In this document: in pieces, positions 1-64,000 of the stretch
Numbering within the stretch: the first letter of the stretch is position 1
How the letters are laid out: each line of letters opens with the position of its first letter
Virus record (IMG/VR): IMGVR_UViG_3300017613_001587
Direction: 5' to 3' (one strand)
Length of the DNA: 64,000 bases
Source of the DNA: a virus
Lineage: Duplodnaviria; Heunggongvirae; Uroviricota; Caudoviricetes
Notes under the pieces: model-generated
What the model saw: only the letters and a program-made list of their open reading frames with translations
Told to the model about the DNA's origin: nothing
Database searches by the model: none
Made by a program: the position numbers and the translations under genes

Positions 1-156
1 ATGCTGTATAGGTGATAGCATACAGTAATTCGAGGTACATCACGCACCTAGTGCGCAGTTATGTCTTCTGTAAAAAGCGACCACATTCGGCCTGTCGAGT
101 GGTAAAAGAATACAGGATAGGAGCTAACACTTGCCGAAATAGGAGTGTAATTAAAC

Positions 157-170
157 GCCCTATATAGGGC
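157..170. promoter_or_regulatory. 14-bp perfect palindrome GCCCTATATAGGGC upstream of ssb; could be an operator or -10-like element
   Basis: The palindrome is read directly in the sequence, about 20 nt upstream of the ssb ribosome-binding site. Confidence 0.3.
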
Positions 171-188
171 ACAAGAGGAGGCCATATC

Positions 189-791
189 ATGGCTAAATTG
201 AATAAAGTGCAGTTGATCGGACACCTGGGAGCCAAACCCGAACTGAAGCTGACCAACACCAACCAGGTACCGGTGGTGAACCTTCGTGTCGCAACGAACG
301 AGGGCTGGACGGATAAGACCACCGGCCAGAAGATAGAAGCCACCACCTGGCATACGGTTGTTTGCTTCAAAGGGCTGGCACAGACTGTGGCACAGTACCT
401 GGATAAGGGCCGTCAGGTCTACATCGAGGGCCGTCTGCAGATCAGGCCGTACATGGGTCAGGCCAAGGATGCCAATGGGCAGCCGATCCTGATGACCAAC
501 GGACAGCCGCTCCTGGTGCAGAAGTATGCGTCCGAGATCGTGGCGTTCGACGTCCAGTTCCTGGGCAAGAACCCCAACACCACTGCCTACCCGCAGGCCA
601 ACATGGCTGTTAATCCGGCCGCTCCTGTGGCTGGTGTTCCGGCAGTAGCTCCGGTCGCCGCACCTGCTGTTGCTGCGCCTGTTGTCCCGGTAGCTGCTCC
701 GGTAGCTGCTCCGGTAGCTGCTCCGGCCGCCGCCGTCGCTCCGGGTGGATTCGTTCAGCCGGTCGAGGTGATTCCGCCTGCTGGTGTGTAG
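189..791 (+). CDS. ssb: single-stranded DNA-binding protein (SSB)
   Basis: The N-terminal OB-fold closely matches E. coli SSB (NKVxLxGxLGxxPE..ATxExWxDKxTG..TxWHxVVxFxxLA..KGxQVYIEGxL). The C-terminus is an Ala/Pro/Val-rich linker ending PGGFVQPVEVIPPAGV. GGAGG precedes the ATG. Confidence 0.85.
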   Translation: MAKLNKVQLIGHLGAKPELKLTNTNQVPVVNLRVATNEGWTDKTTGQKIEATTWHTVVCFKGLAQTVAQYLDKGRQVYIEGRLQIRPYMGQAKDANGQPILMTNGQPLLVQKYASEIVAFDVQFLGKNPNTTAYPQANMAVNPAAPVAGVPAVAPVAAPAVAAPVVPVAAPVAAPVAAPAAAVAPGGFVQPVEVIPPAGV

Positions 792-817
792 TAGCCACTA
801 GTACCATCTACTGATGG

Positions 818-840
818 GTGGGGGACTTCGGTCCCCCATT
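818..840 (+). terminator. GC-rich hairpin (TGGGGGAC-TTCG-GTCCCCCA) after ssb
   Basis: A perfect inverted repeat sits immediately downstream of the ssb stop codon. The following T-tract is weak. Confidence 0.35.
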
Positions 841-903
841 AAAGTACATTGCAGAGTCCAAAGTCTCTGCGTTTATTAACCCTAACCCAATGGAGGTATT
901 ACA

Positions 904-1242
904 ATGGTAGAACTTTACAAGATGGACTGCAACGGCAATTGGTATTTCTGTGATTATGGCCTTATCACCAAAACTGAGGATTACAAACTACGTGGTTATA
1001 TCGTACGTAGGGCTGTGCCCAATACACAGCGCAGAGCCATGCCTCAGAGAGGCCGTATTGATGTTGTTCACCGGGTCAAGAAGGTTGGCTTTGTGGAGCG
1101 CTTCGTTAACGATTGTAAACACAATGTCAAGATCTTCAAGGAGATCGGTGATATGTTCTTCGGTGGTTTCAAGACCAAACGCAGCAAGGCGAAAGATGCT
1201 GCTATGTATTTCGCCTCAAAAGCCGCTATGGTGGCTGCGTAA
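904..1242 (+). CDS. hypothetical protein
   Basis: ORF track plus co-directional packing. Confidence 0.45.
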   Translation: MVELYKMDCNGNWYFCDYGLITKTEDYKLRGYIVRRAVPNTQRRAMPQRGRIDVVHRVKKVGFVERFVNDCKHNVKIFKEIGDMFFGGFKTKRSKAKDAAMYFASKAAMVAA

Positions 1243-1261
1243 TTCGTATGGAGGTGATCCA

Positions 1262-1621
1262 ATGCTGAATCAGAAAGGTTTTACCCTGATTGAGATGATC
1301 GCCGTGCTTATTATCCTTGGTATTGTTGGTACTATAGCCGCAGTCAAGATCACGAGCTTTGACTCACATGCTTCTAACAAGGTGGTGGATATAGCCATCG
1401 AGGAGCTTAACACACGTGAGAAGCTTGTATGGTCTAATGGCAAGCTGGCCGGTGTCATTGATATCAAGAAATATGTACGTGAGAATATCGATTGGGACAT
1501 TGGCAATGGAACCTCGGTTAGCGAAACATCAATAACCGTGAATGGTGAAACGGTACCTGTGAATCGTACCGAGCCCACCAGAGTTGAACCTGGATACTGG
1601 GAGAGACGAGATGGTGTATAA
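1262..1621 (+). CDS. type IV pilin-like / pseudopilin protein with a prepilin N-terminal cleavage-methylation motif
   Basis: Internal ATG after GGAGGTG. The N-terminus reads MLNQKG|FTLIEMIAVLIILGIVGTIAAV, i.e. a short leader ending in Gly, then Phe, Glu at +5 and a hydrophobic helix. Confidence 0.6.
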   Translation: MLNQKGFTLIEMIAVLIILGIVGTIAAVKITSFDSHASNKVVDIAIEELNTREKLVWSNGKLAGVIDIKKYVRENIDWDIGNGTSVSETSITVNGETVPVNRTEPTRVEPGYWERRDGV

Positions 1622-1883
1622 CAACCTGGATGGTGCTGGTATTTACCGACAAGATGCTATTCTTGGTCCGTTTCCCGAAACTGAACCTAAAGACAAGCCC
1701 CTCGCTCCTCAAATAGAGGAAGTCAGGGCGATTAGAGGTGCTGACGGTGAGACCTACGTCAACGTCAATGATCTGGCTGATGGGATGAAGAAGATTGCGT
1801 TCAATTCTAGTTGTACCTCACTAAGCGTACTCAGATTCATCAGTATTGTTAACCAACACCTGCAAGGAGGTGGTCATGAGTAG
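1611..1883 (+). CDS. hypothetical protein
   Basis: Internal ATG after a GGGAGAGACGAG ribosome-binding site; it overlaps the stop of the pilin gene. Confidence 0.4.
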   Translation: MVYNNLDGAGIYRQDAILGPFPETEPKDKPLAPQIEEVRAIRGADGETYVNVNDLADGMKKIAFNSSCTSLSVLRFISIVNQHLQGGGHE

Positions 1884-2322
1884 ACACACTGTATGCTACT
1901 GCCAGCAAGAGATCATGTCTCAGTGCGCCGCGCCCAGCCAGGCTGAATCGGTTGCGTGCCATTTTTATGAGAAAGCCCAACATGCGGAGCGATGCATGTA
2001 TTTTGTTTTTGATAAATTCTGTGATTCATACAAAGCACAGTCTTTCGGGTATGCTCCCCCAGACAACGACCGTGATGATGACTATGACCAACTACTCGAT
2101 CTCGATGATTTCATCGAAACGGAAGAGGTTGCTCAGAAGAGTTGCCATAATTGTATCTTGTACGCATGCTCACATGTGGTACATGAGAACAATCAGGCAC
2201 AGGGGCGTGGTGGACTCACTTACAATGACCTGATCAACATCGCGTGTAATTGTGAGGATTATGACGATGAGGCTACCATGAGGGCTAAAACTAACCTATC
2301 ACTGAGGGGGATACAACCATGA
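1876..2322 (+). CDS. hypothetical Cys-rich acidic protein
   Basis: ATG after GGAGGTGGTC. Several CxxC-like cysteine pairs. Confidence 0.45.
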   Translation: MSRHTVCYCQQEIMSQCAAPSQAESVACHFYEKAQHAERCMYFVFDKFCDSYKAQSFGYAPPDNDRDDDYDQLLDLDDFIETEEVAQKSCHNCILYACSHVVHENNQAQGRGGLTYNDLINIACNCEDYDDEATMRAKTNLSLRGIQP

Positions 2323-2480
2323 ATGAGATTGAGATCATCGTTCTCATTATAACTATCATCTCGTGGTTCTTTATGTTTATCAAATACCGCGAGCGACACA
2401 CTGCTATTCAGTGGAACCTGGCCCCAGTCGGCATCGGCTTTACCAGCTGTCTGTGGATTGCTCTATTCTTCGGAGGTTAA
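2319..2480 (+). CDS. small membrane protein (53 aa)
   Basis: ATGA overlap with the upstream stop; one predicted transmembrane helix. Confidence 0.35.
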   Translation: MNEIEIIVLIITIISWFFMFIKYRERHTAIQWNLAPVGIGFTSCLWIALFFGG

Positions 2481-2483
2481 GCC

Positions 2484-2648
2484 ATGACTACCATGGAGAT
2501 AGTTGTACGACGACCGGCCGACCACCACAAGGGGCCGAAGGAAATTGTGCGCATACCGTATGGTGAAGGTGTGCCTGCTGGCATCATTATAGGTAAAGAT
2601 GCCGTAATCACTATCGAGACGAAAGGAGAAGGGTCCAATGGCGTTTAA
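2484..2648 (+). CDS. small hypothetical protein (54 aa)
   Basis: ATG 3 nt after the preceding stop, with GGAGG upstream. Confidence 0.3.
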   Translation: MTTMEIVVRRPADHHKGPKEIVRIPYGEGVPAGIIIGKDAVITIETKGEGSNGV

Positions 2649-3018
2649 TCCAAGGGATAGTAAACCGACAAAGGTAGACCGCCCTGATATCAGCACAACA
2701 GGGAAACCTGGAAGAATACTCACTCAACTTCAGAGGATAGAGGGAGAGGTTAAGGGGGAACTGTCGTATAGAGGTAAACCTACACTCAAGACCCCACCTC
2801 CTATCACCAAACCCCTCGGTGAGAGGCGTAAGTATTACATCGAGTGGTGGAAGATAGGTACTGACAACGCCCTCATTGAATCAGGTGAGTTCCACACTGC
2901 TAATATCAAGAACTTTGCCCGTAAGTTCCTTGCCACTGGTAAGTATACGTTAGTGTATCTGCGGCGAGAGGTGGATGGCAAGGTGCTCCAAGACCGGAGG
3001 TCGACACTGAGACGATAG
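2638..3018 (+). CDS. hypothetical protein
   Basis: ORF track; overlaps the previous stop. Confidence 0.45.
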   Translation: MAFNPRDSKPTKVDRPDISTTGKPGRILTQLQRIEGEVKGELSYRGKPTLKTPPPITKPLGERRKYYIEWWKIGTDNALIESGEFHTANIKNFARKFLATGKYTLVYLRREVDGKVLQDRRSTLRR

Positions 3019-3075
3019 CTGATCCAGTGCTTCATCAGCCAACGATTAACCTTTGAACTGGCGGAGGTAATTAAC

Positions 3076-3363
3076 ATGCCAAAAGAACATTCCCCATACT
3101 TTCGGACACGTGTGTCCGTTGTCAAATTGGGAGCTCTGACTGAGGAGCTGTCCAAACTCGGCCGTGAAATCTGGATCAACATGGCCGGTAAGAGTACGGT
3201 GAGGCTCATGGAAGGTGCTCAAGGCACGATCATGGGCCCCATGCCCAACTGGAAGGCTCGCTGGATTCTTGAGGAGATGCTCAAGTGGGAGCGCAAGAAA
3301 CAGTATGCCAAGAACGTTGCTGTTAACGTGGTGAAGAAGGGTAGACTCTTTGTCACAGCCTAA
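3076..3363 (+). CDS. hypothetical protein
   Basis: ATG after GGAGGTAATTAAC. Confidence 0.45.
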   Translation: MPKEHSPYFRTRVSVVKLGALTEELSKLGREIWINMAGKSTVRLMEGAQGTIMGPMPNWKARWILEEMLKWERKKQYAKNVAVNVVKKGRLFVTA

Positions 3364-3614
3364 CCTAACGCTAACACGCACAGAGCACCCAGTGCAAACA
3401 GCGTTTCTCTTTACTGTTTTTTTGGTGAATGAGGAGCAAGCCAGGGAGTAGCAAAATCCACCCACCAAGCAGGGCCACGCTTCAGGATATACCTGAGGGT
3501 CTGGTTCTGTTCTGGTCCTGGTCTGTCTGTTTCTCTTTGACCGGGTTTCTGGGCGGGGTCTGGGTGGCCGCGTCCAGAGTTATCGATAACTTCAACTTAC
3601 GTAGGAGGTGCCTA

Positions 3615-5255
3615 ATGGCAGAAGCAACAAAACAAGCAGTAGCGTCAACCGAGAAAGCCACAAACGTGGAAGCTGCGGACTTCGAACTTACCAAGACGGG
3701 CGTGATGATCATCGGTTCCAGCCTGATCGGCGAGAAGCTGACAGGATTGGTCATCGAGATGCTCAAGGCCTTACCCGAGGCTCAACTGGCCTGTATCGAG
3801 TTCCGCAACGACAACTATCCGCAGGATGCCGATGGCCCCGTGTTTGCCATGGCGTTCGCCGACACCCATTCCTTCGCGGTTAACCTGGAGCACTGCTGGC
3901 ATCGTGCCTGTGTGAAGGCAGCCAAGGGTGAGGAGCCGTTGGGGTTCCTGGGTATGCTGTGGACCAACCTACTCTCCGCAGTCGGGCATGAGCTCGATCA
4001 CCTGATGATGGCGGAGATGGATCGCCCTGAGTATGAGAAGCTGCGCGGTGATGAGGCAGGGCAAAAGGCACTGGAAGACTCGGCAGATGAGACAGCACGT
4101 CAGGAGATCTTGCGCCTGGCACGTCTGGTCGACACCGAGATCCCCACACCTGATCAATTCGGCTGGTTCGGCACCAAGATCATGGCCCTGTTCACCACCG
4201 ATTCCACGAAAGACCTGGATTGGGTGAAGAAGCTCCAGAAGGACATGGAGTCCGGCATCATCTATGACGAGGGGGAGAACAAGACCTGTGATTCCTTCCG
4301 TCAGTTCGTACAGCTGGCTCATGACCCGGACAAGAGCACAGGCAACTGGGATCAGGCCGTGCAGTATGTCAACCTGACCGCGGAGCTGGAGAATGGTGAG
4401 ACCATCGAGATCAAGGCCGATGCCGTACCAGTCGTGGACGTGGCCGAAGAGATCGTGCAGAAAGAGGAGCCGATCGAGATGGTTGCTGATCATGCATCCG
4501 GTATGTTCGTCGGTGCCGGTGATGGGCCTGAGGCTGAGACTGTCATCGATCAGCCGGAAGCTCCGCAACCTGAAGCCGTGGTCGTTGGTAATCCGGTAGA
4601 AGCTGCCGCCGCTGGTATGGTAGCTGCTGTCGCCGGTGTCCAGGAAGTACCACTGCCTGAGACTGTGATCGCTGAGCAGGCCAACAACGTACCACCTGCC
4701 CCTGCTGCTCCGGCCACCACGTATGAGCCCAACAACGTGGACATGTCCATGATGCCTGCTATCACCGAGGCCCTGTGGAAAACGCTGTATGCGCATGTGT
4801 ATGGCAAATGTGGGTGGCAACAGAACCCGCAGACGGGCCGCTTCTTCTTCGCCAATCCGGCCGCTATCCTGGAGTTCGTATCAATCCAGCACATCATTGA
4901 CCACTTCGGCTGTCAGAACTTCATCATGGAGTGTGATGGTCAGAGTGCAGTAGGCGCCAGCCTCGAAGGCATTTCCTGTGCCACGGGTCAAGTCAAAGGC
5001 CACATCTCCAGTAAGCAGGGCCTGCCGATGTACACGATCTACCTGAACATCAATGGCCAACGCATCAAGCGTTCGTTCGTCCCTCAGAACCCTGAGAAGA
5101 TGAACGCTCAAAACGCCTATTCCAACCCCGCCCTGGAAGCCCAGCGTGGACACATGATCGCATGGGTGTACAAGGGTGAAGGCGACGGCAAACCTGACTT
5201 CAAGGACCGTTGCGCCGCGAAGATCAAGGATAACGCCTACGAGATTATTCAGTAA
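3615..5255 (+). CDS. large acidic hypothetical protein with an HExxH (zincin-like) motif
   Basis: ATG after GTAGGAGGTG. Contains GHELDHLMM. A long acidic, Pro/Ala/Val-rich central region is followed by a Cys/His-containing C-terminal domain. Confidence 0.55.
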   Translation: MAEATKQAVASTEKATNVEAADFELTKTGVMIIGSSLIGEKLTGLVIEMLKALPEAQLACIEFRNDNYPQDADGPVFAMAFADTHSFAVNLEHCWHRACVKAAKGEEPLGFLGMLWTNLLSAVGHELDHLMMAEMDRPEYEKLRGDEAGQKALEDSADETARQEILRLARLVDTEIPTPDQFGWFGTKIMALFTTDSTKDLDWVKKLQKDMESGIIYDEGENKTCDSFRQFVQLAHDPDKSTGNWDQAVQYVNLTAELENGETIEIKADAVPVVDVAEEIVQKEEPIEMVADHASGMFVGAGDGPEAETVIDQPEAPQPEAVVVGNPVEAAAAGMVAAVAGVQEVPLPETVIAEQANNVPPAPAAPATTYEPNNVDMSMMPAITEALWKTLYAHVYGKCGWQQNPQTGRFFFANPAAILEFVSIQHIIDHFGCQNFIMECDGQSAVGASLEGISCATGQVKGHISSKQGLPMYTIYLNINGQRIKRSFVPQNPEKMNAQNAYSNPALEAQRGHMIAWVYKGEGDGKPDFKDRCAAKIKDNAYEIIQ

Positions 5256-5545
5256 TGACGAGTCTCAAGGGCATTGTCATCAGCCGTAGTGCCGAGCTGA
5301 CGATACGCCTCTCATCAGGCGCTAGGGTTCGCATCCCCAGGCAGAAAGACTTACGTCTGGGTGATGCGGTGTATATCTGCTATGATTACACGCAGATGGT
5401 CGTCCGTGAAGTATGGACGGAAGTTGAGTATCTGGCAGAGGAGGACAGCGCGGGTGCTCCTGTCGAATGGGAGACTGAGCCACGGGGTCTGGATGTTCTG
5501 GATCTGGCGGCTGACCCAACGCTGTGTTCTGGTGTTTCTCTTTAA
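5255..5545 (+). CDS. hypothetical protein
   Basis: ATGA overlap with the upstream stop. Confidence 0.4.
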   Translation: MTSLKGIVISRSAELTIRLSSGARVRIPRQKDLRLGDAVYICYDYTQMVVREVWTEVEYLAEEDSAGAPVEWETEPRGLDVLDLAADPTLCSGVSL

Positions 5546-5662
5546 CTGGTTTTCTGGGCGGGTTGCTGGGGATGTCCCGGCTGCCCGTCTATACCCTAAG
5601 GTGTGCCCGTCGCACCAACAAACGGCCGCATGTGGCCACAACTACCTTATAAGGAGGTCCCT

Positions 5663-6442
5663 ATGAGTGGATCAGCAAGAAGTCTGCAGATGAGTTTTTT
5701 CAGTGGCATGAGAGTTGCGAGCACCAGCTATACGCCCGCACACAGCAAGAATGGCAAAAACATCAGCGCCAAACTGGTCGTGAACGCCTTCATGAACATC
5801 GCGTCCCGCGCCAATGCCGGTGAAGGCCGCAACGAAGCCGTCCCGTTCACCATCTGGGGGAAACTGGCGGATATCTGCGCCAAGAGCATGTCGCCGGGCA
5901 AAGAGTTCAATTGCTTCGCCCAACTGCATGTGTACAACGGCCGTGTGTTCATGCCGTCCGGTGTCGCAGGCCAGCCCGGCCAGCAGATCAACGATTCCAC
6001 CGGTCAGCCCGTCCTTACCAAGAAGTTCAGCTATACCATCACCATGCTGACCTTCGGTGAGGAGTCCAACAAGCACATCCTGAATGAGATCCAGGCAGGT
6101 GTGCGTCCGGCCGACTGGAACGTGGCGGGTAGCCAGGGTTCGCTGGTGTGGAAAGAGACCCTGAAAGCGCGTCAGGCCATTCAGTATGATCCGGCCCACC
6201 TGACCTTCGGGTATGCCCGTGTGTATCAGCCGCAAGGCGCCGGTATCGGTGCGTATATCCAAGGCACCGCTCCGGGCGTAGCCCCGACGACCATGGGCCC
6301 GGCTGTTGACACGACCGCTGCCGTAGCCGCGACGTTCGCAGGTGTTCAGCCTGCCCCGACCGTTGCCGCTCCTGTAGCCCCTGTAGCGACCCCTGCCCCG
6401 GCAATTCAGCCCGGTGGGTTTGTCGTTCCGTCCGGCGTGTAG
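5663..6442 (+). CDS. divergent SSB-like OB-fold paralog
   Basis: AAGGAGG 6 nt before the ATG. An SSB-like core (VPFTIWGKLAD..GKEF..LHVYNGRVF..) is followed by an Ala/Pro/Val-rich tail ending QPGGFVVPSGV, the same tail motif as ssb at 189-791. Confidence 0.45.
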   Translation: MSGSARSLQMSFFSGMRVASTSYTPAHSKNGKNISAKLVVNAFMNIASRANAGEGRNEAVPFTIWGKLADICAKSMSPGKEFNCFAQLHVYNGRVFMPSGVAGQPGQQINDSTGQPVLTKKFSYTITMLTFGEESNKHILNEIQAGVRPADWNVAGSQGSLVWKETLKARQAIQYDPAHLTFGYARVYQPQGAGIGAYIQGTAPGVAPTTMGPAVDTTAAVAATFAGVQPAPTVAAPVAPVATPAPAIQPGGFVVPSGV

Positions 6443-6473
6443 TCTAGCGCCATAACCTAGCCTCGGTAGGGTG

Positions 6474-6505
6474 CCCCAAGTGGGTGTCCCACCGGGGTTT
6501 TTTTG
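6474..6505 (+). terminator. rho-independent terminator
   Basis: GC hairpin (CCCC..GTGGG-TGT-CCCAC..GGGG) followed by TTTTTTT. Confidence 0.55.
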
Positions 6506-6664
6506 TATTTGTAGGAGAAATACCGTGTTTATTTTGATGTTCGGGCGGGGTAAACCGGTGTCGTTTGCTATTGTGTACTCTGGGACTTGCTGTGCTCTCT
6601 TTTGTCTGCGCCATGGTCTGCTCTATGACCGCGTTGTTTTGTACACTAGTAGAGTAGTATTATA

Positions 6665-6856
6665 CTATTGTAGATCTTCCTTTAGCTTAGCTAGCATTAG
6701 CTCATGTCTGTTCATCAGCTTGACTAACGCTGGATATATGCTAATTGTGAGTTCTATTGTACTGGCACGCGACAATCCCATCTCATTGGATAGAGTGTCT
6801 AAGTCATCAAGGAACTCCTGGGTACATCTCATTTGGAACTTCTTATCTTTTGTCAT
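6665..6856 (-). CDS. ribbon-helix-helix (CopG/Arc/MetJ-like) transcriptional regulator
   Basis: The only convincing minus-strand gene. KKFQMRCTQEFLDDLDTLSNEMGLSRASTIELTI fits the RHH strand-helix-helix consensus. Its start codon lies inside a TGTCATGACA palindrome. An alternative upstream start would be at 6892. Confidence 0.55.
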   Translation of the reverse strand: MTKDKKFQMRCTQEFLDDLDTLSNEMGLSRASTIELTISIYPALVKLMNRHELMLAKLKEDLQ

Positions 6857-6966
6857 GACATATTTCCTTATTTGTATGGACATATTTGTCATGACAAATG
6901 TATTGTCATTACATTTAGTTTGTCATGACATTTTTGTACTGACAGGTTCTTTTTTCTGTCATGACA
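6851..6966. promoter_or_regulatory. four copies of the 10-bp palindrome TGTCATGACA (6851, 6887, 6921, 6957) in an AT-rich divergent control region
   Basis: Exact repeats are seen in the sequence. Further copies occur at 7559 and 8432. They sit upstream of the minus-strand RHH gene and within a TATAAT-rich region. Confidence 0.5.
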
Positions 6967-7086
6967 CTAATATAAGCACTATTTGGGGTTTGTCAAGCCC
7001 TAGACCGTATTTATTTGCTAATAACCACTATGCTATGCTATAATAGTATAGTATATATACTACTATTCTAATAGGTTAGGAACGAA

Positions 7087-7425
7087 ATGGCTAAATTCTT
7101 TAGTAATGACTCGACAACTGAAGCGAAAAGTCGTAAATGGGCTCAATATAACGATTTTTCGAGCGAAATCGATCATTTAGTGGCTCAATGGAAGGATAAA
7201 TCAACAAAAAAGCCTAAAAACGCCCAAAGTACCGTAAAAACAGCTAAAAACCCTTGTGGAGAGGTAGTTTTGGACAGTTTTTCTTATTTGAGAGCCTCTG
7301 GAGAGCCTATGAAAGCACCTGACTCAACACCTAATCCTAACGAGGCATTTAGGCGACTAAAGTATGGAAAGACGAGTGTTACCGAGTTCTTACGGCTGGC
7401 TAAGGAGACAGGAGATAAACTATAA
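7087..7425 (+). CDS. hypothetical protein with a PNPNEAFRRLK motif
   Basis: ATG after TAGGAACGAA, preceded by TATAAT-containing TAGTATAG repeats. Confidence 0.45.
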   Translation: MAKFFSNDSTTEAKSRKWAQYNDFSSEIDHLVAQWKDKSTKKPKNAQSTVKTAKNPCGEVVLDSFSYLRASGEPMKAPDSTPNPNEAFRRLKYGKTSVTEFLRLAKETGDKL

Positions 7426-7432
7426 TACTATT

Positions 7433-7446
7433 CTATCGATCGATAG
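7433..7446. repeat. 14-bp perfect palindrome CTATCGATCGATAG
   Basis: Seen directly, just after the 7087-7425 stop; related TCGATCGA half-sites follow. Confidence 0.3.
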
Positions 7447-7619
7447 GCAAATCGATGCGTCGAATGTGTGTTCGATCGAGTCCCTGGAATATGTCATTAC
7501 AATAGTATAATAGTATAGTAGTATAGAAATAGTAGTGTAGTATGTATCATGGTCAATTTGTCATGACATTATGCATAGTACAGTATTATTTTGTACATAC
7601 AAATAGAGGAGGATAGACT

Positions 7620-7757
7620 ATGTCAGAAGACTATACCGATGAGGTAGAGCAGTATGAAGCTGAAGGTGAGTACTATAGGGATCAAGGTGGAGATGAGGAG
7701 TTAGAACTGGTGCCTTTAGGTTGGGAAAGGTGGCGTTGTCAGTATATAGGGTATTGA
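7620..7757 (+). CDS. small acidic protein (45 aa)
   Basis: AGAGGAGGATAGACT-ATG; not in the ORF track because it is under 60 aa. Confidence 0.4.
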   Translation: MSEDYTDEVEQYEAEGEYYRDQGGDEELELVPLGWERWRCQYIGY

Positions 7758-7831
7758 TGTATGTTATATACTGGATTCGGATACAGCTTCTTCGCGCGCG
7801 AGAACAAAATACTCAATAACATGGAGGTGTT

Positions 7832-8107
7832 ATGATAACCAGTAATATACTCATAAAAGCAAAAACAAGGGATGATCTGATCAGAGCGCTGGAACAGATA
7901 TTAGATGAGACTAAAAGAACAGCTGAGGTTAGTAAAGCATACAACTGTAATGTTATAACAGAAGATGCACCCTTCAGCTTAATCATGGACACTGTAGAAG
8001 CTCGTTGTGATCATATGGTAGGGGGACGGTGTTCTCATGAAGATTATCCCGACGGGTTCTTACTTGATACACTCTGTGGTACTGATGAGTGTCCACTAGT
8101 TAAATAG
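7832..8107 (+). CDS. hypothetical protein
   Basis: ATGGAGGTGTTATG upstream. Confidence 0.45.
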   Translation: MITSNILIKAKTRDDLIRALEQILDETKRTAEVSKAYNCNVITEDAPFSLIMDTVEARCDHMVGGRCSHEDYPDGFLLDTLCGTDECPLVK

Positions 8108-8140
8108 TATAGTATAACAGTAGTATAGGAGGTATACACC

Positions 8141-8404
8141 ATGGGTTACAATAACGATGTAATAGACTCAGATAACGAGGAGGAAGAGCGCCTAACTAGA
8201 CCGTTTCTTATTCATGTACGTTTCCTTAAATCTCCTGCTTATCTTGGTTACCGTTTCACGAGCAAGAACACATGGATGGTAGATGCTACCGGCGAAGAAG
8301 AGGCTATGGATAAGCTGGAGGTACACCTGAGGTCATTCCTGATAGATGAGCCTGAAGTAGGCGACCACATGATGCTGGATATGTCCAGCGTAACTATTCT
8401 ATAG
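8141..8404 (+). CDS. hypothetical protein
   Basis: CAGTAGTATAGGAGGTAT upstream box. Confidence 0.45.
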   Translation: MGYNNDVIDSDNEEEERLTRPFLIHVRFLKSPAYLGYRFTSKNTWMVDATGEEEAMDKLEVHLRSFLIDEPEVGDHMMLDMSSVTIL

Positions 8405-8435
8405 TATTATATTACAGTAGTATAGGAGGTATGTC

Positions 8436-8600
8436 ATGACAAAGACTCAGTATAGTATGTATAAAGCTATGTTATCATTGGATAGTGATATGCCTAAAAG
8501 TGTTAGGTTAGCTGGTGAGGTGTCCAGTAGGTTTATCATAGGTGTGGCTGCTATTCTGATTGCTGAGAAGTTGTTATATGTTATAATAGATCTACTGTAG
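8436..8600 (+). CDS. small membrane protein (54 aa)
   Basis: The same CAGTAGTATAGGAGGTAT box lies upstream; the start overlaps a TGTCATGACA palindrome. Confidence 0.35.
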   Translation: MTKTQYSMYKAMLSLDSDMPKSVRLAGEVSSRFIIGVAAILIAEKLLYVIIDLL

Positions 8601-8659
8601 ATCCAGGTAATGTTCTTCGCGCTCGGCTTCGAATTGCCCTATAATATGGAGGTGTTATC

Positions 8660-8821
8660 ATGATTAAGGTCAAAGCAGTACTACAGGTCAGTACAGAGGT
8701 AGTGATGATCGAGACCTGGAAGCTGTACCTGCTCGTAGGTGGAGCATTTGCTTACGGTCTGTACTTTGCTTCCTGTGTTATGACAGGGGGTTATGGACTA
8801 ATGCCAATGTTATTTGGATAA
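8660..8821 (+). CDS. small membrane protein (53 aa)
   Basis: ATGGAGGTGTTATC-ATG. Confidence 0.35.
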   Translation: MIKVKAVLQVSTEVVMIETWKLYLLVGGAFAYGLYFASCVMTGGYGLMPMLFG

Positions 8822-8831
8822 AAGGTGCACC

Positions 8832-8948
8832 ATGAAACAATCAACAAAGGATAAGCTTGAGGATATACTAGCATTTATCATAGCATTTGCTATATTTGGC
8901 GGCATGGTGTTAGTGTGTGCTTTTGGTGGTATAATCATGACACATTAG
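8832..8948 (+). CDS. small membrane protein (38 aa)
   Basis: AAAGGTGCACC-ATG; hydrophobic. Confidence 0.3.
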   Translation: MKQSTKDKLEDILAFIIAFAIFGGMVLVCAFGGIIMTH

Positions 8949-8956
8949 GGGGGTGT

Positions 8957-9208
8957 ATGGACATAGAGAAAGAGGTCATCAAACAGATAGCAGCAGGCAT
9001 ACAGAAGGCTAGAGAAGCTGGCGTTGTATGTGGTGATGCTATGGACATCAGAATACGTACTGATTCCACGCCAGTTGTTAATGGTAGGACAGGCAGGTCA
9101 AAACGACTGTACCTTTTTATTACCAAGGAACCTTACCCCACCAAGGCGTACAGGTGGATCAGACAACGGGACAGGGAGTTCCTCAAGTTCCATAAGTGCT
9201 ATCATTAG
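8957..9208 (+). CDS. hypothetical protein
   Basis: Internal ATG of the ORF at 8915. Confidence 0.4.
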   Translation: MDIEKEVIKQIAAGIQKAREAGVVCGDAMDIRIRTDSTPVVNGRTGRSKRLYLFITKEPYPTKAYRWIRQRDREFLKFHKCYH

Positions 9209-9219
9209 GAGGTGTTATC

Positions 9220-9438
9220 ATGAGTGAAGTATGTCAGTGTAAGGATACGGATCATACCGTGTCTATTTGTGTAGGACAGTGTAAGGAGTCTATTGCACAG
9301 GCCGCTAGATGGTTCATTATGTTAAGAGATCATTGTGAACACCATAAAGACGAGCTGTGTCAGATACCGGTATCGAAGGATGTACCTGCTGGTATACTGG
9401 TCTGTAAGATACACAACTGTCCCTTACTGGAGGTATAA
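9220..9438 (+). CDS. hypothetical Cys/His-rich protein
   Basis: TAGGAGGTGTTATC-ATG. Confidence 0.45.
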   Translation: MSEVCQCKDTDHTVSICVGQCKESIAQAARWFIMLRDHCEHHKDELCQIPVSKDVPAGILVCKIHNCPLLEV

Positions 9439-9439
9439 T

Positions 9440-9691
9440 ATGGCAGCAAGTAGACGGACTATCAGAGAATGGCTTGAGAAGGGTAAGAAGATGGGCGCTA
9501 CGCATGTTGTTATAGCGTTAGATACCTATGATTATGACAATTATCCTGTATATGTCATGCCCGGCGGAAAGGGCGCAGAATTCGAGGCCAAGAGAATACA
9601 GGCAGGCAACATGCAATCAGTGGATGAAGTGTATGACCTGTCAATGGATATAGACGAACAGATGTCGCTACCACGCGTCTGGAATACATAA
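9440..9691 (+). CDS. hypothetical protein
   Basis: GGAGGTATAAT-ATG. Confidence 0.45.
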   Translation: MAASRRTIREWLEKGKKMGATHVVIALDTYDYDNYPVYVMPGGKGAEFEAKRIQAGNMQSVDEVYDLSMDIDEQMSLPRVWNT

Positions 9692-9718
9692 TATTACAAC
9701 ACGTTAGGAGGTGTTAGT

Positions 9719-9940
9719 ATGGGGCAACGTTTAGAATTCTTTTGTGATGAGTGTGGTGAAACAGTTGATGAGGAGAACAAGCTCAACGATGCCTGGCGTA
9801 CAACAGTACTCGGGACTCAGATCAAACTCACACCACAACCAACGGTAAAGGGTGGCAAGATGTGCTATACCTGCCTGAGGAAGAAGGCTATTGAAGCTGC
9901 CAAAGGCCTAATCAGTTGGTTCGAACAGAACGAGATCTAG
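9719..9940 (+). CDS. zinc-ribbon protein
   Basis: TAGGAGGTGTTAGT-ATG; CDEC..C..C pairs. Confidence 0.45.
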   Translation: MGQRLEFFCDECGETVDEENKLNDAWRTTVLGTQIKLTPQPTVKGGKMCYTCLRKKAIEAAKGLISWFEQNEI

Positions 9941-9950
9941 GAGGTATAAC

Positions 9951-10256
9951 ATGGTAGAATCTCTGTCAATGGCGCCGGTTCCTAAACCAGCGTTTTCAAA
10001 ATGTCCTAACTGTCTGAATATTACATTTGATGACAGGAGAAAGTCCTGTATCTCATGTGAATACGACCAGGCACAAGACCCTAACTACGGTAGTAATGAT
10101 AACAGGGATGTGATAGAACTGATACCGAGTGGATTCGAGTGGTTATGTCCTCAGTGTGGAGGAATAGAGCAATGTGCTCACATTCCCAGTACCCCGGATC
10201 TTACCTGTCAGTCCTGCGGTGCTAACTACAAGAACGGCGGGGCAGTAGGTTTCTAA
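9951..10256 (+). CDS. zinc-ribbon protein, tandem paralog A
   Basis: Shares the PDLTCQSCGANYKNGG block with the next gene. Confidence 0.45.
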   Translation: MVESLSMAPVPKPAFSKCPNCLNITFDDRRKSCISCEYDQAQDPNYGSNDNRDVIELIPSGFEWLCPQCGGIEQCAHIPSTPDLTCQSCGANYKNGGAVGF

Positions 10257-10277
10257 ACAAGAGAATGGAGGTGTATT

Positions 10278-10640
10278 TTGGATAACAGACCAGTCATAAA
10301 GATAGAGGAAAAGGATAGTGATTTCTATTGGTTCTGCCCGGAGTGTAAAGCCAGGAACGAGGAAGTAATTGTTCCAGGCACACCTGATCTCACCTGTCAG
10401 GCATGCGGTGCCAACTACAAAAACGGTGGTAGCGCCATAGATATAGATCTCGACTTGGAGTTCAACAGGATCAAGCTGTCCAGGCGAGAGAACAGAGACA
10501 GATGGGAAGTCCTCAGAGATGAGTGTCCTCTCAGAAGATTGGCACCTGCCAAAGCGGCTTCCATCACAATCAGGTGCGCAGTGGATGGCGGAGAGATACC
10601 GACCCACTACTGTATTTACAACGTTTGCCCAAAGGTTTAG
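10278..10640 (+). CDS. zinc-ribbon protein, tandem paralog B (TTG start)
   Basis: GGAGGTG then TTG; contains PDLTCQACGANYKNGG. Confidence 0.45.
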   Translation: MDNRPVIKIEEKDSDFYWFCPECKARNEEVIVPGTPDLTCQACGANYKNGGSAIDIDLDLEFNRIKLSRRENRDRWEVLRDECPLRRLAPAKAASITIRCAVDGGEIPTHYCIYNVCPKV

Positions 10641-10650
10641 GAGGTGTATA

Positions 10651-10827
10651 ATGAGTCCTACTCATGATGAGGTGCCGTTAATGCAGTGCAACACGTGTGG
10701 CAGTGAGGTACCACCTGATCAGATCAAGGAGAGAGATCCTCTGTACGAGGTTAAGATACTCCTTATTGGTATTGTTATCGGTGGGTTCGCACGTATGCTG
10801 TTCACGTGGTTTCAAGTCAGTATGTAG
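10651..10827 (+). CDS. small membrane/zinc-ribbon protein
   Basis: TAGGAGGTGTATA-ATG. Confidence 0.4.
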   Translation: MSPTHDEVPLMQCNTCGSEVPPDQIKERDPLYEVKILLIGIVIGGFARMLFTWFQVSM

Positions 10828-10838
10828 GGAGGTATACC

Positions 10839-10961
10839 ATGAAGATACAGTCATGGGAGGATATCATGCGCGAGGCTAAGGCCAAGGAAACCAAGCGCAA
10901 GAAGCTACTGGCCAAGCGCGGGCGTGATCAATTCAAACGTAAGAACAGGAGGTTATCGTGA
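10839..10961 (+). CDS. small basic protein (40 aa)
   Basis: GGGAGGTATACC-ATG. Confidence 0.3.
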   Translation: MKIQSWEDIMREAKAKETKRKKLLAKRGRDQFKRKNRRLS

Positions 10962-11077
10962 GAAAAGGCCAGATGTTCGTGGCACAGGAAAAGGTCAGGC
11001 GAAAGATGCTCACCATGCTAATGATAGGCATTGCCATTGGTGGCGTATTTGTCCTGATATTACAATCATATAAATAG
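10958..11077 (+). CDS. small membrane protein (39 aa, GTG start)
   Basis: AGGAGGTTATC-GTG overlapping the previous stop. Confidence 0.3.
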   Translation: MRKGQMFVAQEKVRRKMLTMLMIGIAIGGVFVLILQSYK

Positions 11078-11087
11078 GAGGTGTATT

Positions 11088-11363
11088 ATGGTAGTTTTAG
11101 TGGCATTATTCTATATCTATTGTATCATTGGTACGTTGATCGGATTCATTCAGATGTGGGCAGGCAACTGGCCCAAGTACACGGTACATGAGGACACCGT
11201 CGGTGGCCTGGCCTCATTCAAGACTGTAGACCTGGAGTATTCCCTGTATTTCTTCCTGTTATGCGGACCCCTGTTCTGGGTATGCTACGGGTTTTACAAG
11301 TTCTTTAGCTGGGTCAGCAGCTTGGTAGAAGAGGATAAAGACGATGACAAGGGACCCAAATAA
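11088..11363 (+). CDS. membrane protein
   Basis: TAGGAGGTGTATT-ATG; two transmembrane helices. Confidence 0.45.
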   Translation: MVVLVALFYIYCIIGTLIGFIQMWAGNWPKYTVHEDTVGGLASFKTVDLEYSLYFFLLCGPLFWVCYGFYKFFSWVSSLVEEDKDDDKGPK

Positions 11364-11547
11364 AGCGTTTAAGCATCGTAAACATCCATACGCCTCGCCC
11401 CGTCCCTATCAGAAAGCCCTGGTAATACGGTGTGATAGAGAGGGGTGTGGCTTCAAGATGAAGATCTCACGCAGCAGATGGCTTGATAAAGACTACGCTA
11501 TTAAATGTCCCCGCTGCATGCGTACAGACTTCTGGACTCCACTGTAA
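11344..11547 (+). CDS. zinc-ribbon protein with an N-terminal DPNKAFKHRK motif
   Basis: Overlaps the end of the upstream gene; CDREGC..CPRC. Confidence 0.45.
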   Translation: MTRDPNKAFKHRKHPYASPRPYQKALVIRCDREGCGFKMKISRSRWLDKDYAIKCPRCMRTDFWTPL

Positions 11548-11559
11548 GGAGGTGTAATC

Positions 11560-11796
11560 ATGGCAGATGCCATTGATATCATGAAAGAGGTGGCACGGAC
11601 TGTCATCCGCGAAGAACTGAGGCTTCAGGTTAAGCGAGAGGATAGCTCGGACACCGATAAGTTCTCCATAACGATGATGTTATGGGGTGAACCAATAGGT
11701 GAATCTGTGCTTATCGAGTTGTCATCCATGTGGGAACAGGACGACCTGCTGTATGACCTGGAACTTGTCCAAAAGATCATGGTCGTTGACAAGTGA
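11560..11796 (+). CDS. hypothetical protein
   Basis: AAGGAGGTGTAATC-ATG. Confidence 0.45.
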   Translation: MADAIDIMKEVARTVIREELRLQVKREDSSDTDKFSITMMLWGEPIGESVLIELSSMWEQDDLLYDLELVQKIMVVDK

Positions 11797-11804
11797 TTCG
11801 GAGT

Positions 11805-11990
11805 GTGATTCAGGTGTAATGGGCAGTGTAATCCTATTACACCTTATTACACTACTGTATTGTTTTATTACACGAGAAACTACCGAAAAAACCGCTAAAA
11901 AACGGAGAAAAAACGCTAAACTATAAATACGTGTAATAATTGGGCATATTTAGGGTACAAATTACACCCTAAGTACCTGGAATTACGCGT
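11805..11990. promoter_or_regulatory. intergenic region with at least 7 copies of the heptamer ATTACAC/GTGTAAT in both orientations
   Basis: The repeats are read directly in a roughly 200-bp noncoding gap. Confidence 0.4.
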
Positions 11991-12003
11991 AAAGGAGGTT
12001 CTA

Positions 12004-12264
12004 ATGCCTGTTTATGTTGCAAAAGACTACGACGGGTACCCCATAGACGTGGTGTTAACACAGTCAGAACAGTTAGCACATGCCTACTGGCATGGTAAGG
12101 GAGTAGTAGCTCACAGTGTGTCCATATTGTCAGACAATGACCTGGCCGACCACCCGACTGGTGTTCTGCCTATACTCTCGACCAGAGAAACAGAGATCAC
12201 ACCGTTTGGTTTAACCAGGCCGCGCAAGGTGATCATGGTGAGGAAGAGTCATGGACCTGTGTGA
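12004..12264 (+). CDS. hypothetical protein
   Basis: AAAGGAGGTTCTA-ATG. Confidence 0.45.
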   Translation: MPVYVAKDYDGYPIDVVLTQSEQLAHAYWHGKGVVAHSVSILSDNDLADHPTGVLPILSTRETEITPFGLTRPRKVIMVRKSHGPV

Positions 12265-12344
12265 TGTAATGCTGCTGGGCTGCGGCATTGATAATGACCT
12301 GTTGGAAGATATACTTGATACTATGTTATTCATAGGAGACAAAC

Positions 12345-12950
12345 ATGATACACATACTGAACAAGTTCCAACCGAATCCGTACCAGGGCATGGAAGTGGA
12401 CACAACGTCCAGGGGGAATAACAAGGACCTTAGCCCATTCTACTTAGGTCCGCTTCAAGCATGGGACGGACGTATCGTCCAAAATGTAGAGAATTACTGG
12501 CAGTACTCCAAGGTGTATAAGGAGCATGTCATCCCACCACAAAGTCCTCTCAAGGCTAATGATCCGATGTTCTGGGAACCACACCCACACTACTTTGCAT
12601 GGCGTAATGCTGGCTGGTCCAAGAAGAGAGCTGATCGATACCCCATGGGTAAAGGAGCCAAGCCTCTGTACTCGTATTACAATGAATACCACCTCGATTA
12701 CATAACAGCCCGCAAGCAGATCTACATCCCTGCCTATGCCACATGTGTCATCAAGACACAAAGCTACCGTATGCTGTACGATGCTGTAATGGCAGGTCAG
12801 GACATTGTCCTTCGTGATTTCGATGGGTATGATTATGCCACCATGGGTATGACGCTCACTGAAGTTGTGAATAATCCTAAGAAGACCATGGGCCATGCGT
12901 TTGTACTGGCCATGCTGTTAACCGGTACCATAAACGAGTGTCTGAAATAG
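12345..12950 (+). CDS. hypothetical protein; weak resemblance to NADAR/YbiA-like (DUF1768)
   Basis: SPFYLGPL..WDGR..VENYWQYSKV pattern; low confidence. Confidence 0.4.
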   Translation: MIHILNKFQPNPYQGMEVDTTSRGNNKDLSPFYLGPLQAWDGRIVQNVENYWQYSKVYKEHVIPPQSPLKANDPMFWEPHPHYFAWRNAGWSKKRADRYPMGKGAKPLYSYYNEYHLDYITARKQIYIPAYATCVIKTQSYRMLYDAVMAGQDIVLRDFDGYDYATMGMTLTEVVNNPKKTMGHAFVLAMLLTGTINECLK

Positions 12951-12960
12951 GAGGTGTTAC

Positions 12961-13170
12961 ATGGCAAATGTAGTACAGCTGGGGCAGACAGAGTCAGTCC
13001 GGGCTCTGCATCGTTTCATTCTATTACAGAATAAGGGATTAGCCCCAAAGCAGATACGTGAGAAAATAGGTAATGCACAATACAACCTTGCCGAGGGTGA
13101 AATGATCTCACGTGCAGGTGATCCTAAACGGTTTGATCCTGCAACTGGCAACTTCGTTATCTGGCCATAA
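12961..13170 (+). CDS. hypothetical protein, possible HTH
   Basis: TAGGAGGTGTTAC-ATG. Confidence 0.4.
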   Translation: MANVVQLGQTESVRALHRFILLQNKGLAPKQIREKIGNAQYNLAEGEMISRAGDPKRFDPATGNFVIWP

Positions 13171-13181
13171 GGAGGCGCTTT

Positions 13182-13358
13182 ATGGATAACTTTGACACGA
13201 TGCTGTACGTACTGATAGCTATATCCTCACTGTTCTCATTTATGTTGTATACAGGACAGTTTGCACTGATCAAGAGGACATTAGCCTTCAGTTTCGTAGG
13301 AACTGTCTTAATCACACCTGTGTGGCTGTTGGAAGTAGCGCAGGTGATAACACTGTGA
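13182..13358 (+). CDS. small membrane protein (58 aa)
   Basis: TAAGGAGGCGCTTT-ATG. Confidence 0.35.
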   Translation: MDNFDTMLYVLIAISSLFSFMLYTGQFALIKRTLAFSFVGTVLITPVWLLEVAQVITL

Positions 13359-13594
13359 GAGGTGTAGTAATGGTATTATTATACATATATATTATCTTAG
13401 GTTTTATGTGGACATTATTCTTTACCGGTGTCTTTGTGATCAAAGCAGTCAAGTGGCATGCCGACCCAGAGAACTCTGGCTGGGACTGGCTTAGTGTCGG
13501 TGCTTTGGTGGGTTTGTTCTTAATATCTGGGATACTCTGGCCGTGGAGTACCTACTATAACTTACCATATATGATAAGGGAGATGACGTCATGA
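13322..13594 (+). CDS. membrane protein
   Basis: ORF track; two transmembrane helices. Confidence 0.4.
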   Translation: MAVGSSAGDNTVRGVVMVLLYIYIILGFMWTLFFTGVFVIKAVKWHADPENSGWDWLSVGALVGLFLISGILWPWSTYYNLPYMIREMTS

Positions 13595-13872
13595 GCAATC
13601 GTGAATACACCAAGGTTGTTGATGAGAGTGACTTCGAGGGCGCAACACCAGTGTTCTCGTGTAATGACTGTGGTGCACATGGAGAAGACCCACGTGAAAT
13701 AGAGCACCATCCAACCTGTACTCCTGGCGATAGTAAGAAGTGGGAGGATTTCTATGAAGCTGCTAACGCCGAGGAAGAAGCCTACGACAATGAGGCACGA
13801 CGTCATTGTGAACAGTGCGTTGACATACAGCAGATAGGACCTGACGCCTGTTGTGGGTGCTGTGGGAGGTAG
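13591..13872 (+). CDS. hypothetical Cys-rich protein
   Basis: ATGA overlap with the upstream stop. Confidence 0.45.
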   Translation: MSNREYTKVVDESDFEGATPVFSCNDCGAHGEDPREIEHHPTCTPGDSKKWEDFYEAANAEEEAYDNEARRHCEQCVDIQQIGPDACCGCCGR

Positions 13873-14063
13873 CCATGCGAGACTTATGGTTATTTGTAAT
13901 AGTAACGCTGTTAGGTGCAGTGTTGCTTTTTATGGGCATTATCACTCCGCCTGAGAGGATGTTCTACAGACCTGATCCAATGCAGTATGAGGTTGTAAGG
14001 ACTTGGGGTGTCAAGTCCAATGGACATGTAGGTTGGATCACAACCATTAGACCAAGGAGGTAA
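13851..14063 (+). CDS. membrane protein
   Basis: ORF track; transmembrane helix. Confidence 0.4.
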   Translation: MWVLWEVAMRDLWLFVIVTLLGAVLLFMGIITPPERMFYRPDPMQYEVVRTWGVKSNGHVGWITTIRPRR

Positions 14064-14067
14064 CACC

Positions 14068-14481
14068 ATGTTAGATATGAAACATAAGAACATCGGAGCA
14101 ACAGTTAGTATGCTTAATATGATTCATGAACTCACTCCCGGCGACGAACTGCCGATAGAGATCACCAAACTGTTCATGGCAGAGTCAGACGACTGTGATC
14201 ACAAGCACGAGACTGGTCAGTGTACATTCCATGCCGAAGAGGACCTGACCAAGGGTGATTCCTTCACCACATTCAAGTGCTGTATTGGTGAGTGCCCGCT
14301 AGGTCCGTTGGTGGACGGGGAGTTTAAAGCTACTGCTAACAGCATAGATCTGAGCGATACATTCATCGGCCCGTGCTCAGGCTGTGGTGGGAGCGTCACT
14401 CAGAGCAACTGTGCGCATGTGGATGATCATCACCAAGTGTGCCAGTCCTGCTTCGATGAGAAGGAGAAAATGAAGTCATGA
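14068..14481 (+). CDS. hypothetical Cys-rich protein
   Basis: GGAGGTAACACC-ATG. Confidence 0.45.
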   Translation: MLDMKHKNIGATVSMLNMIHELTPGDELPIEITKLFMAESDDCDHKHETGQCTFHAEEDLTKGDSFTTFKCCIGECPLGPLVDGEFKATANSIDLSDTFIGPCSGCGGSVTQSNCAHVDDHHQVCQSCFDEKEKMKS

Positions 14482-14762
14482 TGAGCTTACCCCAATGGGA
14501 CATACACGCAGACATTCGTAAGCGTAGACACGAAATAGAGGAGTATCAGATAGCTGAGGCGTGGGTGTATGGATCACTTGAACCCAGTACGGATAAGAGA
14601 AATCCAGGATGCTGGCGTCTCATTGGTAGTGAAGTGACTCTGGTACTGAGCCCCAAGAAGGACTTCATCATAACGATGTATCCTAATAAACATAGAGATA
14701 GACTAACTGCCGAGCGGATAGCTAATGCTGTATCAATTGGAGCTACCCGCTGGGAGGATTAA
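14478..14762 (+). CDS. hypothetical protein
   Basis: ATGA overlap with the upstream stop. Confidence 0.45.
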   Translation: MMSLPQWDIHADIRKRRHEIEEYQIAEAWVYGSLEPSTDKRNPGCWRLIGSEVTLVLSPKKDFIITMYPNKHRDRLTAERIANAVSIGATRWED

Positions 14763-14775
14763 GGAGGTATACACC

Positions 14776-15108
14776 ATGCGTAAAGTTATTAATGAACCAG
14801 GTTTTTGGATGATGGTATTCACCTTACTCATGCTGGCCATGTTCCTATTTGCACCCAGCAATGGTGACTGTGCCTCACCAGTCAAGGGACCGGCGGTGAG
14901 ATACATGGTGGAGGTAGAAAAGTATCATGACTCTGGGTGGCAGGTTGGTGGAGATATGAGTGATGTTAAATGGAAGATGAGATACCACCATTACGTACAG
15001 ACTCCCGGTAAGTTGCCTGTACTGGTGCTTACCACGGATGAACCACCTAACCTGGCAACACTTATCCAATCATTGCACATCTTCCACCAAGGAGGAACTG
15101 CCAAATGA
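14776..15108 (+). CDS. membrane protein
   Basis: AAGGAGGTATACACC-ATG. Confidence 0.45.
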   Translation: MRKVINEPGFWMMVFTLLMLAMFLFAPSNGDCASPVKGPAVRYMVEVEKYHDSGWQVGGDMSDVKWKMRYHHYVQTPGKLPVLVLTTDEPPNLATLIQSLHIFHQGGTAK

Positions 15109-15296
15109 GTGCTGATATAATTGATCTTGCTATCAAGCGGGACAACAAACCACTAACAGATCTTACTGATCCGTGCAGTATCTGTGATGATAAGCCCGGT
15201 TGCACCACCACATGCAAGCGCGCCAATGCTTGGTGGGATCAGTTTACTGTAGCATTCAAACGTCGAGCCGTAATCAACAAACTAGGAGGTAAATAG
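15105..15296 (+). CDS. hypothetical protein
   Basis: ATGA overlap with the upstream stop. Confidence 0.4.
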   Translation: MSADIIDLAIKRDNKPLTDLTDPCSICDDKPGCTTTCKRANAWWDQFTVAFKRRAVINKLGGK

Positions 15297-15298
15297 TC

Positions 15299-15505
15299 AT
15301 GGGTAATCATCTATCTGATAGTGATAGGCAAGGGCTGAAGATAGGGGGGAAGCGTAAGACTGAGTTGTACCAACCACCACGAAAGATACGCTTCGGTGCC
15401 CTGAAGCCGGTCGAGACACGTAAGAAAGACAGACGTGTGGCCATCAACTCCTATGTAGACCCAGCGATGGAGAGGAGAAGCGGACATGACAGACGACGTG
15501 GGTAA
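15299..15505 (+). CDS. hypothetical basic protein
   Basis: AGGAGGTAAATAGTC-ATG. Confidence 0.4.
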   Translation: MGNHLSDSDRQGLKIGGKRKTELYQPPRKIRFGALKPVETRKKDRRVAINSYVDPAMERRSGHDRRRG

Positions 15506-15800
15506 TGATGAATTGAATGCAGGCTGGCACCGCTACCCTGAGTACTGGCCTGCTTTGGAACTGGCACTCAATGCTGGTGTTGGTAAACTAGAGATCCATG
15601 ACGCCATCTATAGTGAGGAATACGATAAATGGTTTGTGGAACTGACTGATACCGGCGGAGATTTCGCAGGCGGATATTACTATGACTGCGGCTTTCAACT
15701 TGAAGGTGGACTTATACGTAGCTGCTTCAAAGCTATAAAGGAGGGAATTACACAATGGATACCGACGGAAACTGCAACACCGGATCTCCCGACAAACTGA
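15486..15800 (+). CDS. hypothetical protein
   Basis: ORF track. Confidence 0.45.
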   Translation: MTDDVGNDELNAGWHRYPEYWPALELALNAGVGKLEIHDAIYSEEYDKWFVELTDTGGDFAGGYYYDCGFQLEGGLIRSCFKAIKEGITQWIPTETATPDLPTN

Positions 15801-16036
15801 TTAGTGTAGGAAGTGATGCCAAGACGTTGAAAGAAGTCACTTCTGGTCTTTACGGTGCTCAGAACCGTATAGTTAACTGGGTGAAGGCAGATGTGAGGAA
15901 AGGATTGCTTGGCGCCGAAGAACATGCCACGCTCGAGGCCATCTGCAAGAGTCTGCTGGATGGCATCGCCTATCTGGAGCATGTGGATAGAACCATAACC
16001 ACGTTTCATAAAGAATTCTGGAATGAACTAAAGTAG
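15755..16036 (+). CDS. hypothetical protein
   Basis: AAGGAGGGAATTACACA-ATG. Confidence 0.4.
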   Translation: MDTDGNCNTGSPDKLISVGSDAKTLKEVTSGLYGAQNRIVNWVKADVRKGLLGAEEHATLEAICKSLLDGIAYLEHVDRTITTFHKEFWNELK

Positions 16037-16060
16037 ACTCTATTCATAGGAGGTATCGCT

Positions 16061-16288
16061 ATGTTTAGACGAACCAGGGAATGTTGTAGCTTCATATGCA
16101 GTGACCCATGGGGTTGCTTAGAGCTAGTTAAACTAGTCAGTGGTGTTCTGGTCTGTTTTCTGCTCGGGGCTGTGTACTATAGCCTACTGGCATTATTTGA
16201 GAAGGCCACTGGAAAGGATTATTTACTACGTGGAACCGAACAAAGCGTTCAGGATAAAGCGCCGGAAGATCGGCAGGAAGAAGTGTAG
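16061..16288 (+). CDS. small membrane protein whose 3' part overlaps 16140-16529 in another frame
   Basis: ATAGGAGGTATCGCT-ATG; transmembrane helix. Confidence 0.4.
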   Translation: MFRRTRECCSFICSDPWGCLELVKLVSGVLVCFLLGAVYYSLLALFEKATGKDYLLRGTEQSVQDKAPEDRQEEV

Positions 16289-16529
16289 AGTATGTGGCCG
16301 TACCTGGGAACAGTCTGTATCCACATGTCTGTGTGGTAATGAGACAGCATGGATTAGCCAGGATAAAGTTAAGCTAGGATCTTCTCATATTTGGGAATGT
16401 AAGACGTGTGGTAGTAAGAAGGTCCTTCTTGGCACCACACTTGATGGCCATCAATGGCTACAAAACCATCCAGACTGTCCCAACTGCGGCCATGGCCGAA
16501 GCGCTAAAGATTACGATTGCATATCATAA
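16140..16529 (+). CDS. zinc-ribbon protein with an EPNKAFRIKRRK motif; the true start is probably internal
   Basis: The motif and four CxxC pairs are in this frame. Confidence 0.4.
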   Translation: MVFWSVFCSGLCTIAYWHYLRRPLERIIYYVEPNKAFRIKRRKIGRKKCRVCGRTWEQSVSTCLCGNETAWISQDKVKLGSSHIWECKTCGSKKVLLGTTLDGHQWLQNHPDCPNCGHGRSAKDYDCIS

Positions 16530-16538
16530 GGAGGTGCT

Positions 16539-17006
16539 ATGTTTTCAGTTGATCAGTATGTTTACCAACCAGGGGCAAAGCTGTTGCCACTGAACCGTTT
16601 TGTATTTCTGTATGAACAGCTCTACCAACGTGGGGTTGACTTGTTCAATGAGTTCAACCCCTGTGATGTGAAAGACGGTAAATGCATGGGCCTTAGCCAT
16701 GACTTCTGCTGTTCAGGCTGTGAACATTTATCAAAAGATGGCTGCACCACCAGCTCTCTATGGTGTAAACTATGGGTCTGTGGCGATATCGCCTCTAAGT
16801 TCGGACGCCCCCATAAAGACAAACCGCATGAGTTTTGGACCAGATTGCAGGTACTTAAGTCTGAATTCAGGACACTGAGCCGCGGACGGGCAGGCAGGTA
16901 CAACATGGAAGAGACAATCAAAAGTATCTATGGTCATAAGGAGTACGATGAATGGAAGACTACAGAAGTCTCATCGCCCGGCAAATCCTCGCAGTACGCA
17001 AGCTGA
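16539..17006 (+). CDS. hypothetical Cys-rich protein
   Basis: TAAGGAGGTGCT-ATG. Confidence 0.45.
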   Translation: MFSVDQYVYQPGAKLLPLNRFVFLYEQLYQRGVDLFNEFNPCDVKDGKCMGLSHDFCCSGCEHLSKDGCTTSSLWCKLWVCGDIASKFGRPHKDKPHEFWTRLQVLKSEFRTLSRGRAGRYNMEETIKSIYGHKEYDEWKTTEVSSPGKSSQYAS

Positions 17007-17137
17007 TATTAGAAGCGAGGTACTATAAGTATGATAGAGCTGACTGGGAGGAAGACTATTCGGAAGGGAGATTATATCTCGCCGAGGTAAACCTGAAGAA
17101 CGCTCAAGACATGCTTAAATACTTACAGGAGTAGCCT

Positions 17138-17356
17138 ATGGCAGATCAAAGGGATCAGATAGTTAAGACTAAAGCAGCTCATGCAGCCTTGATGGTGAAG
17201 GTTGGAGAGCTACAGACTCGGTTTGTTAAACTTGGTTGTCGATATCGAAATCAGTTCAACACACTCTGCGAACACCCACGGCATATGATGAAGAAGTACC
17301 CACAACATCAGCCGTCGCCACCACAATGTTCGACGGAGAACTGTCCGAGGAACTAA
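17138..17356 (+). CDS. hypothetical protein
   Basis: CAGGAGTAGCCT-ATG. Confidence 0.4.
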   Translation: MADQRDQIVKTKAAHAALMVKVGELQTRFVKLGCRYRNQFNTLCEHPRHMMKKYPQHQPSPPQCSTENCPRN

Positions 17357-17384
17357 TCATTCTAACCACCGTAGGAGGTGTAGT

Positions 17385-17825
17385 ATGTACAATTATAAGA
17401 AAAGAGTTAGACGTACCATTCTGCTGTACATTTTCATCCTGTTCTGTGCGGGATTAACCTTTCTCAGCCTGGCCTTAACTGCTGAGGCAGGTAGTTATAA
17501 ACCGCCCAGTAAGGAGTACCAGGCCGCTATGGTCCTGTGGTATACAGATGAGGGTTTGCCTCAAAACGCATTCATTGTGGATGCTGCCTATGTCCATATT
17601 CTTGGCGAGCGCAATATAGTAATTGATCGGAACCCTGACGGTGCGGGGGTAGATCAGATCCTTTTAGGTGGTATGGTTGATATCCAGTACTTTGGATATA
17701 AGCAAGTATTCTCGAATGTTGGCGGCAAGTGGGTGGTCAAGGAGAAGTTTAATAAATTCGCCTTGGAGTTCAAACGTGTAGCAGGTGATCATCTTAAGTT
17801 TCGTAAAGATGATCGTACGCAGTAA
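17385..17825 (+). CDS. membrane-anchored/secreted hypothetical protein
   Basis: GTAGGAGGTGTAGT-ATG; N-terminal transmembrane/signal segment. Confidence 0.45.
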   Translation: MYNYKKRVRRTILLYIFILFCAGLTFLSLALTAEAGSYKPPSKEYQAAMVLWYTDEGLPQNAFIVDAAYVHILGERNIVIDRNPDGAGVDQILLGGMVDIQYFGYKQVFSNVGGKWVVKEKFNKFALEFKRVAGDHLKFRKDDRTQ

Positions 17826-17833
17826 TGTATGCT

Positions 17834-17860
17834 ATGGGGCGGGGCGTGTCCCTGCCCCAT
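17834..17860 (+). terminator. GC hairpin (ATGGGGC..GCCCCAT)
   Basis: Inverted repeat after a stop; no strong T-tract. Confidence 0.3.
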
Positions 17861-17885
17861 AACTTTCGATAATTAAAGGAGATTC

Positions 17886-18191
17886 GTGATGGAATCTAGA
17901 CTAAGGTACCGTGATATACCGTGGGGGGTGGCATTCTGTGTGCTGCCAGGTAAGATCATCGGTAGGTGTGTAATTGATCCATGCGTCAGGTTTAGCGTGA
18001 GCTGGAAGCGAATTATGATGCGGTGGCTTCAAAGACTGCTTATATTTACGATAGTTATAGTAGTCGTCGGCCTCTTGCTCTTTGGGATCGATGCTCTGAC
18101 ACAAGGGGAGTTCTTTGGTTGGCTGCTGCATATATGGCATCAGGTATCACCACCACCGGACACTACTGACGTTGTACTGAGGCCACATTAA
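17886..18191 (+). CDS. membrane protein
   Basis: AAAGGAGATTCGTG-ATG. Confidence 0.4.
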   Translation: MMESRLRYRDIPWGVAFCVLPGKIIGRCVIDPCVRFSVSWKRIMMRWLQRLLIFTIVIVVVGLLLFGIDALTQGEFFGWLLHIWHQVSPPPDTTDVVLRPH

Positions 18192-18529
18192 TGAATAATA
18201 GGAAATTAATACGGAAACTTACAGGCTCATACCTGATTAGGTGTAAGTACTGGGTGGTATGTGGTAGGGAACATTGTATGCATTACGAACCGCATACTCC
18301 CGTTGCCAATCATTGTATCCTTATGAGCCCTGTTAAATACTGTGGCGCAGTGGGAGGGTTTGTCCACGATATCCCCCTGAGTGAGATAGACTCAAATTAT
18401 CAATGTGATCCGAATCTTGCGTTCAAGGCTAAGGTGGACGCTGACAACAGGAGGACCAAAAAGTACGAACAGGCAATGAACAAACGACGGCACCCAGCAG
18501 GGTGGGATGATAGTGATGACTACTTCTAA
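18191..18529 (+). CDS. hypothetical protein with a DPNLAFKAK motif
   Basis: ATGA overlap with the upstream stop. Confidence 0.45.
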   Translation: MNNRKLIRKLTGSYLIRCKYWVVCGREHCMHYEPHTPVANHCILMSPVKYCGAVGGFVHDIPLSEIDSNYQCDPNLAFKAKVDADNRRTKKYEQAMNKRRHPAGWDDSDDYF

Positions 18530-18538
18530 GGAGGCTGT

Positions 18539-19090
18539 ATGACAACAGCATGTTTTACAGGACATCGCAAGATAGGTGCAAACTATTACAATCGCCATAA
18601 TCCCTCACCGGAGTGGCACACGTTGCAGCAGTACATGAACCAGATCGTACAAGGTATGTGCGGTTCACCATACCAGGTGGATCATTACATCAGTGGCCTG
18701 GCAATAGGAGTAGACATGCTGGGGGCTGAGTGTGTAGCCTACGTACGTAGCTTTCTGAAAACACAGGTAAATCTTACCGGCGCCATGCCCTTCCCCTCGC
18801 AGCCCAATAGGTGGCCGGAGCCCACTCGTAATCACTGGGACGATGTGTGTCAGCTATGCAACAAGGTAGTAGCTGTATCAGCTGACCCGTATTCGCCGCA
18901 GAAGATGCAGATCCGTAATCAATGGATGGTGGATCAGTCTCATTATGTCATAGCTGTATGGAATGGTGTAAAGAAAGGCGGTACCTGGAACTGTATGCAA
19001 TATGCCCTGAGTCAAGGCAAATCAGTGCTTATACTCCAACAGACACATGGGGTGTGGGACTGTAAATGGGCAGTAGGAGATCAATCGTGA
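18539..19090 (+). CDS. SLOG-superfamily YpsA/DUF1273-like protein
   Basis: TGHR..ISGLAIGVDMLGAE..LTGAMPFPSQPNRW..YSPQKMQIRNQWMVDQSHYVIAVWNG.KKGGT parallels the block order of B. subtilis YpsA. Confidence 0.5.
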   Translation: MTTACFTGHRKIGANYYNRHNPSPEWHTLQQYMNQIVQGMCGSPYQVDHYISGLAIGVDMLGAECVAYVRSFLKTQVNLTGAMPFPSQPNRWPEPTRNHWDDVCQLCNKVVAVSADPYSPQKMQIRNQWMVDQSHYVIAVWNGVKKGGTWNCMQYALSQGKSVLILQQTHGVWDCKWAVGDQS

Positions 19091-19410
19091 ATATTCTAAC
19101 ATTCGAACATAACATAGGATTTAAAGAATTAGAGCGTCAGCTCTATGATGCATGCCACATGACTACACCCTTAGGCTTACCCGCTTTGTTTCACTTCGAG
19201 GGTTCTATCGAGAAGAAGGTTATCATGTGTATGTATCCGAATAAACTGGCAGATCTGATTCATAAGAATTTAGGTGTGTTTGCTGACCGGGGATGGACTG
19301 CTGTAATGCACATCGATGAGGTAGGTTTTACTCACGTCTTCTTCGGAAAGAATGAGGGTGTGTTAGAACTACCTGACGTATTCAATCAACCAATAGCAGG
19401 AACTTGTTAA
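19087..19410 (+). CDS. hypothetical protein (GTG start)
   Basis: GTAGGAGATCAATC-GTG. Confidence 0.4.
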   Translation: MNILTFEHNIGFKELERQLYDACHMTTPLGLPALFHFEGSIEKKVIMCMYPNKLADLIHKNLGVFADRGWTAVMHIDEVGFTHVFFGKNEGVLELPDVFNQPIAGTC

Positions 19411-19670
19411 TGTATTTAGCCAAAATGAGTGGCTCCTTAGTGGAGCCTGGTACTACGATCGAGATAACTGGTGTTGATGACTTTAAGTGTGAAGTGCTGG
19501 CTGTTCACCCAGAGCACTTCGACATAAAGTGGCTGCTGGGTGAGAACAAAGGTAAAGTCGACAAACTACCGTTCTCTATATTTGGTCATGATGCGGTGTC
19601 GGTGTTCGAGGTTAAGGATAGCACATCGGAACCTAATAAAGCATGGTTATATAAGAGGATGACGGAGTGA
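19404..19670 (+). CDS. member of a small paralogous family (C-terminal EPNKAW)
   Basis: ORF track. Confidence 0.45.
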   Translation: MLMYLAKMSGSLVEPGTTIEITGVDDFKCEVLAVHPEHFDIKWLLGENKGKVDKLPFSIFGHDAVSVFEVKDSTSEPNKAWLYKRMTE

Positions 19671-20053
19671 GTATGACAACTAGCAGTAATTATTATTTTG
19701 AAACAACCTGGTCAAGCGATAACTTAGTGAATGTGAGTGAGATGCAGAAGGATGCTACCATTATAGACACTAAAGCTCCGCATGAGGAGTGGTCTGATGT
19801 AGTGAAAGCATCTTTTAATGGTGTAAGCTATCAATTAGAGGACGTAGTATCTCTCATTAAACACGAAGACAATACCTTCGCTAGGATAATTGAGTTTGGT
19901 CCAATTGAGGCTACTCTACGTATTGTAGGAACTGGTAAGTTAATCAGAGAGCATTATGCGTACTTCGAACACATTGACCATAGACGTCTGGCTAAAGTCA
20001 GGCTAAATCCTAACGAGGCATTTAGACATCGGAAGAAGAAGAGGAGGTTCTGA
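19667..20053 (+). CDS. hypothetical protein ending NPNEAFRHRKKKRRF
   Basis: ATGA overlap with the upstream stop. Confidence 0.45.
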   Translation: MSMTTSSNYYFETTWSSDNLVNVSEMQKDATIIDTKAPHEEWSDVVKASFNGVSYQLEDVVSLIKHEDNTFARIIEFGPIEATLRIVGTGKLIREHYAYFEHIDHRRLAKVRLNPNEAFRHRKKKRRF

Positions 20054-20280
20054 TGTGGTATTATGATCCGTTCATTATGAGTGCTCTAACATTCGGTTTT
20101 GTTGGAGGATTTGCTGCTGCCTGTGGATCATGGGCAGCCAGTAGAAGACGCTCCTTCATAGCAAAGTTCTTCATGCTCTGTCTTGCTCTGAGTCTGGGCG
20201 GTGCAACATTTACTCTGGTCTTCGGATGGTTATTAAACAACGGGGAGGTATTCCAATCATGGATTTCGACAACATTATAG
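20053..20280 (+). CDS. membrane protein
   Basis: Two transmembrane helices. Confidence 0.4.
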   Translation: MWYYDPFIMSALTFGFVGGFAAACGSWAASRRRSFIAKFFMLCLALSLGGATFTLVFGWLLNNGEVFQSWISTTL

Positions 20281-20471
20281 TAATATTACTATGGCTAATC
20301 ACAGCCAAGTGGACGGTAGGAGCTGGTTACGGCATCTATCTCTTGCGTAATAACCCAGGTCCATGGGATTGGAAAGACACATGGATGGTAGGTCCATTAT
20401 TCTGGGCAGGCTACGGTCTGGGAAGAGGTGTTAAATGGTGTATGACACGTATCCGGTCGGCACGGTCGTAA
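20259..20471 (+). CDS. membrane protein
   Basis: GGGGAGGTATTCCAATC-ATG. Confidence 0.4.
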   Translation: MDFDNIIVILLWLITAKWTVGAGYGIYLLRNNPGPWDWKDTWMVGPLFWAGYGLGRGVKWCMTRIRSARS

Positions 20472-20710
20472 AAGTAAAAAAGCGTATGTCTCAGCCCAGC
20501 AATTGGAATGAAGACATGTTCAATGATATAGCTGGCATGACGCTCAAGGTAGTCAGTAATAGTATGGAAACTATAACATCGGGCCGTAAATACATATATA
20601 CTCTCGAAGGTTATAGGTGGTCTTGGCGTCATATAGACCTCAAACTGGTCAAAGCGGCTGAACTAGAGCCGAACTTAGCATTTAGGATTAAAAAGCATGG
20701 ACGTAGATGA
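20435..20710 (+). CDS. paralog-family protein (YPVGTVVKV..SNWNEDM; C-terminal EPNLAFRIKKHGRR)
   Basis: Aligns with 20697-20987 and 44175-44534. Confidence 0.45.
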   Translation: MVYDTYPVGTVVKVKKRMSQPSNWNEDMFNDIAGMTLKVVSNSMETITSGRKYIYTLEGYRWSWRHIDLKLVKAAELEPNLAFRIKKHGRR

Positions 20711-20987
20711 AATATACCCCGGTCAAATAGTCAGAATCATTGAATGGGAGTATCGTCCCGAACACTGGTCTGAAGATATGGATGGCTGGCAGGGAGAGGT
20801 AGTCACCATTGGCAAGATATACGATGATGAAGAAATCTATATCGAGGATGATAGCCGGGAGTGGCAATGGTACCCAGAGGACTTCGAACCTTACCACATG
20901 ATACCAGCAGATAATCCTAACATGCGCTATAAAGTTCACAAGCATGAGGCAAGAATGCGTGAACTCAGAGGAGTATTGAAGAAATGA
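20697..20987 (+). CDS. paralog-family protein (YPGQIVRII..EHWSEDM; C-terminal NPNMRYKVHKH)
   Basis: Aligns with 20435-20710. Confidence 0.45.
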   Translation: MDVDEIYPGQIVRIIEWEYRPEHWSEDMDGWQGEVVTIGKIYDDEEIYIEDDSREWQWYPEDFEPYHMIPADNPNMRYKVHKHEARMRELRGVLKK

Positions 20988-21181
20988 CAAAACCAGCTGA
21001 AGGTAGCACCAAAGGAGAACTGAGCAGGCCTTTCGAACCGTTCTACAGTAACAGGCTGCCTGTAGGTACTCCATGTGATATAATCAACGAAGACGAAGAT
21101 AGATACATCGTGAAGTTCCCTGGTGTGGTCGGTTATTCAGGTTCCTTCCATATCAAAAAGAGTTCTGTAAATGTTAGTTAA
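20984..21181 (+). CDS. hypothetical protein
   Basis: ATGA overlap with the upstream stop. Confidence 0.4.
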   Translation: MTKPAEGSTKGELSRPFEPFYSNRLPVGTPCDIINEDEDRYIVKFPGVVGYSGSFHIKKSSVNVS

Positions 21182-21256
21182 TCACCCTGTTGGTTTCTCT
21201 GAGACCGGCTGGTGAGCCGCTACGTGCGGCCAAATCCAAGAAAAGGAGATTGAGTC

Positions 21257-21697
21257 ATGAAATTCAGAACAAAGTTAATGTCGGCCATCGTCGTCCTGTG
21301 TGCGTTGTCCTTTACCGCAGGCCTGTGTATCAATGAAGGACTTGCTGCTGAGCAGAAAGGCCTGAAAGTACTCGGTAAGATTAATGTCAAGGCTGGAACC
21401 CAGTTGGAAGGTATCGTCATGGTTGGCCAGGCCTCTACTGGCTTCATGTTTGTAGCCTTCGAGGATACAACTATCTATATCTTGGAGAAGATCGCTCCGG
21501 TTGCCGGAAGCCACAATGGCGGATACATGGCCGATTCTGATGGGTTTCCCCACAATTGCCCGACGCACGGCTTGGAGCCGATGGGGCCTGGAATCATTCT
21601 CATCCCACAGCAGCTCGTCGACGATGGTACGGTTGAAGTCATGCTTTTTGAGCAGGGTATGCCCAACGCCGGTGATGGGAGTACCAATGGCGGATGA
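21257..21697 (+). CDS. secreted protein with a signal peptide
   Basis: AAAAGGAGATTGAGTC-ATG; N-terminal hydrophobic signal MKFRTKLMSAIVVLCALSFTAGLC. Confidence 0.45.
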   Translation: MKFRTKLMSAIVVLCALSFTAGLCINEGLAAEQKGLKVLGKINVKAGTQLEGIVMVGQASTGFMFVAFEDTTIYILEKIAPVAGSHNGGYMADSDGFPHNCPTHGLEPMGPGIILIPQQLVDDGTVEVMLFEQGMPNAGDGSTNGG

Positions 21698-21869
21698 ACT
21701 GCCGAACCCAAACGAACTGTTTAAGGACCATCCGGGACAAACACTAGAGCCGCCTTGGGAGCCGTTCTGGGACTGCATTAGTTTTGCCTCGGATGACTGT
21801 CCTCAGGACTGTGATAATTGTGACGCACCTAAGGACACTATTGATCTATTATGTGAAGCCAAGTGGTAA
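21687..21869 (+). CDS. small Cys-rich protein starting MADELPNPNELFK
   Basis: GGGAGTACCA-ATG. Confidence 0.35.
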   Translation: MADELPNPNELFKDHPGQTLEPPWEPFWDCISFASDDCPQDCDNCDAPKDTIDLLCEAKW

Positions 21870-21872
21870 ACC

Positions 21873-22118
21873 ATGCCCCCGTATTATTACTATAACACCC
21901 TCAATAACAAAGTATCCACCTCTGTCCCTATTAGTATGTGTGGCAAGAATGGGCCTATGTCTATGTGCTCTGCTGCTTCCATAGAGGATCAGCATGGATG
22001 TAAATACCATGAAGATGCTACCGTAAGGGACTGCTGTTTGTGGTATTTAGAGGATTTTTCGGGTGCTTGTGGTAATCCGTGGGCACAAGCGGGCATTGAA
22101 AAGCCCAAAGGAGACTGA
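21873..22118 (+). CDS. hypothetical Cys-rich protein
   Basis: ORF track. Confidence 0.4.
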   Translation: MPPYYYYNTLNNKVSTSVPISMCGKNGPMSMCSAASIEDQHGCKYHEDATVRDCCLWYLEDFSGACGNPWAQAGIEKPKGD

Positions 22119-22119
22119 T

Positions 22120-22461
22120 ATGAATAAAGAAGAAACCATCGATATGAGTCGTTATGCCCTGTCAGAAGAGATTCACGAAAAATGTGTAGGTTGCGACAGA
22201 GTGTTCGATTATACACCTGGAGAGGGTATGATCGTTTCACAAAAGTGTCTTGCCTATATCCGTCCTGCCATGTGGTGGGAGGAGAAACCTGTTGCCCTGG
22301 CACCTACCCTGGTGCGTTCCCAAGCCAACCCGAAAGGTGTGCTTCAAGACCTGCCTGTCAAGGAATTCAAATGTCCTCTGGCGTCCCATGTTCAGAGTGC
22401 AGCCCAAGTTTCCGGCGAAAAGAAGCGGGTTGGTCAGCAGAAACAGAAGAAGAAGGGGTAA
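22120..22461 (+). CDS. hypothetical protein
   Basis: AAGGAGACTGAT-ATG. Confidence 0.45.
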   Translation: MNKEETIDMSRYALSEEIHEKCVGCDRVFDYTPGEGMIVSQKCLAYIRPAMWWEEKPVALAPTLVRSQANPKGVLQDLPVKEFKCPLASHVQSAAQVSGEKKRVGQQKQKKKG

Positions 22462-22464
22462 ACT

Positions 22465-22659
22465 ATGGCACGAGATCCTATGGAAGACAGGCTGGAAGCC
22501 CAAGAGATTATGAAAGAGATGCAGATATGTCCCCACTGTAAGGAGGTGGGGGCATGTGGGTGTCCTAACCCTAACGCACCTGATGATATTGACACCGATC
22601 CACGATTCGGTACCACGAAAGATGGCCGTCCTGTGGAGAAAGGAATCGATACGACATGA
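22465..22659 (+). CDS. hypothetical Cys-rich protein
   Basis: ORF track. Confidence 0.4.
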   Translation: MARDPMEDRLEAQEIMKEMQICPHCKEVGACGCPNPNAPDDIDTDPRFGTTKDGRPVEKGIDTT

Positions 22660-23084
22660 ATCCTACTGTCCATTTCATTGTAACATGTGATGGCGGCAGT
22701 ATAGACAATCATGATAAGGCCGTAGAGTCTCGTGGTTATGGCTCTTTCATAATTGAGATGCAGGGCCGCCCTGGTAAGCTCTCTACACAGCGCGATTTTG
22801 GTGCCGGAGTGACTAACAATGAGGCAGAGTACATGGCCTTCATATCTGCTCTGGACCATATATCCGATGCGTTCAAGTCTACAGGCACTGACCTGAAGAC
22901 TGTAGAGATAACAGTTAACTCTGATTCACAACTGATGATACGTCAGTTGGTTGGTACCAACAAAGTTCATGCTCCAAACCTGATACCCCTGGCTGATCAA
23001 GCTAAGAAGCTCATGGATCGTTTTCACCGGGTCAGCTTCAACCGTATTTCTGGTGATAAGATGAAGGAAATTATCGGACACTGA
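22656..23084 (+). CDS. rnhA: ribonuclease H (RNase HI-like)
   Basis: VHFIVTCDGGSIDNHDK..GVTNNEAEYMAFISAL..VEITVNSDSQLMIRQL matches the RNase H DxD/TNNxAEYxA/DS pattern. Confidence 0.7.
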   Translation: MNPTVHFIVTCDGGSIDNHDKAVESRGYGSFIIEMQGRPGKLSTQRDFGAGVTNNEAEYMAFISALDHISDAFKSTGTDLKTVEITVNSDSQLMIRQLVGTNKVHAPNLIPLADQAKKLMDRFHRVSFNRISGDKMKEIIGH

Positions 23085-23095
23085 AGGAGGTACCG

Positions 23096-23290
23096 TTGCT
23101 CGTTTCCTATGATTACCGTTGGTGCCCTGTTTGTGATTCTGAAACCCACCACACAATATTTAAAGACAGACTTGTTTGTAATGCCTGTCACACGCACGAG
23201 GAGGTGCAAGAATGGCAGAAATCAACGAAGAACAACACGACAAAGCCAAAGAAGTGCTCGCCCTCGCAGAGGCAGGCCGTTCGCCTCTAG
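23096..23290 (+). CDS. small zinc-ribbon protein
   Basis: CPVCD..CNAC; overlaps the next gene. Confidence 0.3.
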   Translation: MLVSYDYRWCPVCDSETHHTIFKDRLVCNACHTHEEVQEWQKSTKNNTTKPKKCSPSQRQAVRL

Positions 23291-23499
23291 CTCAAGCTAT
23301 GTTAGAGGATGAATCGGTTAGGCTGGCTTCACAAAACAGATCCAAGGCCTACATAGACAAATGTGAGGCAGAGAAAGACGATATGCCTGCCTGGATGTGG
23401 AACCTGCTGTATTTTATACTGGGGATGCTGTTCTGTATGTCCGAACCGGCAATGTTCAACCTAGTCTGGAACATAATCAAGGCCCAAAACGGGGGATAA
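23212..23499 (+). CDS. hypothetical protein with a C-terminal transmembrane helix
   Basis: GAGGAGGTGCAAGA-ATG. Confidence 0.45.
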   Translation: MAEINEEQHDKAKEVLALAEAGRSPLAQAMLEDESVRLASQNRSKAYIDKCEAEKDDMPAWMWNLLYFILGMLFCMSEPAMFNLVWNIIKAQNGG

Positions 23500-23503
23500 C
23501 ACG

Positions 23504-23653
23504 ATGGGTGAGCTTGTCCCATTTGAAACATTTAAGCAGCGCAAAGAACGGCAAGACGCTGCAAAAGAGATGGCTAAGAGGCGTGCTAGTATACGACGCC
23601 TCCTCGGCTATGCTGAAAAACACGACTGGGAGAAAGACGATGACGAAAGCTGA
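23504..23653 (+). CDS. small basic protein (49 aa)
   Basis: GGGGGATAACACG-ATG. Confidence 0.3.
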   Translation: MGELVPFETFKQRKERQDAAKEMAKRRASIRRLLGYAEKHDWEKDDDES

Positions 23654-23957
23654 AGGTATAGCCTGTGCAGCGGTTATGATACCGTTCATGACTGGACTGA
23701 TGATATTCCTCAGCACTATAATCTCCCATTCACTATCTAAATTCTGGTGGTGGGAAAAGGTGATGATTTGGTGGTGGGGAGATTGGTTTCCTCACACCGA
23801 CGAATCATTCGATGACCGGCTGATTAGCACCTGTACCATAGTTGGTGTATGTATGATGCTGGTACCTATAGTAGTAGTATATCTTTATACTGCATATGAG
23901 GGTATAACTGTATACAACTACATTACCGCTTCCTGGCAGGAGATTAGTAATAGATGA
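23640..23957 (+). CDS. membrane protein
   Basis: ATGA overlap; several transmembrane helices. Confidence 0.4.
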   Translation: MTKAEGIACAAVMIPFMTGLMIFLSTIISHSLSKFWWWEKVMIWWWGDWFPHTDESFDDRLISTCTIVGVCMMLVPIVVVYLYTAYEGITVYNYITASWQEISNR

Positions 23958-24469
23958 CTAAATGGTTTACCGCTGATCAACATTTCTATCACCGCAAGAT
24001 CATAGAGTACTGCAACCGTCCGTTTAAGAGTGAGAAACACATGCGGAATACACTCATCAATAACTTTAATGATGTAGTCCGTAAGGATGATCAGACTTTC
24101 ATCCTGGGAGACGCGGCTATGTTGGGTGGTTCCCAGTGGGAGCGCCTGCGCGGTGTTATTCAAAAGCTCAACGGTACCAAACATCTGATCTATGGCAATC
24201 ACGATGAACTCAGATGGCAACGATACATAGATGTCGGATTCACCACAACCCACTCCGCTCTATGGTTAGACGAAGGAGGTCACCACATAGTCATGGCTCA
24301 TGACCCAAGTGTATACTGTACTCTTGCGCCTGGTACTATATTTCTTCATGGTCATATACACACCTTGTACAAATCAATTCCCGATAAAAGAGTGGTGAAT
24401 GTTGGGGTAGATATGTGGAACTACTGCCCTGTCAATCTGGAACAAATCTTTAAGGAGCTCGGTTTATGA
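23954..24469 (+). CDS. calcineurin-like metallophosphoesterase
   Basis: FTADQHFYH..GDAAM..GNHD..HGHIH are the canonical metallophosphatase motifs. Confidence 0.7.
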   Translation: MTKWFTADQHFYHRKIIEYCNRPFKSEKHMRNTLINNFNDVVRKDDQTFILGDAAMLGGSQWERLRGVIQKLNGTKHLIYGNHDELRWQRYIDVGFTTTHSALWLDEGGHHIVMAHDPSVYCTLAPGTIFLHGHIHTLYKSIPDKRVVNVGVDMWNYCPVNLEQIFKELGL

Positions 24470-24657
24470 GAAACTGTGATACCAAGTGCGAAAGACGTGC
24501 CTTTGCGTCTGTTATAAAAGTTTTCTGTATCATTGTTAGTATTGCATGTGTGGTTTATACTTGCTCTGTCTTGGTGTAAATCTGGTTCTGGGGTTTCTCC
24601 TGACCGTGTTTTTGGGCGGCTTCTGGCCGTCTGCCATTCAAAAGAGGAGGGGTTGCA

Positions 24658-25194
24658 ATGCCCAAAAGATATTTACTGCTGCTTTTTGCCGCGGTTCTGT
24701 TGGCTACCACTGGTTGTGCTAGAAATGCGATTATTAACGTCGATGGCATGCCTATATCCAATCATGAGTATAACCTAACGAATGAGGAAACTGGCATTCG
24801 TGCAGTGTTCGTTCTTACGAGGTACTATCGTGAGTATGAGGGCAAAGAATATATCGTTAAGCCCGAATTCCTAGATGCTCTGAAGTATCAGCGTATAGAC
24901 CCTGAGAAGTTCGACGACCTAATCCTCCACCTCAAGGTTGTAAACCTTAAACGGAAGTATTTCTCCGTATCCTGGGAGGTTAGCGGACCCGGCGAGGCTG
25001 ATCAGGCCCTTGGCCACATGTACAGCGGGAAGTTGAGTCGTAAAGACTTCTACGTCAAATTGCCGCTGAGCAAACCTGGCGAAGTTAGCTACACGTTGAA
25101 CATCAGAGATTTCGATGGAGACGACCTGTATAGCTTACCGCTGATGCGGTACAAGGTGAAAGGGGGTGTCGAAACCAACCGGCAGGAGCCTTAA
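24658..25194 (+). CDS. lipoprotein
   Basis: MPKRYLLLLFAAVLLATTGC contains a lipobox. Confidence 0.5.
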   Translation: MPKRYLLLLFAAVLLATTGCARNAIINVDGMPISNHEYNLTNEETGIRAVFVLTRYYREYEGKEYIVKPEFLDALKYQRIDPEKFDDLILHLKVVNLKRKYFSVSWEVSGPGEADQALGHMYSGKLSRKDFYVKLPLSKPGEVSYTLNIRDFDGDDLYSLPLMRYKVKGGVETNRQEP

Positions 25195-25279
25195 GGGGTG
25201 TGTGCTTTGCCCGCCACACAACATATGTCAACATTTTAACTTATTCGAATAACTTAAACTTTAACAGGAGACTAATATC

Positions 25280-26236
25280 ATGAAACGCATTTTTATTCTT
25301 TCGATCGCAGTTCTTTTCGCTCTTTCCGTCCCGGCCATGGCCTGCTTTGGCCCCAGCTGTGAAGACAACGTCAACTCCAGTGTTTCCGGCGCCTTTACCG
25401 GTTATGATTCCGATGGCTTCAGCAAAGACAACGGCCTCCAAGGGGCCTCCGCATTTGCCGATGGTGCCGGTTCCGGTGAGTTCAATGCTTATTCCGAAGG
25501 CGATAAATTCGCTCATACCAGCGGTTTTGGTCATGGCGGAGCTGACCCTGAAGTTGGCGGCGCTCGTGGCAAACACTGGGTAGCCGTAGGGGCCAAGTCC
25601 TCTGCTGGTTCCGTGGCCGGTGCTTTTGCTGCTAATGATGGCGGATACCGCGAAGCTTATGCAGCCACTTACGGTGGTGTGTATCAGAATAACAGCGCCT
25701 ATACCACAGACGGCCCTGGCAACTTCGCTTCGGGCGGCAATGAGAGCGGCGCCAATTATTTCAACGATGATGGTGAGTCTTACGACGGCACCACAATTCG
25801 CAGAACTTATTACAAAGGCAACCTCTATGGTTGGGGCCGCCTGAATCCCTGGAATTATGGTTCCTATCTTGACACCATCTGCTTTCCCGGATCGGTTGGT
25901 GCTTTGTCCATGGGCGGAGCGCATACCGCCGGTGGAACTGTCGTCTACTCCAGAGATTATGGCAACACTGCCATTTCTTTTGGTGCGACCGGCAACTACG
26001 CCATGGGTAATGATGGTGTCTGGGGTAATGGTTTCATGGAAACCGGTTCCTTCGTATCTGATGGAATGTCCGGTGCCCAAGCCTACACCAGCGGTTCTTT
26101 CAATTACAGCGGCAACCACTTCGGTGGTGGCGCCACGTTCGGCGGTAGTGTATCGCATATCGGTAATGGTTCAGCCAGTGTATCGGCCAGTCATACCTCG
26201 ATCGCCACCGGCAACAATGGCGGACAGGCTGACTAA
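25280..26236 (+). CDS. secreted Gly/Ser/Ala/Asn-rich low-complexity protein
   Basis: Signal peptide MKRIFILSIAVLFALSVPAMA; the body is Gly-rich repeats. Confidence 0.5.
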   Translation: MKRIFILSIAVLFALSVPAMACFGPSCEDNVNSSVSGAFTGYDSDGFSKDNGLQGASAFADGAGSGEFNAYSEGDKFAHTSGFGHGGADPEVGGARGKHWVAVGAKSSAGSVAGAFAANDGGYREAYAATYGGVYQNNSAYTTDGPGNFASGGNESGANYFNDDGESYDGTTIRRTYYKGNLYGWGRLNPWNYGSYLDTICFPGSVGALSMGGAHTAGGTVVYSRDYGNTAISFGATGNYAMGNDGVWGNGFMETGSFVSDGMSGAQAYTSGSFNYSGNHFGGGATFGGSVSHIGNGSASVSASHTSIATGNNGGQAD

Positions 26237-26266
26237 TCCTTAACGGGATTTGATTTTTGCTTTATC

Positions 26267-26286
26267 GGGGGTCCTTCGGGGCCCCC
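26267..26286 (+). terminator. GC hairpin GGGGGTCCTTCGGGGCCCCC
   Basis: Inverted repeat between the two secreted-protein genes. Confidence 0.3.
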
Positions 26287-26333
26287 ACAACTATCACATC
26301 GAACGTAACATAAACTTATTTAGGAGAAAAACA

Positions 26334-27167
26334 ATGAAAAAGCTTCTTATTCTCGGCTCCATTGCAGTTCTGTCAATCGCCCTCATTACCCCGGCCATGG
26401 CTACTTCAACCGCCATCTCCACCAGTGAGACCAATGCCGCTGCTGAAGGTGGTGTAGGTTTTGGTGTAGTTGGTGATATCAACTCTGGTAACGTCACTAA
26501 AGTCCCCGAATCGAAGCGATATTTCGCTCCGGCCGGTGAGATCAATTACCCTGGCGCCCCGAACTTCTTCGGTGGAGCCACTCCGTCCTACATGGACCGC
26601 CTGAAGGCCAAGGACATGCTGGAATATGACCCTGAAGGTCTGACCATCAATGAATGTCTGATGCTTCGTCAGGATGACAACCTCAACGGCAAACGCATCA
26701 TGGTCCGTGAAAAATACGGATACCTGAAGAAAGACCAGCGTCTCGACAAAGACACGCCGATCCCGGTGTTCTTCGAGAAACAGGACAAACAATCGCTGGG
26801 TACCATCACCGTCGTGTCCGATGACAAGAAAAGTATCGGCCCTGACGTGTTCGCGGAAGCCATCCTTAAAGCCTGGGAACTGGGCGCAACTTCAGTTCAT
26901 GTCAAGGCTGAGGGTTTCCAGAGAGAAGTTCATAACGAAGGCGCAGGATGGGGCTTTAGCTGGACAGGTACCACGATTTCCGGCGGCCAGACCTCTGCTC
27001 ATACAGGCGTTATGGGCTTCGGTAAGTCCTGGGGACAAGCTGGATACTATGATCACCCGTTCATCGTGATCGTTGCCCTGGCTGAGAAGAACATCAAGTT
27101 TACGCCGAGCGGAAGCTCCGGTGCCAATCTTGGTATTCTGTGGAAAGACAACAACATCACCGAGTAG
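26334..27167 (+). CDS. secreted protein
   Basis: TAGGAGAAAAACA-ATG; signal peptide MKKLLILGSIAVLSIALITPAMA. Confidence 0.5.
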   Translation: MKKLLILGSIAVLSIALITPAMATSTAISTSETNAAAEGGVGFGVVGDINSGNVTKVPESKRYFAPAGEINYPGAPNFFGGATPSYMDRLKAKDMLEYDPEGLTINECLMLRQDDNLNGKRIMVREKYGYLKKDQRLDKDTPIPVFFEKQDKQSLGTITVVSDDKKSIGPDVFAEAILKAWELGATSVHVKAEGFQREVHNEGAGWGFSWTGTTISGGQTSAHTGVMGFGKSWGQAGYYDHPFIVIVALAEKNIKFTPSGSSGANLGILWKDNNITE

Positions 27168-27197
27168 TATCTACCGGTGTTGATGACTGTAAACTCT

Positions 27198-27235
27198 GGT
27201 GGGGGGAAGTTCCTCCCCCACCGGGGGTTTTTTTC
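27198..27235 (+). terminator. strong rho-independent terminator
   Basis: GGTGGGGGGAAGTTCCTCCCCCACC followed by GGGGGTTTTTTT. Confidence 0.65.
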
Positions 27236-27267
27236 AAGTATAGTTTCTTGAAGGAGGTACCACCACC

Positions 27268-27804
27268 ATGGGTTACAAACCAATACCTGAGTATGATTTT
27301 ATGTCGGCCCCATCAAACATCACCGTGGTCGGGATCGGAAAAGAAGACAAATCCGAATACCACGAGGAGAGCTGGGACAAGAAAGCAAATAAAGGCAGAA
27401 ACTTCGGTATCATGATCCACGGAGTACTGCTATGTTACCATCAAACCTTTATGGATCAGTCTTATATCAAACCCACACTGTGTTGTTTTAAGAAGAAAGA
27501 AGCGTGGGCCCTCGTTGATATGTTCATGAGACTGAACTATCCTTTCCCCTACGAAGTCTGCGAATTCACCTATGACGGCTTTGGCGGCAAAACCGAGAAA
27601 GATGTCAGGATGCCTTATAATGCCAGATTTTGCAACTGGACTGGCGACCCAGGTATTGCCTTGATGACTTGCTCTGACGGCGAAGATCGGTTTATACCCA
27701 CTTATGCCATGAAACACTCATTCTTAACTCTGCCCAACGACATGACCAGAGTCGAGGGGAGCGGACACCCTACTTTTTTCGGAGCTCCATCAACATCTGA
27801 TTAA
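27268..27804 (+). CDS. hypothetical protein
   Basis: GAAGGAGGTACCACCACC-ATG. Confidence 0.45.
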   Translation: MGYKPIPEYDFMSAPSNITVVGIGKEDKSEYHEESWDKKANKGRNFGIMIHGVLLCYHQTFMDQSYIKPTLCCFKKKEAWALVDMFMRLNYPFPYEVCEFTYDGFGGKTEKDVRMPYNARFCNWTGDPGIALMTCSDGEDRFIPTYAMKHSFLTLPNDMTRVEGSGHPTFFGAPSTSD

Positions 27805-27818
27805 GGAGGTACCACCAC

Positions 27819-28472
27819 ATGAAGTCTGTATTATCCAAACAAGATATGCAGCATGTACTTGATGATCTCCGTTCTGATTATCATGTTATGCTATCCAAAC
27901 TCTCCAATGCCGACTGCCCAGCCAAGAAAAAGCGAGATGAGAAAGGATGTTTCGATGTTATCGGTAATGGCCCCGCTCCTGTTGCAGAGAACATAGCCAA
28001 AGCTAAGAAGTTTCTGAAAAAATATAGCGGAATCAAACAACCTAAGTTCCTGGACTGTGGCTGTGGTTTTGGCAACATTATGCTGATTGCTTATAGTCTC
28101 GGCTGCCATGCATATGGCATAGACCTCAATGAGCGTGCCTTGAAATTAGCACGATTGAATAAGGACAAGGGCAATGCTTGGTGCAGCCCCAGCCAACAAT
28201 TTGTCGTGTACCGCAGGGATATCCTGACTTATAAGGATTATGGTAAGTATGATATAGTATACTACTATTGTCCTATGAGGAACGGAAAGTTGGAGAGGCA
28301 GTTTGAACAGAAAGTTGCGGATGACATGCGTGTCGGGGCAGTCATATTACCGTTCTACTCTGTAAACACATTCATGAAAGACAAAAGGTTCGTCTGCCTT
28401 TGTGATCTGTTGCAAGAGGACAAAGAAAAGGAATACTTCAGCGGTCAAGTTATGCAAAAAATAAGAGATTAG
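27819..28472 (+). CDS. class I SAM-dependent methyltransferase
   Basis: Motif I FLDCGCGFGN with a downstream acidic residue; TAAGGAGGTACCACCAC-ATG. Confidence 0.6.
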   Translation: MKSVLSKQDMQHVLDDLRSDYHVMLSKLSNADCPAKKKRDEKGCFDVIGNGPAPVAENIAKAKKFLKKYSGIKQPKFLDCGCGFGNIMLIAYSLGCHAYGIDLNERALKLARLNKDKGNAWCSPSQQFVVYRRDILTYKDYGKYDIVYYYCPMRNGKLERQFEQKVADDMRVGAVILPFYSVNTFMKDKRFVCLCDLLQEDKEKEYFSGQVMQKIRD

Positions 28473-28483
28473 GAGGTCTTACC

Positions 28484-28981
28484 ATGAAAGATCCATTGAA
28501 TATTGGCAAATCAGCCGGTACGGGCACTCCCAACATCGGCACTCCGTCTCAGAATACCATCGGCAACAAAGTCTTTGATCTGCACTTTGAGGTCGGTGTT
28601 AACCCTAACCCCATGGGTGGATTCTATGCGTTGACTATCCTTGGGCAAGGGGGTGTAAAATTCGAATCTCAGGGCACTACTCCAGCAGATGCGCTCTCAA
28701 AGATCGTTGTAGATATGGAACAGTCCAATATGTGGCAGCTTATAGTTGGTAACCCTGGCATAAATCAGTTCCCTTTTCCTGCCAATCCGAGAAATGGCAA
28801 ACCGCCTGCTGCTGTACCAGTATCGTCAACCAACAGCGCATATGACCCTAAAGCACCCAAACAACGGCCTTCGGATCTGACACAGGTGACCCACCCTGAC
28901 TGCCAGACGATGTGTCAGTCATATGAACACTTCAAAGCAGCCAAATGCAAAAGCATTTGTGGCTTCCGGGATGGTCTCTAA
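28484..28981 (+). CDS. hypothetical protein
   Basis: TTAGGAGGTCTTACC-ATG. Confidence 0.45.
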   Translation: MKDPLNIGKSAGTGTPNIGTPSQNTIGNKVFDLHFEVGVNPNPMGGFYALTILGQGGVKFESQGTTPADALSKIVVDMEQSNMWQLIVGNPGINQFPFPANPRNGKPPAAVPVSSTNSAYDPKAPKQRPSDLTQVTHPDCQTMCQSYEHFKAAKCKSICGFRDGL

Positions 28982-29337
28982 TGGATATCTATACCGCACA
29001 CTATACATACAGTGGTGAAGATCGTATGGACATCACCGTTAAGGGTAATACCTTTCCAGGCAGTGTCTTTGCCCCCAAGTGGGAGATGGTGAAAGCCCTT
29101 CAAGCCCAGAAGATCGACAACTGGGAGTACACACTCCAGTACATGGGCCTGATGGCAGAGCGATGGTTCCATACCCCCGATGCCACTAATATGGCTATAC
29201 AAACTATGACGGAGAACCGTACGTCATTAACCCTGGTTTGCTTTTGCAAGCCTCAGACATTCTGCCATAGAATACTTGCTGCCCGATTGTTAGAGAGCAT
29301 GGGGCACGGTAAATATCATGGCGAAAGATTAACTTAG
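28981..29337 (+). CDS. hypothetical protein, possibly DUF488-like
   Basis: LTLVCFCKPQTFCHRILAARLL resembles the DUF488 C..C....CHR..L signature. Confidence 0.35.
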   Translation: MDIYTAHYTYSGEDRMDITVKGNTFPGSVFAPKWEMVKALQAQKIDNWEYTLQYMGLMAERWFHTPDATNMAIQTMTENRTSLTLVCFCKPQTFCHRILAARLLESMGHGKYHGERLT

Positions 29338-29354
29338 GGAAGGAGGTGTTAGTT

Positions 29355-29759
29355 ATGAGAGAGATCGAATGCAGGAAAGGATTTACCCTGGTTGAATTGC
29401 TGATCGTTCTTGCAATTCTTGCTATACTGGGTGCTCTGTTTATCCCCATGATTGATGGAAAAGCCCACGGCGCCGAACTCGGCCAATTCCTGTTAGCTGA
29501 GGATGATACCATAGCAGAAGTGGCACATGCTGCCCAAAGTGATCCGCATCAGACACTCACTATTCTGGTGTATGCAAAAACGTGGGACGTTGAGAAGGTA
29601 GATACTCTGCTGGACAAGGCTGCGGCGGTACAGGCTAAACTGATCAGCCACAGGATACCAGTCCACCGTATTAATCTGCATCTTGCCAATGAAGGCGGCC
29701 TGAAGGAAGACGGCACTACCGCACCGGCAAGCGATGGGGTATACATCTCACTGGATTAG
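29355..29759 (+). CDS. type IV pilin-like / pseudopilin protein
   Basis: AAGGAGGTG then ATG. MREIECRKG|FTLVELLIVLAILAILGALFIP is a prepilin motif with Glu at +5. Confidence 0.55.
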   Translation: MREIECRKGFTLVELLIVLAILAILGALFIPMIDGKAHGAELGQFLLAEDDTIAEVAHAAQSDPHQTLTILVYAKTWDVEKVDTLLDKAAAVQAKLISHRIPVHRINLHLANEGGLKEDGTTAPASDGVYISLD

Positions 29760-29969
29760 AGGGCGCCGAATGCATAAGCTGGTTTCGTTGGTAACGTTCT
29801 TACTGTTATTACTGACTATTTTGTTTGGTAATTAATGTCTGTTTGAGGAGACAGAGCAAAAGAAGTTAATTTACCTAACGCCCAAGAGGCAAGGAGGTGG
29901 CTATGCAACCTGCTGGCTGTAATGGCCAGCAACCCTACGGGGTTCTAACCTTAACGAAGGGAGACACCA

Positions 29970-30152
29970 ATGACTGAATTGGTAAAAGAGATCTTGTTAT
30001 GTCTTTTCGTGCTGAGTTGCTTCGGCGGCGCAGCTGTTTTCTTTGCAAACCAAAACAACAGCAACAACACACGGCAGAAGATCGAAGAGCGCTATCAGGC
30101 TCAACGATTGGCCGATGCTGAGGAAGTAGAAGATACCCTTAACCCTTACTAA
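29970..30152 (+). CDS. small membrane protein
   Basis: AAGGGAGACACCA-ATG. Confidence 0.4.
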   Translation: MTELVKEILLCLFVLSCFGGAAVFFANQNNSNNTRQKIEERYQAQRLADAEEVEDTLNPY

Positions 30153-30216
30153 CCCTTTTCCTATTTATTATAGTGTGCCCGCCATAACCTATTAACTTTT
30201 AAACAGGAGGTTTACC

Positions 30217-30774
30217 ATGACTTTAGGTGCAAAACTCGGAATCGCAGGTGGTGGATTAGTCGCCGTTATCGCGGTGGTAATCTTTGCAATGAGCATTTCT
30301 TACCAGAACGCCTACGAGCGGATCGACCAGGACATTCAGGCTCAATACAAAAAGATTGAGTCGAACTATGAGAAGATGTCCAGGATCATCCTGCAACAGG
30401 CCGGTATCGTCAACAAGTACTCCACTGATTTCAAGGAGATCTACAAGGGGATGATGACCGGGCGTTATGGCAAGGATGGCTCGAAGGCCATGTGGCAATG
30501 GATTAAAGAGCAGAATCCGCAGATCGACGCCAGCTTGTATGCCAAGCTGATGACGACGGTGGAAGCCCAAAGGACAACCTTTGACCGGGCCCAGCAGAAG
30601 GTGTCGTCCATGGTTGCAGAATCCAACAAGATGCTGAAGGTTGCCCCTTCTTCATGGTTTGTTGATGGGGAGATCAAGGAAGCTAAGATCGTCTCGTCCT
30701 CGCAAACCAAGGTGATTGTGGAAACCGGGATCGATGATACGTCCAACGATATCTTCGGCACTGATAAGAAGTAG
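30217..30774 (+). CDS. LemA-family membrane protein
   Basis: N-terminal transmembrane helix followed by a Y..Q..Y..I.....W..I repeat pattern typical of LemA (PF04011). Confidence 0.45.
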   Translation: MTLGAKLGIAGGGLVAVIAVVIFAMSISYQNAYERIDQDIQAQYKKIESNYEKMSRIILQQAGIVNKYSTDFKEIYKGMMTGRYGKDGSKAMWQWIKEQNPQIDASLYAKLMTTVEAQRTTFDRAQQKVSSMVAESNKMLKVAPSSWFVDGEIKEAKIVSSSQTKVIVETGIDDTSNDIFGTDKK

Positions 30775-30792
30775 CAACAATCTCGGAACGTG

Positions 30793-30830
30793 GAGGTTCG
30801 ATTCCTTCCGCTGGCCCCGCTGAGGTGGTG
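30793..30830 (+). other. tRNA 3'-half-like fragment (T-arm GGAGG-TTCGATT-CCTTC plus acceptor strand)
   Basis: It contains the GGTTCGATTCC T-loop consensus, but there is no matching 5' half upstream. Confidence 0.2.
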
Positions 30831-30877
30831 GTTAATACTGATGGTACGCGTTCCATAAACTCTTTTAAGGAGGACTT

Positions 30878-31168
30878 ATGTCCGAGAAAAATTTCGTAAG
30901 TCAGCACCTTACTGGCTGGATTATGGCCGGAGTGGCCCTTGTCACTGGCTTAGTGGTGAATGGTGTTTATTCCGCCCTAATTGCCCAAGGACAGGCGTAT
31001 GCCGCGGCCAACCAAGTGGATGACTCCATGGCCAGTTGGATGTTGCATCAACAGGCGTCCTACGGGGACGTTATTCCCAACCTGATTATTGGCGGCATGG
31101 TACTCGTTATCTTTCTATGCCTTTTACCAACCATCAAACATGCCTATAAACTGGCAACAACCGACTAG
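30878..31168 (+). CDS. membrane protein
   Basis: AAGGAGGACTT-ATG. Confidence 0.45.
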   Translation: MSEKNFVSQHLTGWIMAGVALVTGLVVNGVYSALIAQGQAYAAANQVDDSMASWMLHQQASYGDVIPNLIIGGMVLVIFLCLLPTIKHAYKLATTD

Positions 31169-31204
31169 TTTTTAACTGGTCAAATCTATTAAGGAGGTTT
31201 CATT

Positions 31205-32245
31205 ATGAAACGTTTTATCCAATTCTCAATCGTATGCGTCATCGCCGTCGGTTTTCTTTCCGCCTGCGGCCCGGCCAAAGTTGAGCAGTTCGTCAACATC
31301 GAAGCCAATGAAACGGCGTTTGTCGTTCCGTTGGAAGGTGCCACATCCAATCAGGGCAAGTTCATGTCGGAAGACTATCTGAACAAGGCCAAAGTCGCCA
31401 CCAAACGGGTCAGCCTGTCGCTGCGTAAGCACAGTACCGGCCGCCTGTGGATGTCCTACAAGTGGATTCCGACCGTCAAGGTCATTAAAGTTAACCGTCA
31501 GCCGGTAACTCGTGAATGGACTGGTAAAGCCGAAACCGGTACCAATCAGGCCAATGAGGCCCTGTGGGTGGAATCTTCAGACTCCATCGGATTTGGTGTG
31601 GGTGTTAATACCACGGCCATGGTCACCGAAGAAGATGCAGCCAAGTTTCTGTATTACTTCGCAGGTAAGAATCTGGCCTATGTGGTTGATCAGAATGTCC
31701 GCGGTAAGGTTAACTCGGTTCTGTCCCGCGAATTCGCATCTCATGAGCTGGAAAAAGGCCGTAAGATGAAGAATGAGATCTTTAAGATCGCCGCCGAAGA
31801 AACCATTAAAGACTTCGCCAAGATGGGCGTGACCATCACTAACTTAGGCCTGGCCGAAGGTCTGGTTTATGCTGATACTGAGATTCAGCAGGCCATCAAT
31901 GATAAGTTCAAAGCAGAGATGGACATCCAGATTCAGGAACAAACGAATAAAGCTCAGATTCAGATCAATGAGCGGAACGTTGCCATAGCCAAAGCGGCCG
32001 CTGACCAAAGGATCAAGAAAGCCGAAGGTGATATCGCTGTCCAAAAAGCAAAGGCTGATGCGGCCAAGAAGTTCGCCGAACAGATCGATGCTCGTACCAA
32101 ACAGGTTGAGCTGGAAATCCGCCGGATGGATGCCGAAGCCCGCTTGACCTTTGCCAAGAACATCAAACCCGGTGTATTACCGGCCAACATTATGCCCGAA
32201 GGCTCCGGCTTTCTGTTCGGTATGGATACCCAGCCGACTAAATAA
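31205..32245 (+). CDS. SPFH/band-7-domain lipoprotein
   Basis: Lipobox FLSACG; the C-terminal half (AEG..Q.A..A.A..I.AEAEA) is typical of SPFH. Confidence 0.45.
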   Translation: MKRFIQFSIVCVIAVGFLSACGPAKVEQFVNIEANETAFVVPLEGATSNQGKFMSEDYLNKAKVATKRVSLSLRKHSTGRLWMSYKWIPTVKVIKVNRQPVTREWTGKAETGTNQANEALWVESSDSIGFGVGVNTTAMVTEEDAAKFLYYFAGKNLAYVVDQNVRGKVNSVLSREFASHELEKGRKMKNEIFKIAAEETIKDFAKMGVTITNLGLAEGLVYADTEIQQAINDKFKAEMDIQIQEQTNKAQIQINERNVAIAKAAADQRIKKAEGDIAVQKAKADAAKKFAEQIDARTKQVELEIRRMDAEARLTFAKNIKPGVLPANIMPEGSGFLFGMDTQPTK

Positions 32246-32278
32246 TTGCAGCAGAGCGTAGAAAGCTACTGCGTTCTC

Positions 32279-32320
32279 CTACCCCTTGCGGTGCAGGGGG
32301 TAGGGCAATAATCTTTTGAG
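32279..32320 (+). terminator. hairpin CTACCCC..GGGGTAG plus a T-rich tract
   Basis: Inverted repeat seen after the stop codon. Confidence 0.4.
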
Positions 32321-32332
32321 GAGGTGTCTACC

Positions 32333-32608
32333 ATGTCAGGAATTTTGTGGTTCGCCTTACTGATTCCTTTTATTCTTGCGGGTGTCCTCTTGGGCATCCC
32401 CAGTCTGCGCCGTCGGACCGTGTGGTGGGAAATTGCCATACCGGTTGTCGCTACTGTGCTGACTGTTGCTCTTTGCCAAATGATCGCCGTGAATTCGGCC
32501 CTGAAGGACAAGGAGTATTGGGGACACATGAGTTACACCATAACTCATGAAGAACCGGCCGCCTACGATGGCGAATGCTCCGAAACCTATGCGTGCGGTG
32601 AAACCTGA
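32333..32608 (+). CDS. N-terminal segment of a Cys-rich membrane protein; ends at an in-frame TGA (32606-32608)
   Basis: TTGAGGAGGTGTCTACC-ATG. Two transmembrane helices, then DGECSETYACGET-TGA. Confidence 0.45.
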   Translation: MSGILWFALLIPFILAGVLLGIPSLRRRTVWWEIAIPVVATVLTVALCQMIAVNSALKDKEYWGHMSYTITHEEPAAYDGECSETYACGET

Positions 32609-32791
32609 AGTGGCTCTGGAAAGAACAGGTCCTGTTCTACAAAGTACTGTACGCGATACTACCACTGCATCAAGAACGATGGACGTGCTTGCTACATAAC
32701 TGATGACCGCGGTAACACATACCGGGTTTCATATGGTAAGTATAAGGAAATCGACAAGCGGTGGAAGAATAACCAGCATACCGAGAAGAAG

Positions 32792-33610
32792 ATGAAACGC
32801 TCGGACGGTGGATACAACACCGTAGGCGATAAGTACAATCGTCCTGGTTATGGCAGCCGACATATTGTCCACTGGGATCGAATCCCTAAATCGGCAGAAC
32901 CGATTGTACGTGAATACACGTATGAGAATCGGCTTCAGACCCAATCTCACTGGGGTAAAGTTAGTGAAGAGGATAGGGTCTTATTCGATGTTCATGATTA
33001 CCCCAGCGTGCCTGGCGGTTGGAGGTTAACCTCCGTGTTAACTAACGGTCCTGCATTCCGCAAGACTGATCAGCATCTTCAATACCTGAACGCCCAACTG
33101 AATACCAACAAGGGCGGTTATAAGAAGGTGCGGCTGTGGTTATTGATTTATGCCAAACAACCGCAGGAATCCGCCGAGCTGCAACGTGCCTACTGGAAGG
33201 GTGGTAATAAGAACGAGATCACCATCATGATTGGCACGAATGAAGACAAGGCTATCACCTGGGCAGACGTCATGAGCCATACTGACGAGAGTCAGGCCCT
33301 GCTTATCAATATCAGGGACAAGCTTCTTGTTGAAATGGCTAACGGTAAGGGTGGTTATAGCGGCAAACTTACCGATGACGAGCTGTTAAAGTTTTCAACG
33401 TGGTTGGGGGATGCTGTTCAAGCCGGATATACCAAGCCCGACTTCAAACAGTACGACTACATCCAGGTGGCACCTTCAATGTTCGCCATCGTCCTGTCCT
33501 ACATCATCGTCATTCTTGTTAATATTGGCGCTGGTGCCTTCGTTATTTACAATCCATGGCAGGAAGGCGGCAACCGCCGCCGTCGGCGAAGCAACTACCG
33601 ATACCGCTAA
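32792..33610 (+). CDS. C-terminal segment of the same protein, in the same frame as 32333-32608
   Basis: The 183 nt between the TGA and this ATG has no stop and no start codon in frame. It encodes Cys-rich SGSGKNRSCSTKYCTRYYHC. There is a C-terminal transmembrane helix. Confidence 0.5.
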   Translation: MKRSDGGYNTVGDKYNRPGYGSRHIVHWDRIPKSAEPIVREYTYENRLQTQSHWGKVSEEDRVLFDVHDYPSVPGGWRLTSVLTNGPAFRKTDQHLQYLNAQLNTNKGGYKKVRLWLLIYAKQPQESAELQRAYWKGGNKNEITIMIGTNEDKAITWADVMSHTDESQALLINIRDKLLVEMANGKGGYSGKLTDDELLKFSTWLGDAVQAGYTKPDFKQYDYIQVAPSMFAIVLSYIIVILVNIGAGAFVIYNPWQEGGNRRRRRSNYRYR

Positions 33611-33663
33611 ACCAAGCTTGGGAACCTAACGGGGGCCTTCGGGCCCCCAAACGGGGGTACAGA

Positions 33664-33777
33664 ATGTTTAAAAGTAAATTCGAAGTAATCTTGTTCATTG
33701 TCTTAGCAGTCGCTGCATTCTTTATGACTGTCGGCATCAACGAGGTATTTGCTTGTATGCTGCTTGTATCTGGATAA
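33664..33777 (+). CDS. small membrane protein
   Basis: GGGGGTACAGA-ATG. Confidence 0.3.
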   Translation: MFKSKFEVILFIVLAVAAFFMTVGINEVFACMLLVSG

Positions 33778-33833
33778 AGACCACAACGGGGGTCCATCTC
33801 GGGCCTCCAAAAAAATTTTCTAAGGGGGATGGT

Positions 33834-34073
33834 ATGCAGTTACTAACTTTTATGACCTACAATCAGGCCCTCATGTGGGATCGTTTTGAGCGCATGTTTG
33901 TTATCTGTGCCGCTGTGCTTGTAATAGCAATATTCGAGATCATGGTGGGTAGTGAAACGTACCTACTTACTTCAGTGACTACGATAATTGCCCAGTTCTT
34001 AGTCCTTAAATGCTGGGTAGATATGATTATGTTAAGTCGGCCCCATGAGAACTGCTGGGCCTTTAAGGAGTAG
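33834..34073 (+). CDS. membrane protein
   Basis: TAAGGGGGATGGT-ATG. Confidence 0.4.
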   Translation: MQLLTFMTYNQALMWDRFERMFVICAAVLVIAIFEIMVGSETYLLTSVTTIIAQFLVLKCWVDMIMLSRPHENCWAFKE

Positions 34074-34075
34074 CC

Positions 34076-34246
34076 ATGATGCTGCGAGTTGAAGCTCCCC
34101 ACTACGTTGCAGGAGTCATCTTTGATGGTCCCTATGCAACACACGCTGCACCTATCTTATACTGGATAGTGAAACAGCACAAGACACTTGAATGGTGTAT
34201 AAATTACTTCAACATGAAAGGATTTAAATTCAGTGTACATCCCTAA
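34076..34246 (+). CDS. small hypothetical protein (56 aa)
   Basis: ATG 3 nt after the upstream stop. Confidence 0.3.
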   Translation: MMLRVEAPHYVAGVIFDGPYATHAAPILYWIVKQHKTLEWCINYFNMKGFKFSVHP

Positions 34247-34413
34247 ATCAAGAATGCCTGCTTTAGCCCAGATGATAGGCTTTGTACTAGATGAACATCC
34301 AGAACCCGATGAATTTTTCAGTGCTGAAGACCTGGAGCTGTTCAGACAAATCCATGACAAAACCACACTGGTACAGCAAGGCGATGCTAACTTTCTAATG
34401 ATAGAGCAATACT

Positions 34414-34698
34414 ATGGACACAAACCCGAATCAGGCATATAAAGACCGTGAGCTTAAAGGCGGCGATGGTGTGATGATGACCGAGTACCAGCGGGTTATC
34501 ATTGAGCGTCAGTGCAAAAAGCATAATATATCTCTGATGCGCCTGACTACCAGAGCCTTGGGCTATCGTAAGAAAACAGCTGATATAACCCATATCGATG
34601 CGGCCCGCTGTATCATGATGGGGGCTGTATGGGGAAACTACGTAACTGCAGGGTATGAGCCCGAAAGGAGACTCAATGTCAAGAATAGTCATGAATGA
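34414..34698 (+). CDS. hypothetical protein with an N-terminal NPNQAYKDR motif
   Basis: ORF track. Confidence 0.4.
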   Translation: MDTNPNQAYKDRELKGGDGVMMTEYQRVIIERQCKKHNISLMRLTTRALGYRKKTADITHIDAARCIMMGAVWGNYVTAGYEPERRLNVKNSHE

Positions 34699-34879
34699 TG
34701 GAACATGGACAACCGTGCTTTGTGGTAAGTGCGACCTAGCACACAAGGTGTTATCAAAACATATCAAACCCCAGTCAAACTGTCCCTACTGCGACGAGTT
34801 TATTCATCTTACCAAATTGGAGGATGACCACGCCGCGGAGAAGAAAGAAGGCTGGAAAGACTGCGCGGAGGTGTCATAA
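34655..34879 (+). CDS. zinc-ribbon protein
   Basis: CGKC..CPYC. Confidence 0.4.
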   Translation: MSPKGDSMSRIVMNDGTWTTVLCGKCDLAHKVLSKHIKPQSNCPYCDEFIHLTKLEDDHAAEKKEGWKDCAEVS

Positions 34880-36216
34880 TGATCGGAACTTACCCACGCA
34901 AAGCCAAGTACACCAAGAAGACTAAGGACTTGCTGAAACTGGACAGCGAGTATATCTCTCCTTCATACACCCGTGACTATCCGTTTATTGTTGCCCATGC
35001 TCGTGATAGAGAGGTAAGAGATATAGATTATAATTTATATCTTGATTTCGGTGCTGGTATCGCTGTTACCTCTACCGGCCACTGTCACCCTGATGTCGTG
35101 CATGCTGTCAAAGAGCAAGCTAATAACTTTCTTCATATGTCTGGCACCGATTTCTTTTACGAGAATCAGATCAAACTGGCCGAGAAGCTCCAAAAGTATT
35201 GTTCTCAAAAGATGCCGGTATTCTATGGCAACTCTGGAGCTGAGGCAGTGGAAGCTGCCATGAAGATAGCCAGATTTCATACCCAGAAGCCTGGGTTTAT
35301 TGCTTTCACCGGCGCCTTCCATGGCCGCACCATGGGCGCCCTCTCCCTGACTGCCAGCAAGGCAGTACAGAGATCACGTTATCTGCCCTTACAGCCGGTA
35401 GCACATGTCCCTTACCCTAATTGTTATGACTGCCCCCTCGGTACCAACTCCCAACGCTGCGATAGTCATGGCAGCGTATGTGTAGACTACATCGACAGTG
35501 AAGTCCTCGGCAGAGGAGCCATGCCTGCATCTGATTGTGCAGCCCTGGTTATGGAACCTATACAGGGAGAGGGCGGTTATATCGTACCGCCACCTTTTTG
35601 GTTCAATGATATCCAAGCGCTTGCTGACTCACATGACCTACTAATTATCTGTGATGAGGTACAGGCAGGTGTTGGTCGTACTGGTGAGTTTTGGGCCCAT
35701 CAGAATTTCACTGGAACTGATGGCGACATCTTCATCCCTGACATTATCTGCTCGGCTAAGGGTATAGCCTCAGGCATGCCTCTTGGCGTCATGATGGCCA
35801 GGGTAGACTTGATGTATGGCTGGAAGCCTGGCTCACATGCCTCAACGTTCGGCGGCAATCCTGTATCCTGTGCAGCTGCCCTTGCTACTATCGATGTAAT
35901 CGAGAAAGAGGGATTGATGGACAATGCTGCTGTCATGGGCGCACACCTGGGTACAATGTTAGACTTAATGTATAAGGCCTGCGGCGTAACAGATAACCCC
36001 CGAGGTATGGGGCTTATGCGTGCTATTGACGTTCTGGGAGAGAACAAAAAGGGTACTTACAGAGACCAGGTTCTGATGAGATGTTTCGAAAAAGGGCTGA
36101 TCCTGCTTGGTTGTGGTAAAAGCGGTATCAGATTTTGCCCTGCACTTAATGTCACCACGGAGGAGGTGGACACCTGTGTACGCATACTCGAGGATACAAT
36201 TAACGAGATCATTTGA
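34879..36216 (+). CDS. class-III PLP-dependent aminotransferase (ArgD/GabT family)
   Basis: GSGAEAVE..LICDEVQAGVGRTG..SAKGIASGMPLG are the class-III aminotransferase motifs. Confidence 0.8.
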   Translation: MIGTYPRKAKYTKKTKDLLKLDSEYISPSYTRDYPFIVAHARDREVRDIDYNLYLDFGAGIAVTSTGHCHPDVVHAVKEQANNFLHMSGTDFFYENQIKLAEKLQKYCSQKMPVFYGNSGAEAVEAAMKIARFHTQKPGFIAFTGAFHGRTMGALSLTASKAVQRSRYLPLQPVAHVPYPNCYDCPLGTNSQRCDSHGSVCVDYIDSEVLGRGAMPASDCAALVMEPIQGEGGYIVPPPFWFNDIQALADSHDLLIICDEVQAGVGRTGEFWAHQNFTGTDGDIFIPDIICSAKGIASGMPLGVMMARVDLMYGWKPGSHASTFGGNPVSCAAALATIDVIEKEGLMDNAAVMGAHLGTMLDLMYKACGVTDNPRGMGLMRAIDVLGENKKGTYRDQVLMRCFEKGLILLGCGKSGIRFCPALNVTTEEVDTCVRILEDTINEII

Positions 36217-36268
36217 TCGTAAGGTCCTCCTTATATTCAGTGCCATAGTACTTGATGCTTTGGCTACT

Positions 36269-36505
36269 ATGTGGCTAATGCTGGTTTATGGGTATGGAGA
36301 GGTAAACCCGGCGTTGAACTGGGTGGCTGAAAACTGGAGCCCCTCTGGCATGGCCATAGCCAAGATAGCCTGGAGCCTTGCTTTGATGTCTATTGTAATG
36401 ATACGTAAGGAATTTCACAAATATATAGACTACCTAGTCATTGGTTACTTTATACTATATACTTTTGGCTGGGCGTCGCAATTAATTTGGGAAGTTATTC
36501 GTTAG
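36269..36505 (+). CDS. membrane protein
   Basis: Internal ATG of the ORF at 36107, which begins after the aminotransferase stop. Confidence 0.35.
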   Translation: MWLMLVYGYGEVNPALNWVAENWSPSGMAIAKIAWSLALMSIVMIRKEFHKYIDYLVIGYFILYTFGWASQLIWEVIR

Positions 36506-36556
36506 ACGAATCACTTTACAGTGATTTATCTTCAATAAATAACAGGAGGTGCTTCG

Positions 36557-36832
36557 ATGGACCCGGTAAACAAATGGCTAACAGTTATCATTTTATTTAT
36601 GTGCGGTGTGTTATTCGTCGGCTGGAATGCAGCCGGATCAGGCCGTTATGAGATGGAGGTAGCGCTCGTAGACGGTGCACAGACGGTGTTTGTCCTTGAT
36701 ACTAAGGACGGCGAAGTCAAGGCACAGGTAGTAGACAGTTCGGACCTTTATAACAACACTGGTCAAGCCTATGTCCGGCCCCATAAGGTATTCGAATGGC
36801 CGAGTGGTACTCAATACGGTAGGCGGTATTAA
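36557..36832 (+). CDS. secreted/membrane hypothetical protein
   Basis: ACAGGAGGTGCTTCG-ATG. Confidence 0.45.
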   Translation: MDPVNKWLTVIILFMCGVLFVGWNAAGSGRYEMEVALVDGAQTVFVLDTKDGEVKAQVVDSSDLYNNTGQAYVRPHKVFEWPSGTQYGRRY

Positions 36833-37251
36833 TGTTCATGCATACTGAATGGTTGGATGAACAATTCTGCACTCGGTGCTTGAGGCAGACAGAGCACGTA
36901 AAGTTCAGTTACGGAGAAGAGTGCACCATCACATGTCAATTCTGTCAAACGACTACGTCCGTTGTAGAGGAAGTAGAGGAAGCCGTGAAGAAAACCTTTA
37001 CAGTAATAGCGGTAGACGAACAATACAACAACCCCAAGCGCCGTATGGTCAAAGCGGAGATACGGGTAGAGTCTATGCCGGAAAGGTTTGGTGATCAAAA
37101 CGGCAAGACGGAAGATATTATGGTGCAATATCCTGCCTATGAGGACCAACACTTCACTGCTCAAGTTACTCCTGTAATAGGGAAAGACTTCAACTTTAAA
37201 GACGCCGCCAAAATTTCACTAGCGATAAAGCAATTTATCGGAAAGGAATAG
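36832..37251 (+). CDS. zinc-ribbon-domain protein
   Basis: CTRC..C..C at the N-terminus. Preferred over the antisense ORF at 36829-37164. Confidence 0.45.
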   Translation: MFMHTEWLDEQFCTRCLRQTEHVKFSYGEECTITCQFCQTTTSVVEEVEEAVKKTFTVIAVDEQYNNPKRRMVKAEIRVESMPERFGDQNGKTEDIMVQYPAYEDQHFTAQVTPVIGKDFNFKDAAKISLAIKQFIGKE

Positions 37252-37253
37252 CC

Positions 37254-37583
37254 ATGAATCTCAGAGGCATAAGATGGCGTAGGATAATCATACCGATAGT
37301 GTTGATAGCGCTGACGGTGTTTATATACCAGGGCTGGGCTGACTACAGCCAAAGGAAAACTGCCTATGAACAGTCGAAAGGCACATGGCAGAACGCTTAT
37401 GATAATGGCGTACTAATCAAAGAGACGGTTGAGAAGAAGGTGAGTGGCAACCATATCATTGAAGTCTCATACAGGCTGTATGATACAACTGGCGACGGCA
37501 TACCTGACTTCGAGATTGTATTAAAGTGGGGCAAGCCGACCTCATGGAAATACGCCGATGAGGAAGGTAAACCTTATGGCTGA
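37254..37583 (+). CDS. membrane protein
   Basis: ORF track. Confidence 0.45.
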   Translation: MNLRGIRWRRIIIPIVLIALTVFIYQGWADYSQRKTAYEQSKGTWQNAYDNGVLIKETVEKKVSGNHIIEVSYRLYDTTGDGIPDFEIVLKWGKPTSWKYADEEGKPYG

Positions 37584-37619
37584 GGCAACGAGTGCCAATA
37601 ATCCTGGAGGGATTACAAG

Positions 37620-38099
37620 ATGACTATCCTAAATATTCTTACCGTTGGTAATGACGGCGGTGTACTGTCCACTGAAACAGTAGACCTCACGAAAGCTGAC
37701 ATTCTTTCCTCGAAAATTCAGACGTTGATTGAGGATATGAAAGACACCTGTCATCACGTCGGCGGTGTCGGTTTAGCTGCAAACCAGGTAGGTGAGACTG
37801 CTAAGTTGTTTGTATACAAAGATCCCGCACCCTTCGGCGGATTCAAAACAATTATCAATCCGGTAATTCTTGCCGGAAGGAAAGGTAAGTTTAAGAGCAA
37901 AGGTGAGGGCTGCCTGAGTTTACCTGGCAGGCGCTTCACAGTGGTAAGACAAAAACAGCTGTGGGTCAATGGCCTCGACGAGAAAGGCGAGGAGATAGAA
38001 TTCATGACCAAAAGCAAACAACTCGCCAAGATCATCCAGCACGAAGTTGACCATCTATATGGTAGAACTATAGCTGACAAGGGCAAGGAGGTTACCTAA
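37620..38099 (+). CDS. def: peptide deformylase
   Basis: All three PDF motifs are present: GVGLAANQVG, EGCLSLPG and QHEVDHLYG. Confidence 0.85.
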   Translation: MTILNILTVGNDGGVLSTETVDLTKADILSSKIQTLIEDMKDTCHHVGGVGLAANQVGETAKLFVYKDPAPFGGFKTIINPVILAGRKGKFKSKGEGCLSLPGRRFTVVRQKQLWVNGLDEKGEEIEFMTKSKQLAKIIQHEVDHLYGRTIADKGKEVT

Positions 38100-38668
38100 T
38101 GGCAACCGATCTATTTGTATTAGCAGGGTTTTCTATAACTATGGGTTTGATACTGACCGTTATGGGTCTGTCCTTCTTGAGCCAGAATCTGAAATCCCTA
38201 GAGTTCACGGATCAATGGGGAGCCAACACCACTAACCAATACTACAAGAATCCTTTCTACACGCTGAACTCCAAGTATTGGCACTACCGACCGAAGGGAG
38301 CGGTGGTGGTCACCAAAAAACAATGGGAAGACATAGAAAAGAACATAGGGATCAAGGTCACCGAGGCTAAGAAGCGCGGCCTAAAGCTAGGTAGGAAGTC
38401 CCTAATGATTGATATAGAGGACGCGATAAAAGAAAAGCAGGCCACAACATTCCCTACCAGCCCCTATGCAGTACTACAGGTAGAGTCCAGCGCCCCTATG
38501 GATGAGATCAGACAAAGATATGAATTCCTTAAAGGTATCTATGACCCGCGTAATTTTGTGGAATTGGATAAAACCTTTATCGAATTGGCTGATATTCGCT
38601 GTAAACAGCTCGACAAAGCCTGGAAAAGCATTAACTACGGTTTAACCAGTAGCAAGGGTGATATTTAA
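38099..38668 (+). CDS. membrane-anchored hypothetical protein
   Basis: ATGG overlap; N-terminal transmembrane helix. Confidence 0.45.
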   Translation: MATDLFVLAGFSITMGLILTVMGLSFLSQNLKSLEFTDQWGANTTNQYYKNPFYTLNSKYWHYRPKGAVVVTKKQWEDIEKNIGIKVTEAKKRGLKLGRKSLMIDIEDAIKEKQATTFPTSPYAVLQVESSAPMDEIRQRYEFLKGIYDPRNFVELDKTFIELADIRCKQLDKAWKSINYGLTSSKGDI

Positions 38669-39120
38669 TGCATGACGGTTATATCTCAAATCCCAGGCCA
38701 TTATGGAACGACGATGATGAGGAGACCCGTGCCCGACGTATTATGACACTAGGTAGTATTACTGGTGGTATAGTAGTAAAGGTAACAAAGAAAGGTGTCT
38801 TCTTCAACGGTTACTATGCTGGCCTACGTGAACCCAAGAAGTATGCGAACGTAAGAGAGTTCGTCTTCATGTCTTGGGATGACTTTGATAAGATGAGAGA
38901 GTCTGTTTTCCGTCGAAGACCTGTAAAGAAAAAGGTGGTAGAGCGGGAACCCGACGCTATCGATGCCAAGCCAGACAAGAAGTATCTGGCTTCCCTGCCC
39001 CAGGTCACCTTAAACGATAAAAAGTATTATATAGATATGGATAGGCAAGAGCGCCGTCCTGTCGATAACCCAGATCAGGTCTACAACTTCGAGCAACAAG
39101 CTGCTAAGATTCCTTCTTGA
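38668..39120 (+). CDS. hypothetical protein
   Basis: ATGC overlap with the upstream stop. Confidence 0.45.
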   Translation: MHDGYISNPRPLWNDDDEETRARRIMTLGSITGGIVVKVTKKGVFFNGYYAGLREPKKYANVREFVFMSWDDFDKMRESVFRRRPVKKKVVEREPDAIDAKPDKKYLASLPQVTLNDKKYYIDMDRQERRPVDNPDQVYNFEQQAAKIPS

Positions 39121-39135
39121 TAGGAGAATAACAAC

Positions 39136-39393
39136 GTGATTACTTTGTATGAATATGCCCAGACTGATTGCGGATTCATAGAGACTGGGAAACAGGAATA
39201 TGAGTACTCCTGCCCCCATTGCTACAAGGCTATAAGATGGATAAAGGGCGAGCAGCTTTCACCAGCCAACTGTCTTGGTTGCTTCGAGCAACTGATGGAT
39301 ATCAGCAGAATAGCAGCTAACGCGGATTGGCGAATACAGTATCATTTTTCGGGAGAGGTGGCAGTTATATGCGAGTCTTCAGTGCACGGATAG
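39136..39393 (+). CDS. zinc-ribbon paralog 1 of 5 (GTG start; C-terminal RIQYHF)
   Basis: CPHC..C..C. Confidence 0.4.
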   Translation: MITLYEYAQTDCGFIETGKQEYEYSCPHCYKAIRWIKGEQLSPANCLGCFEQLMDISRIAANADWRIQYHFSGEVAVICESSVHG

Positions 39394-39584
39394 AGGGAAG
39401 CTGGGCACCTCCTATAAAGGTACAATGTCCTTCCTGCAATAGGAATATTACCTTCTATACCAATCTCAATGGAAACAAATGCAAATTCTGCTGGGAAGTA
39501 TTACCTTTCCCCGCCCGAATGGCAAAAGATATTAAATTAAGGGTAGAATACCATGTTCAGACTGAAGCAGAAGAAAGTACCTAA
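39369..39584 (+). CDS. zinc-ribbon paralog 2 (C-terminal RVEYHV)
   Basis: CPSC..CKFC. Confidence 0.4.
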   Translation: MRVFSARIEGSWAPPIKVQCPSCNRNITFYTNLNGNKCKFCWEVLPFPARMAKDIKLRVEYHVQTEAEEST

Positions 39585-39750
39585 ATTGATGTACATATTA
39601 TGTAGTTGTGGTAAGGAGACCAGTTTCTCTGGAACAGCGTGTCCTATAGTGTGTCATCATTGTAGTGCAATACTTCCAGATGCTTTGGAAATTCACCGGT
39701 GCGTAAAAGAAAGATCTACATATCACCGAGATAAGGAGATATACGATTGA
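39553..39750 (+). CDS. zinc-ribbon paralog 3 (C-terminal STYHR)
   Basis: CSCG..CHHC. Confidence 0.4.
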   Translation: MFRLKQKKVPKLMYILCSCGKETSFSGTACPIVCHHCSAILPDALEIHRCVKERSTYHRDKEIYD

Positions 39751-40025
39751 TTACTGTCATCCAGAAGGAAAGATGGCAACTTGGTCCCTGGTGTTTAGCA
39801 TGTATTCAACAATCTGGCCCGGCTGACTTAATGATATGTAAGTTATGCATGGGCTACGTAGCTACTTACTGGAAATGTCCTAGCTGCCATAGGATAGACC
39901 ACTACTATGCTCATGATGAGCCAGCCGCCTGTGCTTGTGGCTTCGTCCTGCCTAGTGTGGAAGATCTCAAACACGAAAAATCAGCCAGGGTAATGTACCA
40001 AACAGCTAAGGAACTGTATGATTAA
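39747..40025 (+). CDS. zinc-ribbon paralog 4 (C-terminal RVMYQT)
   Basis: CKLC..CPSC. Confidence 0.4.
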   Translation: MITVIQKERWQLGPWCLACIQQSGPADLMICKLCMGYVATYWKCPSCHRIDHYYAHDEPAACACGFVLPSVEDLKHEKSARVMYQTAKELYD

Positions 40026-40090
40026 AGTTACTGAAGACGGGATAGAGCAAGACGAACCGATAGAGCTCTCCCAGGAAGACTTGGATTTCA

Positions 40091-40432
40091 TTGGCGAAAT
40101 GTTCGATGACTTCGCCGACCATCAAAAACATCCATTGGATCGGCCAGATAGGGAGTGGAATGCTTAGCCTACAGAGACAAGATCTACATCTGAGATCGCC
40201 GAGATGCCACGATTTTTGTAAGAACTATCGTGTAGAAGGGTGTCTCAACGATTGTAATATGCGCTTCCGTGGTATATATGAGTGTCCACACTGTTCTACT
40301 ACAGGCTGCTATTACGGGAATAATAATCCCCTCTGCTGTCCAATGTGTAAAAGACCTTTACCAGATTATTGGAAACTCGAGCGCAGTAGTGATCCCTCAG
40401 CTCGTATTACTTACCACTTAAACGACAACTGA
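40091..40432 (+). CDS. zinc-ribbon paralog 5 (C-terminal RITYHL)
   Basis: CPHC..CPMC. Confidence 0.4.
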   Translation: MAKCSMTSPTIKNIHWIGQIGSGMLSLQRQDLHLRSPRCHDFCKNYRVEGCLNDCNMRFRGIYECPHCSTTGCYYGNNNPLCCPMCKRPLPDYWKLERSSDPSARITYHLNDN

Positions 40433-40445
40433 TACAGAGGTATAA

Positions 40446-41210
40446 ATGCTTTCATTTCAATTTGCAAACTATGGATGGGGTACGTCAGCCAGTAAAGAGT
40501 TCAAATGGGTTTATACCCATCCAGATCCCAAAAATCCTGGTAAACTCGTAAACAGCAGTAAGAGTAACACCTGCCGGGAATATTTCGTCAAGAATCTCCG
40601 TTATCATATCAACCAGGGCGATGGCTTCATTCCTGAAGGCCGCCGTGCATATGCACTGGTCTCTTTTGGTATGCCGCGGAATGCATTATTCGAAGCCTGG
40701 CAAGATGCATTGAATAAAGCCGCAGAGAAGAGTATTTACATCATAAACTCTTACGAGAAGCATCATAAATGGCAGCGTACCCGGCTTTACCCGGTTAAAA
40801 CCGCTGGCGCTCCCATGGTGTTCTTTAATGGCCCAAAACGATGGACTATGTCCCCTTACCTGATGTCTATGTGGACACTTATGATTCGTATGGGGCGTAA
40901 TTCATGGTTGCCTAAGAAGCTCCTGAAAATGGGCCACGAGGAGATGGTGAAGTATATCACGAAAGCAGCTGACAATAGGGGCGGCGATGGGTATCAAGTT
41001 GCAAGATCTATACACGAATGGGACAACTTCATGGCTCTGTACAAAAAGTTGTTCGGTAACAATAATCGCAAATATCACTGGCAAGTAAGTCATCTCAATG
41101 GAAGGTCCGATAGACCTGAGGGCATCCAGAAACTCATGGATGGCACCACTGGCTACACATCACTACACAATAAGTACTATAAACTGAAAAAGGAGGCTGG
41201 TTTTAAATGA
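40446..41210 (+). CDS. hypothetical protein (254 aa)
   Basis: ORF track. Confidence 0.45.
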   Translation: MLSFQFANYGWGTSASKEFKWVYTHPDPKNPGKLVNSSKSNTCREYFVKNLRYHINQGDGFIPEGRRAYALVSFGMPRNALFEAWQDALNKAAEKSIYIINSYEKHHKWQRTRLYPVKTAGAPMVFFNGPKRWTMSPYLMSMWTLMIRMGRNSWLPKKLLKMGHEEMVKYITKAADNRGGDGYQVARSIHEWDNFMALYKKLFGNNNRKYHWQVSHLNGRSDRPEGIQKLMDGTTGYTSLHNKYYKLKKEAGFK

Positions 41211-41803
41211 AGTCACAAAAGAAGAAAAAATACACCCCGGAAGAAAGGGCGGCGATGTTCGAGCCGACTTACGTATTCGGTTATGGATCGTTGCTACTGG
41301 CTCATGGCATTAATGGACGTGGAATGAAGAAGAAGTACAAAGACTCCGATCTGATACCTTGCACCCTTAACGGATTTGCAAGGTCAATGTGTGGATTCTT
41401 TGGCGGTCGGAACTTCTACGGCCTGCTGGAAAATAAAAAGGCCAGTTGTAATGGTGTCATATTCAAGATTCACGACTGGTATGACTACCGCTCGTTTCTA
41501 TACAGCGAAGGTGCCACTTCCGGCTACCGCCAGCATCGGACCTACTGGCCTATTCGCGTGACCACAAAGATCACCGGCTGTAAGAAGCCCACAGGCCATC
41601 GCGTCATGACACTGCTCTGTAAGGAAGATAAGGCCAACGTGGGCAGAGTCGAGAAAAGCTACATACATCTCTGTCATGAAGGCGCCAAACTCTGGGGCGC
41701 GGAATTCGAACAAACTTTTCTGCAGACCGGCGGTATCCCTTACGCCAAGAAGGGTAAGGAGATGAAGGCAATCGCCAAGGAGCATAACATTAAAACGTGG
41801 TAG
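41207..41803 (+). CDS. gamma-glutamyl cyclotransferase-like (GGCT/AIG2 fold) protein
   Basis: YVFGYGSLL..NGFAR..NGVIFKI..SEGATSGYRQ follows the GGCT YxxGSNL..GY.R..G.vy.I..EG..Y.R pattern. Confidence 0.5.
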   Translation: MKSQKKKKYTPEERAAMFEPTYVFGYGSLLLAHGINGRGMKKKYKDSDLIPCTLNGFARSMCGFFGGRNFYGLLENKKASCNGVIFKIHDWYDYRSFLYSEGATSGYRQHRTYWPIRVTTKITGCKKPTGHRVMTLLCKEDKANVGRVEKSYIHLCHEGAKLWGAEFEQTFLQTGGIPYAKKGKEMKAIAKEHNIKTW

Positions 41804-41812
41804 GAGGCCACC

Positions 41813-41986
41813 ATGGAAAGAACAGTCCAAGACCACATGTTAAGAGCCGCCGAGGAGGAAGTTTCCAAGGGAGTATGTCCTGAATATTGGCGGTTAGCGG
41901 GCGAAAGAGAGACCAGTCGGGAGGCTGATCTTGCTGAGGCCCTCACTCTACACGATTTCCCGTGTCAGAGCTATTTCCAGGCGTAA
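41813..41986 (+). CDS. small hypothetical protein (57 aa)
   Basis: GTAGGAGGCCACC-ATG. Confidence 0.35.
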   Translation: MERTVQDHMLRAAEEEVSKGVCPEYWRLAGERETSREADLAEALTLHDFPCQSYFQA

Positions 41987-42025
41987 TGGGCGCATAGTAC
42001 CCTAAATATAAGGAGGCCGTATAAT

Positions 42026-42910
42026 ATGGCAATTAGATCAAAAGTAGGACTCGAGGCGGAGTTCTTACTCATCAACGCTAAGGGTGAGATTATCATTCCG
42101 CCGTCGTCATGGGACCGTGATGGCTTCCCTCTACTCGGAGAAATCCGGGGTAAAGAGGGTGAAACCGTCGCCGAAACAGTAACCAACTTCCGCGCCAAAG
42201 AGATGGAGATCATCGAGGATATGCGTAGAGGACATTCCATGCGGATGTCTGATCTCGAGATGATCAAACTCGCTTTGTACAAGAAGGCCAATAAGGAAGT
42301 CAACTGGGCTGAGAAAGAAGCCGACATGGGTAAGATCAGGAACATCCATGGCGTAGATATTGAAGGGTTCTCAGATCAAGTTGTTAAAGGCAACAAGATC
42401 CAGGGTATTCGGATCAGCTGCGGCCTTCACATTCATTTCTCCTGCAGTGAGGACATTGACTATGATTATGAGCAGGAGCAGTATGAGCAGGTTATACTGC
42501 CGATCGGTATGGGTGATACCGGTATCTTCGTGGCCCAGCACAATGACATGGACACGCACGAAGAGCTGCCTTTGTCCCCACAGCAACTACTGGCTAAAGA
42601 GCTGCTCAGCCCGACTCTGTACTTGTACCGCCGTAAAGGGTATAAGAAGGAGAAGAACTTCAAGCTCAACGCCAGCCGCCTTAACAAGCCCGCTATTGAG
42701 TTCATCGTAGCCGCGCTTGATAAGGAGTTCTTCGAAAGATTTGCTCCACCGAAGGCGGATCGAACCAAATATCGCCAACCCGGATTCTTCGAACTCAAAC
42801 CGTATGGTTTTGAATATCGCAGTCTCCCGGCCAATGCTCAGGTTATGGAAGCTTTACCGGAGATCACCAGAAAGGCATTCGACCTGATCGAGGAGATCAA
42901 TGAGTACTAG
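42026..42910 (+). CDS. GCS2/YbdK-family carboxylate-amine ligase (gamma-glutamyl-cysteine-ligase-like amidoligase)
   Basis: N-terminal VGLEAEFLLIN plus GLHIHFS, which are characteristic GCS2 blocks. Confidence 0.55.
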   Translation: MAIRSKVGLEAEFLLINAKGEIIIPPSSWDRDGFPLLGEIRGKEGETVAETVTNFRAKEMEIIEDMRRGHSMRMSDLEMIKLALYKKANKEVNWAEKEADMGKIRNIHGVDIEGFSDQVVKGNKIQGIRISCGLHIHFSCSEDIDYDYEQEQYEQVILPIGMGDTGIFVAQHNDMDTHEELPLSPQQLLAKELLSPTLYLYRRKGYKKEKNFKLNASRLNKPAIEFIVAALDKEFFERFAPPKADRTKYRQPGFFELKPYGFEYRSLPANAQVMEALPEITRKAFDLIEEINEY

Positions 42911-43088
42911 TTACGAACGCACTATTCAATACGACTCAGGGAAGGACTCCGTGTTCAACGAGAATGCGGAGTCTCTCACTGAGGCACTCGACCGAGAGTT
43001 GAAATTTATTGGGAACCAGCGGACTACTAACAGTAGAAAGCTAGTGTCAATACATATAAAGGTGAGAGATGTCAACAGAGCAGCTTAA
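42900..43088 (+). CDS. hypothetical protein
   Basis: ORF track. Confidence 0.35.
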   Translation: MSTSYERTIQYDSGKDSVFNENAESLTEALDRELKFIGNQRTTNSRKLVSIHIKVRDVNRAA

Positions 43089-43239
43089 ATATAAGGTAAC
43101 CACATATAATATTGCGGGCGGGTCTATGACCTGCCAGCTCACTGCCGACAAAATCACCGACGCTCTTGACCATGAACTCGACTGGTGCCATAAACACCAC
43201 AAAAAGATAGAAGCCATCGAGGTCAAACAGATAAAGTAA
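43069..43239 (+). CDS. small hypothetical protein (56 aa)
   Basis: AAGGTGAGAG-ATG. Confidence 0.3.
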   Translation: MSTEQLKYKVTTYNIAGGSMTCQLTADKITDALDHELDWCHKHHKKIEAIEVKQIK

Positions 43240-43251
43240 GGAGGTCCCACC

Positions 43252-43404
43252 ATGTCCGAATTCAAAGAAGAACACATCATCAGTGCATTCAAGCGGTGTG
43301 TCAAGGAACTTAAGGCGGATCATATGTATGTCGATTCCAGCCTCGAAATTGACAAGCGCGGGAATGTAATCATATCAATCAGAGCCGATAACGAGCCTCG
43401 ATGA
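43252..43404 (+). CDS. small hypothetical protein (50 aa)
   Basis: AAGGAGGTCCCACC-ATG. Confidence 0.35.
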   Translation: MSEFKEEHIISAFKRCVKELKADHMYVDSSLEIDKRGNVIISIRADNEPR

Positions 43405-43634
43405 AATCCTCTAGATTTTACCAAACCTGTCTGCAGTTGATAGGGTCTGTTGGTGAGATCATCCTATTCCTCTGCGGTTTTTTCCTAGGCAAGGAAATGT
43501 TCGTGACTGCTCTTATTTTTCTTATTATCCGTATCGTTCATAAAATTATCATTTCCGAGCTTATGTACCGTAGATCTATTGTTGTCGTAAGGGAGGAGGT
43601 TAAACCGGATGTTCAGAATGAACCCTGCCGTTAG
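43401..43634 (+). CDS. membrane protein
   Basis: ORF track. Confidence 0.4.
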   Translation: MKSSRFYQTCLQLIGSVGEIILFLCGFFLGKEMFVTALIFLIIRIVHKIIISELMYRRSIVVVREEVKPDVQNEPCR

Positions 43635-44106
43635 ACAATACCTAATACATAGTTATCTATACTATGAGCTGAATGAGTCTGTTATTTCGGATCATGAATA
43701 TGATCAACTGTGCGTCGAACTGCTAAAGTCTGACGTTGACCATCCTCTGGTTGACAAGGGAAACTTAGAGGCTGGGACTGGTTATAATATAAAGGACTAC
43801 CCGAAGGATATTATAGAGGAAGCTAAAAAGCTCCTCAAGAGTGCCCCTAAACCTGCCGCTGGCACCGATCCTTATGAAAAGAAGCCGTTGATATTCACCG
43901 GTGAACCGGGTGAGACCTATATACTGCTGGGGATGTACATAGACTTCGGTTATGCCAAGGAAAGAGACAGGCAGGATGAGATAAGAACAGAGCTCCAAAA
44001 GCGTTGGGACTCAAAAGACGCCGGTCATCGGGCTTCATTCCAGAAGTACTTCGATTCTTGGGACGAAGGCCTGGAAAGGTTTAAATTAAATGGAAAGAGC
44101 ACCTGA
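43609..44106 (+). CDS. hypothetical protein whose N-terminus resembles the NMN-binding Ia domain of NAD-dependent DNA ligase
   Basis: AVRQYLIHSYLYYELNESVISDHEYDQLCVELLK can be compared with the LigA Ia HxYxYYVxDxPxISDxEYDxLxxEL pattern. Confidence 0.4.
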   Translation: MFRMNPAVRQYLIHSYLYYELNESVISDHEYDQLCVELLKSDVDHPLVDKGNLEAGTGYNIKDYPKDIIEEAKKLLKSAPKPAAGTDPYEKKPLIFTGEPGETYILLGMYIDFGYAKERDRQDEIRTELQKRWDSKDAGHRASFQKYFDSWDEGLERFKLNGKST

Positions 44107-44174
44107 TCACGTACCATGTGAAGCTAAGATCTGCAAGAACTACAAAGACTATGCCAAGGGGTGTGTCTATATAG

Positions 44175-44534
44175 ATGTTGCAATCAACAGCCGCGGCAAA
44201 TGCAAGTTCTTCGCCAGAAAAAAACCATACCCGAGGACTAAAAAGCGTGGGCAATAAGACCATAGATATACCTCTAGATGTGGGAGATACAGTCATGATA
44301 AGGAAGTATGCTGTTAATCCTGGCTTCTGGGATACTCAATATCAAATGTACAAGCTTGCAGAATTGGGCGAGCTCCATAAAATTGCACACGTAAGAAACC
44401 CAGATAGACTCTTGTTAGAGGGGTCACAGTGGGTGTGGCGCCGTAAAGACCTCGTACTGCTTGTCAAAAGAAAGGGAAGCTTTAGAGATCCTAACCGAGC
44501 CTTTATGGCAGCGAAGGGACTAGGCAAACGATGA
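44175..44534 (+). CDS. paralog-family protein (VGDTVMIRKY..W..; C-terminal DPNRAFMAAKGLGKR)
   Basis: Aligns with 20435 and 20697; the start is uncertain. Confidence 0.4.
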   Translation: MLQSTAAANASSSPEKNHTRGLKSVGNKTIDIPLDVGDTVMIRKYAVNPGFWDTQYQMYKLAELGELHKIAHVRNPDRLLLEGSQWVWRRKDLVLLVKRKGSFRDPNRAFMAAKGLGKR

Positions 44535-44761
44535 ATCATCTACAAAACGCCGTAATGAAATGCTATCACCAGTACAAAAGACACTGGGCTGGGTATTTAA
44601 TCCCTAAAGAGATATTAGCACTAAGGGATATCGGCATAAAATGTAGGGATGATTACATCGATGTAGCCATATACTGGAAGAGAAAAGGCTGGAATAATGG
44701 TCGATGGTTTTATTTTGACGCAAACAAAAAATTCGAAAGGTTAAAAGGAGTACGTAAATAA
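44531..44761 (+). CDS. hypothetical protein
   Basis: ATGA overlap with the upstream stop. Confidence 0.4.
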   Translation: MNHLQNAVMKCYHQYKRHWAGYLIPKEILALRDIGIKCRDDYIDVAIYWKRKGWNNGRWFYFDANKKFERLKGVRK

Positions 44762-45300
44762 TGCCTTGTCTATTAGATAAAGATCAGCCACTTCGCGTGC
44801 AAACCTCTAAAGGTGGAGTCATTCACGCTGGGGATTATCATATATTCGGCGGTTATACTTCGTGGAATAGCCTTACTGGCAAGAAAAATATTCCAAGAGA
44901 AGAAGACGTCCGTACGGCCTGCTCCTGGAAAAGAGTATCCAAGAGCAAAATCGTGTCCAATAAGAAACCCATCACCTGCAAGAACTGCATGAAGAAGATC
45001 GGGATGGTAGAGGGACCTGTATTCCCAGATCGTTTCGTGGTTCGTAGAAAAGACACTGGTGAGTTCTTTAAGAATACCCGAAGCCGTTGCTCTGTATGGG
45101 CCGATGATCTCACTGATGCCTGGTTTTATAAGCGTCGTGGTGATGCCATGCGGAAGATAAAACGAGTACGTTATGTCGACAGAGACGGCGTAGCACACGA
45201 CTGTAGCCTTTTTGATGCCAGAAGGCTGGGGTACAAACGTGAAGTATACGAGGACCCCAACATGGAGATCAAGAAGATCAGAATAACATTGGAAGATTAA
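44761..45300 (+). CDS. hypothetical protein (ITCKNC block shared with 45502-45960)
   Basis: ORF track. Confidence 0.45.
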   Translation: MPCLLDKDQPLRVQTSKGGVIHAGDYHIFGGYTSWNSLTGKKNIPREEDVRTACSWKRVSKSKIVSNKKPITCKNCMKKIGMVEGPVFPDRFVVRRKDTGEFFKNTRSRCSVWADDLTDAWFYKRRGDAMRKIKRVRYVDRDGVAHDCSLFDARRLGYKREVYEDPNMEIKKIRITLED

Positions 45301-45305
45301 TACAT

Positions 45306-45393
45306 GCCCCCGTAGCTCAGTGGAAGGCTAACGCCGCAGAGCATAGGACTTCTAATCCTTGTGCCGCAGGTTCGAATCCTGCCGGGGGTACCA
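45306..45393 (+). tRNA. tRNA-Arg(TCT)-like with a 10-nt insertion (mini-hairpin GGCTAACGCC) in the D-loop; CCA is encoded
   Basis: The cloverleaf was built by hand. The acceptor GCCCCCG/CGGGGGT and T-arm GCAGG-TTCGAAT-CCTGC are identical to the next tRNA. The anticodon loop is CTTCTAA. The D-loop is 20 nt. Confidence 0.55.
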
Positions 45394-45406
45394 CTTTCTA
45401 AAGTAT

Positions 45407-45484
45407 GCCCCCGTAGCTCAGTGGATACAGAGCGCTCGGCTACGAACCGAGAGGTCGCAGGTTCGAATCCTGCCGGGGGTACCA
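45407..45484 (+). tRNA. tRNA-Arg(ACG)
   Basis: Canonical 78-nt cloverleaf with D-stem GCTC/GAGC, anticodon loop CTACGAA and T-loop TTCGAAT; ACCA at the 3' end. Confidence 0.8.
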
Positions 45485-45501
45485 CAAAGGAGGGACCACA
45501 G

Positions 45502-45960
45502 GTGTATTGCAAATTACAAAGTGCTGATCACTCATTCAGAGTAATGCCTGACGGCGGTGAAAAGGTACATGCTGCCAGAAAAAGTCATAACAGTTTCATA
45601 ACTGCCTGTGGACATTATGGCGATATGTATTGGATAAAGCTTCGCAGGACGGCCGAAATAACCTGCAAAACTTGCCAACGGGCGCTCGCCTTCGAGACCA
45701 AACCACAAGACGATAAACGGTATGTTATATACGATACGACTACCAAGCTGTATTTTCTTCGCCGAGACGGCGCCGGTTTGTGGATTGAGGAAGCTTTCGG
45801 CGCCAGTCGTTGGCGCAACTACGATACTGCTGAGGCTACCAGAGGAGAAATCCTAAGTCATAGAGCATGGGGCTCTAAACTGACAGTACCCGACTATATC
45901 GATAAGTACGGAGGTAACCTGGTAGTTAAAAAGGCCAAAATCATCATCGAAATATTATAA
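45502..45960 (+). CDS. hypothetical protein (GTG start downstream of the tRNAs)
   Basis: AGGAGGGACCACAG-GTG. The N-terminal part of the track ORF at 45361 is the tRNA sequence, not protein. Confidence 0.45.
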   Translation: MYCKLQSADHSFRVMPDGGEKVHAARKSHNSFITACGHYGDMYWIKLRRTAEITCKTCQRALAFETKPQDDKRYVIYDTTTKLYFLRRDGAGLWIEEAFGASRWRNYDTAEATRGEILSHRAWGSKLTVPDYIDKYGGNLVVKKAKIIIEIL

Positions 45961-45972
45961 GGAGGTATTATC

Positions 45973-46113
45973 ATGTTAAAATGGAGAAAAGCGTGGTGGT
46001 GGAGAGACGAAGAAGACGGTAAACTCTATCTACACCCCATACTGGCGATTGGCACCCTGGCGTTAACAATGCCGATCATATGGTTTATTCTGGACGCTGC
46101 ACTTGGCAAATAA
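45973..46113 (+). CDS. small membrane protein (46 aa)
   Basis: TAAGGAGGTATTATC-ATG. Confidence 0.35.
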   Translation: MLKWRKAWWWRDEEDGKLYLHPILAIGTLALTMPIIWFILDAALGK

Positions 46114-46131
46114 CATTATGAGGGAGGTGTC

Positions 46132-46296
46132 ATGAGTAAACTAATTTACGCCATTATCATAACGTTATTGATCGGCCTCATTCCTATCATACCCTATGAA
46201 GAAGAGATTCAACATGGGGTGACCATCATCGAACACAAGTCAATAGCCGAGTGGACATACACAAGGTATACGGATGTCCAATCACAAAGCAAGTAA
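46132..46296 (+). CDS. small membrane protein (54 aa)
   Basis: GAGGGAGGTGTC-ATG. Confidence 0.35.
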   Translation: MSKLIYAIIITLLIGLIPIIPYEEEIQHGVTIIEHKSIAEWTYTRYTDVQSQSK

Positions 46297-46301
46297 TACA
46301 C

Positions 46302-46387
46302 GGAGAGGCTGGGTAAGAGTGAACCCAAGGGACTGTAAATCCCCCGTCTAGCGGCTGTGGAGGTGCAAATTCCTCCCTTCTCCACCA
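46302..46387 (+). tRNA. tRNA-Tyr(GTA)-like element with a long variable arm but an atypical 8-nt T-loop (TGCAAATT)
   Basis: Folded by hand: acceptor GGAGAGG/CTTCTCC (one G-U pair), D-stem GGGT/ACCC, anticodon loop CTGTAAA as in bacterial tRNA-Tyr, a 14-nt variable arm starting CGTC, then ACCA at the 3' end. Confidence 0.4.
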
Positions 46388-46404
46388 GCTAAGGAGCCAC
46401 CACC

Positions 46405-46896
46405 ATGGGTAAAAAGAAAGAAGAAAACAAGCTGTGGTTGATAGTATGGTATGACGGTGATTCAGATGATGAGCCGAAATACATCCCTCATCGTATATCC
46501 TGTGCATATCTGGACACATCACACTCAGACTGGAAGTACGTTAGCTTTCCGAACCGTGCGGGTATAATGGGTAAATGGAAACGTTGTGAATGGATGGGAG
46601 AATGCCTGCCGCTGGATTATCTATTCGAAGGCGTTGATAGGCATTGGAAAGGCCTGGAAGGTATGAAGGTAGAGGAACTAATTGACATAACTCCCTATCT
46701 AATTGCCGATGACATTGATTCTCTCGAGAGGGGTATCACTCGTGAACAGGAAGAGTTGGCCAAGATTAAGCTTTTTCAGGCTGAACTGAAGCTCTGTAAA
46801 TACCCAGACTGCGTTAACCACCATCTGTCCGCAGATACCTACTGCACTAATGGTTGTGGCTGGGACCACGAAGATTACCTAAGACTTCATAAGTAA
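46405..46896 (+). CDS. hypothetical protein
   Basis: TAAGGAGCCACCACC-ATG. Confidence 0.45.
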   Translation: MGKKKEENKLWLIVWYDGDSDDEPKYIPHRISCAYLDTSHSDWKYVSFPNRAGIMGKWKRCEWMGECLPLDYLFEGVDRHWKGLEGMKVEELIDITPYLIADDIDSLERGITREQEELAKIKLFQAELKLCKYPDCVNHHLSADTYCTNGCGWDHEDYLRLHK

Positions 46897-46908
46897 GGAG
46901 GTACCACC

Positions 46909-47235
46909 ATGTTTGGACGTAAGAAGAGACCCAAGAAGGCCAAGGTCAAGAGGAACAAGAAGGTACGTTGCTGGTTGATCACGGTCGGCGGCTATGATGA
47001 ATTCCATGCTCCGCCATACACGGCACAAACGGTAGCCCTTGAACTACCGAAGAAGCAGACACCGGTGGACTGGTTTACCAGCCACCCAAAGGCCTTCTGT
47101 CGCTTTGAATTTGAGGCCACAATTCTGTACGGCTTCTGGGAAATCACCGCGGAGCAGTATGCGAATTACTACCGGAAGAACGAACAACAGAAGTCGAACA
47201 ATATAGACGCTGAAAAAGGAGGCAAGCAGTCATGA
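46909..47235 (+). CDS. hypothetical basic protein
   Basis: TAAGGAGGTACCACC-ATG. Confidence 0.45.
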   Translation: MFGRKKRPKKAKVKRNKKVRCWLITVGGYDEFHAPPYTAQTVALELPKKQTPVDWFTSHPKAFCRFEFEATILYGFWEITAEQYANYYRKNEQQKSNNIDAEKGGKQS

Positions 47236-47663
47236 CCAATTACAGACCTAAACTCACCATCAGTGAAACCGCTAACCCGAAGTTGGGTGCATGGTTTTTC
47301 TTTGGAATCCCTGTTTTGGTTCTCATCCTAAGCCTGAGATTCCCGTTCTTTCAACATGTATTTACCTTTGGCACGTTTCTCCTGACCGTCCTAATGGCAA
47401 TGGGCTGCAGTGCGGCGTACGATGACAAGAAAAAGAACGTCGAACGAGTACGGCCGAAGCCCGAGAACCGGTTCAATCCGCCGAAGTGGTTCAAACCTAC
47501 GTTCTTTATTGCCATGATCGCTCTGTCAGCTGGACTACGGCTGGGCTGGTATCTGGTACCACTGTGCTGGATTGTCATTTGGATTTGTATCGAATCAATA
47601 GCCTCACACGTCCGCGCTGGCTACCCCAAGGAGGATAAGGATGAAGAAGATAATAATTCGTAG
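47232..47663 (+). CDS. membrane protein
   Basis: ATGA overlap; four transmembrane helices. Confidence 0.45.
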   Translation: MTNYRPKLTISETANPKLGAWFFFGIPVLVLILSLRFPFFQHVFTFGTFLLTVLMAMGCSAAYDDKKKNVERVRPKPENRFNPPKWFKPTFFIAMIALSAGLRLGWYLVPLCWIVIWICIESIASHVRAGYPKEDKDEEDNNS

Positions 47664-47811
47664 TTCCCCGTCCATTGTCTGCCCGGCCAACAAAAGGGTT
47701 CGCCTATTGAGTCAGTGCGAAAGTTGTGATGCCTTCAAGGGCTACCATAATGAATTGGCCAAAGACGGTAAGATACCCCGCGCTGTTAAATGCGAGGTGG
47801 ATGAATACTAA
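47641..47811 (+). CDS. small zinc-ribbon-like protein (56 aa)
   Basis: CAAGGAGGATAAGG-ATG inside the end of the previous gene. Confidence 0.4.
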   Translation: MKKIIIRSSPSIVCPANKRVRLLSQCESCDAFKGYHNELAKDGKIPRAVKCEVDEY

Positions 47812-47885
47812 CCTATATACCAGGGAAAGCGTCGCCCAAAACGTACGGCTTCCACTGCGGATATAAGCCCGAGACAGAAGCTGCC

Positions 47886-48176
47886 TTGGCCTACATGAGG
47901 CCTTGGAGTAGGTGCAATCCCTACCCCTGGTACCAATCTAAAGGTGATATCGTGTTTAAAATAACTCTAACAGAAGGGATACACGCTCATAAATGTGTGG
48001 AGTGCGGTCGTCTAATACGATATGACCATTACAATGTTACTTCCTGTCAATACTGTAAAGCAACTCAGCGATTTCGTACCGAGTCTGGAAAGACTTCCTG
48101 CCCGTTATATTTCATTATGGATGTCGCCCCGATCTGGCGCATCATGTATCAGAAGGAGAACGTCAACGTTAAATAG
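47886..48176 (+). CDS. zinc-ribbon protein; the start may be the internal GTG near 47949
   Basis: CVECG..CQYC. Confidence 0.4.
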   Translation: MAYMRPWSRCNPYPWYQSKGDIVFKITLTEGIHAHKCVECGRLIRYDHYNVTSCQYCKATQRFRTESGKTSCPLYFIMDVAPIWRIMYQKENVNVK

Positions 48177-48184
48177 GAGGGCCT

Positions 48185-48373
48185 GTGACTGTCAAACTTA
48201 AAAGAATACTATTCGTTAAGTGGGCTCACTTCAAACTATCTCTATGCTTTAAGGCCCAAGAACGTCGTCAGAGGCATAGGATGCTAACCCAAGCCCGTCA
48301 TTACAATTTCCTGGTAGCAAAACGAGGACACGGAGTGTACCGCTCTGTGGTTCTAAACGGCCGTAGATATTAA
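48185..48373 (+). CDS. small basic protein (GTG start)
   Basis: TAGGAGGGCCT-GTG. Confidence 0.3.
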   Translation: MTVKLKRILFVKWAHFKLSLCFKAQERRQRHRMLTQARHYNFLVAKRGHGVYRSVVLNGRRY

Positions 48374-48387
48374 GGAGGTAAACCACT

Positions 48388-48570
48388 ATGTCGAAAGGAA
48401 TTCAAGCAAAAACTAAACTTCTTAGACAAGTAGAGGAAAGCATTGAAATATGCGAGAACTACCGTGGTACAAAGCCGGACTACTACATAGACCATTGGCA
48501 AGACAAACATATTCTACTACTTGCTCTAAAGAAGACACTAACAGGAGGTAAACCACCATGCAATACCTGA
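48388..48570 (+). CDS. hypothetical protein
   Basis: TAAGGAGGTAAACCACT-ATG. Confidence 0.4.
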   Translation: MSKGIQAKTKLLRQVEESIEICENYRGTKPDYYIDHWQDKHILLLALKKTLTGGKPPCNT

Positions 48571-49322
48571 AAGACTATTTTAAAGACTGGAACTTGTGGG
48601 ATTGGAGCTGGGTTGTCATAGCTTCATTTGTTGGAACCTGGTTAGGACTCAAGTGGGGTGATCCCACTAACCCATGGTACACAGCACTCAGCATTGGTAC
48701 TATGCTGACCGGCCTCTGGTGTGTCATTCTCGTGGCCAAAGGACGTATCTTCAACTATTACCTGGGTGTACTCAACGTGCTTGGATACGCCTACATCGCC
48801 TATGGATATCAGCTCTACGGCGAAGTGCAGCTTAACCTACTGTACTATCTCCCGATGCAGTTCGTAGGGCTATATATCTGGATGAAGAACAAAGACGTTA
48901 GCATACCTGATAAGATCAGAGTAAAGTTCTTGAATAATGGCAACCGATTCTTCGTGGCAGTTGCTTCTGCAACAGCTGTTGTAGGCTACGGTAACTGGTT
49001 GGGGTATCTAGGTGATCCTTTACCTTTTCTGGATGCTACCTCTACTATGCTCTCCATCATCGCCATGATCCTGATGGCCTGGAGATACATGGAGCAGTGG
49101 ATACTGTGGATAGTAGTAGATATAGTATCAGTATGGATGTGGTGGCTTACCATAGATGCTCATGGTAATAGAGATATTACTATGTTAGTCATGTGGATCG
49201 CTTTCCTCATCAATGCTGTCTACGGTTTCATCATGTGGGTCAAGATGTATCAAGAGCAGTGTGCTTTGGATGCTCTGGATGGTGCTCTACAACCTGATTG
49301 GACAAACCGCCATGGCAACTAA
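48558..49322 (+). CDS. pnuC: PnuC-family nicotinamide riboside transporter
   Basis: A 7-8 transmembrane-helix protein with Trp/Tyr-rich motifs (W..W..NPW...; WILWIVVDIVSVWMWW) characteristic of PnuC. Confidence 0.65.
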   Translation: MQYLKDYFKDWNLWDWSWVVIASFVGTWLGLKWGDPTNPWYTALSIGTMLTGLWCVILVAKGRIFNYYLGVLNVLGYAYIAYGYQLYGEVQLNLLYYLPMQFVGLYIWMKNKDVSIPDKIRVKFLNNGNRFFVAVASATAVVGYGNWLGYLGDPLPFLDATSTMLSIIAMILMAWRYMEQWILWIVVDIVSVWMWWLTIDAHGNRDITMLVMWIAFLINAVYGFIMWVKMYQEQCALDALDGALQPDWTNRHGN

Positions 49323-49470
49323 GGATACATTAAAACTAATGGTGCTCCCCAAGGCGGGAGTACCATTTGGTGAGTGGGAGTTCGTCTGGGTCACTAAGGA
49401 CGAGCTCAAAACCTATCAACAACGTGGATACAAACGCGCCAGAAAGGTGAAAGAGAGAGATTATGCTTAA
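49312..49470 (+). CDS. small hypothetical protein
   Basis: Internal ATG overlapping the end of pnuC; weak ribosome-binding site. Confidence 0.25.
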   Translation: MATKDTLKLMVLPKAGVPFGEWEFVWVTKDELKTYQQRGYKRARKVKERDYA

Positions 49471-49843
49471 CTTAGGGCAGGTAGTCTACGATCTAACCAA
49501 TAAAAGGGTTCTGATCTTTGGTGGCATATCAATGCTCCAGAATCAAGAATCAGGTAAATGTCATACCGAAATCAACTTCTTGACGGAAGATCTTGAGCAG
49601 TTGAACTACGGTAAAGACAACCCGACTCCTTTTAAGTATAGGAACTTCGCTGTCGTCGACGGTAAGATCCCATGTGGTGATTTTATGACGGCAGCCGAAC
49701 TCACAGGGCATTTCTTTGGTAATGTAAACTTTGATCTGGCCCTTCAGATAACCGAGAACGTCGAGGCCGTCAAGAGGACCTTCGAGATGGCCAAAGCATT
49801 AACCCCGCCAGAACCGATAGAGGAGGTAGATAGTAATGGCTGA
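49463..49843 (+). CDS. hypothetical protein
   Basis: ORF track. Confidence 0.45.
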   Translation: MLNLGQVVYDLTNKRVLIFGGISMLQNQESGKCHTEINFLTEDLEQLNYGKDNPTPFKYRNFAVVDGKIPCGDFMTAAELTGHFFGNVNFDLALQITENVEAVKRTFEMAKALTPPEPIEEVDSNG

Positions 49844-50018
49844 AAGAGCATGTGGTACATGTAAGGCTGATGAAACATGGTGCTGGATGTTTGTATATAA
49901 CGAGGATGAAAAGAAGTGTCCGTGTGCACATTGTGATAAGAACGACGACTGTGAAGACGTCTTTGGCGACGACGATGCTGAAGGGTGTGCGAAATTCGCA
50001 GCCGCATGGGAGGATTAA
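49836..50018 (+). CDS. small Cys-rich acidic protein
   Basis: ATGG overlap with the upstream stop. Confidence 0.4.
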   Translation: MAERACGTCKADETWCWMFVYNEDEKKCPCAHCDKNDDCEDVFGDDDAEGCAKFAAAWED

Positions 50019-50019
50019 T

Positions 50020-50328
50020 ATGCACCCAGGACTGATAAGGTTAATAGCCTTAGGGACAGTATTCGGCGGTTGGGCAGCCACTGTTGTAGGTGGTTATCTG
50101 CGCGGCCTCAAGCAAACAGAGGGAGGATCTAAAGTGATCACAAGAACGATGTATCATGAGACTAAGGAAGGGGTACATGTACTTGAGTTCCCCGAACTTG
50201 AAACCATTAACCTGGCCGATCCTGAAATTCAAGCACACGCTATCAAGTGGGGGCTGGCTGTTGGTATACCCGGCGGTGAGATTCTCTTCAAAAAGGATGC
50301 TCGCTTCGTCGCAACGGGAGGTAAGTGA
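50020..50328 (+). CDS. membrane-anchored hypothetical protein
   Basis: GGGAGGATTAAT-ATG. Confidence 0.4.
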   Translation: MHPGLIRLIALGTVFGGWAATVVGGYLRGLKQTEGGSKVITRTMYHETKEGVHVLEFPELETINLADPEIQAHAIKWGLAVGIPGGEILFKKDARFVATGGK

Positions 50329-50567
50329 TGAACAAACTGATATCTGGAAAGCTTTTAGTCATCGCCTTAGCAGGCGTCCGGCGCATCGCTGAGAAAGAAG
50401 GCCATGATTTCATGGAACTGGTCGCTAGATCCACCAATAACAAGATGACCCTCGAGGCTATCGAGGAGGCCATCGATGCCTTTGAGGAAACCGGCGGCGA
50501 GGACAACCCCGAAAAGTTCCTTGAATACTTGGAGAAAAACTCCAGTAAGGGAGGAGGATTATCATGA
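50325..50567 (+). CDS. hypothetical protein
   Basis: ATGA overlap with the upstream stop. Confidence 0.4.
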   Translation: MMNKLISGKLLVIALAGVRRIAEKEGHDFMELVARSTNNKMTLEAIEEAIDAFEETGGEDNPEKFLEYLEKNSSKGGGLS

Positions 50568-50755
50568 CGCTCGTTATTATCGCTCTTATGTGTGTTAGTG
50601 TTTTCTGTTTTTACGCAGGCCGTAAATCCGGCGAAACCTCGGGATATTGGAAAGGCCGCGGTACAGGCTGGAAAGACTGTGAGGACATGGTCATTAAACG
50701 CATGGTCGAACACGGCTATGACAAAGAGAAGGTCTGGGAGGATTTAATTCAATGA
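50564..50755 (+). CDS. small membrane protein
   Basis: ATGA overlap with the upstream stop. Confidence 0.4.
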   Translation: MTLVIIALMCVSVFCFYAGRKSGETSGYWKGRGTGWKDCEDMVIKRMVEHGYDKEKVWEDLIQ

Positions 50756-50973
50756 AGAAGACCGGATTCAACGATTATGATAAACAGCGGGAGATCCTCA
50801 AGCGAGTTGAGCTGGAAGAGTATAGATTACGCTGCATTGCAGTTAACATCTGCCCCTGGTGTGGTGAGGATCTTAAGGATATAGAGGCTCTCAGTTCACA
50901 TTTTTGTACGCTGTCCTGCCCCACCAAAAACTGCGAAGGTGCTGAGAGGATAAGAAAGTCTAACCGAGGTTAG
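50752..50973 (+). CDS. zinc-ribbon protein
   Basis: CPWCG..C..C. Confidence 0.4.
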   Translation: MKKTGFNDYDKQREILKRVELEEYRLRCIAVNICPWCGEDLKDIEALSSHFCTLSCPTKNCEGAERIRKSNRG

Positions 50974-50983
50974 GAGGTAAACC

Positions 50984-52060
50984 ATGTACAATATTGGAGT
51001 TGTACCCGGCAAGTTTTTTCCACCACATAGAGGACACCTCAATCAGATCATTCGTGCGGCCACACAATGTAAAAAAGTATATGTAGTGGTATCTGATAAT
51101 GAGGACTTGGCATTGGACAAGTGCCGTAAGGACAACCTACCATTCATTCCTATCAAAACCCGAGCACTCTGGCTATCACTGGAGCTTCAGGGCATAGACC
51201 ACATCGAAGTATTGATGCTGGACGAGACCGGTATTCCTGCCTATCCTGATGGTAGTGTACAATGGTGTCAGATGCTCAGAACACTAATCGCCAACACAAT
51301 ACCTGGCGCCAGTAAGATAGATGTCATATTTGGCGGAGAAACTGAATACCAGGATACATATATGAAGCATATGCCTGGTACCGAGTATGATGTTTATGAC
51401 TACAAGCGTAGCCGTTATCCTGTCAGTGGTACTGAAGTACGTCTGGACTATCTTAAACACTGGGACTATATTCTTGGATCTGCCAGGGGATTCTTTGCCC
51501 GGCGGATACTCGTCACTGGTACTGAAAGCTGTGCCAAAAGCACGCTGGTTAAGTATTTAGCCAAGATCTTCCATACGTCCTGGTCAGAAGAGTACGGTAG
51601 GTACTATTCAGCAGATTATCTGGGAGGAAACGAGGATCTGTTTCAATTAGATGATTTCACACGTGTTGCCCGCATACAAGAGGCTCAGGATGAAGAGGCT
51701 CTGAAGAGTGCTAACCGGATCTGTTTCTTTGATTCCGATGCGGTGGTCACTCAATACTACTGCCATCTCTATACTGGCAGCCAGAACCCTCTGATTGAGA
51801 CGCACGTCAATCCTCAGAAGTACGATCTGGTCCTTATGATGGGCCCAACAGTTGGCTGGGTAGCGGATGGACTTCGCTTCAAGGGTGAGCAGGCGGATAG
51901 GGAGAGGCTGCATAAGAAACTGTTGTATATGTATCTTGACCGCGGCTTCAAGGATAAAATCATCGAGATCAACGATGACAACTATTCTGCTCGTTTAGCC
52001 AGAGCTACTGATTATGCTGATAAACTGGTGGCTGATCGTAAGTACATGAGCCGCTACTGA
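50984..52060 (+). CDS. nadR: NadR-like bifunctional NMN adenylyltransferase / ribosylnicotinamide kinase (no HTH domain)
   Basis: N-terminal GKFFPPHRGH (the nucleotidyltransferase HxGH motif) and C-terminal VTGTESCAKSTL P-loop, as in NadR. Confidence 0.7.
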   Translation: MYNIGVVPGKFFPPHRGHLNQIIRAATQCKKVYVVVSDNEDLALDKCRKDNLPFIPIKTRALWLSLELQGIDHIEVLMLDETGIPAYPDGSVQWCQMLRTLIANTIPGASKIDVIFGGETEYQDTYMKHMPGTEYDVYDYKRSRYPVSGTEVRLDYLKHWDYILGSARGFFARRILVTGTESCAKSTLVKYLAKIFHTSWSEEYGRYYSADYLGGNEDLFQLDDFTRVARIQEAQDEEALKSANRICFFDSDAVVTQYYCHLYTGSQNPLIETHVNPQKYDLVLMMGPTVGWVADGLRFKGEQADRERLHKKLLYMYLDRGFKDKIIEINDDNYSARLARATDYADKLVADRKYMSRY

Positions 52061-52069
52061 GGAGGAACA

Positions 52070-52273
52070 ATGGCAAATAATGAACCGCTATTAGAATCCA
52101 TAACGCACGGTCTTATGAACAATAAGGCCCCATTCGTATACACTGAGGCTGCTGCTCAACCAACTGATCCGCAGAGAAAGAAGATCGGTGTGGCGGCCTT
52201 TCAACTGACTGGTATATGTGTCTATCTGTATGAAGACGGTACCTGGGAGTGGCAAGACACAACTGGAGGATAG
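52070..52273 (+). CDS. hypothetical protein
   Basis: TGAGGAGGAACA-ATG. Confidence 0.4.
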   Translation: MANNEPLLESITHGLMNNKAPFVYTEAAAQPTDPQRKKIGVAAFQLTGICVYLYEDGTWEWQDTTGG

Positions 52274-52274
52274 T

Positions 52275-52535
52275 ATGAAGAAGTTAATTGCTGTATTGTT
52301 AATCCTATTGGTGCTGGCTGCAACACCAGCAGCTGCAAAAGTCTATCTTGTGGTAGCAACACTGGCTAACACCGGTGTCTCATCGTTTACCTTTGATTAT
52401 CATGAGGTAGAGGATATGGATCAGTGCCTGCGTATAGTAGATCGTGCTAAGATCAGTGTAGCGCAGGGCGGAGATGCCGAAGCGTCCATTGCAATTTACT
52501 GTGCGCCGGATAAAAGGGAGAAAGATCTTGACTGA
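52275..52535 (+). CDS. secreted protein with a signal peptide
   Basis: MKKLIAVLLILLVLAATPAAA. Confidence 0.4.
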   Translation: MKKLIAVLLILLVLAATPAAAKVYLVVATLANTGVSSFTFDYHEVEDMDQCLRIVDRAKISVAQGGDAEASIAIYCAPDKREKDLD

Positions 52536-52962
52536 ATATAAACTTGATGAGACGCCGTACCTGACGATAGATGCCATCATTGAGTACAATCGCAAGCTCA
52601 TCATTATCGAGCGTATGCATGACCCTCTGGGCTTAGCCTGGGTAGGTGGCTTCGTCGACCCAGGTGAAACCTGCAAACAGGCAGTGATCAGAGAGTGCGG
52701 TGAGGAAGTCAACCTTAAGGTAGATGTGATTGACCTTATAGGTATCTATGATGATCCTGAACGTGACCCACGAGGTCACCTGGTATCTATTGCTTATCTG
52801 TGCAAGGCTGTGGCGGGCACTCCGCGGCCTCAGGATGCAGAGGTTAAGAAGATTCATCAGGTCTCATTGGATGAAGCCTTGAAACTACATATGATAGCTG
52901 ACCATAGCCAGATGTTACTGGATGCTCTGGAACTGGCCGTGTTCGACAGGAGGCGGATATGA
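52528..52962 (+). CDS. Nudix hydrolase (ADP-ribose pyrophosphatase-like)
   Basis: Nudix box GGFVDPGETCKQAVIRECGEEVNL (GX5EX7REUXEEXGU). The start is uncertain: TTG at 52528 after AAGGGAG, or ATG at 52474. Confidence 0.7.
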   Translation: MTEYKLDETPYLTIDAIIEYNRKLIIIERMHDPLGLAWVGGFVDPGETCKQAVIRECGEEVNLKVDVIDLIGIYDDPERDPRGHLVSIAYLCKAVAGTPRPQDAEVKKIHQVSLDEALKLHMIADHSQMLLDALELAVFDRRRI

Positions 52963-53303
52963 CGGACGAAGAGAAAGAACTGGTTATTGAGAAGCTGCTG
53001 GAGTCCACTGAGATCAGAAAGATCTACGATACTTACATCATCAAAAGTATCCCGTTTGAGACCTGGGTCCGCGACACAACTGATCGTCTCTTAGCCCCAG
53101 CGCCAAACGTCGTGATAGATGCGGATGAAGTATTAGCCAAGGTAATGGGGGATAATAATGATGAAGGTTTTGCTATGATATACGGCACTTGTAAATACTG
53201 TGGTGAAACCGTAGACGACGATAACCTGGCCGAATTGGCCACCGAAGACATGGGTTTGATGTGCGAGCCCTGTTTCAATGAGAAGGAGGTGGGATCATCG
53301 TGA
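52959..53303 (+). CDS. hypothetical acidic protein
   Basis: ATGA overlap with the upstream stop. Confidence 0.45.
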   Translation: MTDEEKELVIEKLLESTEIRKIYDTYIIKSIPFETWVRDTTDRLLAPAPNVVIDADEVLAKVMGDNNDEGFAMIYGTCKYCGETVDDDNLAELATEDMGLMCEPCFNEKEVGSS

Positions 53304-53554
53304 GAGCACCAAACGCTAAACCAGAGCGGAATCGTATGATGCTCAGGCTGGCCATGAGAGGTTACAACTGTAAACAAATATCAAGTGTTTATGGATGTTC
53401 CAGTGGTAATGTGTTTGTTATAGTACGCCGTGAAGGAAATAAAATACTCCAGCCGCTTCGAGATGCCGAGATGAGTGGTATCAAACACAATCTAACTGTA
53501 AGTGAGCTTCGTAAGTTCAGAAACTATATCTTAGGGGAGTTACTCGATGATTAA
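53300..53554 (+). CDS. HTH DNA-binding protein (LuxR / sigma-region-4-like)
   Basis: ERNRMMLRLAMRGYNCKQISSVYGCSSGNVFVIVRR. Confidence 0.4.
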   Translation: MRAPNAKPERNRMMLRLAMRGYNCKQISSVYGCSSGNVFVIVRREGNKILQPLRDAEMSGIKHNLTVSELRKFRNYILGELLDD

Positions 53555-53987
53555 ACTTGGACTCGACCTACACGGCGTGATTGATGCTGCACCTAAGTTC
53601 TTTTCCACTATGGCAGGTCAGATGATAGACCGGGGACATGAGATCTATATTATTACTGGCCGTGAGGACTGTGAGGAGCTGAGGAGAGAGCTTAACGCAT
53701 GCAACATGGACTATAATGGTATACTATCTATTACTACCTATCAAAAGGGTCAGGGCGTTCCTATATCGTACCTTGATGGGCGGCTATCTCAGCCGATGAT
53801 GGACCCACAAATATGGAACCCGACAAAGGCTATGCTGTGCGCCACGGCGGGTATCGACATTATGATCGATGATTCCTCATTATATGAACCCTTCTTCAGG
53901 GACATTAAGACACAGTACATCGTTTATTCCGCTACCGTTATGGAGTGGCTAAACTTTATGTTTTATTGTGGAGGAACACAATTATGA
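53547..53987 (+). CDS. HAD-like hydrolase with an atypical motif I (DLHGV in place of DxDGx)
   Basis: LGLDLHGVID..IITG..MIDDS. Confidence 0.35.
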   Translation: MIKLGLDLHGVIDAAPKFFSTMAGQMIDRGHEIYIITGREDCEELRRELNACNMDYNGILSITTYQKGQGVPISYLDGRLSQPMMDPQIWNPTKAMLCATAGIDIMIDDSSLYEPFFRDIKTQYIVYSATVMEWLNFMFYCGGTQL

Positions 53988-54532
53988 AAAAGGTACTGAT
54001 TGTTGTTGACATGTTAAACGACTTCTGTCATCCGAATGGCGTTCTTGCCAAGTCCATCATAACCGATGAGCTCTATGCCCAGCCTATCCTGAAAAACGTG
54101 GTAGGGCTAGTGGAGATGTTCAGAGGCCAAGGCCTGCCCATCATATGGCTGGCTGATGCTCATGCCGAGGATGACAAAGAATTCGATCGTTTCCCAAAAC
54201 ATGCTGTTAAAGGCACCTGGGGAGCTGAAATCATCGGCGAACTCGGCCCTAAATACGTTGAGAGATCTTCGTCCGAGCTTGTCATCCCTAAAACACGCTA
54301 CAGCGGCTTCTTTGGCACCGACTTGGAATACCAACTGAGTCGACTTGCTCCAGCTGCCGTGGAAGTATGTGGTGTGTGTACCAGCATCTGCGTGATGGAC
54401 ACCGTAGGTGGGCTGGCCAACCGGGATTATGACATTCACGTTGATAAGTCCTGTGTTGCGGATTTTGACCCCGCAGGACATGAGGCTGCTCTGGCACGTA
54501 TGACCAATTTATACGGCGCTACGGTCGTCTAA
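53984..54532 (+). CDS. pncA: isochorismatase-family hydrolase, probably nicotinamidase PncA
   Basis: VLIVVDMLNDF..K.RYSGF..T.L...L..VEVCGVCTSICV is the cysteine-hydrolase fold. It sits immediately upstream of pncB. Confidence 0.6.
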   Translation: MKKVLIVVDMLNDFCHPNGVLAKSIITDELYAQPILKNVVGLVEMFRGQGLPIIWLADAHAEDDKEFDRFPKHAVKGTWGAEIIGELGPKYVERSSSELVIPKTRYSGFFGTDLEYQLSRLAPAAVEVCGVCTSICVMDTVGGLANRDYDIHVDKSCVADFDPAGHEAALARMTNLYGATVV

Positions 54533-54546
54533 GGAGGCTACAGACC

Positions 54547-55749
54547 ATGATTAAGAGTCTACTTGATACCGACTTTTATATCCTAACCATGATGCAGGCG
54601 ATATTCCATCGCTACACGAACGTCGACACCAAGTTCGAGTTTAAATGGCGGAACTGGGATGATATGCATTTCAATATCAAACTGGATGATTTTATCGGCC
54701 GCCTGAAGAAACGCCTGGATGCTCTATGTGAGCTCAGGATCACCAAGAATGAGATAGAGTTCCTGAAGACAGTTCCATTCTTTAAGGATGACTTTATCGA
54801 ATACCTGCGGCTGTTTCAACTTAACCGCGGGTACATTCATCCCTATAACCGGGACGGGCAGCTGGCCATTGATATTCACGGCCCGCTGTTGAATGTCATT
54901 CCGTTTGAGGTGCCGGTACTTGCCACTGTCAGTCAGTTATATACCAGCAGCAACGGCGAGATCGGTTTTAACTGGCAGAAGATGGGGCGAACTCTGCTCC
55001 GTGAGAAGCTTGACTACTTGGATTCCAATTTACATCGTGATATGAACTTCGGATTCGCGGACTTTGGTACTCGTAGGCGTGCCCACTACGATTGGCACAA
55101 AGAGCTTCTCGAAACTATCCTTAGCCATGAGCCTTGCCGTATGGTTGGTACCAGTAATGTGCATTTTGCCATGAAGTATGGTATCAAATATATCGGTACC
55201 ATGGCGCATCTTTGGTTCCAGATCCACCAGCAGTTGGGGCCCCGCCTCATAGACAGCCAACAAGCTGCTCTCCAGGCCTGGGCTAATGAGTATCGCGGTG
55301 AGCTGGGAATAGCTCTGTCAGACACACTCGGCTTTCGTACATTCCTGTGTGATTTTGACAGGTATTTTGCTTTATTATTCGATGGTTGTCGCCACGACTC
55401 TGGTGATCCGATCCGTTGGTGTGAGGCCCTCATCGATCATTACAAGAAGATGAGAATCGATCCCAAAACCAAGACGGCTGTCTTTAGCGATGGGTTGACA
55501 TTTCAGGTTGCTGTTGATTTATTCCTGAGATTTCAGAATCATATCAACACATCGTATGGTATTGGCACGTACTTGACCAATGATTGTGGCTTCAAGCCTC
55601 CACAGATTGTTATCAAGAATACGGAAACAAACGGTAAACCAACGGCCAAGATCTCTGATTCCCAGGGCAAAGGTATGTGTATGGATGATGATTTCGAGGC
55701 CTATCTCATGAAAGTCGTGGAGGAAAAGATCAATGGGTGTTATTCTTAG
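54547..55749 (+). CDS. pncB: nicotinate phosphoribosyltransferase
   Basis: Near-continuous agreement with E. coli PncB: LLDTDFY.LTMMQA, FGTRRR, VGTSN, MAH.WFQ.HQQ, QAAL.AW..EY...LGIALSD, RHDSGDP, VFSD.L, FGIGT.LT.D, KP.AKISDS.GK. Confidence 0.9.
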   Translation: MIKSLLDTDFYILTMMQAIFHRYTNVDTKFEFKWRNWDDMHFNIKLDDFIGRLKKRLDALCELRITKNEIEFLKTVPFFKDDFIEYLRLFQLNRGYIHPYNRDGQLAIDIHGPLLNVIPFEVPVLATVSQLYTSSNGEIGFNWQKMGRTLLREKLDYLDSNLHRDMNFGFADFGTRRRAHYDWHKELLETILSHEPCRMVGTSNVHFAMKYGIKYIGTMAHLWFQIHQQLGPRLIDSQQAALQAWANEYRGELGIALSDTLGFRTFLCDFDRYFALLFDGCRHDSGDPIRWCEALIDHYKKMRIDPKTKTAVFSDGLTFQVAVDLFLRFQNHINTSYGIGTYLTNDCGFKPPQIVIKNTETNGKPTAKISDSQGKGMCMDDDFEAYLMKVVEEKINGCYS

Positions 55750-56653
55750 CGAGATAGTTTCACATGATGTTGATCTCAGAGAGATTTACAATAACGCTAT
55801 AGTCGGGGGTTGTGCTTATCTCAAGGCCAACCCCCTTGTCAGGACACTGATCCTGGGATTCTCTGGTGGTATAGACAGCCTCGTGACCGGCATACTGGCC
55901 CGAGCCGTGGTCGATAAGATGAATAAGAGGGAAGATCACCCTCATGATTACCGCCTTATTGGCTACAGTCTACCCATCATTACCAATGAACAGGACGAGA
56001 TCTATCGAGCCAAGGCTGCCGGTGAAGTTCTTTGTGATCACTTCAGCGAAGTCGATTTATCCAAAGCTTTTATGTCTATATTACCTATCGTGGACAATTC
56101 ATTGTTCTACGAACTTTATGGCCATGAAGCTCCACGTCCCTTAAGCGCACGAATCCGTGGCGGTAATATCAAAGCCAGGCTTCGGATGATGCACCTATAC
56201 GATAAGGCCAGTAAGTATAATGGTATGGTCTTGTCAACAGACAACTACACCGAGTATCTTTTGGGCTTCTGGACACTGCACGGTGATGTGGGTGACTTCG
56301 GCTTCATTCAGGAACTGTGGAAGACCGAGGTCTATGCTCTAGCTGAGTGGATAGGTTGGTCAGAGATGAATCTCCCTGTAATTGAGGAAACACTCGAGGC
56401 CAACGCTACTGACGGTTTAGGTGTATCCAGCGGTGATTTGGCTCAGATATTGCCAGACTGGGAAGGCTCAAGCCGGGATGGGTATGCAGAGGTTGATAGA
56501 CTACTACGTATCTGGGTTAATGGTGAGCTGGATGATGAATGGTTCGATGAGATTCATGAGAGTCCGGTCATCAAACGTCATCGGGCTTCTGCATTTAAAC
56601 GCAATAATCCAGCAAACTTGGACAAACTTCAGCTTATAGGACTCCTTGGTTAA
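55733..56653 (+). CDS. nadE: NH3-dependent NAD+ synthetase
   Basis: PP-loop SGGIDS, the GGN.KAR.RM..LY block and TDN..E...GF.T..GD, as in NadE. Confidence 0.85.
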   Translation: MGVILSEIVSHDVDLREIYNNAIVGGCAYLKANPLVRTLILGFSGGIDSLVTGILARAVVDKMNKREDHPHDYRLIGYSLPIITNEQDEIYRAKAAGEVLCDHFSEVDLSKAFMSILPIVDNSLFYELYGHEAPRPLSARIRGGNIKARLRMMHLYDKASKYNGMVLSTDNYTEYLLGFWTLHGDVGDFGFIQELWKTEVYALAEWIGWSEMNLPVIEETLEANATDGLGVSSGDLAQILPDWEGSSRDGYAEVDRLLRIWVNGELDDEWFDEIHESPVIKRHRASAFKRNNPANLDKLQLIGLLG

Positions 56654-56972
56654 TGTTATGAGAACGACGGTTCACGGTAAAAAGAGAATAAGAAAGCGAA
56701 TCGGGATCAAAAAGAAAGCCGTGGATAGGATGCGAGACGCTGCTTTTAGTAAGGGTGTGACTCACGCCCAGGCCAAAGGCCGTCTTTCCAGGTACTTTGA
56801 TAAACTATTCTTAGAACACGAAACTTGTAATAATATCCGAATGTATGCCAACTATGTTTGGATTTTTGCCGGTGAGACGCTCATTACAGTTTATCCAATA
56901 CCAACCAACCTGAAGAACAGCGCCATAGGTGCCCAAAGAAGGGAGAAAAATCGTGATATCGATAAAAGGTAA
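56646..56972 (+). CDS. hypothetical basic protein
   Basis: ORF track; overlaps the rtcB start. Confidence 0.4.
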   Translation: MVNVMRTTVHGKKRIRKRIGIKKKAVDRMRDAAFSKGVTHAQAKGRLSRYFDKLFLEHETCNNIRMYANYVWIFAGETLITVYPIPTNLKNSAIGAQRREKNRDIDKR

Positions 56973-57186
56973 GTATTCAACAGCGCATATCATGGTGGAT
57001 GATCCTAACCATGTTGTAGATCAAGACGAATATAAACAGATCCTTGAATTTGTCAACTGCCATGTTTTTGTCAATGATTCTCGAATCATGCCTGATTATC
57101 ATTATGGTAAAGGATGTGTTATTGGGTTCACCATGCCCATGACACCTCAGGTTATACCTAATATAGTCGGCGTCGATATTGGCTGA
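56929..57186 (+). CDS. rtcB: RtcB RNA ligase, N-terminal segment, ending at an in-frame TGA
   Basis: MPDYHYGKGCVIG..IVGVDIG-TGA aligns with E. coli RtcB MPDVHLGKGSTIG..AVGVDIG-C78-GM. Confidence 0.75.
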   Translation: MPKEGRKIVISIKGKYSTAHIMVDDPNHVVDQDEYKQILEFVNCHVFVNDSRIMPDYHYGKGCVIGFTMPMTPQVIPNIVGVDIG

Positions 57187-57189
57187 ACT

Positions 57190-58290
57190 ATGCTCTATGT
57201 GAGCTTCCAGAAGTTTCTGGATTTCGATAAAGCACAATGGCTGGTGATAGATCGACAAATTCGTAAACGCATCCCTATGGCACAAAAACATCGAGCCAAT
57301 CCGGCGTACAATAATTTCCATTCTGATTTTCCATGGGGCATAGCAACACTTCAACAGCAGGTTTTTACGTCCAAACTTAACAAGATGTTTGGTACAGATT
57401 ATAAAGGGGTAGATTACAACCCCAAATGGTTCTTTGACCTGTGTGAACGCGTAAACTGTAATCCCACAACAGCCGTTAATTCAATAGGTTCTCTGGGTGG
57501 GGGTAATCATTTCATTGAGTTCAGCAATTCAGAACAGACGGGCAACACTGGCGTAACTATCCATTCTGGTTCAAGAAATCTGGGTCTGAAGATTGCCAAC
57601 TACTGGCAGAGAAAAGCAGTAGCCAACCTGAAGCATCGATACCAGGTTGATTTCCAGAACACTATCAAGGAGATCAAAGCTACTCAGCCCCAGGAGAAGT
57701 GGGATAAACTCATCAAAGCTGCTAAACTGCCGCCTACTAAGACTGGCCTGGAGTATCTCGAAGGTGAGGACTGGTACGGTTACCTTCATGAGATGAATTT
57801 TGCCCAGATCTATGCCCAGGAAAACGTCGCTACTATGGCGTCTGTCATCCTGACCACTCTGAATCTACCAGCGGCGTTGATGATGTCGCCGGACAACGTG
57901 CATACCACACATAATTATATCAGCTTTGAGGACTTTATTGTCCGTAAAGGAGCTGTTCGTTCTATAAAGGGTGAAAAAATGCTGATTCCCTTTAATATGG
58001 AAGATGGTATCTTGATATGCGAAGGTAAGAGCAACGAAGAGTGGTACCAGTCGGCTCCGCACGGTGCGGGGCGTCTATTCGGCCGTGGTGAGATGAAGCG
58101 AGACTCGTCGATCAGCACCAAGGCCATCAAGAAACGGATGCAAGATAAAGGCCTTATCACCAGCGTAGTTCCAAAAGATGAGGTTAAAGAAGCCTACAAA
58201 GACCCTGCATTCATTGAGGGGGCGATTGCTCCTACTGCGACTATCGTTGATCGGCTTAAACCTATCATAACATTGAAGGCTAAAGACTAA
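57190..58290 (+). CDS. rtcB: RtcB RNA ligase, C-terminal segment, in the same frame
   Basis: SLGGGNHFIE, IHSGSRNLG and APHGAGR are the RtcB active-site motifs. Confidence 0.8.
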   Translation: MLYVSFQKFLDFDKAQWLVIDRQIRKRIPMAQKHRANPAYNNFHSDFPWGIATLQQQVFTSKLNKMFGTDYKGVDYNPKWFFDLCERVNCNPTTAVNSIGSLGGGNHFIEFSNSEQTGNTGVTIHSGSRNLGLKIANYWQRKAVANLKHRYQVDFQNTIKEIKATQPQEKWDKLIKAAKLPPTKTGLEYLEGEDWYGYLHEMNFAQIYAQENVATMASVILTTLNLPAALMMSPDNVHTTHNYISFEDFIVRKGAVRSIKGEKMLIPFNMEDGILICEGKSNEEWYQSAPHGAGRLFGRGEMKRDSSISTKAIKKRMQDKGLITSVVPKDEVKEAYKDPAFIEGAIAPTATIVDRLKPIITLKAKD

Positions 58291-58526
58291 TGAACGGATC
58301 AATAACCAAACTCAGCCGGAACAAGAACGATCTGCGAACTAAAAGTATGAAAGGGACATTCAAGGACGTGCCGGAAGTCGGCAGTCGATTTGTCATCTTC
58401 GGAGAATCCCTTACACCGGGCGGTTCTCTTCGCATGATCTCCACCAGTATCGTACAGGCCGTAGAAGTGCTTGATGACGGCTGGAAGATACAAACTGAGA
58501 ACACTAAATATAAAATAGCACTTTAG
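58290..58526 (+). CDS. hypothetical protein
   Basis: ATGA overlap with the upstream stop. Confidence 0.45.
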   Translation: MNGSITKLSRNKNDLRTKSMKGTFKDVPEVGSRFVIFGESLTPGGSLRMISTSIVQAVEVLDDGWKIQTENTKYKIAL

Positions 58527-58536
58527 GAGGTGCAAC

Positions 58537-58926
58537 ATGGGTGTCAACATCGGCTCCTACATGGATTATGTTGATGAGGAAGACCGACGTGATTTCTTTG
58601 AAAATTGGGAATCCGCATTCGAGGATATGGGGGTAGATAAAGTATTATATTGTTCGTGTAGTTATTGGGGTTATGGTGGTAGTCTAGAGATAGATATACT
58701 ACTAAAGGATGGCCGTGTCATGTCTTATGACTATGCCTTCGACTCCTGCTGTGATCGTCTTGACTATTCTTCCGACCAGAAGGATATTGATGATGATATC
58801 ATGCAGCATGCGACTTTCTTCGATAACTTAGCCCAGTATGACTCCTGGGTAGATATGCTACCCAAAGACCCGTACGATGATGTCGATGAAAATAATCGTA
58901 AGAACGCTAAATTAAAGCGTGCTTAG
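58537..58926 (+). CDS. hypothetical acidic protein
   Basis: TAGGAGGTGCAAC-ATG. Confidence 0.45.
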   Translation: MGVNIGSYMDYVDEEDRRDFFENWESAFEDMGVDKVLYCSCSYWGYGGSLEIDILLKDGRVMSYDYAFDSCCDRLDYSSDQKDIDDDIMQHATFFDNLAQYDSWVDMLPKDPYDDVDENNRKNAKLKRA

Positions 58927-58938
58927 AGGAGGTAGACC

Positions 58939-59202
58939 ATGTCTGAATTTAAAAACGTAAAGCCCGTCGCTGGCGGGAAGGTACACAAGGTAGGACGCTG
59001 GGATGCCTACACCGGAGTAGAACTAATGAAAGGTGAAGGACACCCAGATTACGGGCAAGTTGGTAGAGCCTGTGAAAAGTTTCACAATCCTTATAAGGTA
59101 GACTTGGGTGGTTGGTTTGGCCCGTTCATGAAAACCGATGAACCCATTACCTGCGGCAACTGTCTGAAGATGTACTGGCCGGACGGGAGGGGACGTGTCT
59201 GA
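58939..59202 (+). CDS. hypothetical protein
   Basis: TAGAGGAGGTAGACC-ATG. Confidence 0.45.
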   Translation: MSEFKNVKPVAGGKVHKVGRWDAYTGVELMKGEGHPDYGQVGRACEKFHNPYKVDLGGWFGPFMKTDEPITCGNCLKMYWPDGRGRV

Positions 59203-59518
59203 TAAAAAATTCAAAGGGTTCGATAGTACCAGCTGTAAGCATGTCGATATGGAGGATGCTTCCTGTAAAATAAACAAAGGTTGCGGCTCCGGCGGCGCGT
59301 ACTGTCGACCCATATGGACAGACACACACTGCTACAGCCTTGAAAAGCCCAACAATACTCAACTTGCTGAATTTGGTCGGCGAATCTATGCCCACAATGA
59401 CACTATAGTTTGTCGACAAGAAGACGGTAAATGTTGGCAGCTAACGGTTGGCGATTACCAAGGCGTAATCCCTGAGGAAGAGCTGATCTTTATCAAGAAA
59501 GCTCTTTTATCCGATTAG
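59195..59518 (+). CDS. hypothetical Cys-rich protein
   Basis: ORF track. Confidence 0.45.
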   Translation: MSDKKFKGFDSTSCKHVDMEDASCKINKGCGSGGAYCRPIWTDTHCYSLEKPNNTQLAEFGRRIYAHNDTIVCRQEDGKCWQLTVGDYQGVIPEEELIFIKKALLSD

Positions 59519-59558
59519 GAGGAAGTGTGAAATATAAATACAAATTTAAGGATGATTA

Positions 59559-59789
59559 ATGGAAGTTGGCGACGAGGTTATAAGCCTGGGCGATCACTGG
59601 ATGAGACCTGATGTCCAAGGCACAATTCTGAACATCAAGAGTAGTGGCTCAGTTCTGGTCAGATGGCATACCGGGCAGGCCGGAGCACTACTTCCCAGAA
59701 GCCTCTATCATTCACAGAGGGATATAGCGTTAAACAGCGACTGGCAAACAAACCCAAACATTGTATTTAGACGGAGGAAACTAAAATGA
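59559..59789 (+). CDS. hypothetical protein
   Basis: ORF track. Confidence 0.4.
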   Translation: MEVGDEVISLGDHWMRPDVQGTILNIKSSGSVLVRWHTGQAGALLPRSLYHSQRDIALNSDWQTNPNIVFRRRKLK

Positions 59790-60283
59790 AAATACTTGCC
59801 GCTTTGAAGAAGATCAAGCACCTCGATCGTAAGATTGAGAAGAAACTTAAACTGATTGCCAAATACTGCTCGGTGATCATGGAACCAAACGATGAAGATC
59901 CCATATACAATGAAGATGACGTCCAGGGGATGATTCAGGCCATCGGGGATATGTCAACGGAAAAAGCAGCCATTCGGTCTGCTCTCCACCGCACCAATGT
60001 CCGCACCAAGGTGCTGTTCCAAAAGAAGGAATGTTCGATAGATGAACTTCTCCTGTTCCAGAACGTTGTCTTACCAGCAAAGATGAGTACACTAACGGTC
60101 CTGAGACGTAAAGAAAAGGGTCGTGGGTTTGGCAACTCAGACAGTAAAGATGCCTATGTCCTCAACCAATACGATCCGCGGAAACGCGACCGGGACATTG
60201 AGAAGCTGGAAGATCTCATGCATGAACTTGATGAGCTTCTGGATGGACTCAACATCGAGACCGACGTAGTCGGCCTGGATTAA
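59786..60283 (+). CDS. hypothetical coiled-coil protein
   Basis: ATGA overlap with the upstream stop. Confidence 0.45.
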   Translation: MKILAALKKIKHLDRKIEKKLKLIAKYCSVIMEPNDEDPIYNEDDVQGMIQAIGDMSTEKAAIRSALHRTNVRTKVLFQKKECSIDELLLFQNVVLPAKMSTLTVLRRKEKGRGFGNSDSKDAYVLNQYDPRKRDRDIEKLEDLMHELDELLDGLNIETDVVGLD

Positions 60284-60509
60284 CAATTTACCCCTGCATG
60301 TTCGACGATAAAATCGATAAAAATCGGCAGCTTCAATGAGGCTGGACTACCAGCAAGTGCCTGGTTAATGGTCAATGGTTAATGATCTAAGGCATATGGC
60401 TAATCTCACAAATGAAAATCCTGGGATTAGGTTATGGGTTAGCTGCTGTACTCCCTTCGGTCCTACCTGGGCTGTCGGATGTGCGAGGGGTCCATTTTGG
60501 AGGTGTACC

Positions 60510-60707
60510 ATGGTAGAAGTTGGATGGGATAAAAGTTATAATATAGATATAAGGGGTGTCTCAGGCACTACTGTATTTCACATGAAAGAGGCACTTAAGA
60601 AATACCTCGCCACTATCCCGATGCCCTCTGATGACGATGTTGTTGCAGAGCTCGAGAATGTCATGGATACGTGTAATTACATAATCGAAGATGATGAGGG
60701 GGATTAA
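60510..60707 (+). CDS. hypothetical protein
   Basis: TTGGAGGTGTACC-ATG. Confidence 0.4.
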   Translation: MVEVGWDKSYNIDIRGVSGTTVFHMKEALKKYLATIPMPSDDDVVAELENVMDTCNYIIEDDEGD

Positions 60708-60709
60708 CC

Positions 60710-60949
60710 ATGGCAAGACCAGGATTTCCAGTACCTGAAGACGTAGTTCCATCCGGCAGCGGTCAACGTGGCTGGATTAACTGTGTATTCTATGGTGAAA
60801 CTGTAGACGGAGTAGCTGCTAAACGTAGTGAATACTTCGCTAAATATCCACCACAAGGCTATGACACTCATTCTCCTGATGGGGCTATTGCAAGACACCC
60901 GGACGGTTATTACTATATCAAGATTAGAAGATGGTCAACGTGTGATTGA
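60710..60949 (+). CDS. hypothetical protein
   Basis: ORF track. Confidence 0.4.
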   Translation: MARPGFPVPEDVVPSGSGQRGWINCVFYGETVDGVAAKRSEYFAKYPPQGYDTHSPDGAIARHPDGYYYIKIRRWSTCD

Positions 60950-60950
60950 T

Positions 60951-61181
60951 ATGCCGTACCAATTTAATATGTGGGGCCAGAACTGGTGGCAACAACAACA
61001 GAATAAAAAGAAGAAAGCTATGGAATGGAAACCTCCCGAGAAATGCACCTTCTGTGGTAAAAAGATTGAAGACGGGGACTTTTTTCATGCCGGTTATGAC
61101 CGCCATATGATATATTCCGAAGTTTGTGACCATATCCGCTGTTATCAGTGGTTAGAACATAAGGTAAGGAGGAAGAAATGA
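60951..61181 (+). CDS. zinc-binding hypothetical protein
   Basis: Internal ATG right after the upstream stop; CTFCG..C..C. Confidence 0.35.
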   Translation: MPYQFNMWGQNWWQQQQNKKKKAMEWKPPEKCTFCGKKIEDGDFFHAGYDRHMIYSEVCDHIRCYQWLEHKVRRKK

Positions 61182-61738
61182 CCAATCTGCCTGTCCCAAC
61201 CAACGCTGTTAAATCTCACATCAAATTACGCCGCGCACAACCTATGGATGCCATGATCTGTCTCATTCTGTCGTTAGGTCTTGTGGCACTGTTGGTTAAA
61301 CCACTCGCCGACTGTGAAATGCTTATGTGGTGGTGGATGCCTTTCTGTGTCATAAATCTCATTTATATCCTGGACGGCCTGAAGAAAGGCAAAAAAGGTG
61401 ATCCCAGCAACGCCCTGCTTATCACTATGGGACCAATACCATTCTATTTCTGGGTTATGATAACTGTCTGGCGTAAATACCATGTCTACAAGAAGGGCGG
61501 TTATGGTTGGACGCTCCAAAAGCTGGAAAAAGAGCTGATGTCTCGGAATCTCGGCCAGGGGATTGACTTCGACTTTCCGCCCAAACATTACCGTAAAGTG
61601 AAGAGACTGCTCAAAGCTTGTAAACTCACTTTTGATCAAATCCTCGACGAAGACTGGGCCAAAGCTACAAACACGCCCTTCTGTATGAGCATAACCGATA
61701 CGCCCGAGAACATGGCATTAAGGGAGGCAAGAAGATAA
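61178..61738 (+). CDS. membrane protein
   Basis: ATGA overlap; three to four transmembrane helices. Confidence 0.45.
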   Translation: MTNLPVPTNAVKSHIKLRRAQPMDAMICLILSLGLVALLVKPLADCEMLMWWWMPFCVINLIYILDGLKKGKKGDPSNALLITMGPIPFYFWVMITVWRKYHVYKKGGYGWTLQKLEKELMSRNLGQGIDFDFPPKHYRKVKRLLKACKLTFDQILDEDWAKATNTPFCMSITDTPENMALREARR

Positions 61739-62091
61739 TGTCTGGAAAGAAAAAAAGTGTTGTTATAAGCTACGCTGGAACTCGTTTATTGCTTGAAACA
61801 ATTGTAGGTTATGTCGGTGTATATCTAGACGCTTCATCAAAAGCCACTCGATATGGCATCAAGTTCTATATTAGAAGTGGGGAAATCATCGAGGCTTTGG
61901 GCGACGATAAGCTTTCTCGAAATAATCTTTTAGAGTTCTTAGACAAACATTTCGATGCAGTTCATTTCGAAGCCTATATGTGTAACGTCTGTATACATGA
62001 GGAAGCCCGAGATGACTGTTACCAAAATCGAGATCAGTGTGGACACTGGGGGAATAGACAGCACTTTAAGAGGAAAGAATCAGATGCCTAA
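61738..62091 (+). CDS. hypothetical protein
   Basis: ATGT overlap with the upstream stop. Confidence 0.45.
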   Translation: MSGKKKSVVISYAGTRLLLETIVGYVGVYLDASSKATRYGIKFYIRSGEIIEALGDDKLSRNNLLEFLDKHFDAVHFEAYMCNVCIHEEARDDCYQNRDQCGHWGNRQHFKRKESDA

Positions 62092-62248
62092 CTATCAAGT
62101 AACATTCGTGTCCGCCGAAGTCATGTCTGTACGCCGCAAATTCGGTGAAACCATTGGTGAAGTTATCGACAAAACCATCGACGAAGAAACTCGTGACTGG
62201 GTGGGGGAAATCGAAGCGGTGGAACTTGTGCATGTGGAGGACAAATGA
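62084..62248 (+). CDS. small hypothetical protein
   Basis: AAGAGGAAAGAATCAG-ATG. Confidence 0.35.
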   Translation: MPNYQVTFVSAEVMSVRRKFGETIGEVIDKTIDEETRDWVGEIEAVELVHVEDK

Positions 62249-62433
62249 GACCTGTCAGACGGTGGTTTTATACCGTACGGTGTAGGGAGGGCAGTTCCAG
62301 CTCTGTACGGAGCTTGTCTGCGCCCTCAATGTCTGAAATAATTGACTATGCTGCCAAGTTATATTTTAAAACCTGGAAGAAATGGCCTGATGTGATAGAG
62401 GCTGAGCGGAAAAGCGATTACACTTTTAATTAG
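62245..62433 (+). CDS. hypothetical protein
   Basis: ATGA overlap with the upstream stop. Confidence 0.35.
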   Translation: MRPVRRWFYTVRCREGSSSSVRSLSAPSMSEIIDYAAKLYFKTWKKWPDVIEAERKSDYTFN

Positions 62434-62445
62434 GAGGAAAGTTCC

Positions 62446-63222
62446 ATGTTCCAAAAGACTGTATTTGAACTTAACGACGGTTCTAGTGCGCCGGATTATA
62501 GTGGTTTCAACTTTGGCGCTGCTCAGGAACCTAAAGACGGGAAGATTAAGTTGGTATCAGGAACTCATACTTGCCGCGAAGGGTTGTTCCATAACATGCG
62601 CAGCCGTATTAATCAGAGTACGGATAATCAACCCACTGATAGGATGCGTATGATCTTCCGGTGGTATGCTGGCCAAGCCAACCGCGCTTCTGAAATAGCG
62701 AGGAGCGAGGAGTGGGCTCTGAGATCTGTATCTGTACTGCGTGCTTTTGACCAGTGTGCAGGTTGGCCACTCACTCGAGTCTACAAACTGGATGTAGGCA
62801 GCAATAGTGCCTGGCTCGGTGCATATTATTACTGGAGCTCCAGGCGTTGGATGAAGGCCTCGTATCTGGTGTCCCTGTATGTTCTCCTGGTGCGTATGTG
62901 TAAAGATGAACGTATCACCGGTTTCAAGAATATGGATGATCTGGTCAAGCTGATGGCGAAGATTCAGAAATCCGGCACTAACCTGAAGAACGACCATAAC
63001 TACGTCATGACTTCCGTGCCCTACTGGAAAGCCATTATGAAGGGTTATCCCAAATTGTTTCGCAAGCGTAAAATGCCTTATTACTGGGATACCAGCAGAA
63101 TCGGCGGCGGTTCCGGCGGCTCAGAAGGCATCCAATATTTGTGCAACGGCGACACCTCATACACTGAAGTGCGGGAGGAGCTGTTGAAAATCAAGGCGGA
63201 CCTCGATAAGAAAAAGAAATAG
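62446..63222 (+). CDS. hypothetical protein (258 aa)
   Basis: TTAGGAGGAAAGTTCC-ATG. Confidence 0.45.
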   Translation: MFQKTVFELNDGSSAPDYSGFNFGAAQEPKDGKIKLVSGTHTCREGLFHNMRSRINQSTDNQPTDRMRMIFRWYAGQANRASEIARSEEWALRSVSVLRAFDQCAGWPLTRVYKLDVGSNSAWLGAYYYWSSRRWMKASYLVSLYVLLVRMCKDERITGFKNMDDLVKLMAKIQKSGTNLKNDHNYVMTSVPYWKAIMKGYPKLFRKRKMPYYWDTSRIGGGSGGSEGIQYLCNGDTSYTEVREELLKIKADLDKKKK

Positions 63223-63250
63223 GTCCATAACTCCAAGGAGGTACCATATC

Positions 63251-63952
63251 ATGACCGAGAAACAGAAAACCTTACCCTGTAACATTCCATCAACTAAGGT
63301 TGACGAGATCAAAGCCAAAGCCATCCTGAAGAGCGACGACAACTATATGGTGCGTTATCTTCGCAACGAGCCGACTGTTGCCCTGGCTCGTGTCCCAGCC
63401 CGAAACGCGGATGGCGGCCTGCTCGCAGATGCTCCGGCAGTGCGCAAGAAAGTCATCTGTGCCGGTATTCCATTTGCCAGCATGATCGCGTTCGTACATG
63501 ACCATAAGCTCCTGATTGGCTGGTCCAAGCGGATCGGGGATCGGCAACTGGTGGAGACCCAGGAGCTCCACAGCCTATTCCGAGGTCTGCTTGAGGAATC
63601 AAAGGGTGTATCCGAGGAAAGTGAAGACTATAAGGATATGTTCAATGTTTTCTCAACCCGGCTGGTCAACTTCTTGGCAGGACAATCCCCCAAAGAGATC
63701 GAGATCTCATTCTCGAAAACCGGCGGGAAAACTGCTGCCATCATTCGTGGTCTTCATGACACGATTTCCATTAAGGGCAATGCTATCGAGTCCGAAGCGT
63801 CGGGCCCGGTGCCACATGACATTGCCAGAAACCTTGGCTGGTTTATCGAATTAGCCGAGAGAACCTACGGCCAAAAGGCTGCGAATGTAGCCTACCCGGA
63901 AAACCTCCCAGCCAAAGCTGAAGAGCCGGAATCCGCGGTTGCCGTGGTGTGA
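63251..63952 (+). CDS. hypothetical protein (233 aa)
   Basis: CAAGGAGGTACCATATC-ATG. Confidence 0.45.
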   Translation: MTEKQKTLPCNIPSTKVDEIKAKAILKSDDNYMVRYLRNEPTVALARVPARNADGGLLADAPAVRKKVICAGIPFASMIAFVHDHKLLIGWSKRIGDRQLVETQELHSLFRGLLEESKGVSEESEDYKDMFNVFSTRLVNFLAGQSPKEIEISFSKTGGKTAAIIRGLHDTISIKGNAIESEASGPVPHDIARNLGWFIELAERTYGQKAANVAYPENLPAKAEEPESAVAVV

Positions 63953-63969
63953 TTAGAGGAGGGCTCAAC

Positions 63970-64000
63970 ATGAGCCAGAATTTGAAAGCTTTATTGCGGG
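63970..64000 (+). CDS. 5' end of the next gene (partial)
   Basis: AGAGGAGGGCTCAAC-ATG runs off the window. Confidence 0.3.
   Translation, partial: MSQNLKALLR

Follow-up and report, generated by a model that had tools for sequence, protein, structure and literature searches.

A cluster of genes in the 64-kb stretch of DNA analysed here (the window) is likely to be a composite NAD+-replenishing module of a large uncultured phage, in which a NARP3-type branch is combined with a deamidating nicotinamide branch and a recycling part. Gene identities, catalytic motifs, synteny and the closeness of the NadR-like protein to a proven NARP3 enzyme back this reading in the sequence. The module would keep NAD+ available in infection, most likely against SIR2-, TIR-, DSR- or SEFIR-type NAD+ depletion, and by analogy its role is probably counter-defence. 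An earlier note on this DNA had claimed seven NAD+-related genes, and all seven open reading frames are present, on the plus strand, at the positions given below. Profile searches confirmed six of the identities (PnuC, NadR-like, Nudix, PncA, PncB and NadE), while that of the seventh, HAD-like gene comes from structure prediction only.

Gene content and layout of the cluster

The nicotinamide riboside branch consists of two genes. The first (48558..49322, + strand) encodes a PnuC-type nicotinamide riboside transporter of 254 aa that matches PF04973 (5.5e-43; not PF02447, the accession given earlier), TIGR01528 (123 bits vs a cut-off of 42) and phrog_1880 (3e-52), and that aligns with the N. 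mucosa PnuC structure 4QTN across residues 6-232 (E 1e-41). It had been taken as the transporter for the deamidated route, but a nicotinamide riboside transporter pairs with NadR and not with that branch. The second gene (50984..52060, + strand) encodes a NadR-like NMN adenylyltransferase/ribosylnicotinamide kinase of 358 aa, with matches to PRK08099 (3e-66), AAA_28 (6.8e-28) plus a cytidylyltransferase N-domain, and phrog_3462 (3e-94). The protein aligns to positions 64-408 of the 411 in PRK08099, therefore the HTH domain is missing. Its best solved structure is 9X6F/9X6H (E 1.2e-68), which is Bas30_86 of NARP3, and most of the functionally tested residues of Bas30_86 are conserved; in an alignment read against the residues named in the NARP3 paper, K10, F11, S37, E80, P84, G89, F110, R167 and D275 are retained. 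As judged from these matches, the pair is the published NARP3 system (PMC13464706). PnuC would take up nicotinamide riboside, which the HTH-less NadR-like enzyme would phosphorylate to NMN and then adenylylate to NAD+.

The deamidated branch is encoded by three adjacent genes. The PncA-type nicotinamidase (182 aa; 53984..54532, + strand) has its true start at the ATG at 53984 and overlaps the stop of the HAD-like gene by 4 nt. It was identified by the isochorismatase family PF00857 (2.3e-37) and by PDB matches, of which the top ones, 6a8l/5zn8 (1e-29), are deposited merely as 'isochorismatase'; a carbamoylsarcosine-amidase-related protein and a cysteine hydrolase rank next, followed by nicotinamidases from S. 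pneumoniae (3o90, 7.7e-20), S. mutans (3s2s) and P. horikoshii (1ilw). In the best match shown, the aligned motifs are VVDMLNDF (Asp), DAH...FPKH (metal site), KTRYS (Lys) and CTSICV (Cys). The NCBIfam PncA equivalog gave no match above its cut-off for this gene. The nicotinate phosphoribosyltransferase PncB (400 aa; 54547..55749, + strand) matches TIGR01514 (1.6e-117; 393 bits vs a cut-off of 270), PRK05321 (471 bits vs 379) and PF04095 with PF17767, and its homologues range in identity from 87% down to ~60%. The NH3-dependent NAD synthetase NadE (306 aa; 55733..56653, + strand) matches TIGR00552 (98 bits vs a cut-off of 64), PF02540 (7.5e-30) and PDB structures, and the SGGIDS P-loop is present. 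The clade of this NadE is made up almost wholly of metagenomic sequences, several of them from phage-like contigs.

The recycling part has two genes. A stand-alone Nudix hydrolase of 162 aa (52474..52962, + strand) was identified by PF00293 (1.4e-17) and PDB matches and retains an intact Nudix box, GGFVDPGETCKQAVIRECGEEVNL. It is most closely related to the Nudix halves of NadM-Nudix (the best NCBIfam matches) and NrtR, and the structures matched are 2yyh (1e-22), NadM-Nudix 2qjt/2qjo and NrtR-like 3gz8/2fml. By these relationships it is probably an ADP-ribose pyrophosphatase. It had been proposed that ADP-ribose is turned back into NAD+, but NAD+ is not rebuilt from it directly; the Nudix enzyme would give AMP and ribose-5-phosphate, and the latter would be converted by the host, presumably by Prs, to PRPP for PncB.

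The second recycling gene (53547..53987, + strand) encodes a capless HAD-fold protein of 146 aa according to structure prediction, with an invariant DxH in motif I instead of DxD. It adjoins PncA-PncB in this clade. A homologue with 37% identity, KVP40.0164, lies two genes downstream of natV in KVP40, another adjoins a Nudix gene in a 642-kb phage, and elsewhere the domain occurs in fusions with NadD, NrtR or Macro-NADAR. These neighbourhoods in two further phage lineages, together with the fusions, suggest a link between the DxH HAD-like protein and NAD+/ADP-ribose metabolism. As a putative enzyme it is grouped with the recycling part, and in this clade it always accompanies PncA-PncB. It is new as a previously unnoticed partner of NAD+ genes.

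From Nudix to NadE all genes run in one direction, and almost every one overlaps or adjoins the next. The same packing extends to RtcB, with overlaps or gaps of <=14 nt except for one 243-nt overlap upstream of RtcB, an artefact of the mechanical ORF call. The same gene order is found in divergent relatives whose PncB is 65-79% identical, with modules that read HAD-PncA-x-PncB (L018), PnuC-NadR-x-HAD-PncA-PncB (L016), HAD..PncA-PncB-NadE (L020), HAD..PncA-PncB-NadD-NadE (L023) and NadR..Nudix..HAD-PncA-PncB-NadE (L025). Since the packing is tight and the order is kept in divergent relatives, the clustering is not due to chance. The PncA/PncB/NadE trio is also found with a T4-type Phage_30_3 gene on contig L024, and IMG/VR contigs with a PncB only 33-39% identical carry PncB and NadE together, one of them with PncA too. 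A consensus promoter/terminator scan gave no clear signal, with 27 promoter-like sites vs 18.7 +/- 4.5 expected.

Other genes near the cluster were also considered. The standalone LigA-Ia-like protein pointed out previously (43609..44106, + strand) is a solo Nlig-Ia NAD+-binding domain protein (PF22745, 2.9e-14). Its gene lies 4.5 kb upstream of the cluster and the link is thematic; solo Nlig-Ia proteins have been found in 81 phages (PMC9503650). The suggested NADAR-like protein at 12345-12950 was not borne out, as it has only a partial DUF6939 match and no NADAR or PDB matches. The RtcB gene beside the cluster has a conserved in-frame TGA at the metal-binding Cys followed by a conserved hairpin, which makes RtcB a candidate phage selenoprotein.

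Counter-defence or metabolism

It is possible, though on balance unlikely, that the cluster has a general auxiliary metabolic function and no specific anti-immunity role; it would then raise NAD+ for replication in a slow-growing, nutrient-limited host or complement a host that has no salvage. Li et al. 2024 mainly read phage NAD+ synthesis clusters in this way, and host-pathway complementarity has been reported (PMC11662467). The window also encodes a class-III aminotransferase and a peptide deformylase, which belong to metabolism or host takeover, and an anti-defence gene against a specific NADase was not identified in it. However, the nearest characterised homologue pair, NARP3, was shown to act as counter-defence, rescuing NAD+ and phage growth from Sir2-HerA and DSR1 (PMC13464706). 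Moreover, nicotinamide and ADP-ribose, on which PncA and Nudix would act, are the very two products that NADase effectors release. The few named PncB homologues at ~60% identity are Desulfobacterales MAG proteins, thus a PncB is already present in the putative host lineage and there is no obvious need for complementation. Some homologues at this level of identity lie on 6-Mb contigs.

The NadD step

In the proposed counter-defence module, PncA would convert nicotinamide released by NADase effectors to nicotinate, PncB would use nicotinate and PRPP to form NaMN, a host NadD would convert NaMN to NaAD, and the phage NadE would amidate NaAD to NAD+. The route from nicotinamide had been described as essentially complete, but the NadD step is missing; NadD was not found among plus-strand ORFs of 60 aa or more in the window or the next 10 kb, a scan that covered all but ~34 kb of the 108.5-kb source contig. 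Therefore the step from NaMN to NaAD would come from the host or from a putative activity of a phage enzyme. Could the branch instead be self-contained? NadE would then be an NMN synthetase (NaMN to NMN) acting before the NadR-like NMN adenylyltransferase, or the latter would take NaMN itself. PncB, NadE and an NMN adenylyltransferase all occur without NadD in the window and in L025, and NadE, PncB and NadR are found together on an unrelated IMG/VR contig (L006). There is also a precedent in Francisella tularensis, in which a NadE homologue is adapted to NMN synthesis and NadM replaces NadD (PMC3376133); PncB, a NadE homologue, an NMN adenylyltransferase and the lack of NadD are common to both.

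Nevertheless, a self-contained branch is improbable. In L023 a bona fide NadD lies between PncB and NadE (TIGR00482, 120.8 bits vs a cut-off of 112.45), and the L023 and window NadE proteins agree in all 73 invariant columns, with no sign of a specificity shift or of a preference for NaMN. Because these columns are common to modules with and without NadD, NadE is best regarded as an ordinary NAD synthetase that acts after NadD. The window NadE is also nearer to canonical NAD synthetases (P. aeruginosa NadE 4xfd, 1.3e-17) than to the Francisella NMN synthetase (3fiu, only 3e-10). L016 and L018 have PncA-PncB with no NadE within 10 kb on either side, which indicates that members of this clade normally depend on host enzymes. 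L024 has NadE, PncA and PncB, and none of the genes called up to 8 kb away on each side encodes an adenylyltransferase.

Phage origin and known NAD+ systems

It is very unlikely that the region is a bacterial chromosome or another mobile element in which NAD salvage genes are ordinary housekeeping: hallmark virion genes (capsid, portal, terminase, tail) were not identified in the window or 10 kb downstream, megablast against 50,697 phage records gave no match and certain PncB-bearing 'phage' records are actually bacterial DNA, but the window has 151 ORFs, most of which are small and match nothing in the databases, at 93% coding density on essentially one strand, with two tRNA-Arg genes, no ribosomal or core housekeeping genes, PHROG matches (PnuC, NadR, SSB, phosphoesterases, RtcB, COOH-NH2 ligase, lytic transglycosylase), a NadR-like protein that lacks the HTH as phage versions do, and HAD-like homologues in KVP40-like and huge phages. 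The assignment to a phage is thus made from PHROG matches, gene density, strand bias, tRNAs and relatives. The phage probably infects a member of the Desulfobacterota.

The statement that known phage NAD+ routes use only NadV with an NMN adenylyltransferase or the Adps/Namat pair is out of date since NARP3 has been published. NARP3 consists of Bas30_87 (PnuC) and Bas30_86 (NadR-like) from T5-like Enterobacteriaceae phages (Yan et al., Sci Adv 2026, PMC13464706), and both systems have a PnuC-type transporter and an HTH-less NadR-like enzyme. NARP3 is, however, a two-gene operon, whereas 1.66 kb and six small ORFs separate the window pair, which is set within a cluster of PncA, PncB, NadE, Nudix and HAD-like genes; the window phage is unrelated, its host is probably not an enterobacterium and it is known here from sequence alone.

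The deamidated route had been put forward as a distinct solution, but a 2024 study had already listed Preiss-Handler sets (pncB, nadD and nadE; pncA is mentioned too) from jumbo phages; it is the composite combination that is new. The 'NAD-jumbo phages', for example Kuafu_71 with pncB-nadD-nadE (Li et al., Microbiome 2024, PMC11662467), share pncB and nadE (and pncA) and would likewise make NAD+ from nicotinate or nicotinamide, both as predicted from sequence. The window has no nadD and adds the NARP3-type pair, the stand-alone Nudix and the DxH HAD-like gene, and L023 is the closer analogue of Kuafu_71. No experimental test of the deamidated route in a phage is described in the papers found. 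Vibrio phage KVP40 also couples nicotinamide salvage to a Nudix ADP-ribose pyrophosphatase, which is part of a fusion in NatV but a separate protein in the window, and KVP40 has its DxH HAD-like homologue close to natV. Its NadV and NatV salvage, termed NARP2 in the NARP3 paper (PMC13464706), is amidated and runs from nicotinamide directly to NMN and then NAD+, whereas the window route is deamidated and has no NadV. NARP1 (Adps and Namat; Osterman et al. 2024) serves the same purpose by rebuilding NAD+ from NADase products; neither a PRPS-like Adps nor a Namat was detected here. The phosphatase extension of NARP1 against aRES (bioRxiv 10.64898/2026.01.28.702374) offers a precedent for a phage NAD+ operon with an extra phosphatase.

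Most parts of the cluster are already known in other phages and the combination is new, a composite architecture that appears from the contigs compared to be conserved across related metagenomic phages. Counter-defence and metabolic roles for such a module are compatible and not mutually exclusive.

The cluster and its likeness to NARP3

All seven gene identifications in the cluster at 48558-56653 hold on profile and structure matches, with the fold of the HAD-like protein assigned by structure comparison, and curated NCBIfam or Pfam cut-offs are passed by PnuC, PncB and NadE. NAD+ depletion is a widespread bacterial anti-phage defence, and the phage routes that restore the cofactor, NARP1 to NARP3, have been proven experimentally. 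The cluster is a variant on this known phage NAD+ reconstitution, in which a NARP3-type pair is joined by a Preiss-Handler entry module without NadD and by a new accessory enzyme.

The first gene (48558-49322) encodes a PnuC-type nicotinamide riboside transporter (PF04973, 5.5e-43; TIGR01528 above its cut-off; 4QTN, 1e-41). The NadR-like protein (50984-52060) has NMNAT and RNK domains and spans positions 64-408 of the 411 in the NadR profile; since the alignment to full-length NadR starts at position 64, the protein lacks the N-terminal HTH. Its top match is the crystal structure sequence of the NARP3 enzyme, Bas30_86 (9X6F/9X6H, E 1.2e-68). When the alignment was read by eye, nine of the 14 Bas30_86 residues named in the NARP3 paper were identical, three were conservatively changed (D115E, K168R, E230D) and two were altered (S112G, K163G), and most residues whose mutation abolished NARP3 function are retained. 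NARP3 imports nicotinamide riboside, converts it to NAD+ and rescues phages from Sir2-HerA and DSR1 (August 2026; PMC13464706); a pair of PnuC and an HTH-less NadR had already been predicted in 2024. Both the transporter and the HTH-less NadR-like enzyme of NARP3 are thus found in the window. However, NARP3 is an adjacent two-gene operon, whereas the pair in the window lies on one strand with 1,661 bp and six small ORFs between the genes; in a related contig, L016, two small ORFs separate them. By homology to the proven system, PnuC would bring in nicotinamide riboside and the NadR-like enzyme would convert it to NAD+.

NARP1 relies on the PRPS-like Adps and on Namat, neither of which was found in the window; Pfam scans of the window ORFs gave no PRPS-like match and no second match to the NAPRTase/NAMPT family. 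NARP2 uses the nicotinamide phosphoribosyltransferase NadV, whereas the window has no NadV and its sole phosphoribosyltransferase is PncB. The most likely purpose of the cluster is to hold NAD+ up against an NAD+-depleting defence. The chief rival explanation, a general boost to metabolism, is compatible with counter-defence. The earlier note held that the cluster would be a distinct solution. Its observation is confirmed and its interpretation partly supported, but the solution is not categorically new: NARP3 has been published (PMC13464706), and phage clusters of pncB/nadD/nadE and of pnuC/nadR were catalogued in 2024 in 174 "NAD-jumbo phages" (PMC11662467).

The deamidated branch and the NadD step

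PncA (53984-54532) has an isochorismatase fold (2.3e-37), and its best solved matches include nicotinamidases (3o90, 7.7e-20; 3s2s; 1ilw). In the alignment shown for the best match, the catalytic Asp, Lys and Cys residues and the DxH...H metal site are in register. Because no NCBIfam equivalog reaches its cut-off, nicotinamide is given here as the predicted substrate. PncB (54547-55749) is a nicotinate phosphoribosyltransferase (TIGR01514, 393 bits against a cut-off of 270) that matches the phage NAMPT family phrog_448 at only 1.6e-8 and scores as a NAPRTase. NadE (55733-56653) is an NAD synthetase with an SGGIDS P-loop (TIGR00552, 98 bits against a cut-off of 64). The Nudix protein (52474-52962; PF00293, 1.4e-17) has an intact GX5EX7REUXEEXGU box, readable in GGFVDPGETCKQAVIRECGEEVNL, and most resembles the Nudix domains that bind ADP-ribose in NadM-Nudix and NrtR; its substrate may be ADP-ribose.

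The enzymes of the deamidated branch are identified, and flux through them would begin with nicotinamide, the product of NADase effectors. PncA would convert nicotinamide to nicotinate, PncB nicotinate to NaMN, the host NadD NaMN to NaAD, and the phage NadE NaAD to NAD+. The Nudix enzyme would cleave ADP-ribose to AMP and ribose-5-phosphate, which could feed PRPP for PncB. No published test of a phage PncA-PncB-NadE route was found in the literature.

The step from NaMN to NaAD in the deamidated route requires NadD. A complete route had been proposed for the window, and PncA, PncB and NadE are indeed present, but NadD was not found. Pfam searches covered the window's + strand ORFs of 60 aa or more, and among them only the N-domain of the NadR-like protein gave a cytidylyltransferase-like match; the 10 kb downstream of the window gave no adenylyltransferase or NadD. 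Related contigs carry modules of different extent: HAD-PncA-x-PncB in L018, PnuC-x-x-NadR-x-HAD-PncA-PncB in L016, HAD..PncA-x-x-PncB-NadE in L020, HAD..PncA-x-PncB-NadD-NadE in L023 and NadR..Nudix..HAD-x-PncA-PncB-NadE-RtcB in L025. The NadD of L023 is genuine (TIGR00482, 120.8 bits against a cut-off of 112.45), NadE proteins from modules with and without NadD have 73 invariant columns in common, and the window NadE matches canonical NAD synthetases better than it does the Francisella NMN synthetase. Because of these three findings, NadE is read as an NAD synthetase of the ordinary kind, and the host presumably carries out the NadD step. A NadD-independent alternative, in which NadE acts as an NMN synthetase and feeds the NMNAT domain of NadR, has a precedent in the NadE-type NMN synthetase route but is improbable in view of the structure matches, the NadD of L023 and the shared invariant columns.

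PncB is rare in sequenced phages, with matches in 13 of 50,697 phage records, at least two of which (Acinetobacter) are bacterial DNA. The PncB of "Acinetobacter phage MD-2021a" was rejected as a phage gene, as these records are bacterial chromosome fragments. L039 (CAKLQH020000008.1), which is filed as phage, has serB, psd and phoBR around pncB and looks bacterial. The HAD-like homologue of L030 (MT836116.1) was likewise rejected as phage-borne, since the scaffold looks bacterial: read by eye, its ORF translations recall a penicillin-binding protein, release factor 2 and an autotransporter. The bacterial look of L039 and L030 means that the "phage" counts of PncB and HAD-like proteins are slightly inflated. 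In phage Atu_ph07, PncB lies near a cytidylyltransferase and a Nudix gene.

The phage, its host and other genes

The window has 151 ORFs, mostly small and nearly all on one strand, with a coding density of 93% and a GC content of 44-57%. Most of these ORFs have no Pfam or PHROG match, and no virion gene was found in the window or the 10 kb downstream. PHROG matches to PnuC, NadR, SSB, phosphoesterases, RtcB, a COOH-NH2 ligase and a lytic transglycosylase, together with homologues in KVP40-like and huge phages, support a putative large phage. A megablast search with the cluster and 25 kb of the window found no near-identical record among 50,697 phage records, and the phage therefore has no close cultured relative. 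Its sequence is also present on JGI metagenome contigs of 102 kb and 108.5 kb (the latter by coordinate arithmetic), and a second sample holds a strain that is 99.7% identical. The identity of PncB homologues falls gradually from 87% to about 60%. Since the few named homologues at about 60% are Desulfobacterales MAG proteins, some of them on 6-Mb contigs, the phage probably infects a member of the Desulfobacterota.

Two adjacent tRNA-Arg genes (45306-45390 and 45407-45484) have a common acceptor stem and T-arm. The ACG gene was seen by both ARAGORN and Rfam, and the UCU gene, which has a 15-nt D-loop insertion, by Rfam only (60.9 bits). The second tRNA was considered as a possible tRNA-Sec and rejected, as it is this tRNA-Arg(UCU) with its insertion. 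Rfam scans of the cluster and its surroundings, at gathering thresholds and at E<=1, gave neither a riboswitch nor any other RNA family, and a scan for consensus promoters and terminators was uninformative.

The solo Nlig-Ia at 43609-44106 stands, and such proteins are known from 81 phages. The suggestion of a NADAR-like protein at 12345-12950 does not; the ORF has only a partial DUF6939 match and no PDB match, and no literature was found on DUF6939. Two proteins that the earlier note did not mention are a YpsA-SLOG protein (18539-19090; PF06908, 1.3e-11), whose superfamily was ranked among ADP-ribose-processing domains in a 2022 viral survey, and an "active DUF488-N3a" protein (28945-29337; PF22751, 3.2e-8). 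The type IV pilin-like motif for prokaryotic N-terminal methylation (PF07963, about 3e-7) occurs in two ORFs (950-1621 and 29346-29759), an unusual find in a phage accessory region. Other metabolic or host-takeover genes are a class-III aminotransferase (34879-36216; 1.4e-102), a peptide deformylase (37620-38099; 1.2e-32) and a COOH-NH2 ligase and glutamine amidotransferase pair, which lies downstream at 18824-20584 of L021, the same contig running past the window end, and is syntenic in L016.

Outside the cluster, an RtcB RNA ligase gene (56929-58290) has one in-frame TGA at 57184-57186, precisely where the DIGCGM motif has its metal-binding Cys. Otherwise TGA serves as a normal stop, ending 49 of the 151 window ORFs. 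Besides the window, the gene was compared in L025 (5281-6621), L032, L033/L034 and L036. The TGA is found in two samples and in three more divergent relatives with 74-76% identity. It is conserved in five related sequences from different samples and is always followed on its 3' side by an invariant hairpin with a 6-bp stem, UCCAGA-AGUU-UCUGGA (57206-57221). L036 is the only homologue that encodes Cys (TGT); its peptide is the same, but synonymous substitutions disrupt the stem. Only 22.5% of the conserved degenerate codons are identical across all four TGA genes, and the longest identical run within the gene is the TGA-proximal hairpin. The two halves of the gene alike evolve under purifying selection. 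Deltaproteobacteria are the bacteria richest in selenoproteins. The literature searches gave RtcB and selenocysteine together only for an engineered Sec98 RtcB, and no natural Sec-RtcB. The RtcB of this phage is a good candidate selenoprotein with a SECIS-like element.

The DxH HAD-like family and the meaning of the cluster

The HAD-like protein (53547-53987, 146 aa) is predicted to have a Rossmannoid HAD fold with motifs II (T/S), III (K) and IV (DD). Its motif I is G-[LI]-D-x-H-G-V and not DxD, in which a nucleophile is followed by a general acid/base Asp at +2. G-[LI]-D-x-H does not vary among 26 close homologues, eight distant lineages and six fusion proteins; every alignment keeps the Lys and DD motifs unchanged, and the close family the Thr of motif II. 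The protein is therefore not filed as an ordinary HAD phosphatase despite its fold, which was assigned by structure comparison only, as the family profile had no match among PDB sequences. A second, divergent DxH paralogue (phrog_13623, 1.1e-6) is encoded at 12645-13151 of L021, about 1.9 kb past the window end and about 12 kb downstream of the first copy.

The family, with 491 cluster representatives at E<=1e-10 in a profile search, was not described in NAD+ synthesis by the 2022 survey of viral NAD+-ADPr systems. Its association with NAD+/ADP-ribose metabolism is well supported. In this clade the gene always accompanies PncA-PncB. Homologues occur in 49 KVP40-like Vibrio phage records, and that of KVP40 itself, KVP40.0164, is two genes downstream of natV. 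A homologue lies directly before a Nudix gene in the 642-kb phage LR756502, and in Vibrio phage 2.275.O one lies between a Nudix gene, 4 kb upstream, and a Macro gene, 3 kb downstream. Six of ten scanned multidomain members are fused to NAD or ADP-ribose domains, all with DxH kept: three to NadD, in either order, two to an NrtR winged-helix domain (one also scoring as Nudix) and one to Macro and NADAR. The KVP40-group homologue (KVP40.0164, L026 4764-5390; ValKK3 ORF97, L027 3764-4390) is named "nicotinate-nucleotide adenylyltransferase" in several GenBank records (phi-ST2, R10Z, R11Z, ValKK3, phi-Grn1), but Pfam shows no adenylyltransferase domain in it. NadD-HAD fusion proteins may be the source from which the name was transferred.

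Candidate activities are a phosphatase acting on ADP-ribose- or NADP-derived phosphate, a pyridine mononucleotide 5'-nucleotidase, and a pyrophosphatase that pulls PPi-releasing steps forward. It is proposed tentatively, with doubt somewhat outweighing confidence, that the DxH HAD-fold protein is an unrecognised dedicated NAD+/ADP-ribose enzyme that phages add to differing salvage routes (PncA/PncB here, NadV/NatV in KVP40), and that together with PncA-PncB-(NadD)-NadE it forms a fourth, deamidated pathway against NADase immunity.

The cluster is a candidate fourth route that would begin with the deamidation of NADase-released nicotinamide, and since one phage holds both a deamidating set and a NARP3-type pair, phages would seem to combine several routes. 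Read from HAD-PncA-PncB up to the complete PncA-PncB-NadD-NadE, the series of related modules indicates which steps are worth encoding to a phage, and shows that the DxH HAD-like gene belongs to the conserved core in this clade while NadE and NadD are accessory. With a member in the model phage KVP40, the DxH HAD-like family is a testable lead to a missing NAD+/ADP-ribose activity.

Follow-up and report, generated by a model that had tools for sequence, protein, structure and literature searches.

A predicted selenocysteine codon and an in-ORF SECIS-like hairpin in the RtcB gene of an uncultured phage clade

It is proposed that host SelB and tRNA-Sec insert selenocysteine at residue 78 of a phage RtcB, where the gene carries an in-frame UGA. 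This reading is held with a probability of about 0.8, and the binding of SelB, the incorporation of selenium, the competence of the host and the benefit to the phage are inferred. It is also considered probable, with a little less assurance, that the protein represents a natural selenoprotein of a prokaryotic virus and a natural Sec-RtcB, and that an uncultured phage clade hijacks host SelB/tRNA-Sec by means of an 18-nt SECIS placed inside the ORF. Selenocysteine had been suggested in the original prediction for this DNA, and each of its testable sequence-level consequences was met, namely a Cys column in the homologues, a conserved UGA, selection on the gene and a linked hairpin of the SECIS type. 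Coordinates are collected in Table 1; the window is the whole stretch of DNA that was analysed, 64,000 nucleotides in length.

Table 1. Features of the phage rtcB locus and the tRNA region upstream of it
Feature	Position	Strand	Basis
tRNA	45306-45390		Rfam
tRNA	45407-45481		Rfam
Weak tRNA-like match	46303-46383		Rfam
Shine-Dalgarno-like AGGGAG, 7 nt 5' of the rtcB GTG start	56940-56945	+	Direct sequence reading
rtcB coding sequence, 445 codons and TAA stop, one internal UGA taken as read through	56953-58290	+	Full-length Pfam RtcB match
Proposed Sec codon, in-frame UGA at codon 78 in place of the metal-binding Cys	57184-57186	+	Alignments to E. coli and P. horikoshii RtcB
Invariant 18-nt block C-TTCCAGAAGTTTCTGGA, SECIS-like hairpin	57204-57221	+	Conservation, folding energy
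Hairpin parts	5' arm 57206-57211, loop AGUU 57212-57215, 3' arm 57216-57221	+	

The gene had been described as two open stretches, 56929-57186 and 57190-58290, joined across a TGA (57184-57186), and direct reading confirmed this codon as the sole in-frame break. The start at 56929 was not retained: GTG at 56953, with the ribosome binding site AGGGAG at 56940-56945, is likelier, and the gene call of the JGI contig, a 77-aa N-terminal product, agrees with it independently. With this start the TGA becomes codon 78. The joined product covers profile positions 1-425 of 426 of Pfam RtcB (PF01139; E 2e-49) and shares 26% identity with E. coli RtcB along its full length; its relatives are 56-79% identical to it, and PDB RtcB chains were matched by the clade profile. 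The predicted motifs VGVDIG, GGGNHFIE, HSGSRNLG and PHGAGR are all found in the joined product, the first motif of the series, given as MPDxHxGxG, reading MPDYHYG. The active-site set is represented by the Asp of GVDIGC, the His of GGGNHF, HSGSR and HNY and the GMP-accepting His of PHGAGR; residues N185, H186, H204, H320 and H370 occur without variation throughout the clade alignment, and the Cys of the GVDIGC motif is the position of the UGA. Judged from its sequence, the phage gene is a complete RtcB RNA ligase (3'-phosphate/5'-OH), its GTP- and Mn2+-dependent sealing of 3'-P/2',3'-cyclic-P and 5'-OH RNA ends being inferred in the absence of biochemical data. It shares the fold, the motifs and the full length of the Cys RtcBs (E. 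coli, P. horikoshii, human RTCB) and differs from them in that its metal-bridging Cys position is encoded by UGA.

As anticipated, the UGA codon aligns without gaps with Cys78 of E. coli K-12 RtcB, and the same is true of the C of the DINC motif in the P. horikoshii and T. thermophilus enzymes. In P. horikoshii RtcB the DINC cysteine is C98 by that enzyme's own numbering. Cys98 of P. horikoshii RtcB is also named in PMC4150793. The homologue residue in the UGA column, a check proposed with the original prediction, proved to be Cys in 28 of 28 full-length relatives. Ten distinct lineages, recovered from about 12 metagenomic samples, carry the same TGA codon (besides this phage L039, L040/41, L042, L055/68, L058, L064/67, L065, L066 and L074), and TGT or TGC stands at codon 78 of four close relatives of Cys type (L069-L072). 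In a neighbour-joining tree the UGA-type genes fall at three or more places between Cys-type ones, and this interspersed placement is the usual pattern of Sec/Cys interchange. One further candidate, P0032, considered as a UGA-type gene inside a Cys clade, was rejected; its contig begins 2 nt before the ATG, without the hairpin, and is uninformative. Fourteen protein clusters of 67-100% identity begin at the Met two codons past the UGA.

Among other viral RtcBs the codon was TGT or TGC in 27 of 27 IMG/VR loci where it could be located (of 35 loci), and tblastn gave RtcB matches in 683 phage records. No close cultured relative of the phage turned up. By megablast neither rtcB nor 25 kb of the window matched any of 50,697 phage records; in IMG/VR the single RtcB protein recovered no relatives, and the clade alignment recovered only distant Cys-type RtcBs of 26-47% identity. 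Tried as a pointer to the host, the NadR-like gene showed in tblastn no more than 36-38% identity to T5-like phages of Aeromonas and Salmonella, no cultured relative was found for a 416-aa protein encoded downstream, and a look-up of the window ORF 950-1621 for extension of the genome returned nothing on record.

The second line of evidence is the hairpin 3' of the UGA. The palindrome TCCAGAA-GT-TTCTGGA does lie at 57206-57221 as reported and begins 19 nt after the UGA, but a loop of 2 nt is impossible, so the hairpin has to be drawn with 6 bp and the loop AGUU, the distance from UGA to loop being 25 nt. It is present in 10 of 10 UGA-type genes and in none of the 4 Cys-type genes, and its energy amounts to -7.5 kcal/mol in every UGA-type gene versus 0 to -0.4 in Cys-type ones. 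Around the invariant 18-nt block of the UGA-type genes neighbouring synonymous sites are free to vary; synonymous codon identity averages 0.49 (sd 0.13) over the gene and is 1.00 within the block, which ranks 1 of 445 windows. Two of the Cys-type genes keep the amino acids and lose the hairpin, L070 retaining FQKFLD with TTA instead of CTG and L072 retaining QKFLD with CTT instead of CTG. The hairpin is invariant and so offers no compensatory covariation as proof of pairing. In the bacterial SECIS model (PMC13188914) the loop has 3-9 nt with a G at one of its first two positions, followed by G or U, the stem 4-16 bp, the UGA-loop distance is 16-37 nt and the MFE <=-7.5, and these values are met by the phage hairpin (loop of 4 nt, AGUU; stem of 6 bp; 25 nt; MFE -7.5). 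The judgement is a comparison with the criteria quoted in that paper and not an output of bSECISearch. In Rfam the hairpin region matched no family, SECIS or otherwise. No exact copy besides the one in rtcB exists in the 64-kb window, and the sole independent near match, at 41125-41141 on the opposite strand, has 3 mismatches.

Two tRNAs and a tRNA-like element had been noticed about 11 kb 5' of rtcB, and their presence is supported by Rfam. ARAGORN reported only one tRNA in the window; the one it missed was considered as tRNA-Sec and rejected, being Arg(UCU) with an insertion in the D-arm. The scattered tRNAs of these phages are Arg, Arg, Tyr-like, Pro, Gln and His. About 74 kb of phage sequence yielded neither a UCA anticodon nor a tRNA-Sec, about 30 kb of a genome of some 102-108 kb lying outside the search. 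No selA, selB, selC or selD occurred among the larger window ORFs scanned (small ORFs of 1-47 kb were outside the scan), and no Sec machinery among the Pfam labels computed beforehand for the genes called in L001/L077, which correspond to about 47-74 kb in window coordinates. A 445-aa PLP enzyme at 34879-36216, tried as SelA, turned out to be a class-III aminotransferase.

The proposed mechanism can be outlined as follows. Residue 78, which in homologues is a Cys ligand of the active-site Mn2+ ions, would be selenocysteine in phage RtcB. When the ribosome reaches UGA78, the hairpin UCCAGA-AGUU-UCUGGA located 19 nt 3' would work as a bacterial SECIS and recruit host SelB-GTP-Sec-tRNA(Sec), the UGA would be decoded as Sec, and translation past Sec78 would yield the complete enzyme of 445 aa. 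In the absence of selenium or SelB it is predicted that translation stops after 77 residues and that active ligase is missing. The phage would provide the mRNA signal only, with selA/B/C/D supplied by a host, and no host has been identified. A plausible benefit of Sec78 may be that the active-site chalcogen resists the oxidative inactivation affecting the RtcB cysteine.

Other explanations of the UGA have to be weighed, among them an error of sequencing or assembly, or a pseudogene inactivated recently. Both had been left as alternatives in the original prediction, and TGY to TGA is a one-base event. Bacterial RtcBs with TGA at codon 78 are sporadic (3 matches in 185,579 genomes, more in a metagenome scan), and some look damaged, L051 and L059 carrying a second in-frame stop each, which lends this explanation some support; the rtcB of a Polyangiaceae MAG (L049/L063) with TGA at codon 78 is otherwise intact, without a comparable hairpin. 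For the phage gene the idea is scarcely credible: the identical TGA recurs in 4 contigs of this phage, which come from no fewer than 3 samples, as well as in 9 other diverged lineages, saturation is seen at the synonymous sites between UGA-type lineages (pS 0.5-0.8), pN/pS is 0.19 5' and 0.25 3' of the UGA, and no other stops or frameshifts were seen in UGA-type genes in the 10-lineage comparison. Purifying selection acts on both halves of rtcB. A TGA shared by 10 lineages, saturated pS and pN/pS of about 0.2 thus practically exclude both error and pseudogene. Some phages are known to reassign stop codons, and TGA might be a sense codon in phage or host (code 4, Trp; code 25, Gly). This can be set aside with similar firmness: of 117 ORFs in the window 38 end in TGA, ATGA overlaps included, so the genetic code is standard and TGA otherwise serves there as a normal stop. 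Other in-frame TGAs of the window are flanked by long open sequence on either side, and none of them carries the hairpin; neither Trp nor Gly can serve as a metal ligand.

It might also be argued that rtcB is truly split, a 77-aa peptide ending at the UGA and a 366-aa protein re-initiating at ATG 57190, both of which assemble, while the hairpin takes part in termination-reinitiation or regulation. The arrangement TGA-NNN-ATG recurs in all the UGA-type genes, and automatic annotation gives two ORFs; however, the ATG and the preceding Asn/Thr codon occur equally in Cys-type relatives (C-N-M), so the ATG did not evolve for re-initiation, and no Shine-Dalgarno motif precedes it. A split at this one codon out of 445 would remove the invariant metal-binding Cys, and it gives no reason for the break being TGA in every case, nor for its constant linkage to a hairpin that complies with the SECIS model. 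Substitution of the aligned metal-ligand Cys by Ala presumably inactivates RtcB. Altogether, a split gene is regarded as quite improbable. What a conserved UGA with a linked hairpin shows is recoding, and the inserted amino acid is left unspecified by it. UGA78 could be recoded to Cys or another non-Sec residue by a UCA tRNA of phage or host, maybe via SelB, or by near-cognate read-through stimulated by the hairpin. This is judged unlikely, though not negligible. A gene meant to encode Cys here could simply use TGY, as the relatives do; Trp, the usual bacterial UGA read-through residue, is no substitute for a Cys invariant in the full-length relatives (28/28); and a general UGA suppressor would read through 38 TGA stops in the window, with no need of a hairpin. 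A UCA tRNA was not found in the 74 kb or so available, although about 30 kb of phage genome escaped the tRNA search, these phages carry scattered tRNAs and some phage genomes are annotated with 'tRNA-SeC' genes (PMC8879037).

Insertion of selenocysteine by the host machinery, the preferred reading, invites comparison with known systems. As in E. coli fdhF (Sec140) and bacterial genes with a SECIS inside the ORF, the UGA occupies the place of the homologues' Cys and the hairpin follows directly 3' within the ORF; the tetraloop has G-U at positions 2-3 in fdhF (GGUC) and phage rtcB (AGUU) alike. With bacterial selenoprotein genes it shares a UGA-loop distance inside 16-37 nt and Sec as a direct metal ligand, the latter inferred for the phage. 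They differ in that rtcB lies on a phage-like genome, own Sec machinery not being seen in about 74 kb, and in that RtcB is an RNA ligase and not an oxidoreductase, unlike bacterial selenoproteins such as fdhF. The phage hairpin is short, a plain 6-bp stem with no bulged U, and its loop stands 25 nt from the UGA versus 18 nt in fdhF; because of this shortness, the missing bulge and the additional 7 nt, which count against Sec, an E. coli-type SelB may fail on it.

Sec at the homologous residue has been engineered in P. horikoshii RtcB C98U (PMC4150793). That protein was artificial (UAG, delivery by EF-Tu) and self-cleaved at the former intein junction (PMC4150793), whereas the phage UGA is natural, conserved and under selection. 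The self-cleavage is a point against Sec at this site, though the intein junction sits at that very residue (PMC4150793). As far as viruses are concerned, a few redefine UGA as Sec (review PMC8310308). The phage gene resembles the selenoproteins of eukaryotic viruses in that viral UGA decoding relies on host Sec machinery; those proteins depend on a 3'-UTR SECIS, SBP2 and eEFSec and are host-derived GPx, whereas the phage gene belongs to a prokaryotic virus and has an in-ORF hairpin of bacterial type. Examples from eukaryotic viruses are the glutathione peroxidases of poxviruses.

Bacteria are well known to recode UGA to Sec by means of an in-ORF SECIS; what would be new here is the protein family, the phage carrier and the natural Cys/Sec pairs. 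RtcB as a selenoprotein is absent from the searched main texts of the 2025-2026 catalogue papers and review (deep-Sep, BSepDB, PMC13188914). Neither a natural selenoprotein from a prokaryotic virus nor a natural Sec-RtcB was found in the literature searched. Gene callers cut rtcB into ORFs of 77 and 366 aa, so such genes would be systematically mis-annotated in viromes.

If the reading is true, Sec in RtcB would act as a ligand of Mn2+ and not as a redox nucleophile, and Sec-RtcB might withstand the oxidation that is known to inactivate RtcB at its cysteine. The active-site Cys of RTCB is prone to metal-induced oxidative inactivation (PMC12263435), and a protective role for Sec is therefore directly testable. 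Closely related phages with Cys or Sec at one metal ligand would offer a clean system for learning the value of Sec in a non-redox metalloenzyme. It would also mean that a virus of prokaryotes exploits host SelB/tRNA-Sec, and that the RNA repair of the phage depends on the selenium status of its host.

The rtcB gene occupies a single reading frame whose sole interruption is one TGA codon (see table), as the original prediction had held: the read-through product matches Pfam RtcB (PF01139, E 2e-49) over profile positions 1-425 of 426, and all the family motifs cited for it are found there (MPDYHYG, VGVDIG, GGGNHFIE, HSGSRNLG, HNY, PHGAGR). The proposed start at 56929 was replaced by GTG 56953, the likely start, which lies 7 nt after AGGGAG and is adopted because the same 77-aa upstream gene was called independently on JGI contigs; the TGA is therefore codon 78. 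In BLASTP against E. coli K-12 RtcB, the two proteins align gap-free over residues 22 to 81 of each, which puts the TGA precisely at E. coli Cys78, as had been claimed. When a clade profile is aligned with the crystal-structure sequences of P. horikoshii and T. thermophilus, the UGA column meets the cysteine of their 'DINC' motif, which in P. horikoshii numbering is C98 and is a Mn2+ ligand. C98 of P. horikoshii RtcB has been described as the active-site Cys, formerly an intein junction (PMC4150793).

Relatives were drawn from a protein search among 5.8 billion proteins. The full-length ones comprise about 440-450 aa with 56-79% identity; fourteen further clusters have 365-370 aa (67-76% identity), plus P0001 (100%), the C-terminal 366-aa piece of the window's own RtcB, and all the 365-370-aa clusters begin at a Met two codons past the Cys column. 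Four contigs, which represent at least three JGI samples, carry P0001 with identical sequence, and all of them show the split into 77 and 366 aa. DNA sequences were fetched for several relatives and metagenomes were scanned for VGVDIG-TGA-NNN-ATG, yielding, from about a dozen samples, ten distinct lineages whose codon 78 is TGA (the window and the rtcB loci L039, L040/41, L042, L055/68, L058, L064/67, L065, L066 and L074), called here UGA-type, as against Cys-type genes with TGT or TGC at this codon. Synonymous differences between UGA-type lineages are saturated (proportion 0.5-0.8), mean pN/pS is 0.19 before the TGA and 0.25 after it, and no further stops or frameshifts were found in these lineages; both halves have therefore long been kept coding with the TGA in place. 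Sequencing or assembly error and a pseudogene are excluded by the occurrence of TGA in ten diverged lineages with purifying pN/pS on both sides, and a variant genetic code is excluded as well, since TGA terminates 38 of the 117 window ORFs, which indicates the standard code.

The hairpin predicted downstream of the TGA is present, but its loop is of four nucleotides (AGUU) and not the GT proposed. It lies in a block of 18 nt (C-TTC-CAG-AAG-TTT-CTG-GA) identical in all ten UGA-type genes, and the codons just 5' of this block vary freely (CTC TAT GTG AGC, CTT TAC GTA AAC, TTA TAT GCC AGC and others). Synonymous codon identity, computed in 6-codon windows over the UGA-type genes, has a mean of 0.49 (sd 0.13) and reaches 1.00 at the hairpin (rank 1 of 445), the next best windows overlapping this one. 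The fold UCCAGA / AGUU / UCUGGA has -7.5 kcal/mol in every UGA-type gene and is gone in four close TGT/TGC relatives (0 to -0.4 kcal/mol): in L070 the amino acids FQKFLD are unchanged, yet TTA replaces CTG, L072 has CTT in place of CTG, and in L069 and L071 the block has diverged further. Hairpin and TGA co-occur in 10/10 UGA-type versus 0/4 Cys-type genes. The related protein P0032 was rejected as an exception to this linkage, its contig merely beginning 2 nt before the ATG; the gene is without the hairpin, as expected of a Cys-type gene. No second exact copy exists in the window (the sole independent near match differs at 3 positions), and an Rfam search of the hairpin gave no matching family.

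Each criterion of the bacterial model of the selenocysteine (Sec) insertion hairpin, or SECIS, taken from a 2026 review (PMC13188914), is met by the phage hairpin: an apical loop of 4 nt (model 3-9 nt), an upper stem of 6 bp (4-16 bp), a distance from UGA to loop of 25 nt (16-37 nt) and, for the hairpin alone, an MFE of -7.5 kcal/mol (at or below -7.5 kcal/mol). In E. coli fdhF, extracted as a reference, a GGUC tetraloop follows the Sec140 UGA after 18 nt; loop size is the same and G-U occupies loop positions 2-3 in both elements, whereas in the phage element the bulged U is absent and the distance from the UGA is 7 nt longer.

Host SelB-dependent Sec insertion at codon 78 is considered the most economical mechanism, with a probability of about 0.8, experimental proof being lacking and the host unidentified. 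Host SelB would direct Sec into UGA78, and the product would be a 445-aa RtcB with Se as a metal-bridging ligand. Recoding of UGA78 to Cys or another residue is unlikely, as it leaves the need for the UGA together with the hairpin unexplained. It can also be supposed, on the face of the separate gene calls, that the enzyme is truly split at the UGA; this is very improbable, because a split enzyme would be without the invariant ligand, no RBS was found for the C-terminal piece, and TGA-NNN-ATG of the UGA-type genes simply equals C-N-M of the Cys-type genes.

As regards the distribution of the putative Sec codon, UGA-type genes take at least three positions among Cys-type genes in an NJ tree built from the part of the gene 3' of the UGA, where the Cys-type P0002 is sister of the window's rtcB; such a placement is typical of the interchange seen in Sec/Cys families, although the tree is not robust. 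Among other viral RtcB loci of IMG/VR (n=35) the codon was located in 27 and is TGT or TGC in all of them. The same DNA pattern, sought in one genome per species (185,579 genomes), gave nine matches, about the number expected by chance according to our own rough estimate. Three of the nine are bacterial rtcB with TGA at the Cys codon (AVGVDIG*GM) from MAGs of Chloracidobacterium, Polyangiaceae and Rubrivivax (L043, L049 and L051; L049, the Polyangiaceae MAG DATJXW010000168.1, is identical to L063). The Rubrivivax gene (L051) contains another in-frame stop; that of the Polyangiaceae MAG is intact apart from the TGA across its full length. Downstream of the TGA none of the three showed a hairpin resembling that of the phage, and both sporadic Sec-RtcBs and damaged genes are possible explanations. 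In the bacterial rtcB of three metagenome contigs (L052, L053, L061) the RtcB frame ends directly behind VGVDIG-TGA and gives way to one and the same unrelated sequence, which suggests an insertion exactly at the Cys codon, the location of the inteins in archaeal RtcB.

By its small genes, dense on one strand, its tRNAs and its PHROG matches, the window resembles an uncultured phage; contigs of this phage are of about 102-108 kb, and no cultured relative was found. The window and the 10 kb downstream of it yielded no tRNA whose anticodon is UCA. SelA, SelB or SelD homologues were seen neither among those larger ORFs of the window that were scanned (which leaves out small ORFs in its first 47 kb) nor among Pfam-labelled genes of contigs covering about window 47-74 kb. 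A 445-aa PLP enzyme considered as SelA is a class-III aminotransferase, an unusual auxiliary metabolic gene. Directly upstream of rtcB lies a block for NAD+ salvage and synthesis, syntenic in related phages, whose NadR-like gene shares 36-38% identity with genes from T5-like phages of Aeromonas and Salmonella. In metazoa the RTCB Cys is guarded by PYROXD1 in an NAD(P)H-dependent manner; a link between the NAD+ block and RtcB is speculative. In the Cys-type L071 the gene directly before rtcB is an RNA_ligase, which makes neighbours of two RNA ligases that differ in chemistry; in UGA-type phages this place is taken by NAD synthase and a small ORF.

The tRNA-Arg(UCU) carries a D-loop insertion of about 10-15 nt (10-12 by MAFFT, 15 by Rfam) that can lengthen the D-arm (GUGG...CCGC), and in acceptor stem and T-arm it is identical to the neighbouring tRNA-Arg(ACG); the tRNA-Arg(UCU) of L071 has the normal 76 nt. 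The weak tRNA-like element has an acceptor stem GGAGAGG/CCUUCUCC, an encoded CCA, a Tyr-like anticodon loop GUA, a long variable arm and an odd D-arm. An insertion may likewise be present in the unusually long tRNA-His(GUG) (about 86-89 nt) of the related phage L039.

Coordinates of the features discussed
Feature	Sequence	Position	Strand	Remark
Class-III aminotransferase	window	34879-36216	+	PF00202, E 1.9e-103
tRNA-Arg(UCU)	window	45306-45390	+	Rfam 60.9 bits; missed by ARAGORN
tRNA-Arg(ACG)	window	45407-45481
Weak tRNA-like element	window	46303-46386	+	Rfam 20.4 bits, E 0.34
NAD+ block	window	48558-56653	+
PnuC-like NMN transporter	window	48558-49322	+	NAD+ block
NadR-like NMN adenylyltransferase (NMNAT)	window	50984-52060	+	NAD+ block
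NUDIX	window	52474-52962	+	NAD+ block
Isochorismatase-family/nicotinamidase-like protein	window	53945-54532	+	NAD+ block
NAPRTase	window	54547-55749	+	NAD+ block
NAD synthase	window	55733-56653	+	NAD+ block
rtcB reading frame	window	56929-58290	+
In-frame TGA	window	57184-57186	+
Hairpin block	window	57204-57221	+
tRNA-His(GUG)	L039	8411-8499	+	Rfam 47.7 bits (lower)
RNA_ligase gene	L071	5651-6283	+	PF09414
rtcB	L071	6286-7608

In the full-text literature searched, RtcB together with selenocysteine or selenoprotein appears only as the engineered P. horikoshii C98U. RtcB, RNA ligase and phage go unmentioned in the main texts of the BSepDB paper (111 families), the deep-Sep paper and the 2026 selenoproteome review, and so does virus in the first and last of these. 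On phage selenoproteins the literature searched offers nothing beyond reviews of cases from eukaryotic viruses and one phage whose annotation includes 'tRNA-SeC', and NCBIfam holds no selenoprotein model for RtcB. On this basis the putative Sec-RtcB is rated as a mechanism already known, placed in a protein family and a kind of carrier that are both new, without experimental proof or a known host.

Host anticodon nucleases cut tRNAs, leaving 2',3'-cyclic-P and 5'-OH ends, and it is inferred from established knowledge that the role of the phage RtcB is repair of tRNAs cut in this way. The active-site Cys of RTCB is prone to metal-induced oxidative inactivation, and PYROXD1 protection is needed in metazoa (PMC12263435); [NiFeSe] hydrogenases gain oxygen tolerance when Sec stands in for Cys (PMC13582414). 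By analogy, and as an inference only, protection against oxidation would be a plausible benefit of Sec in RtcB.
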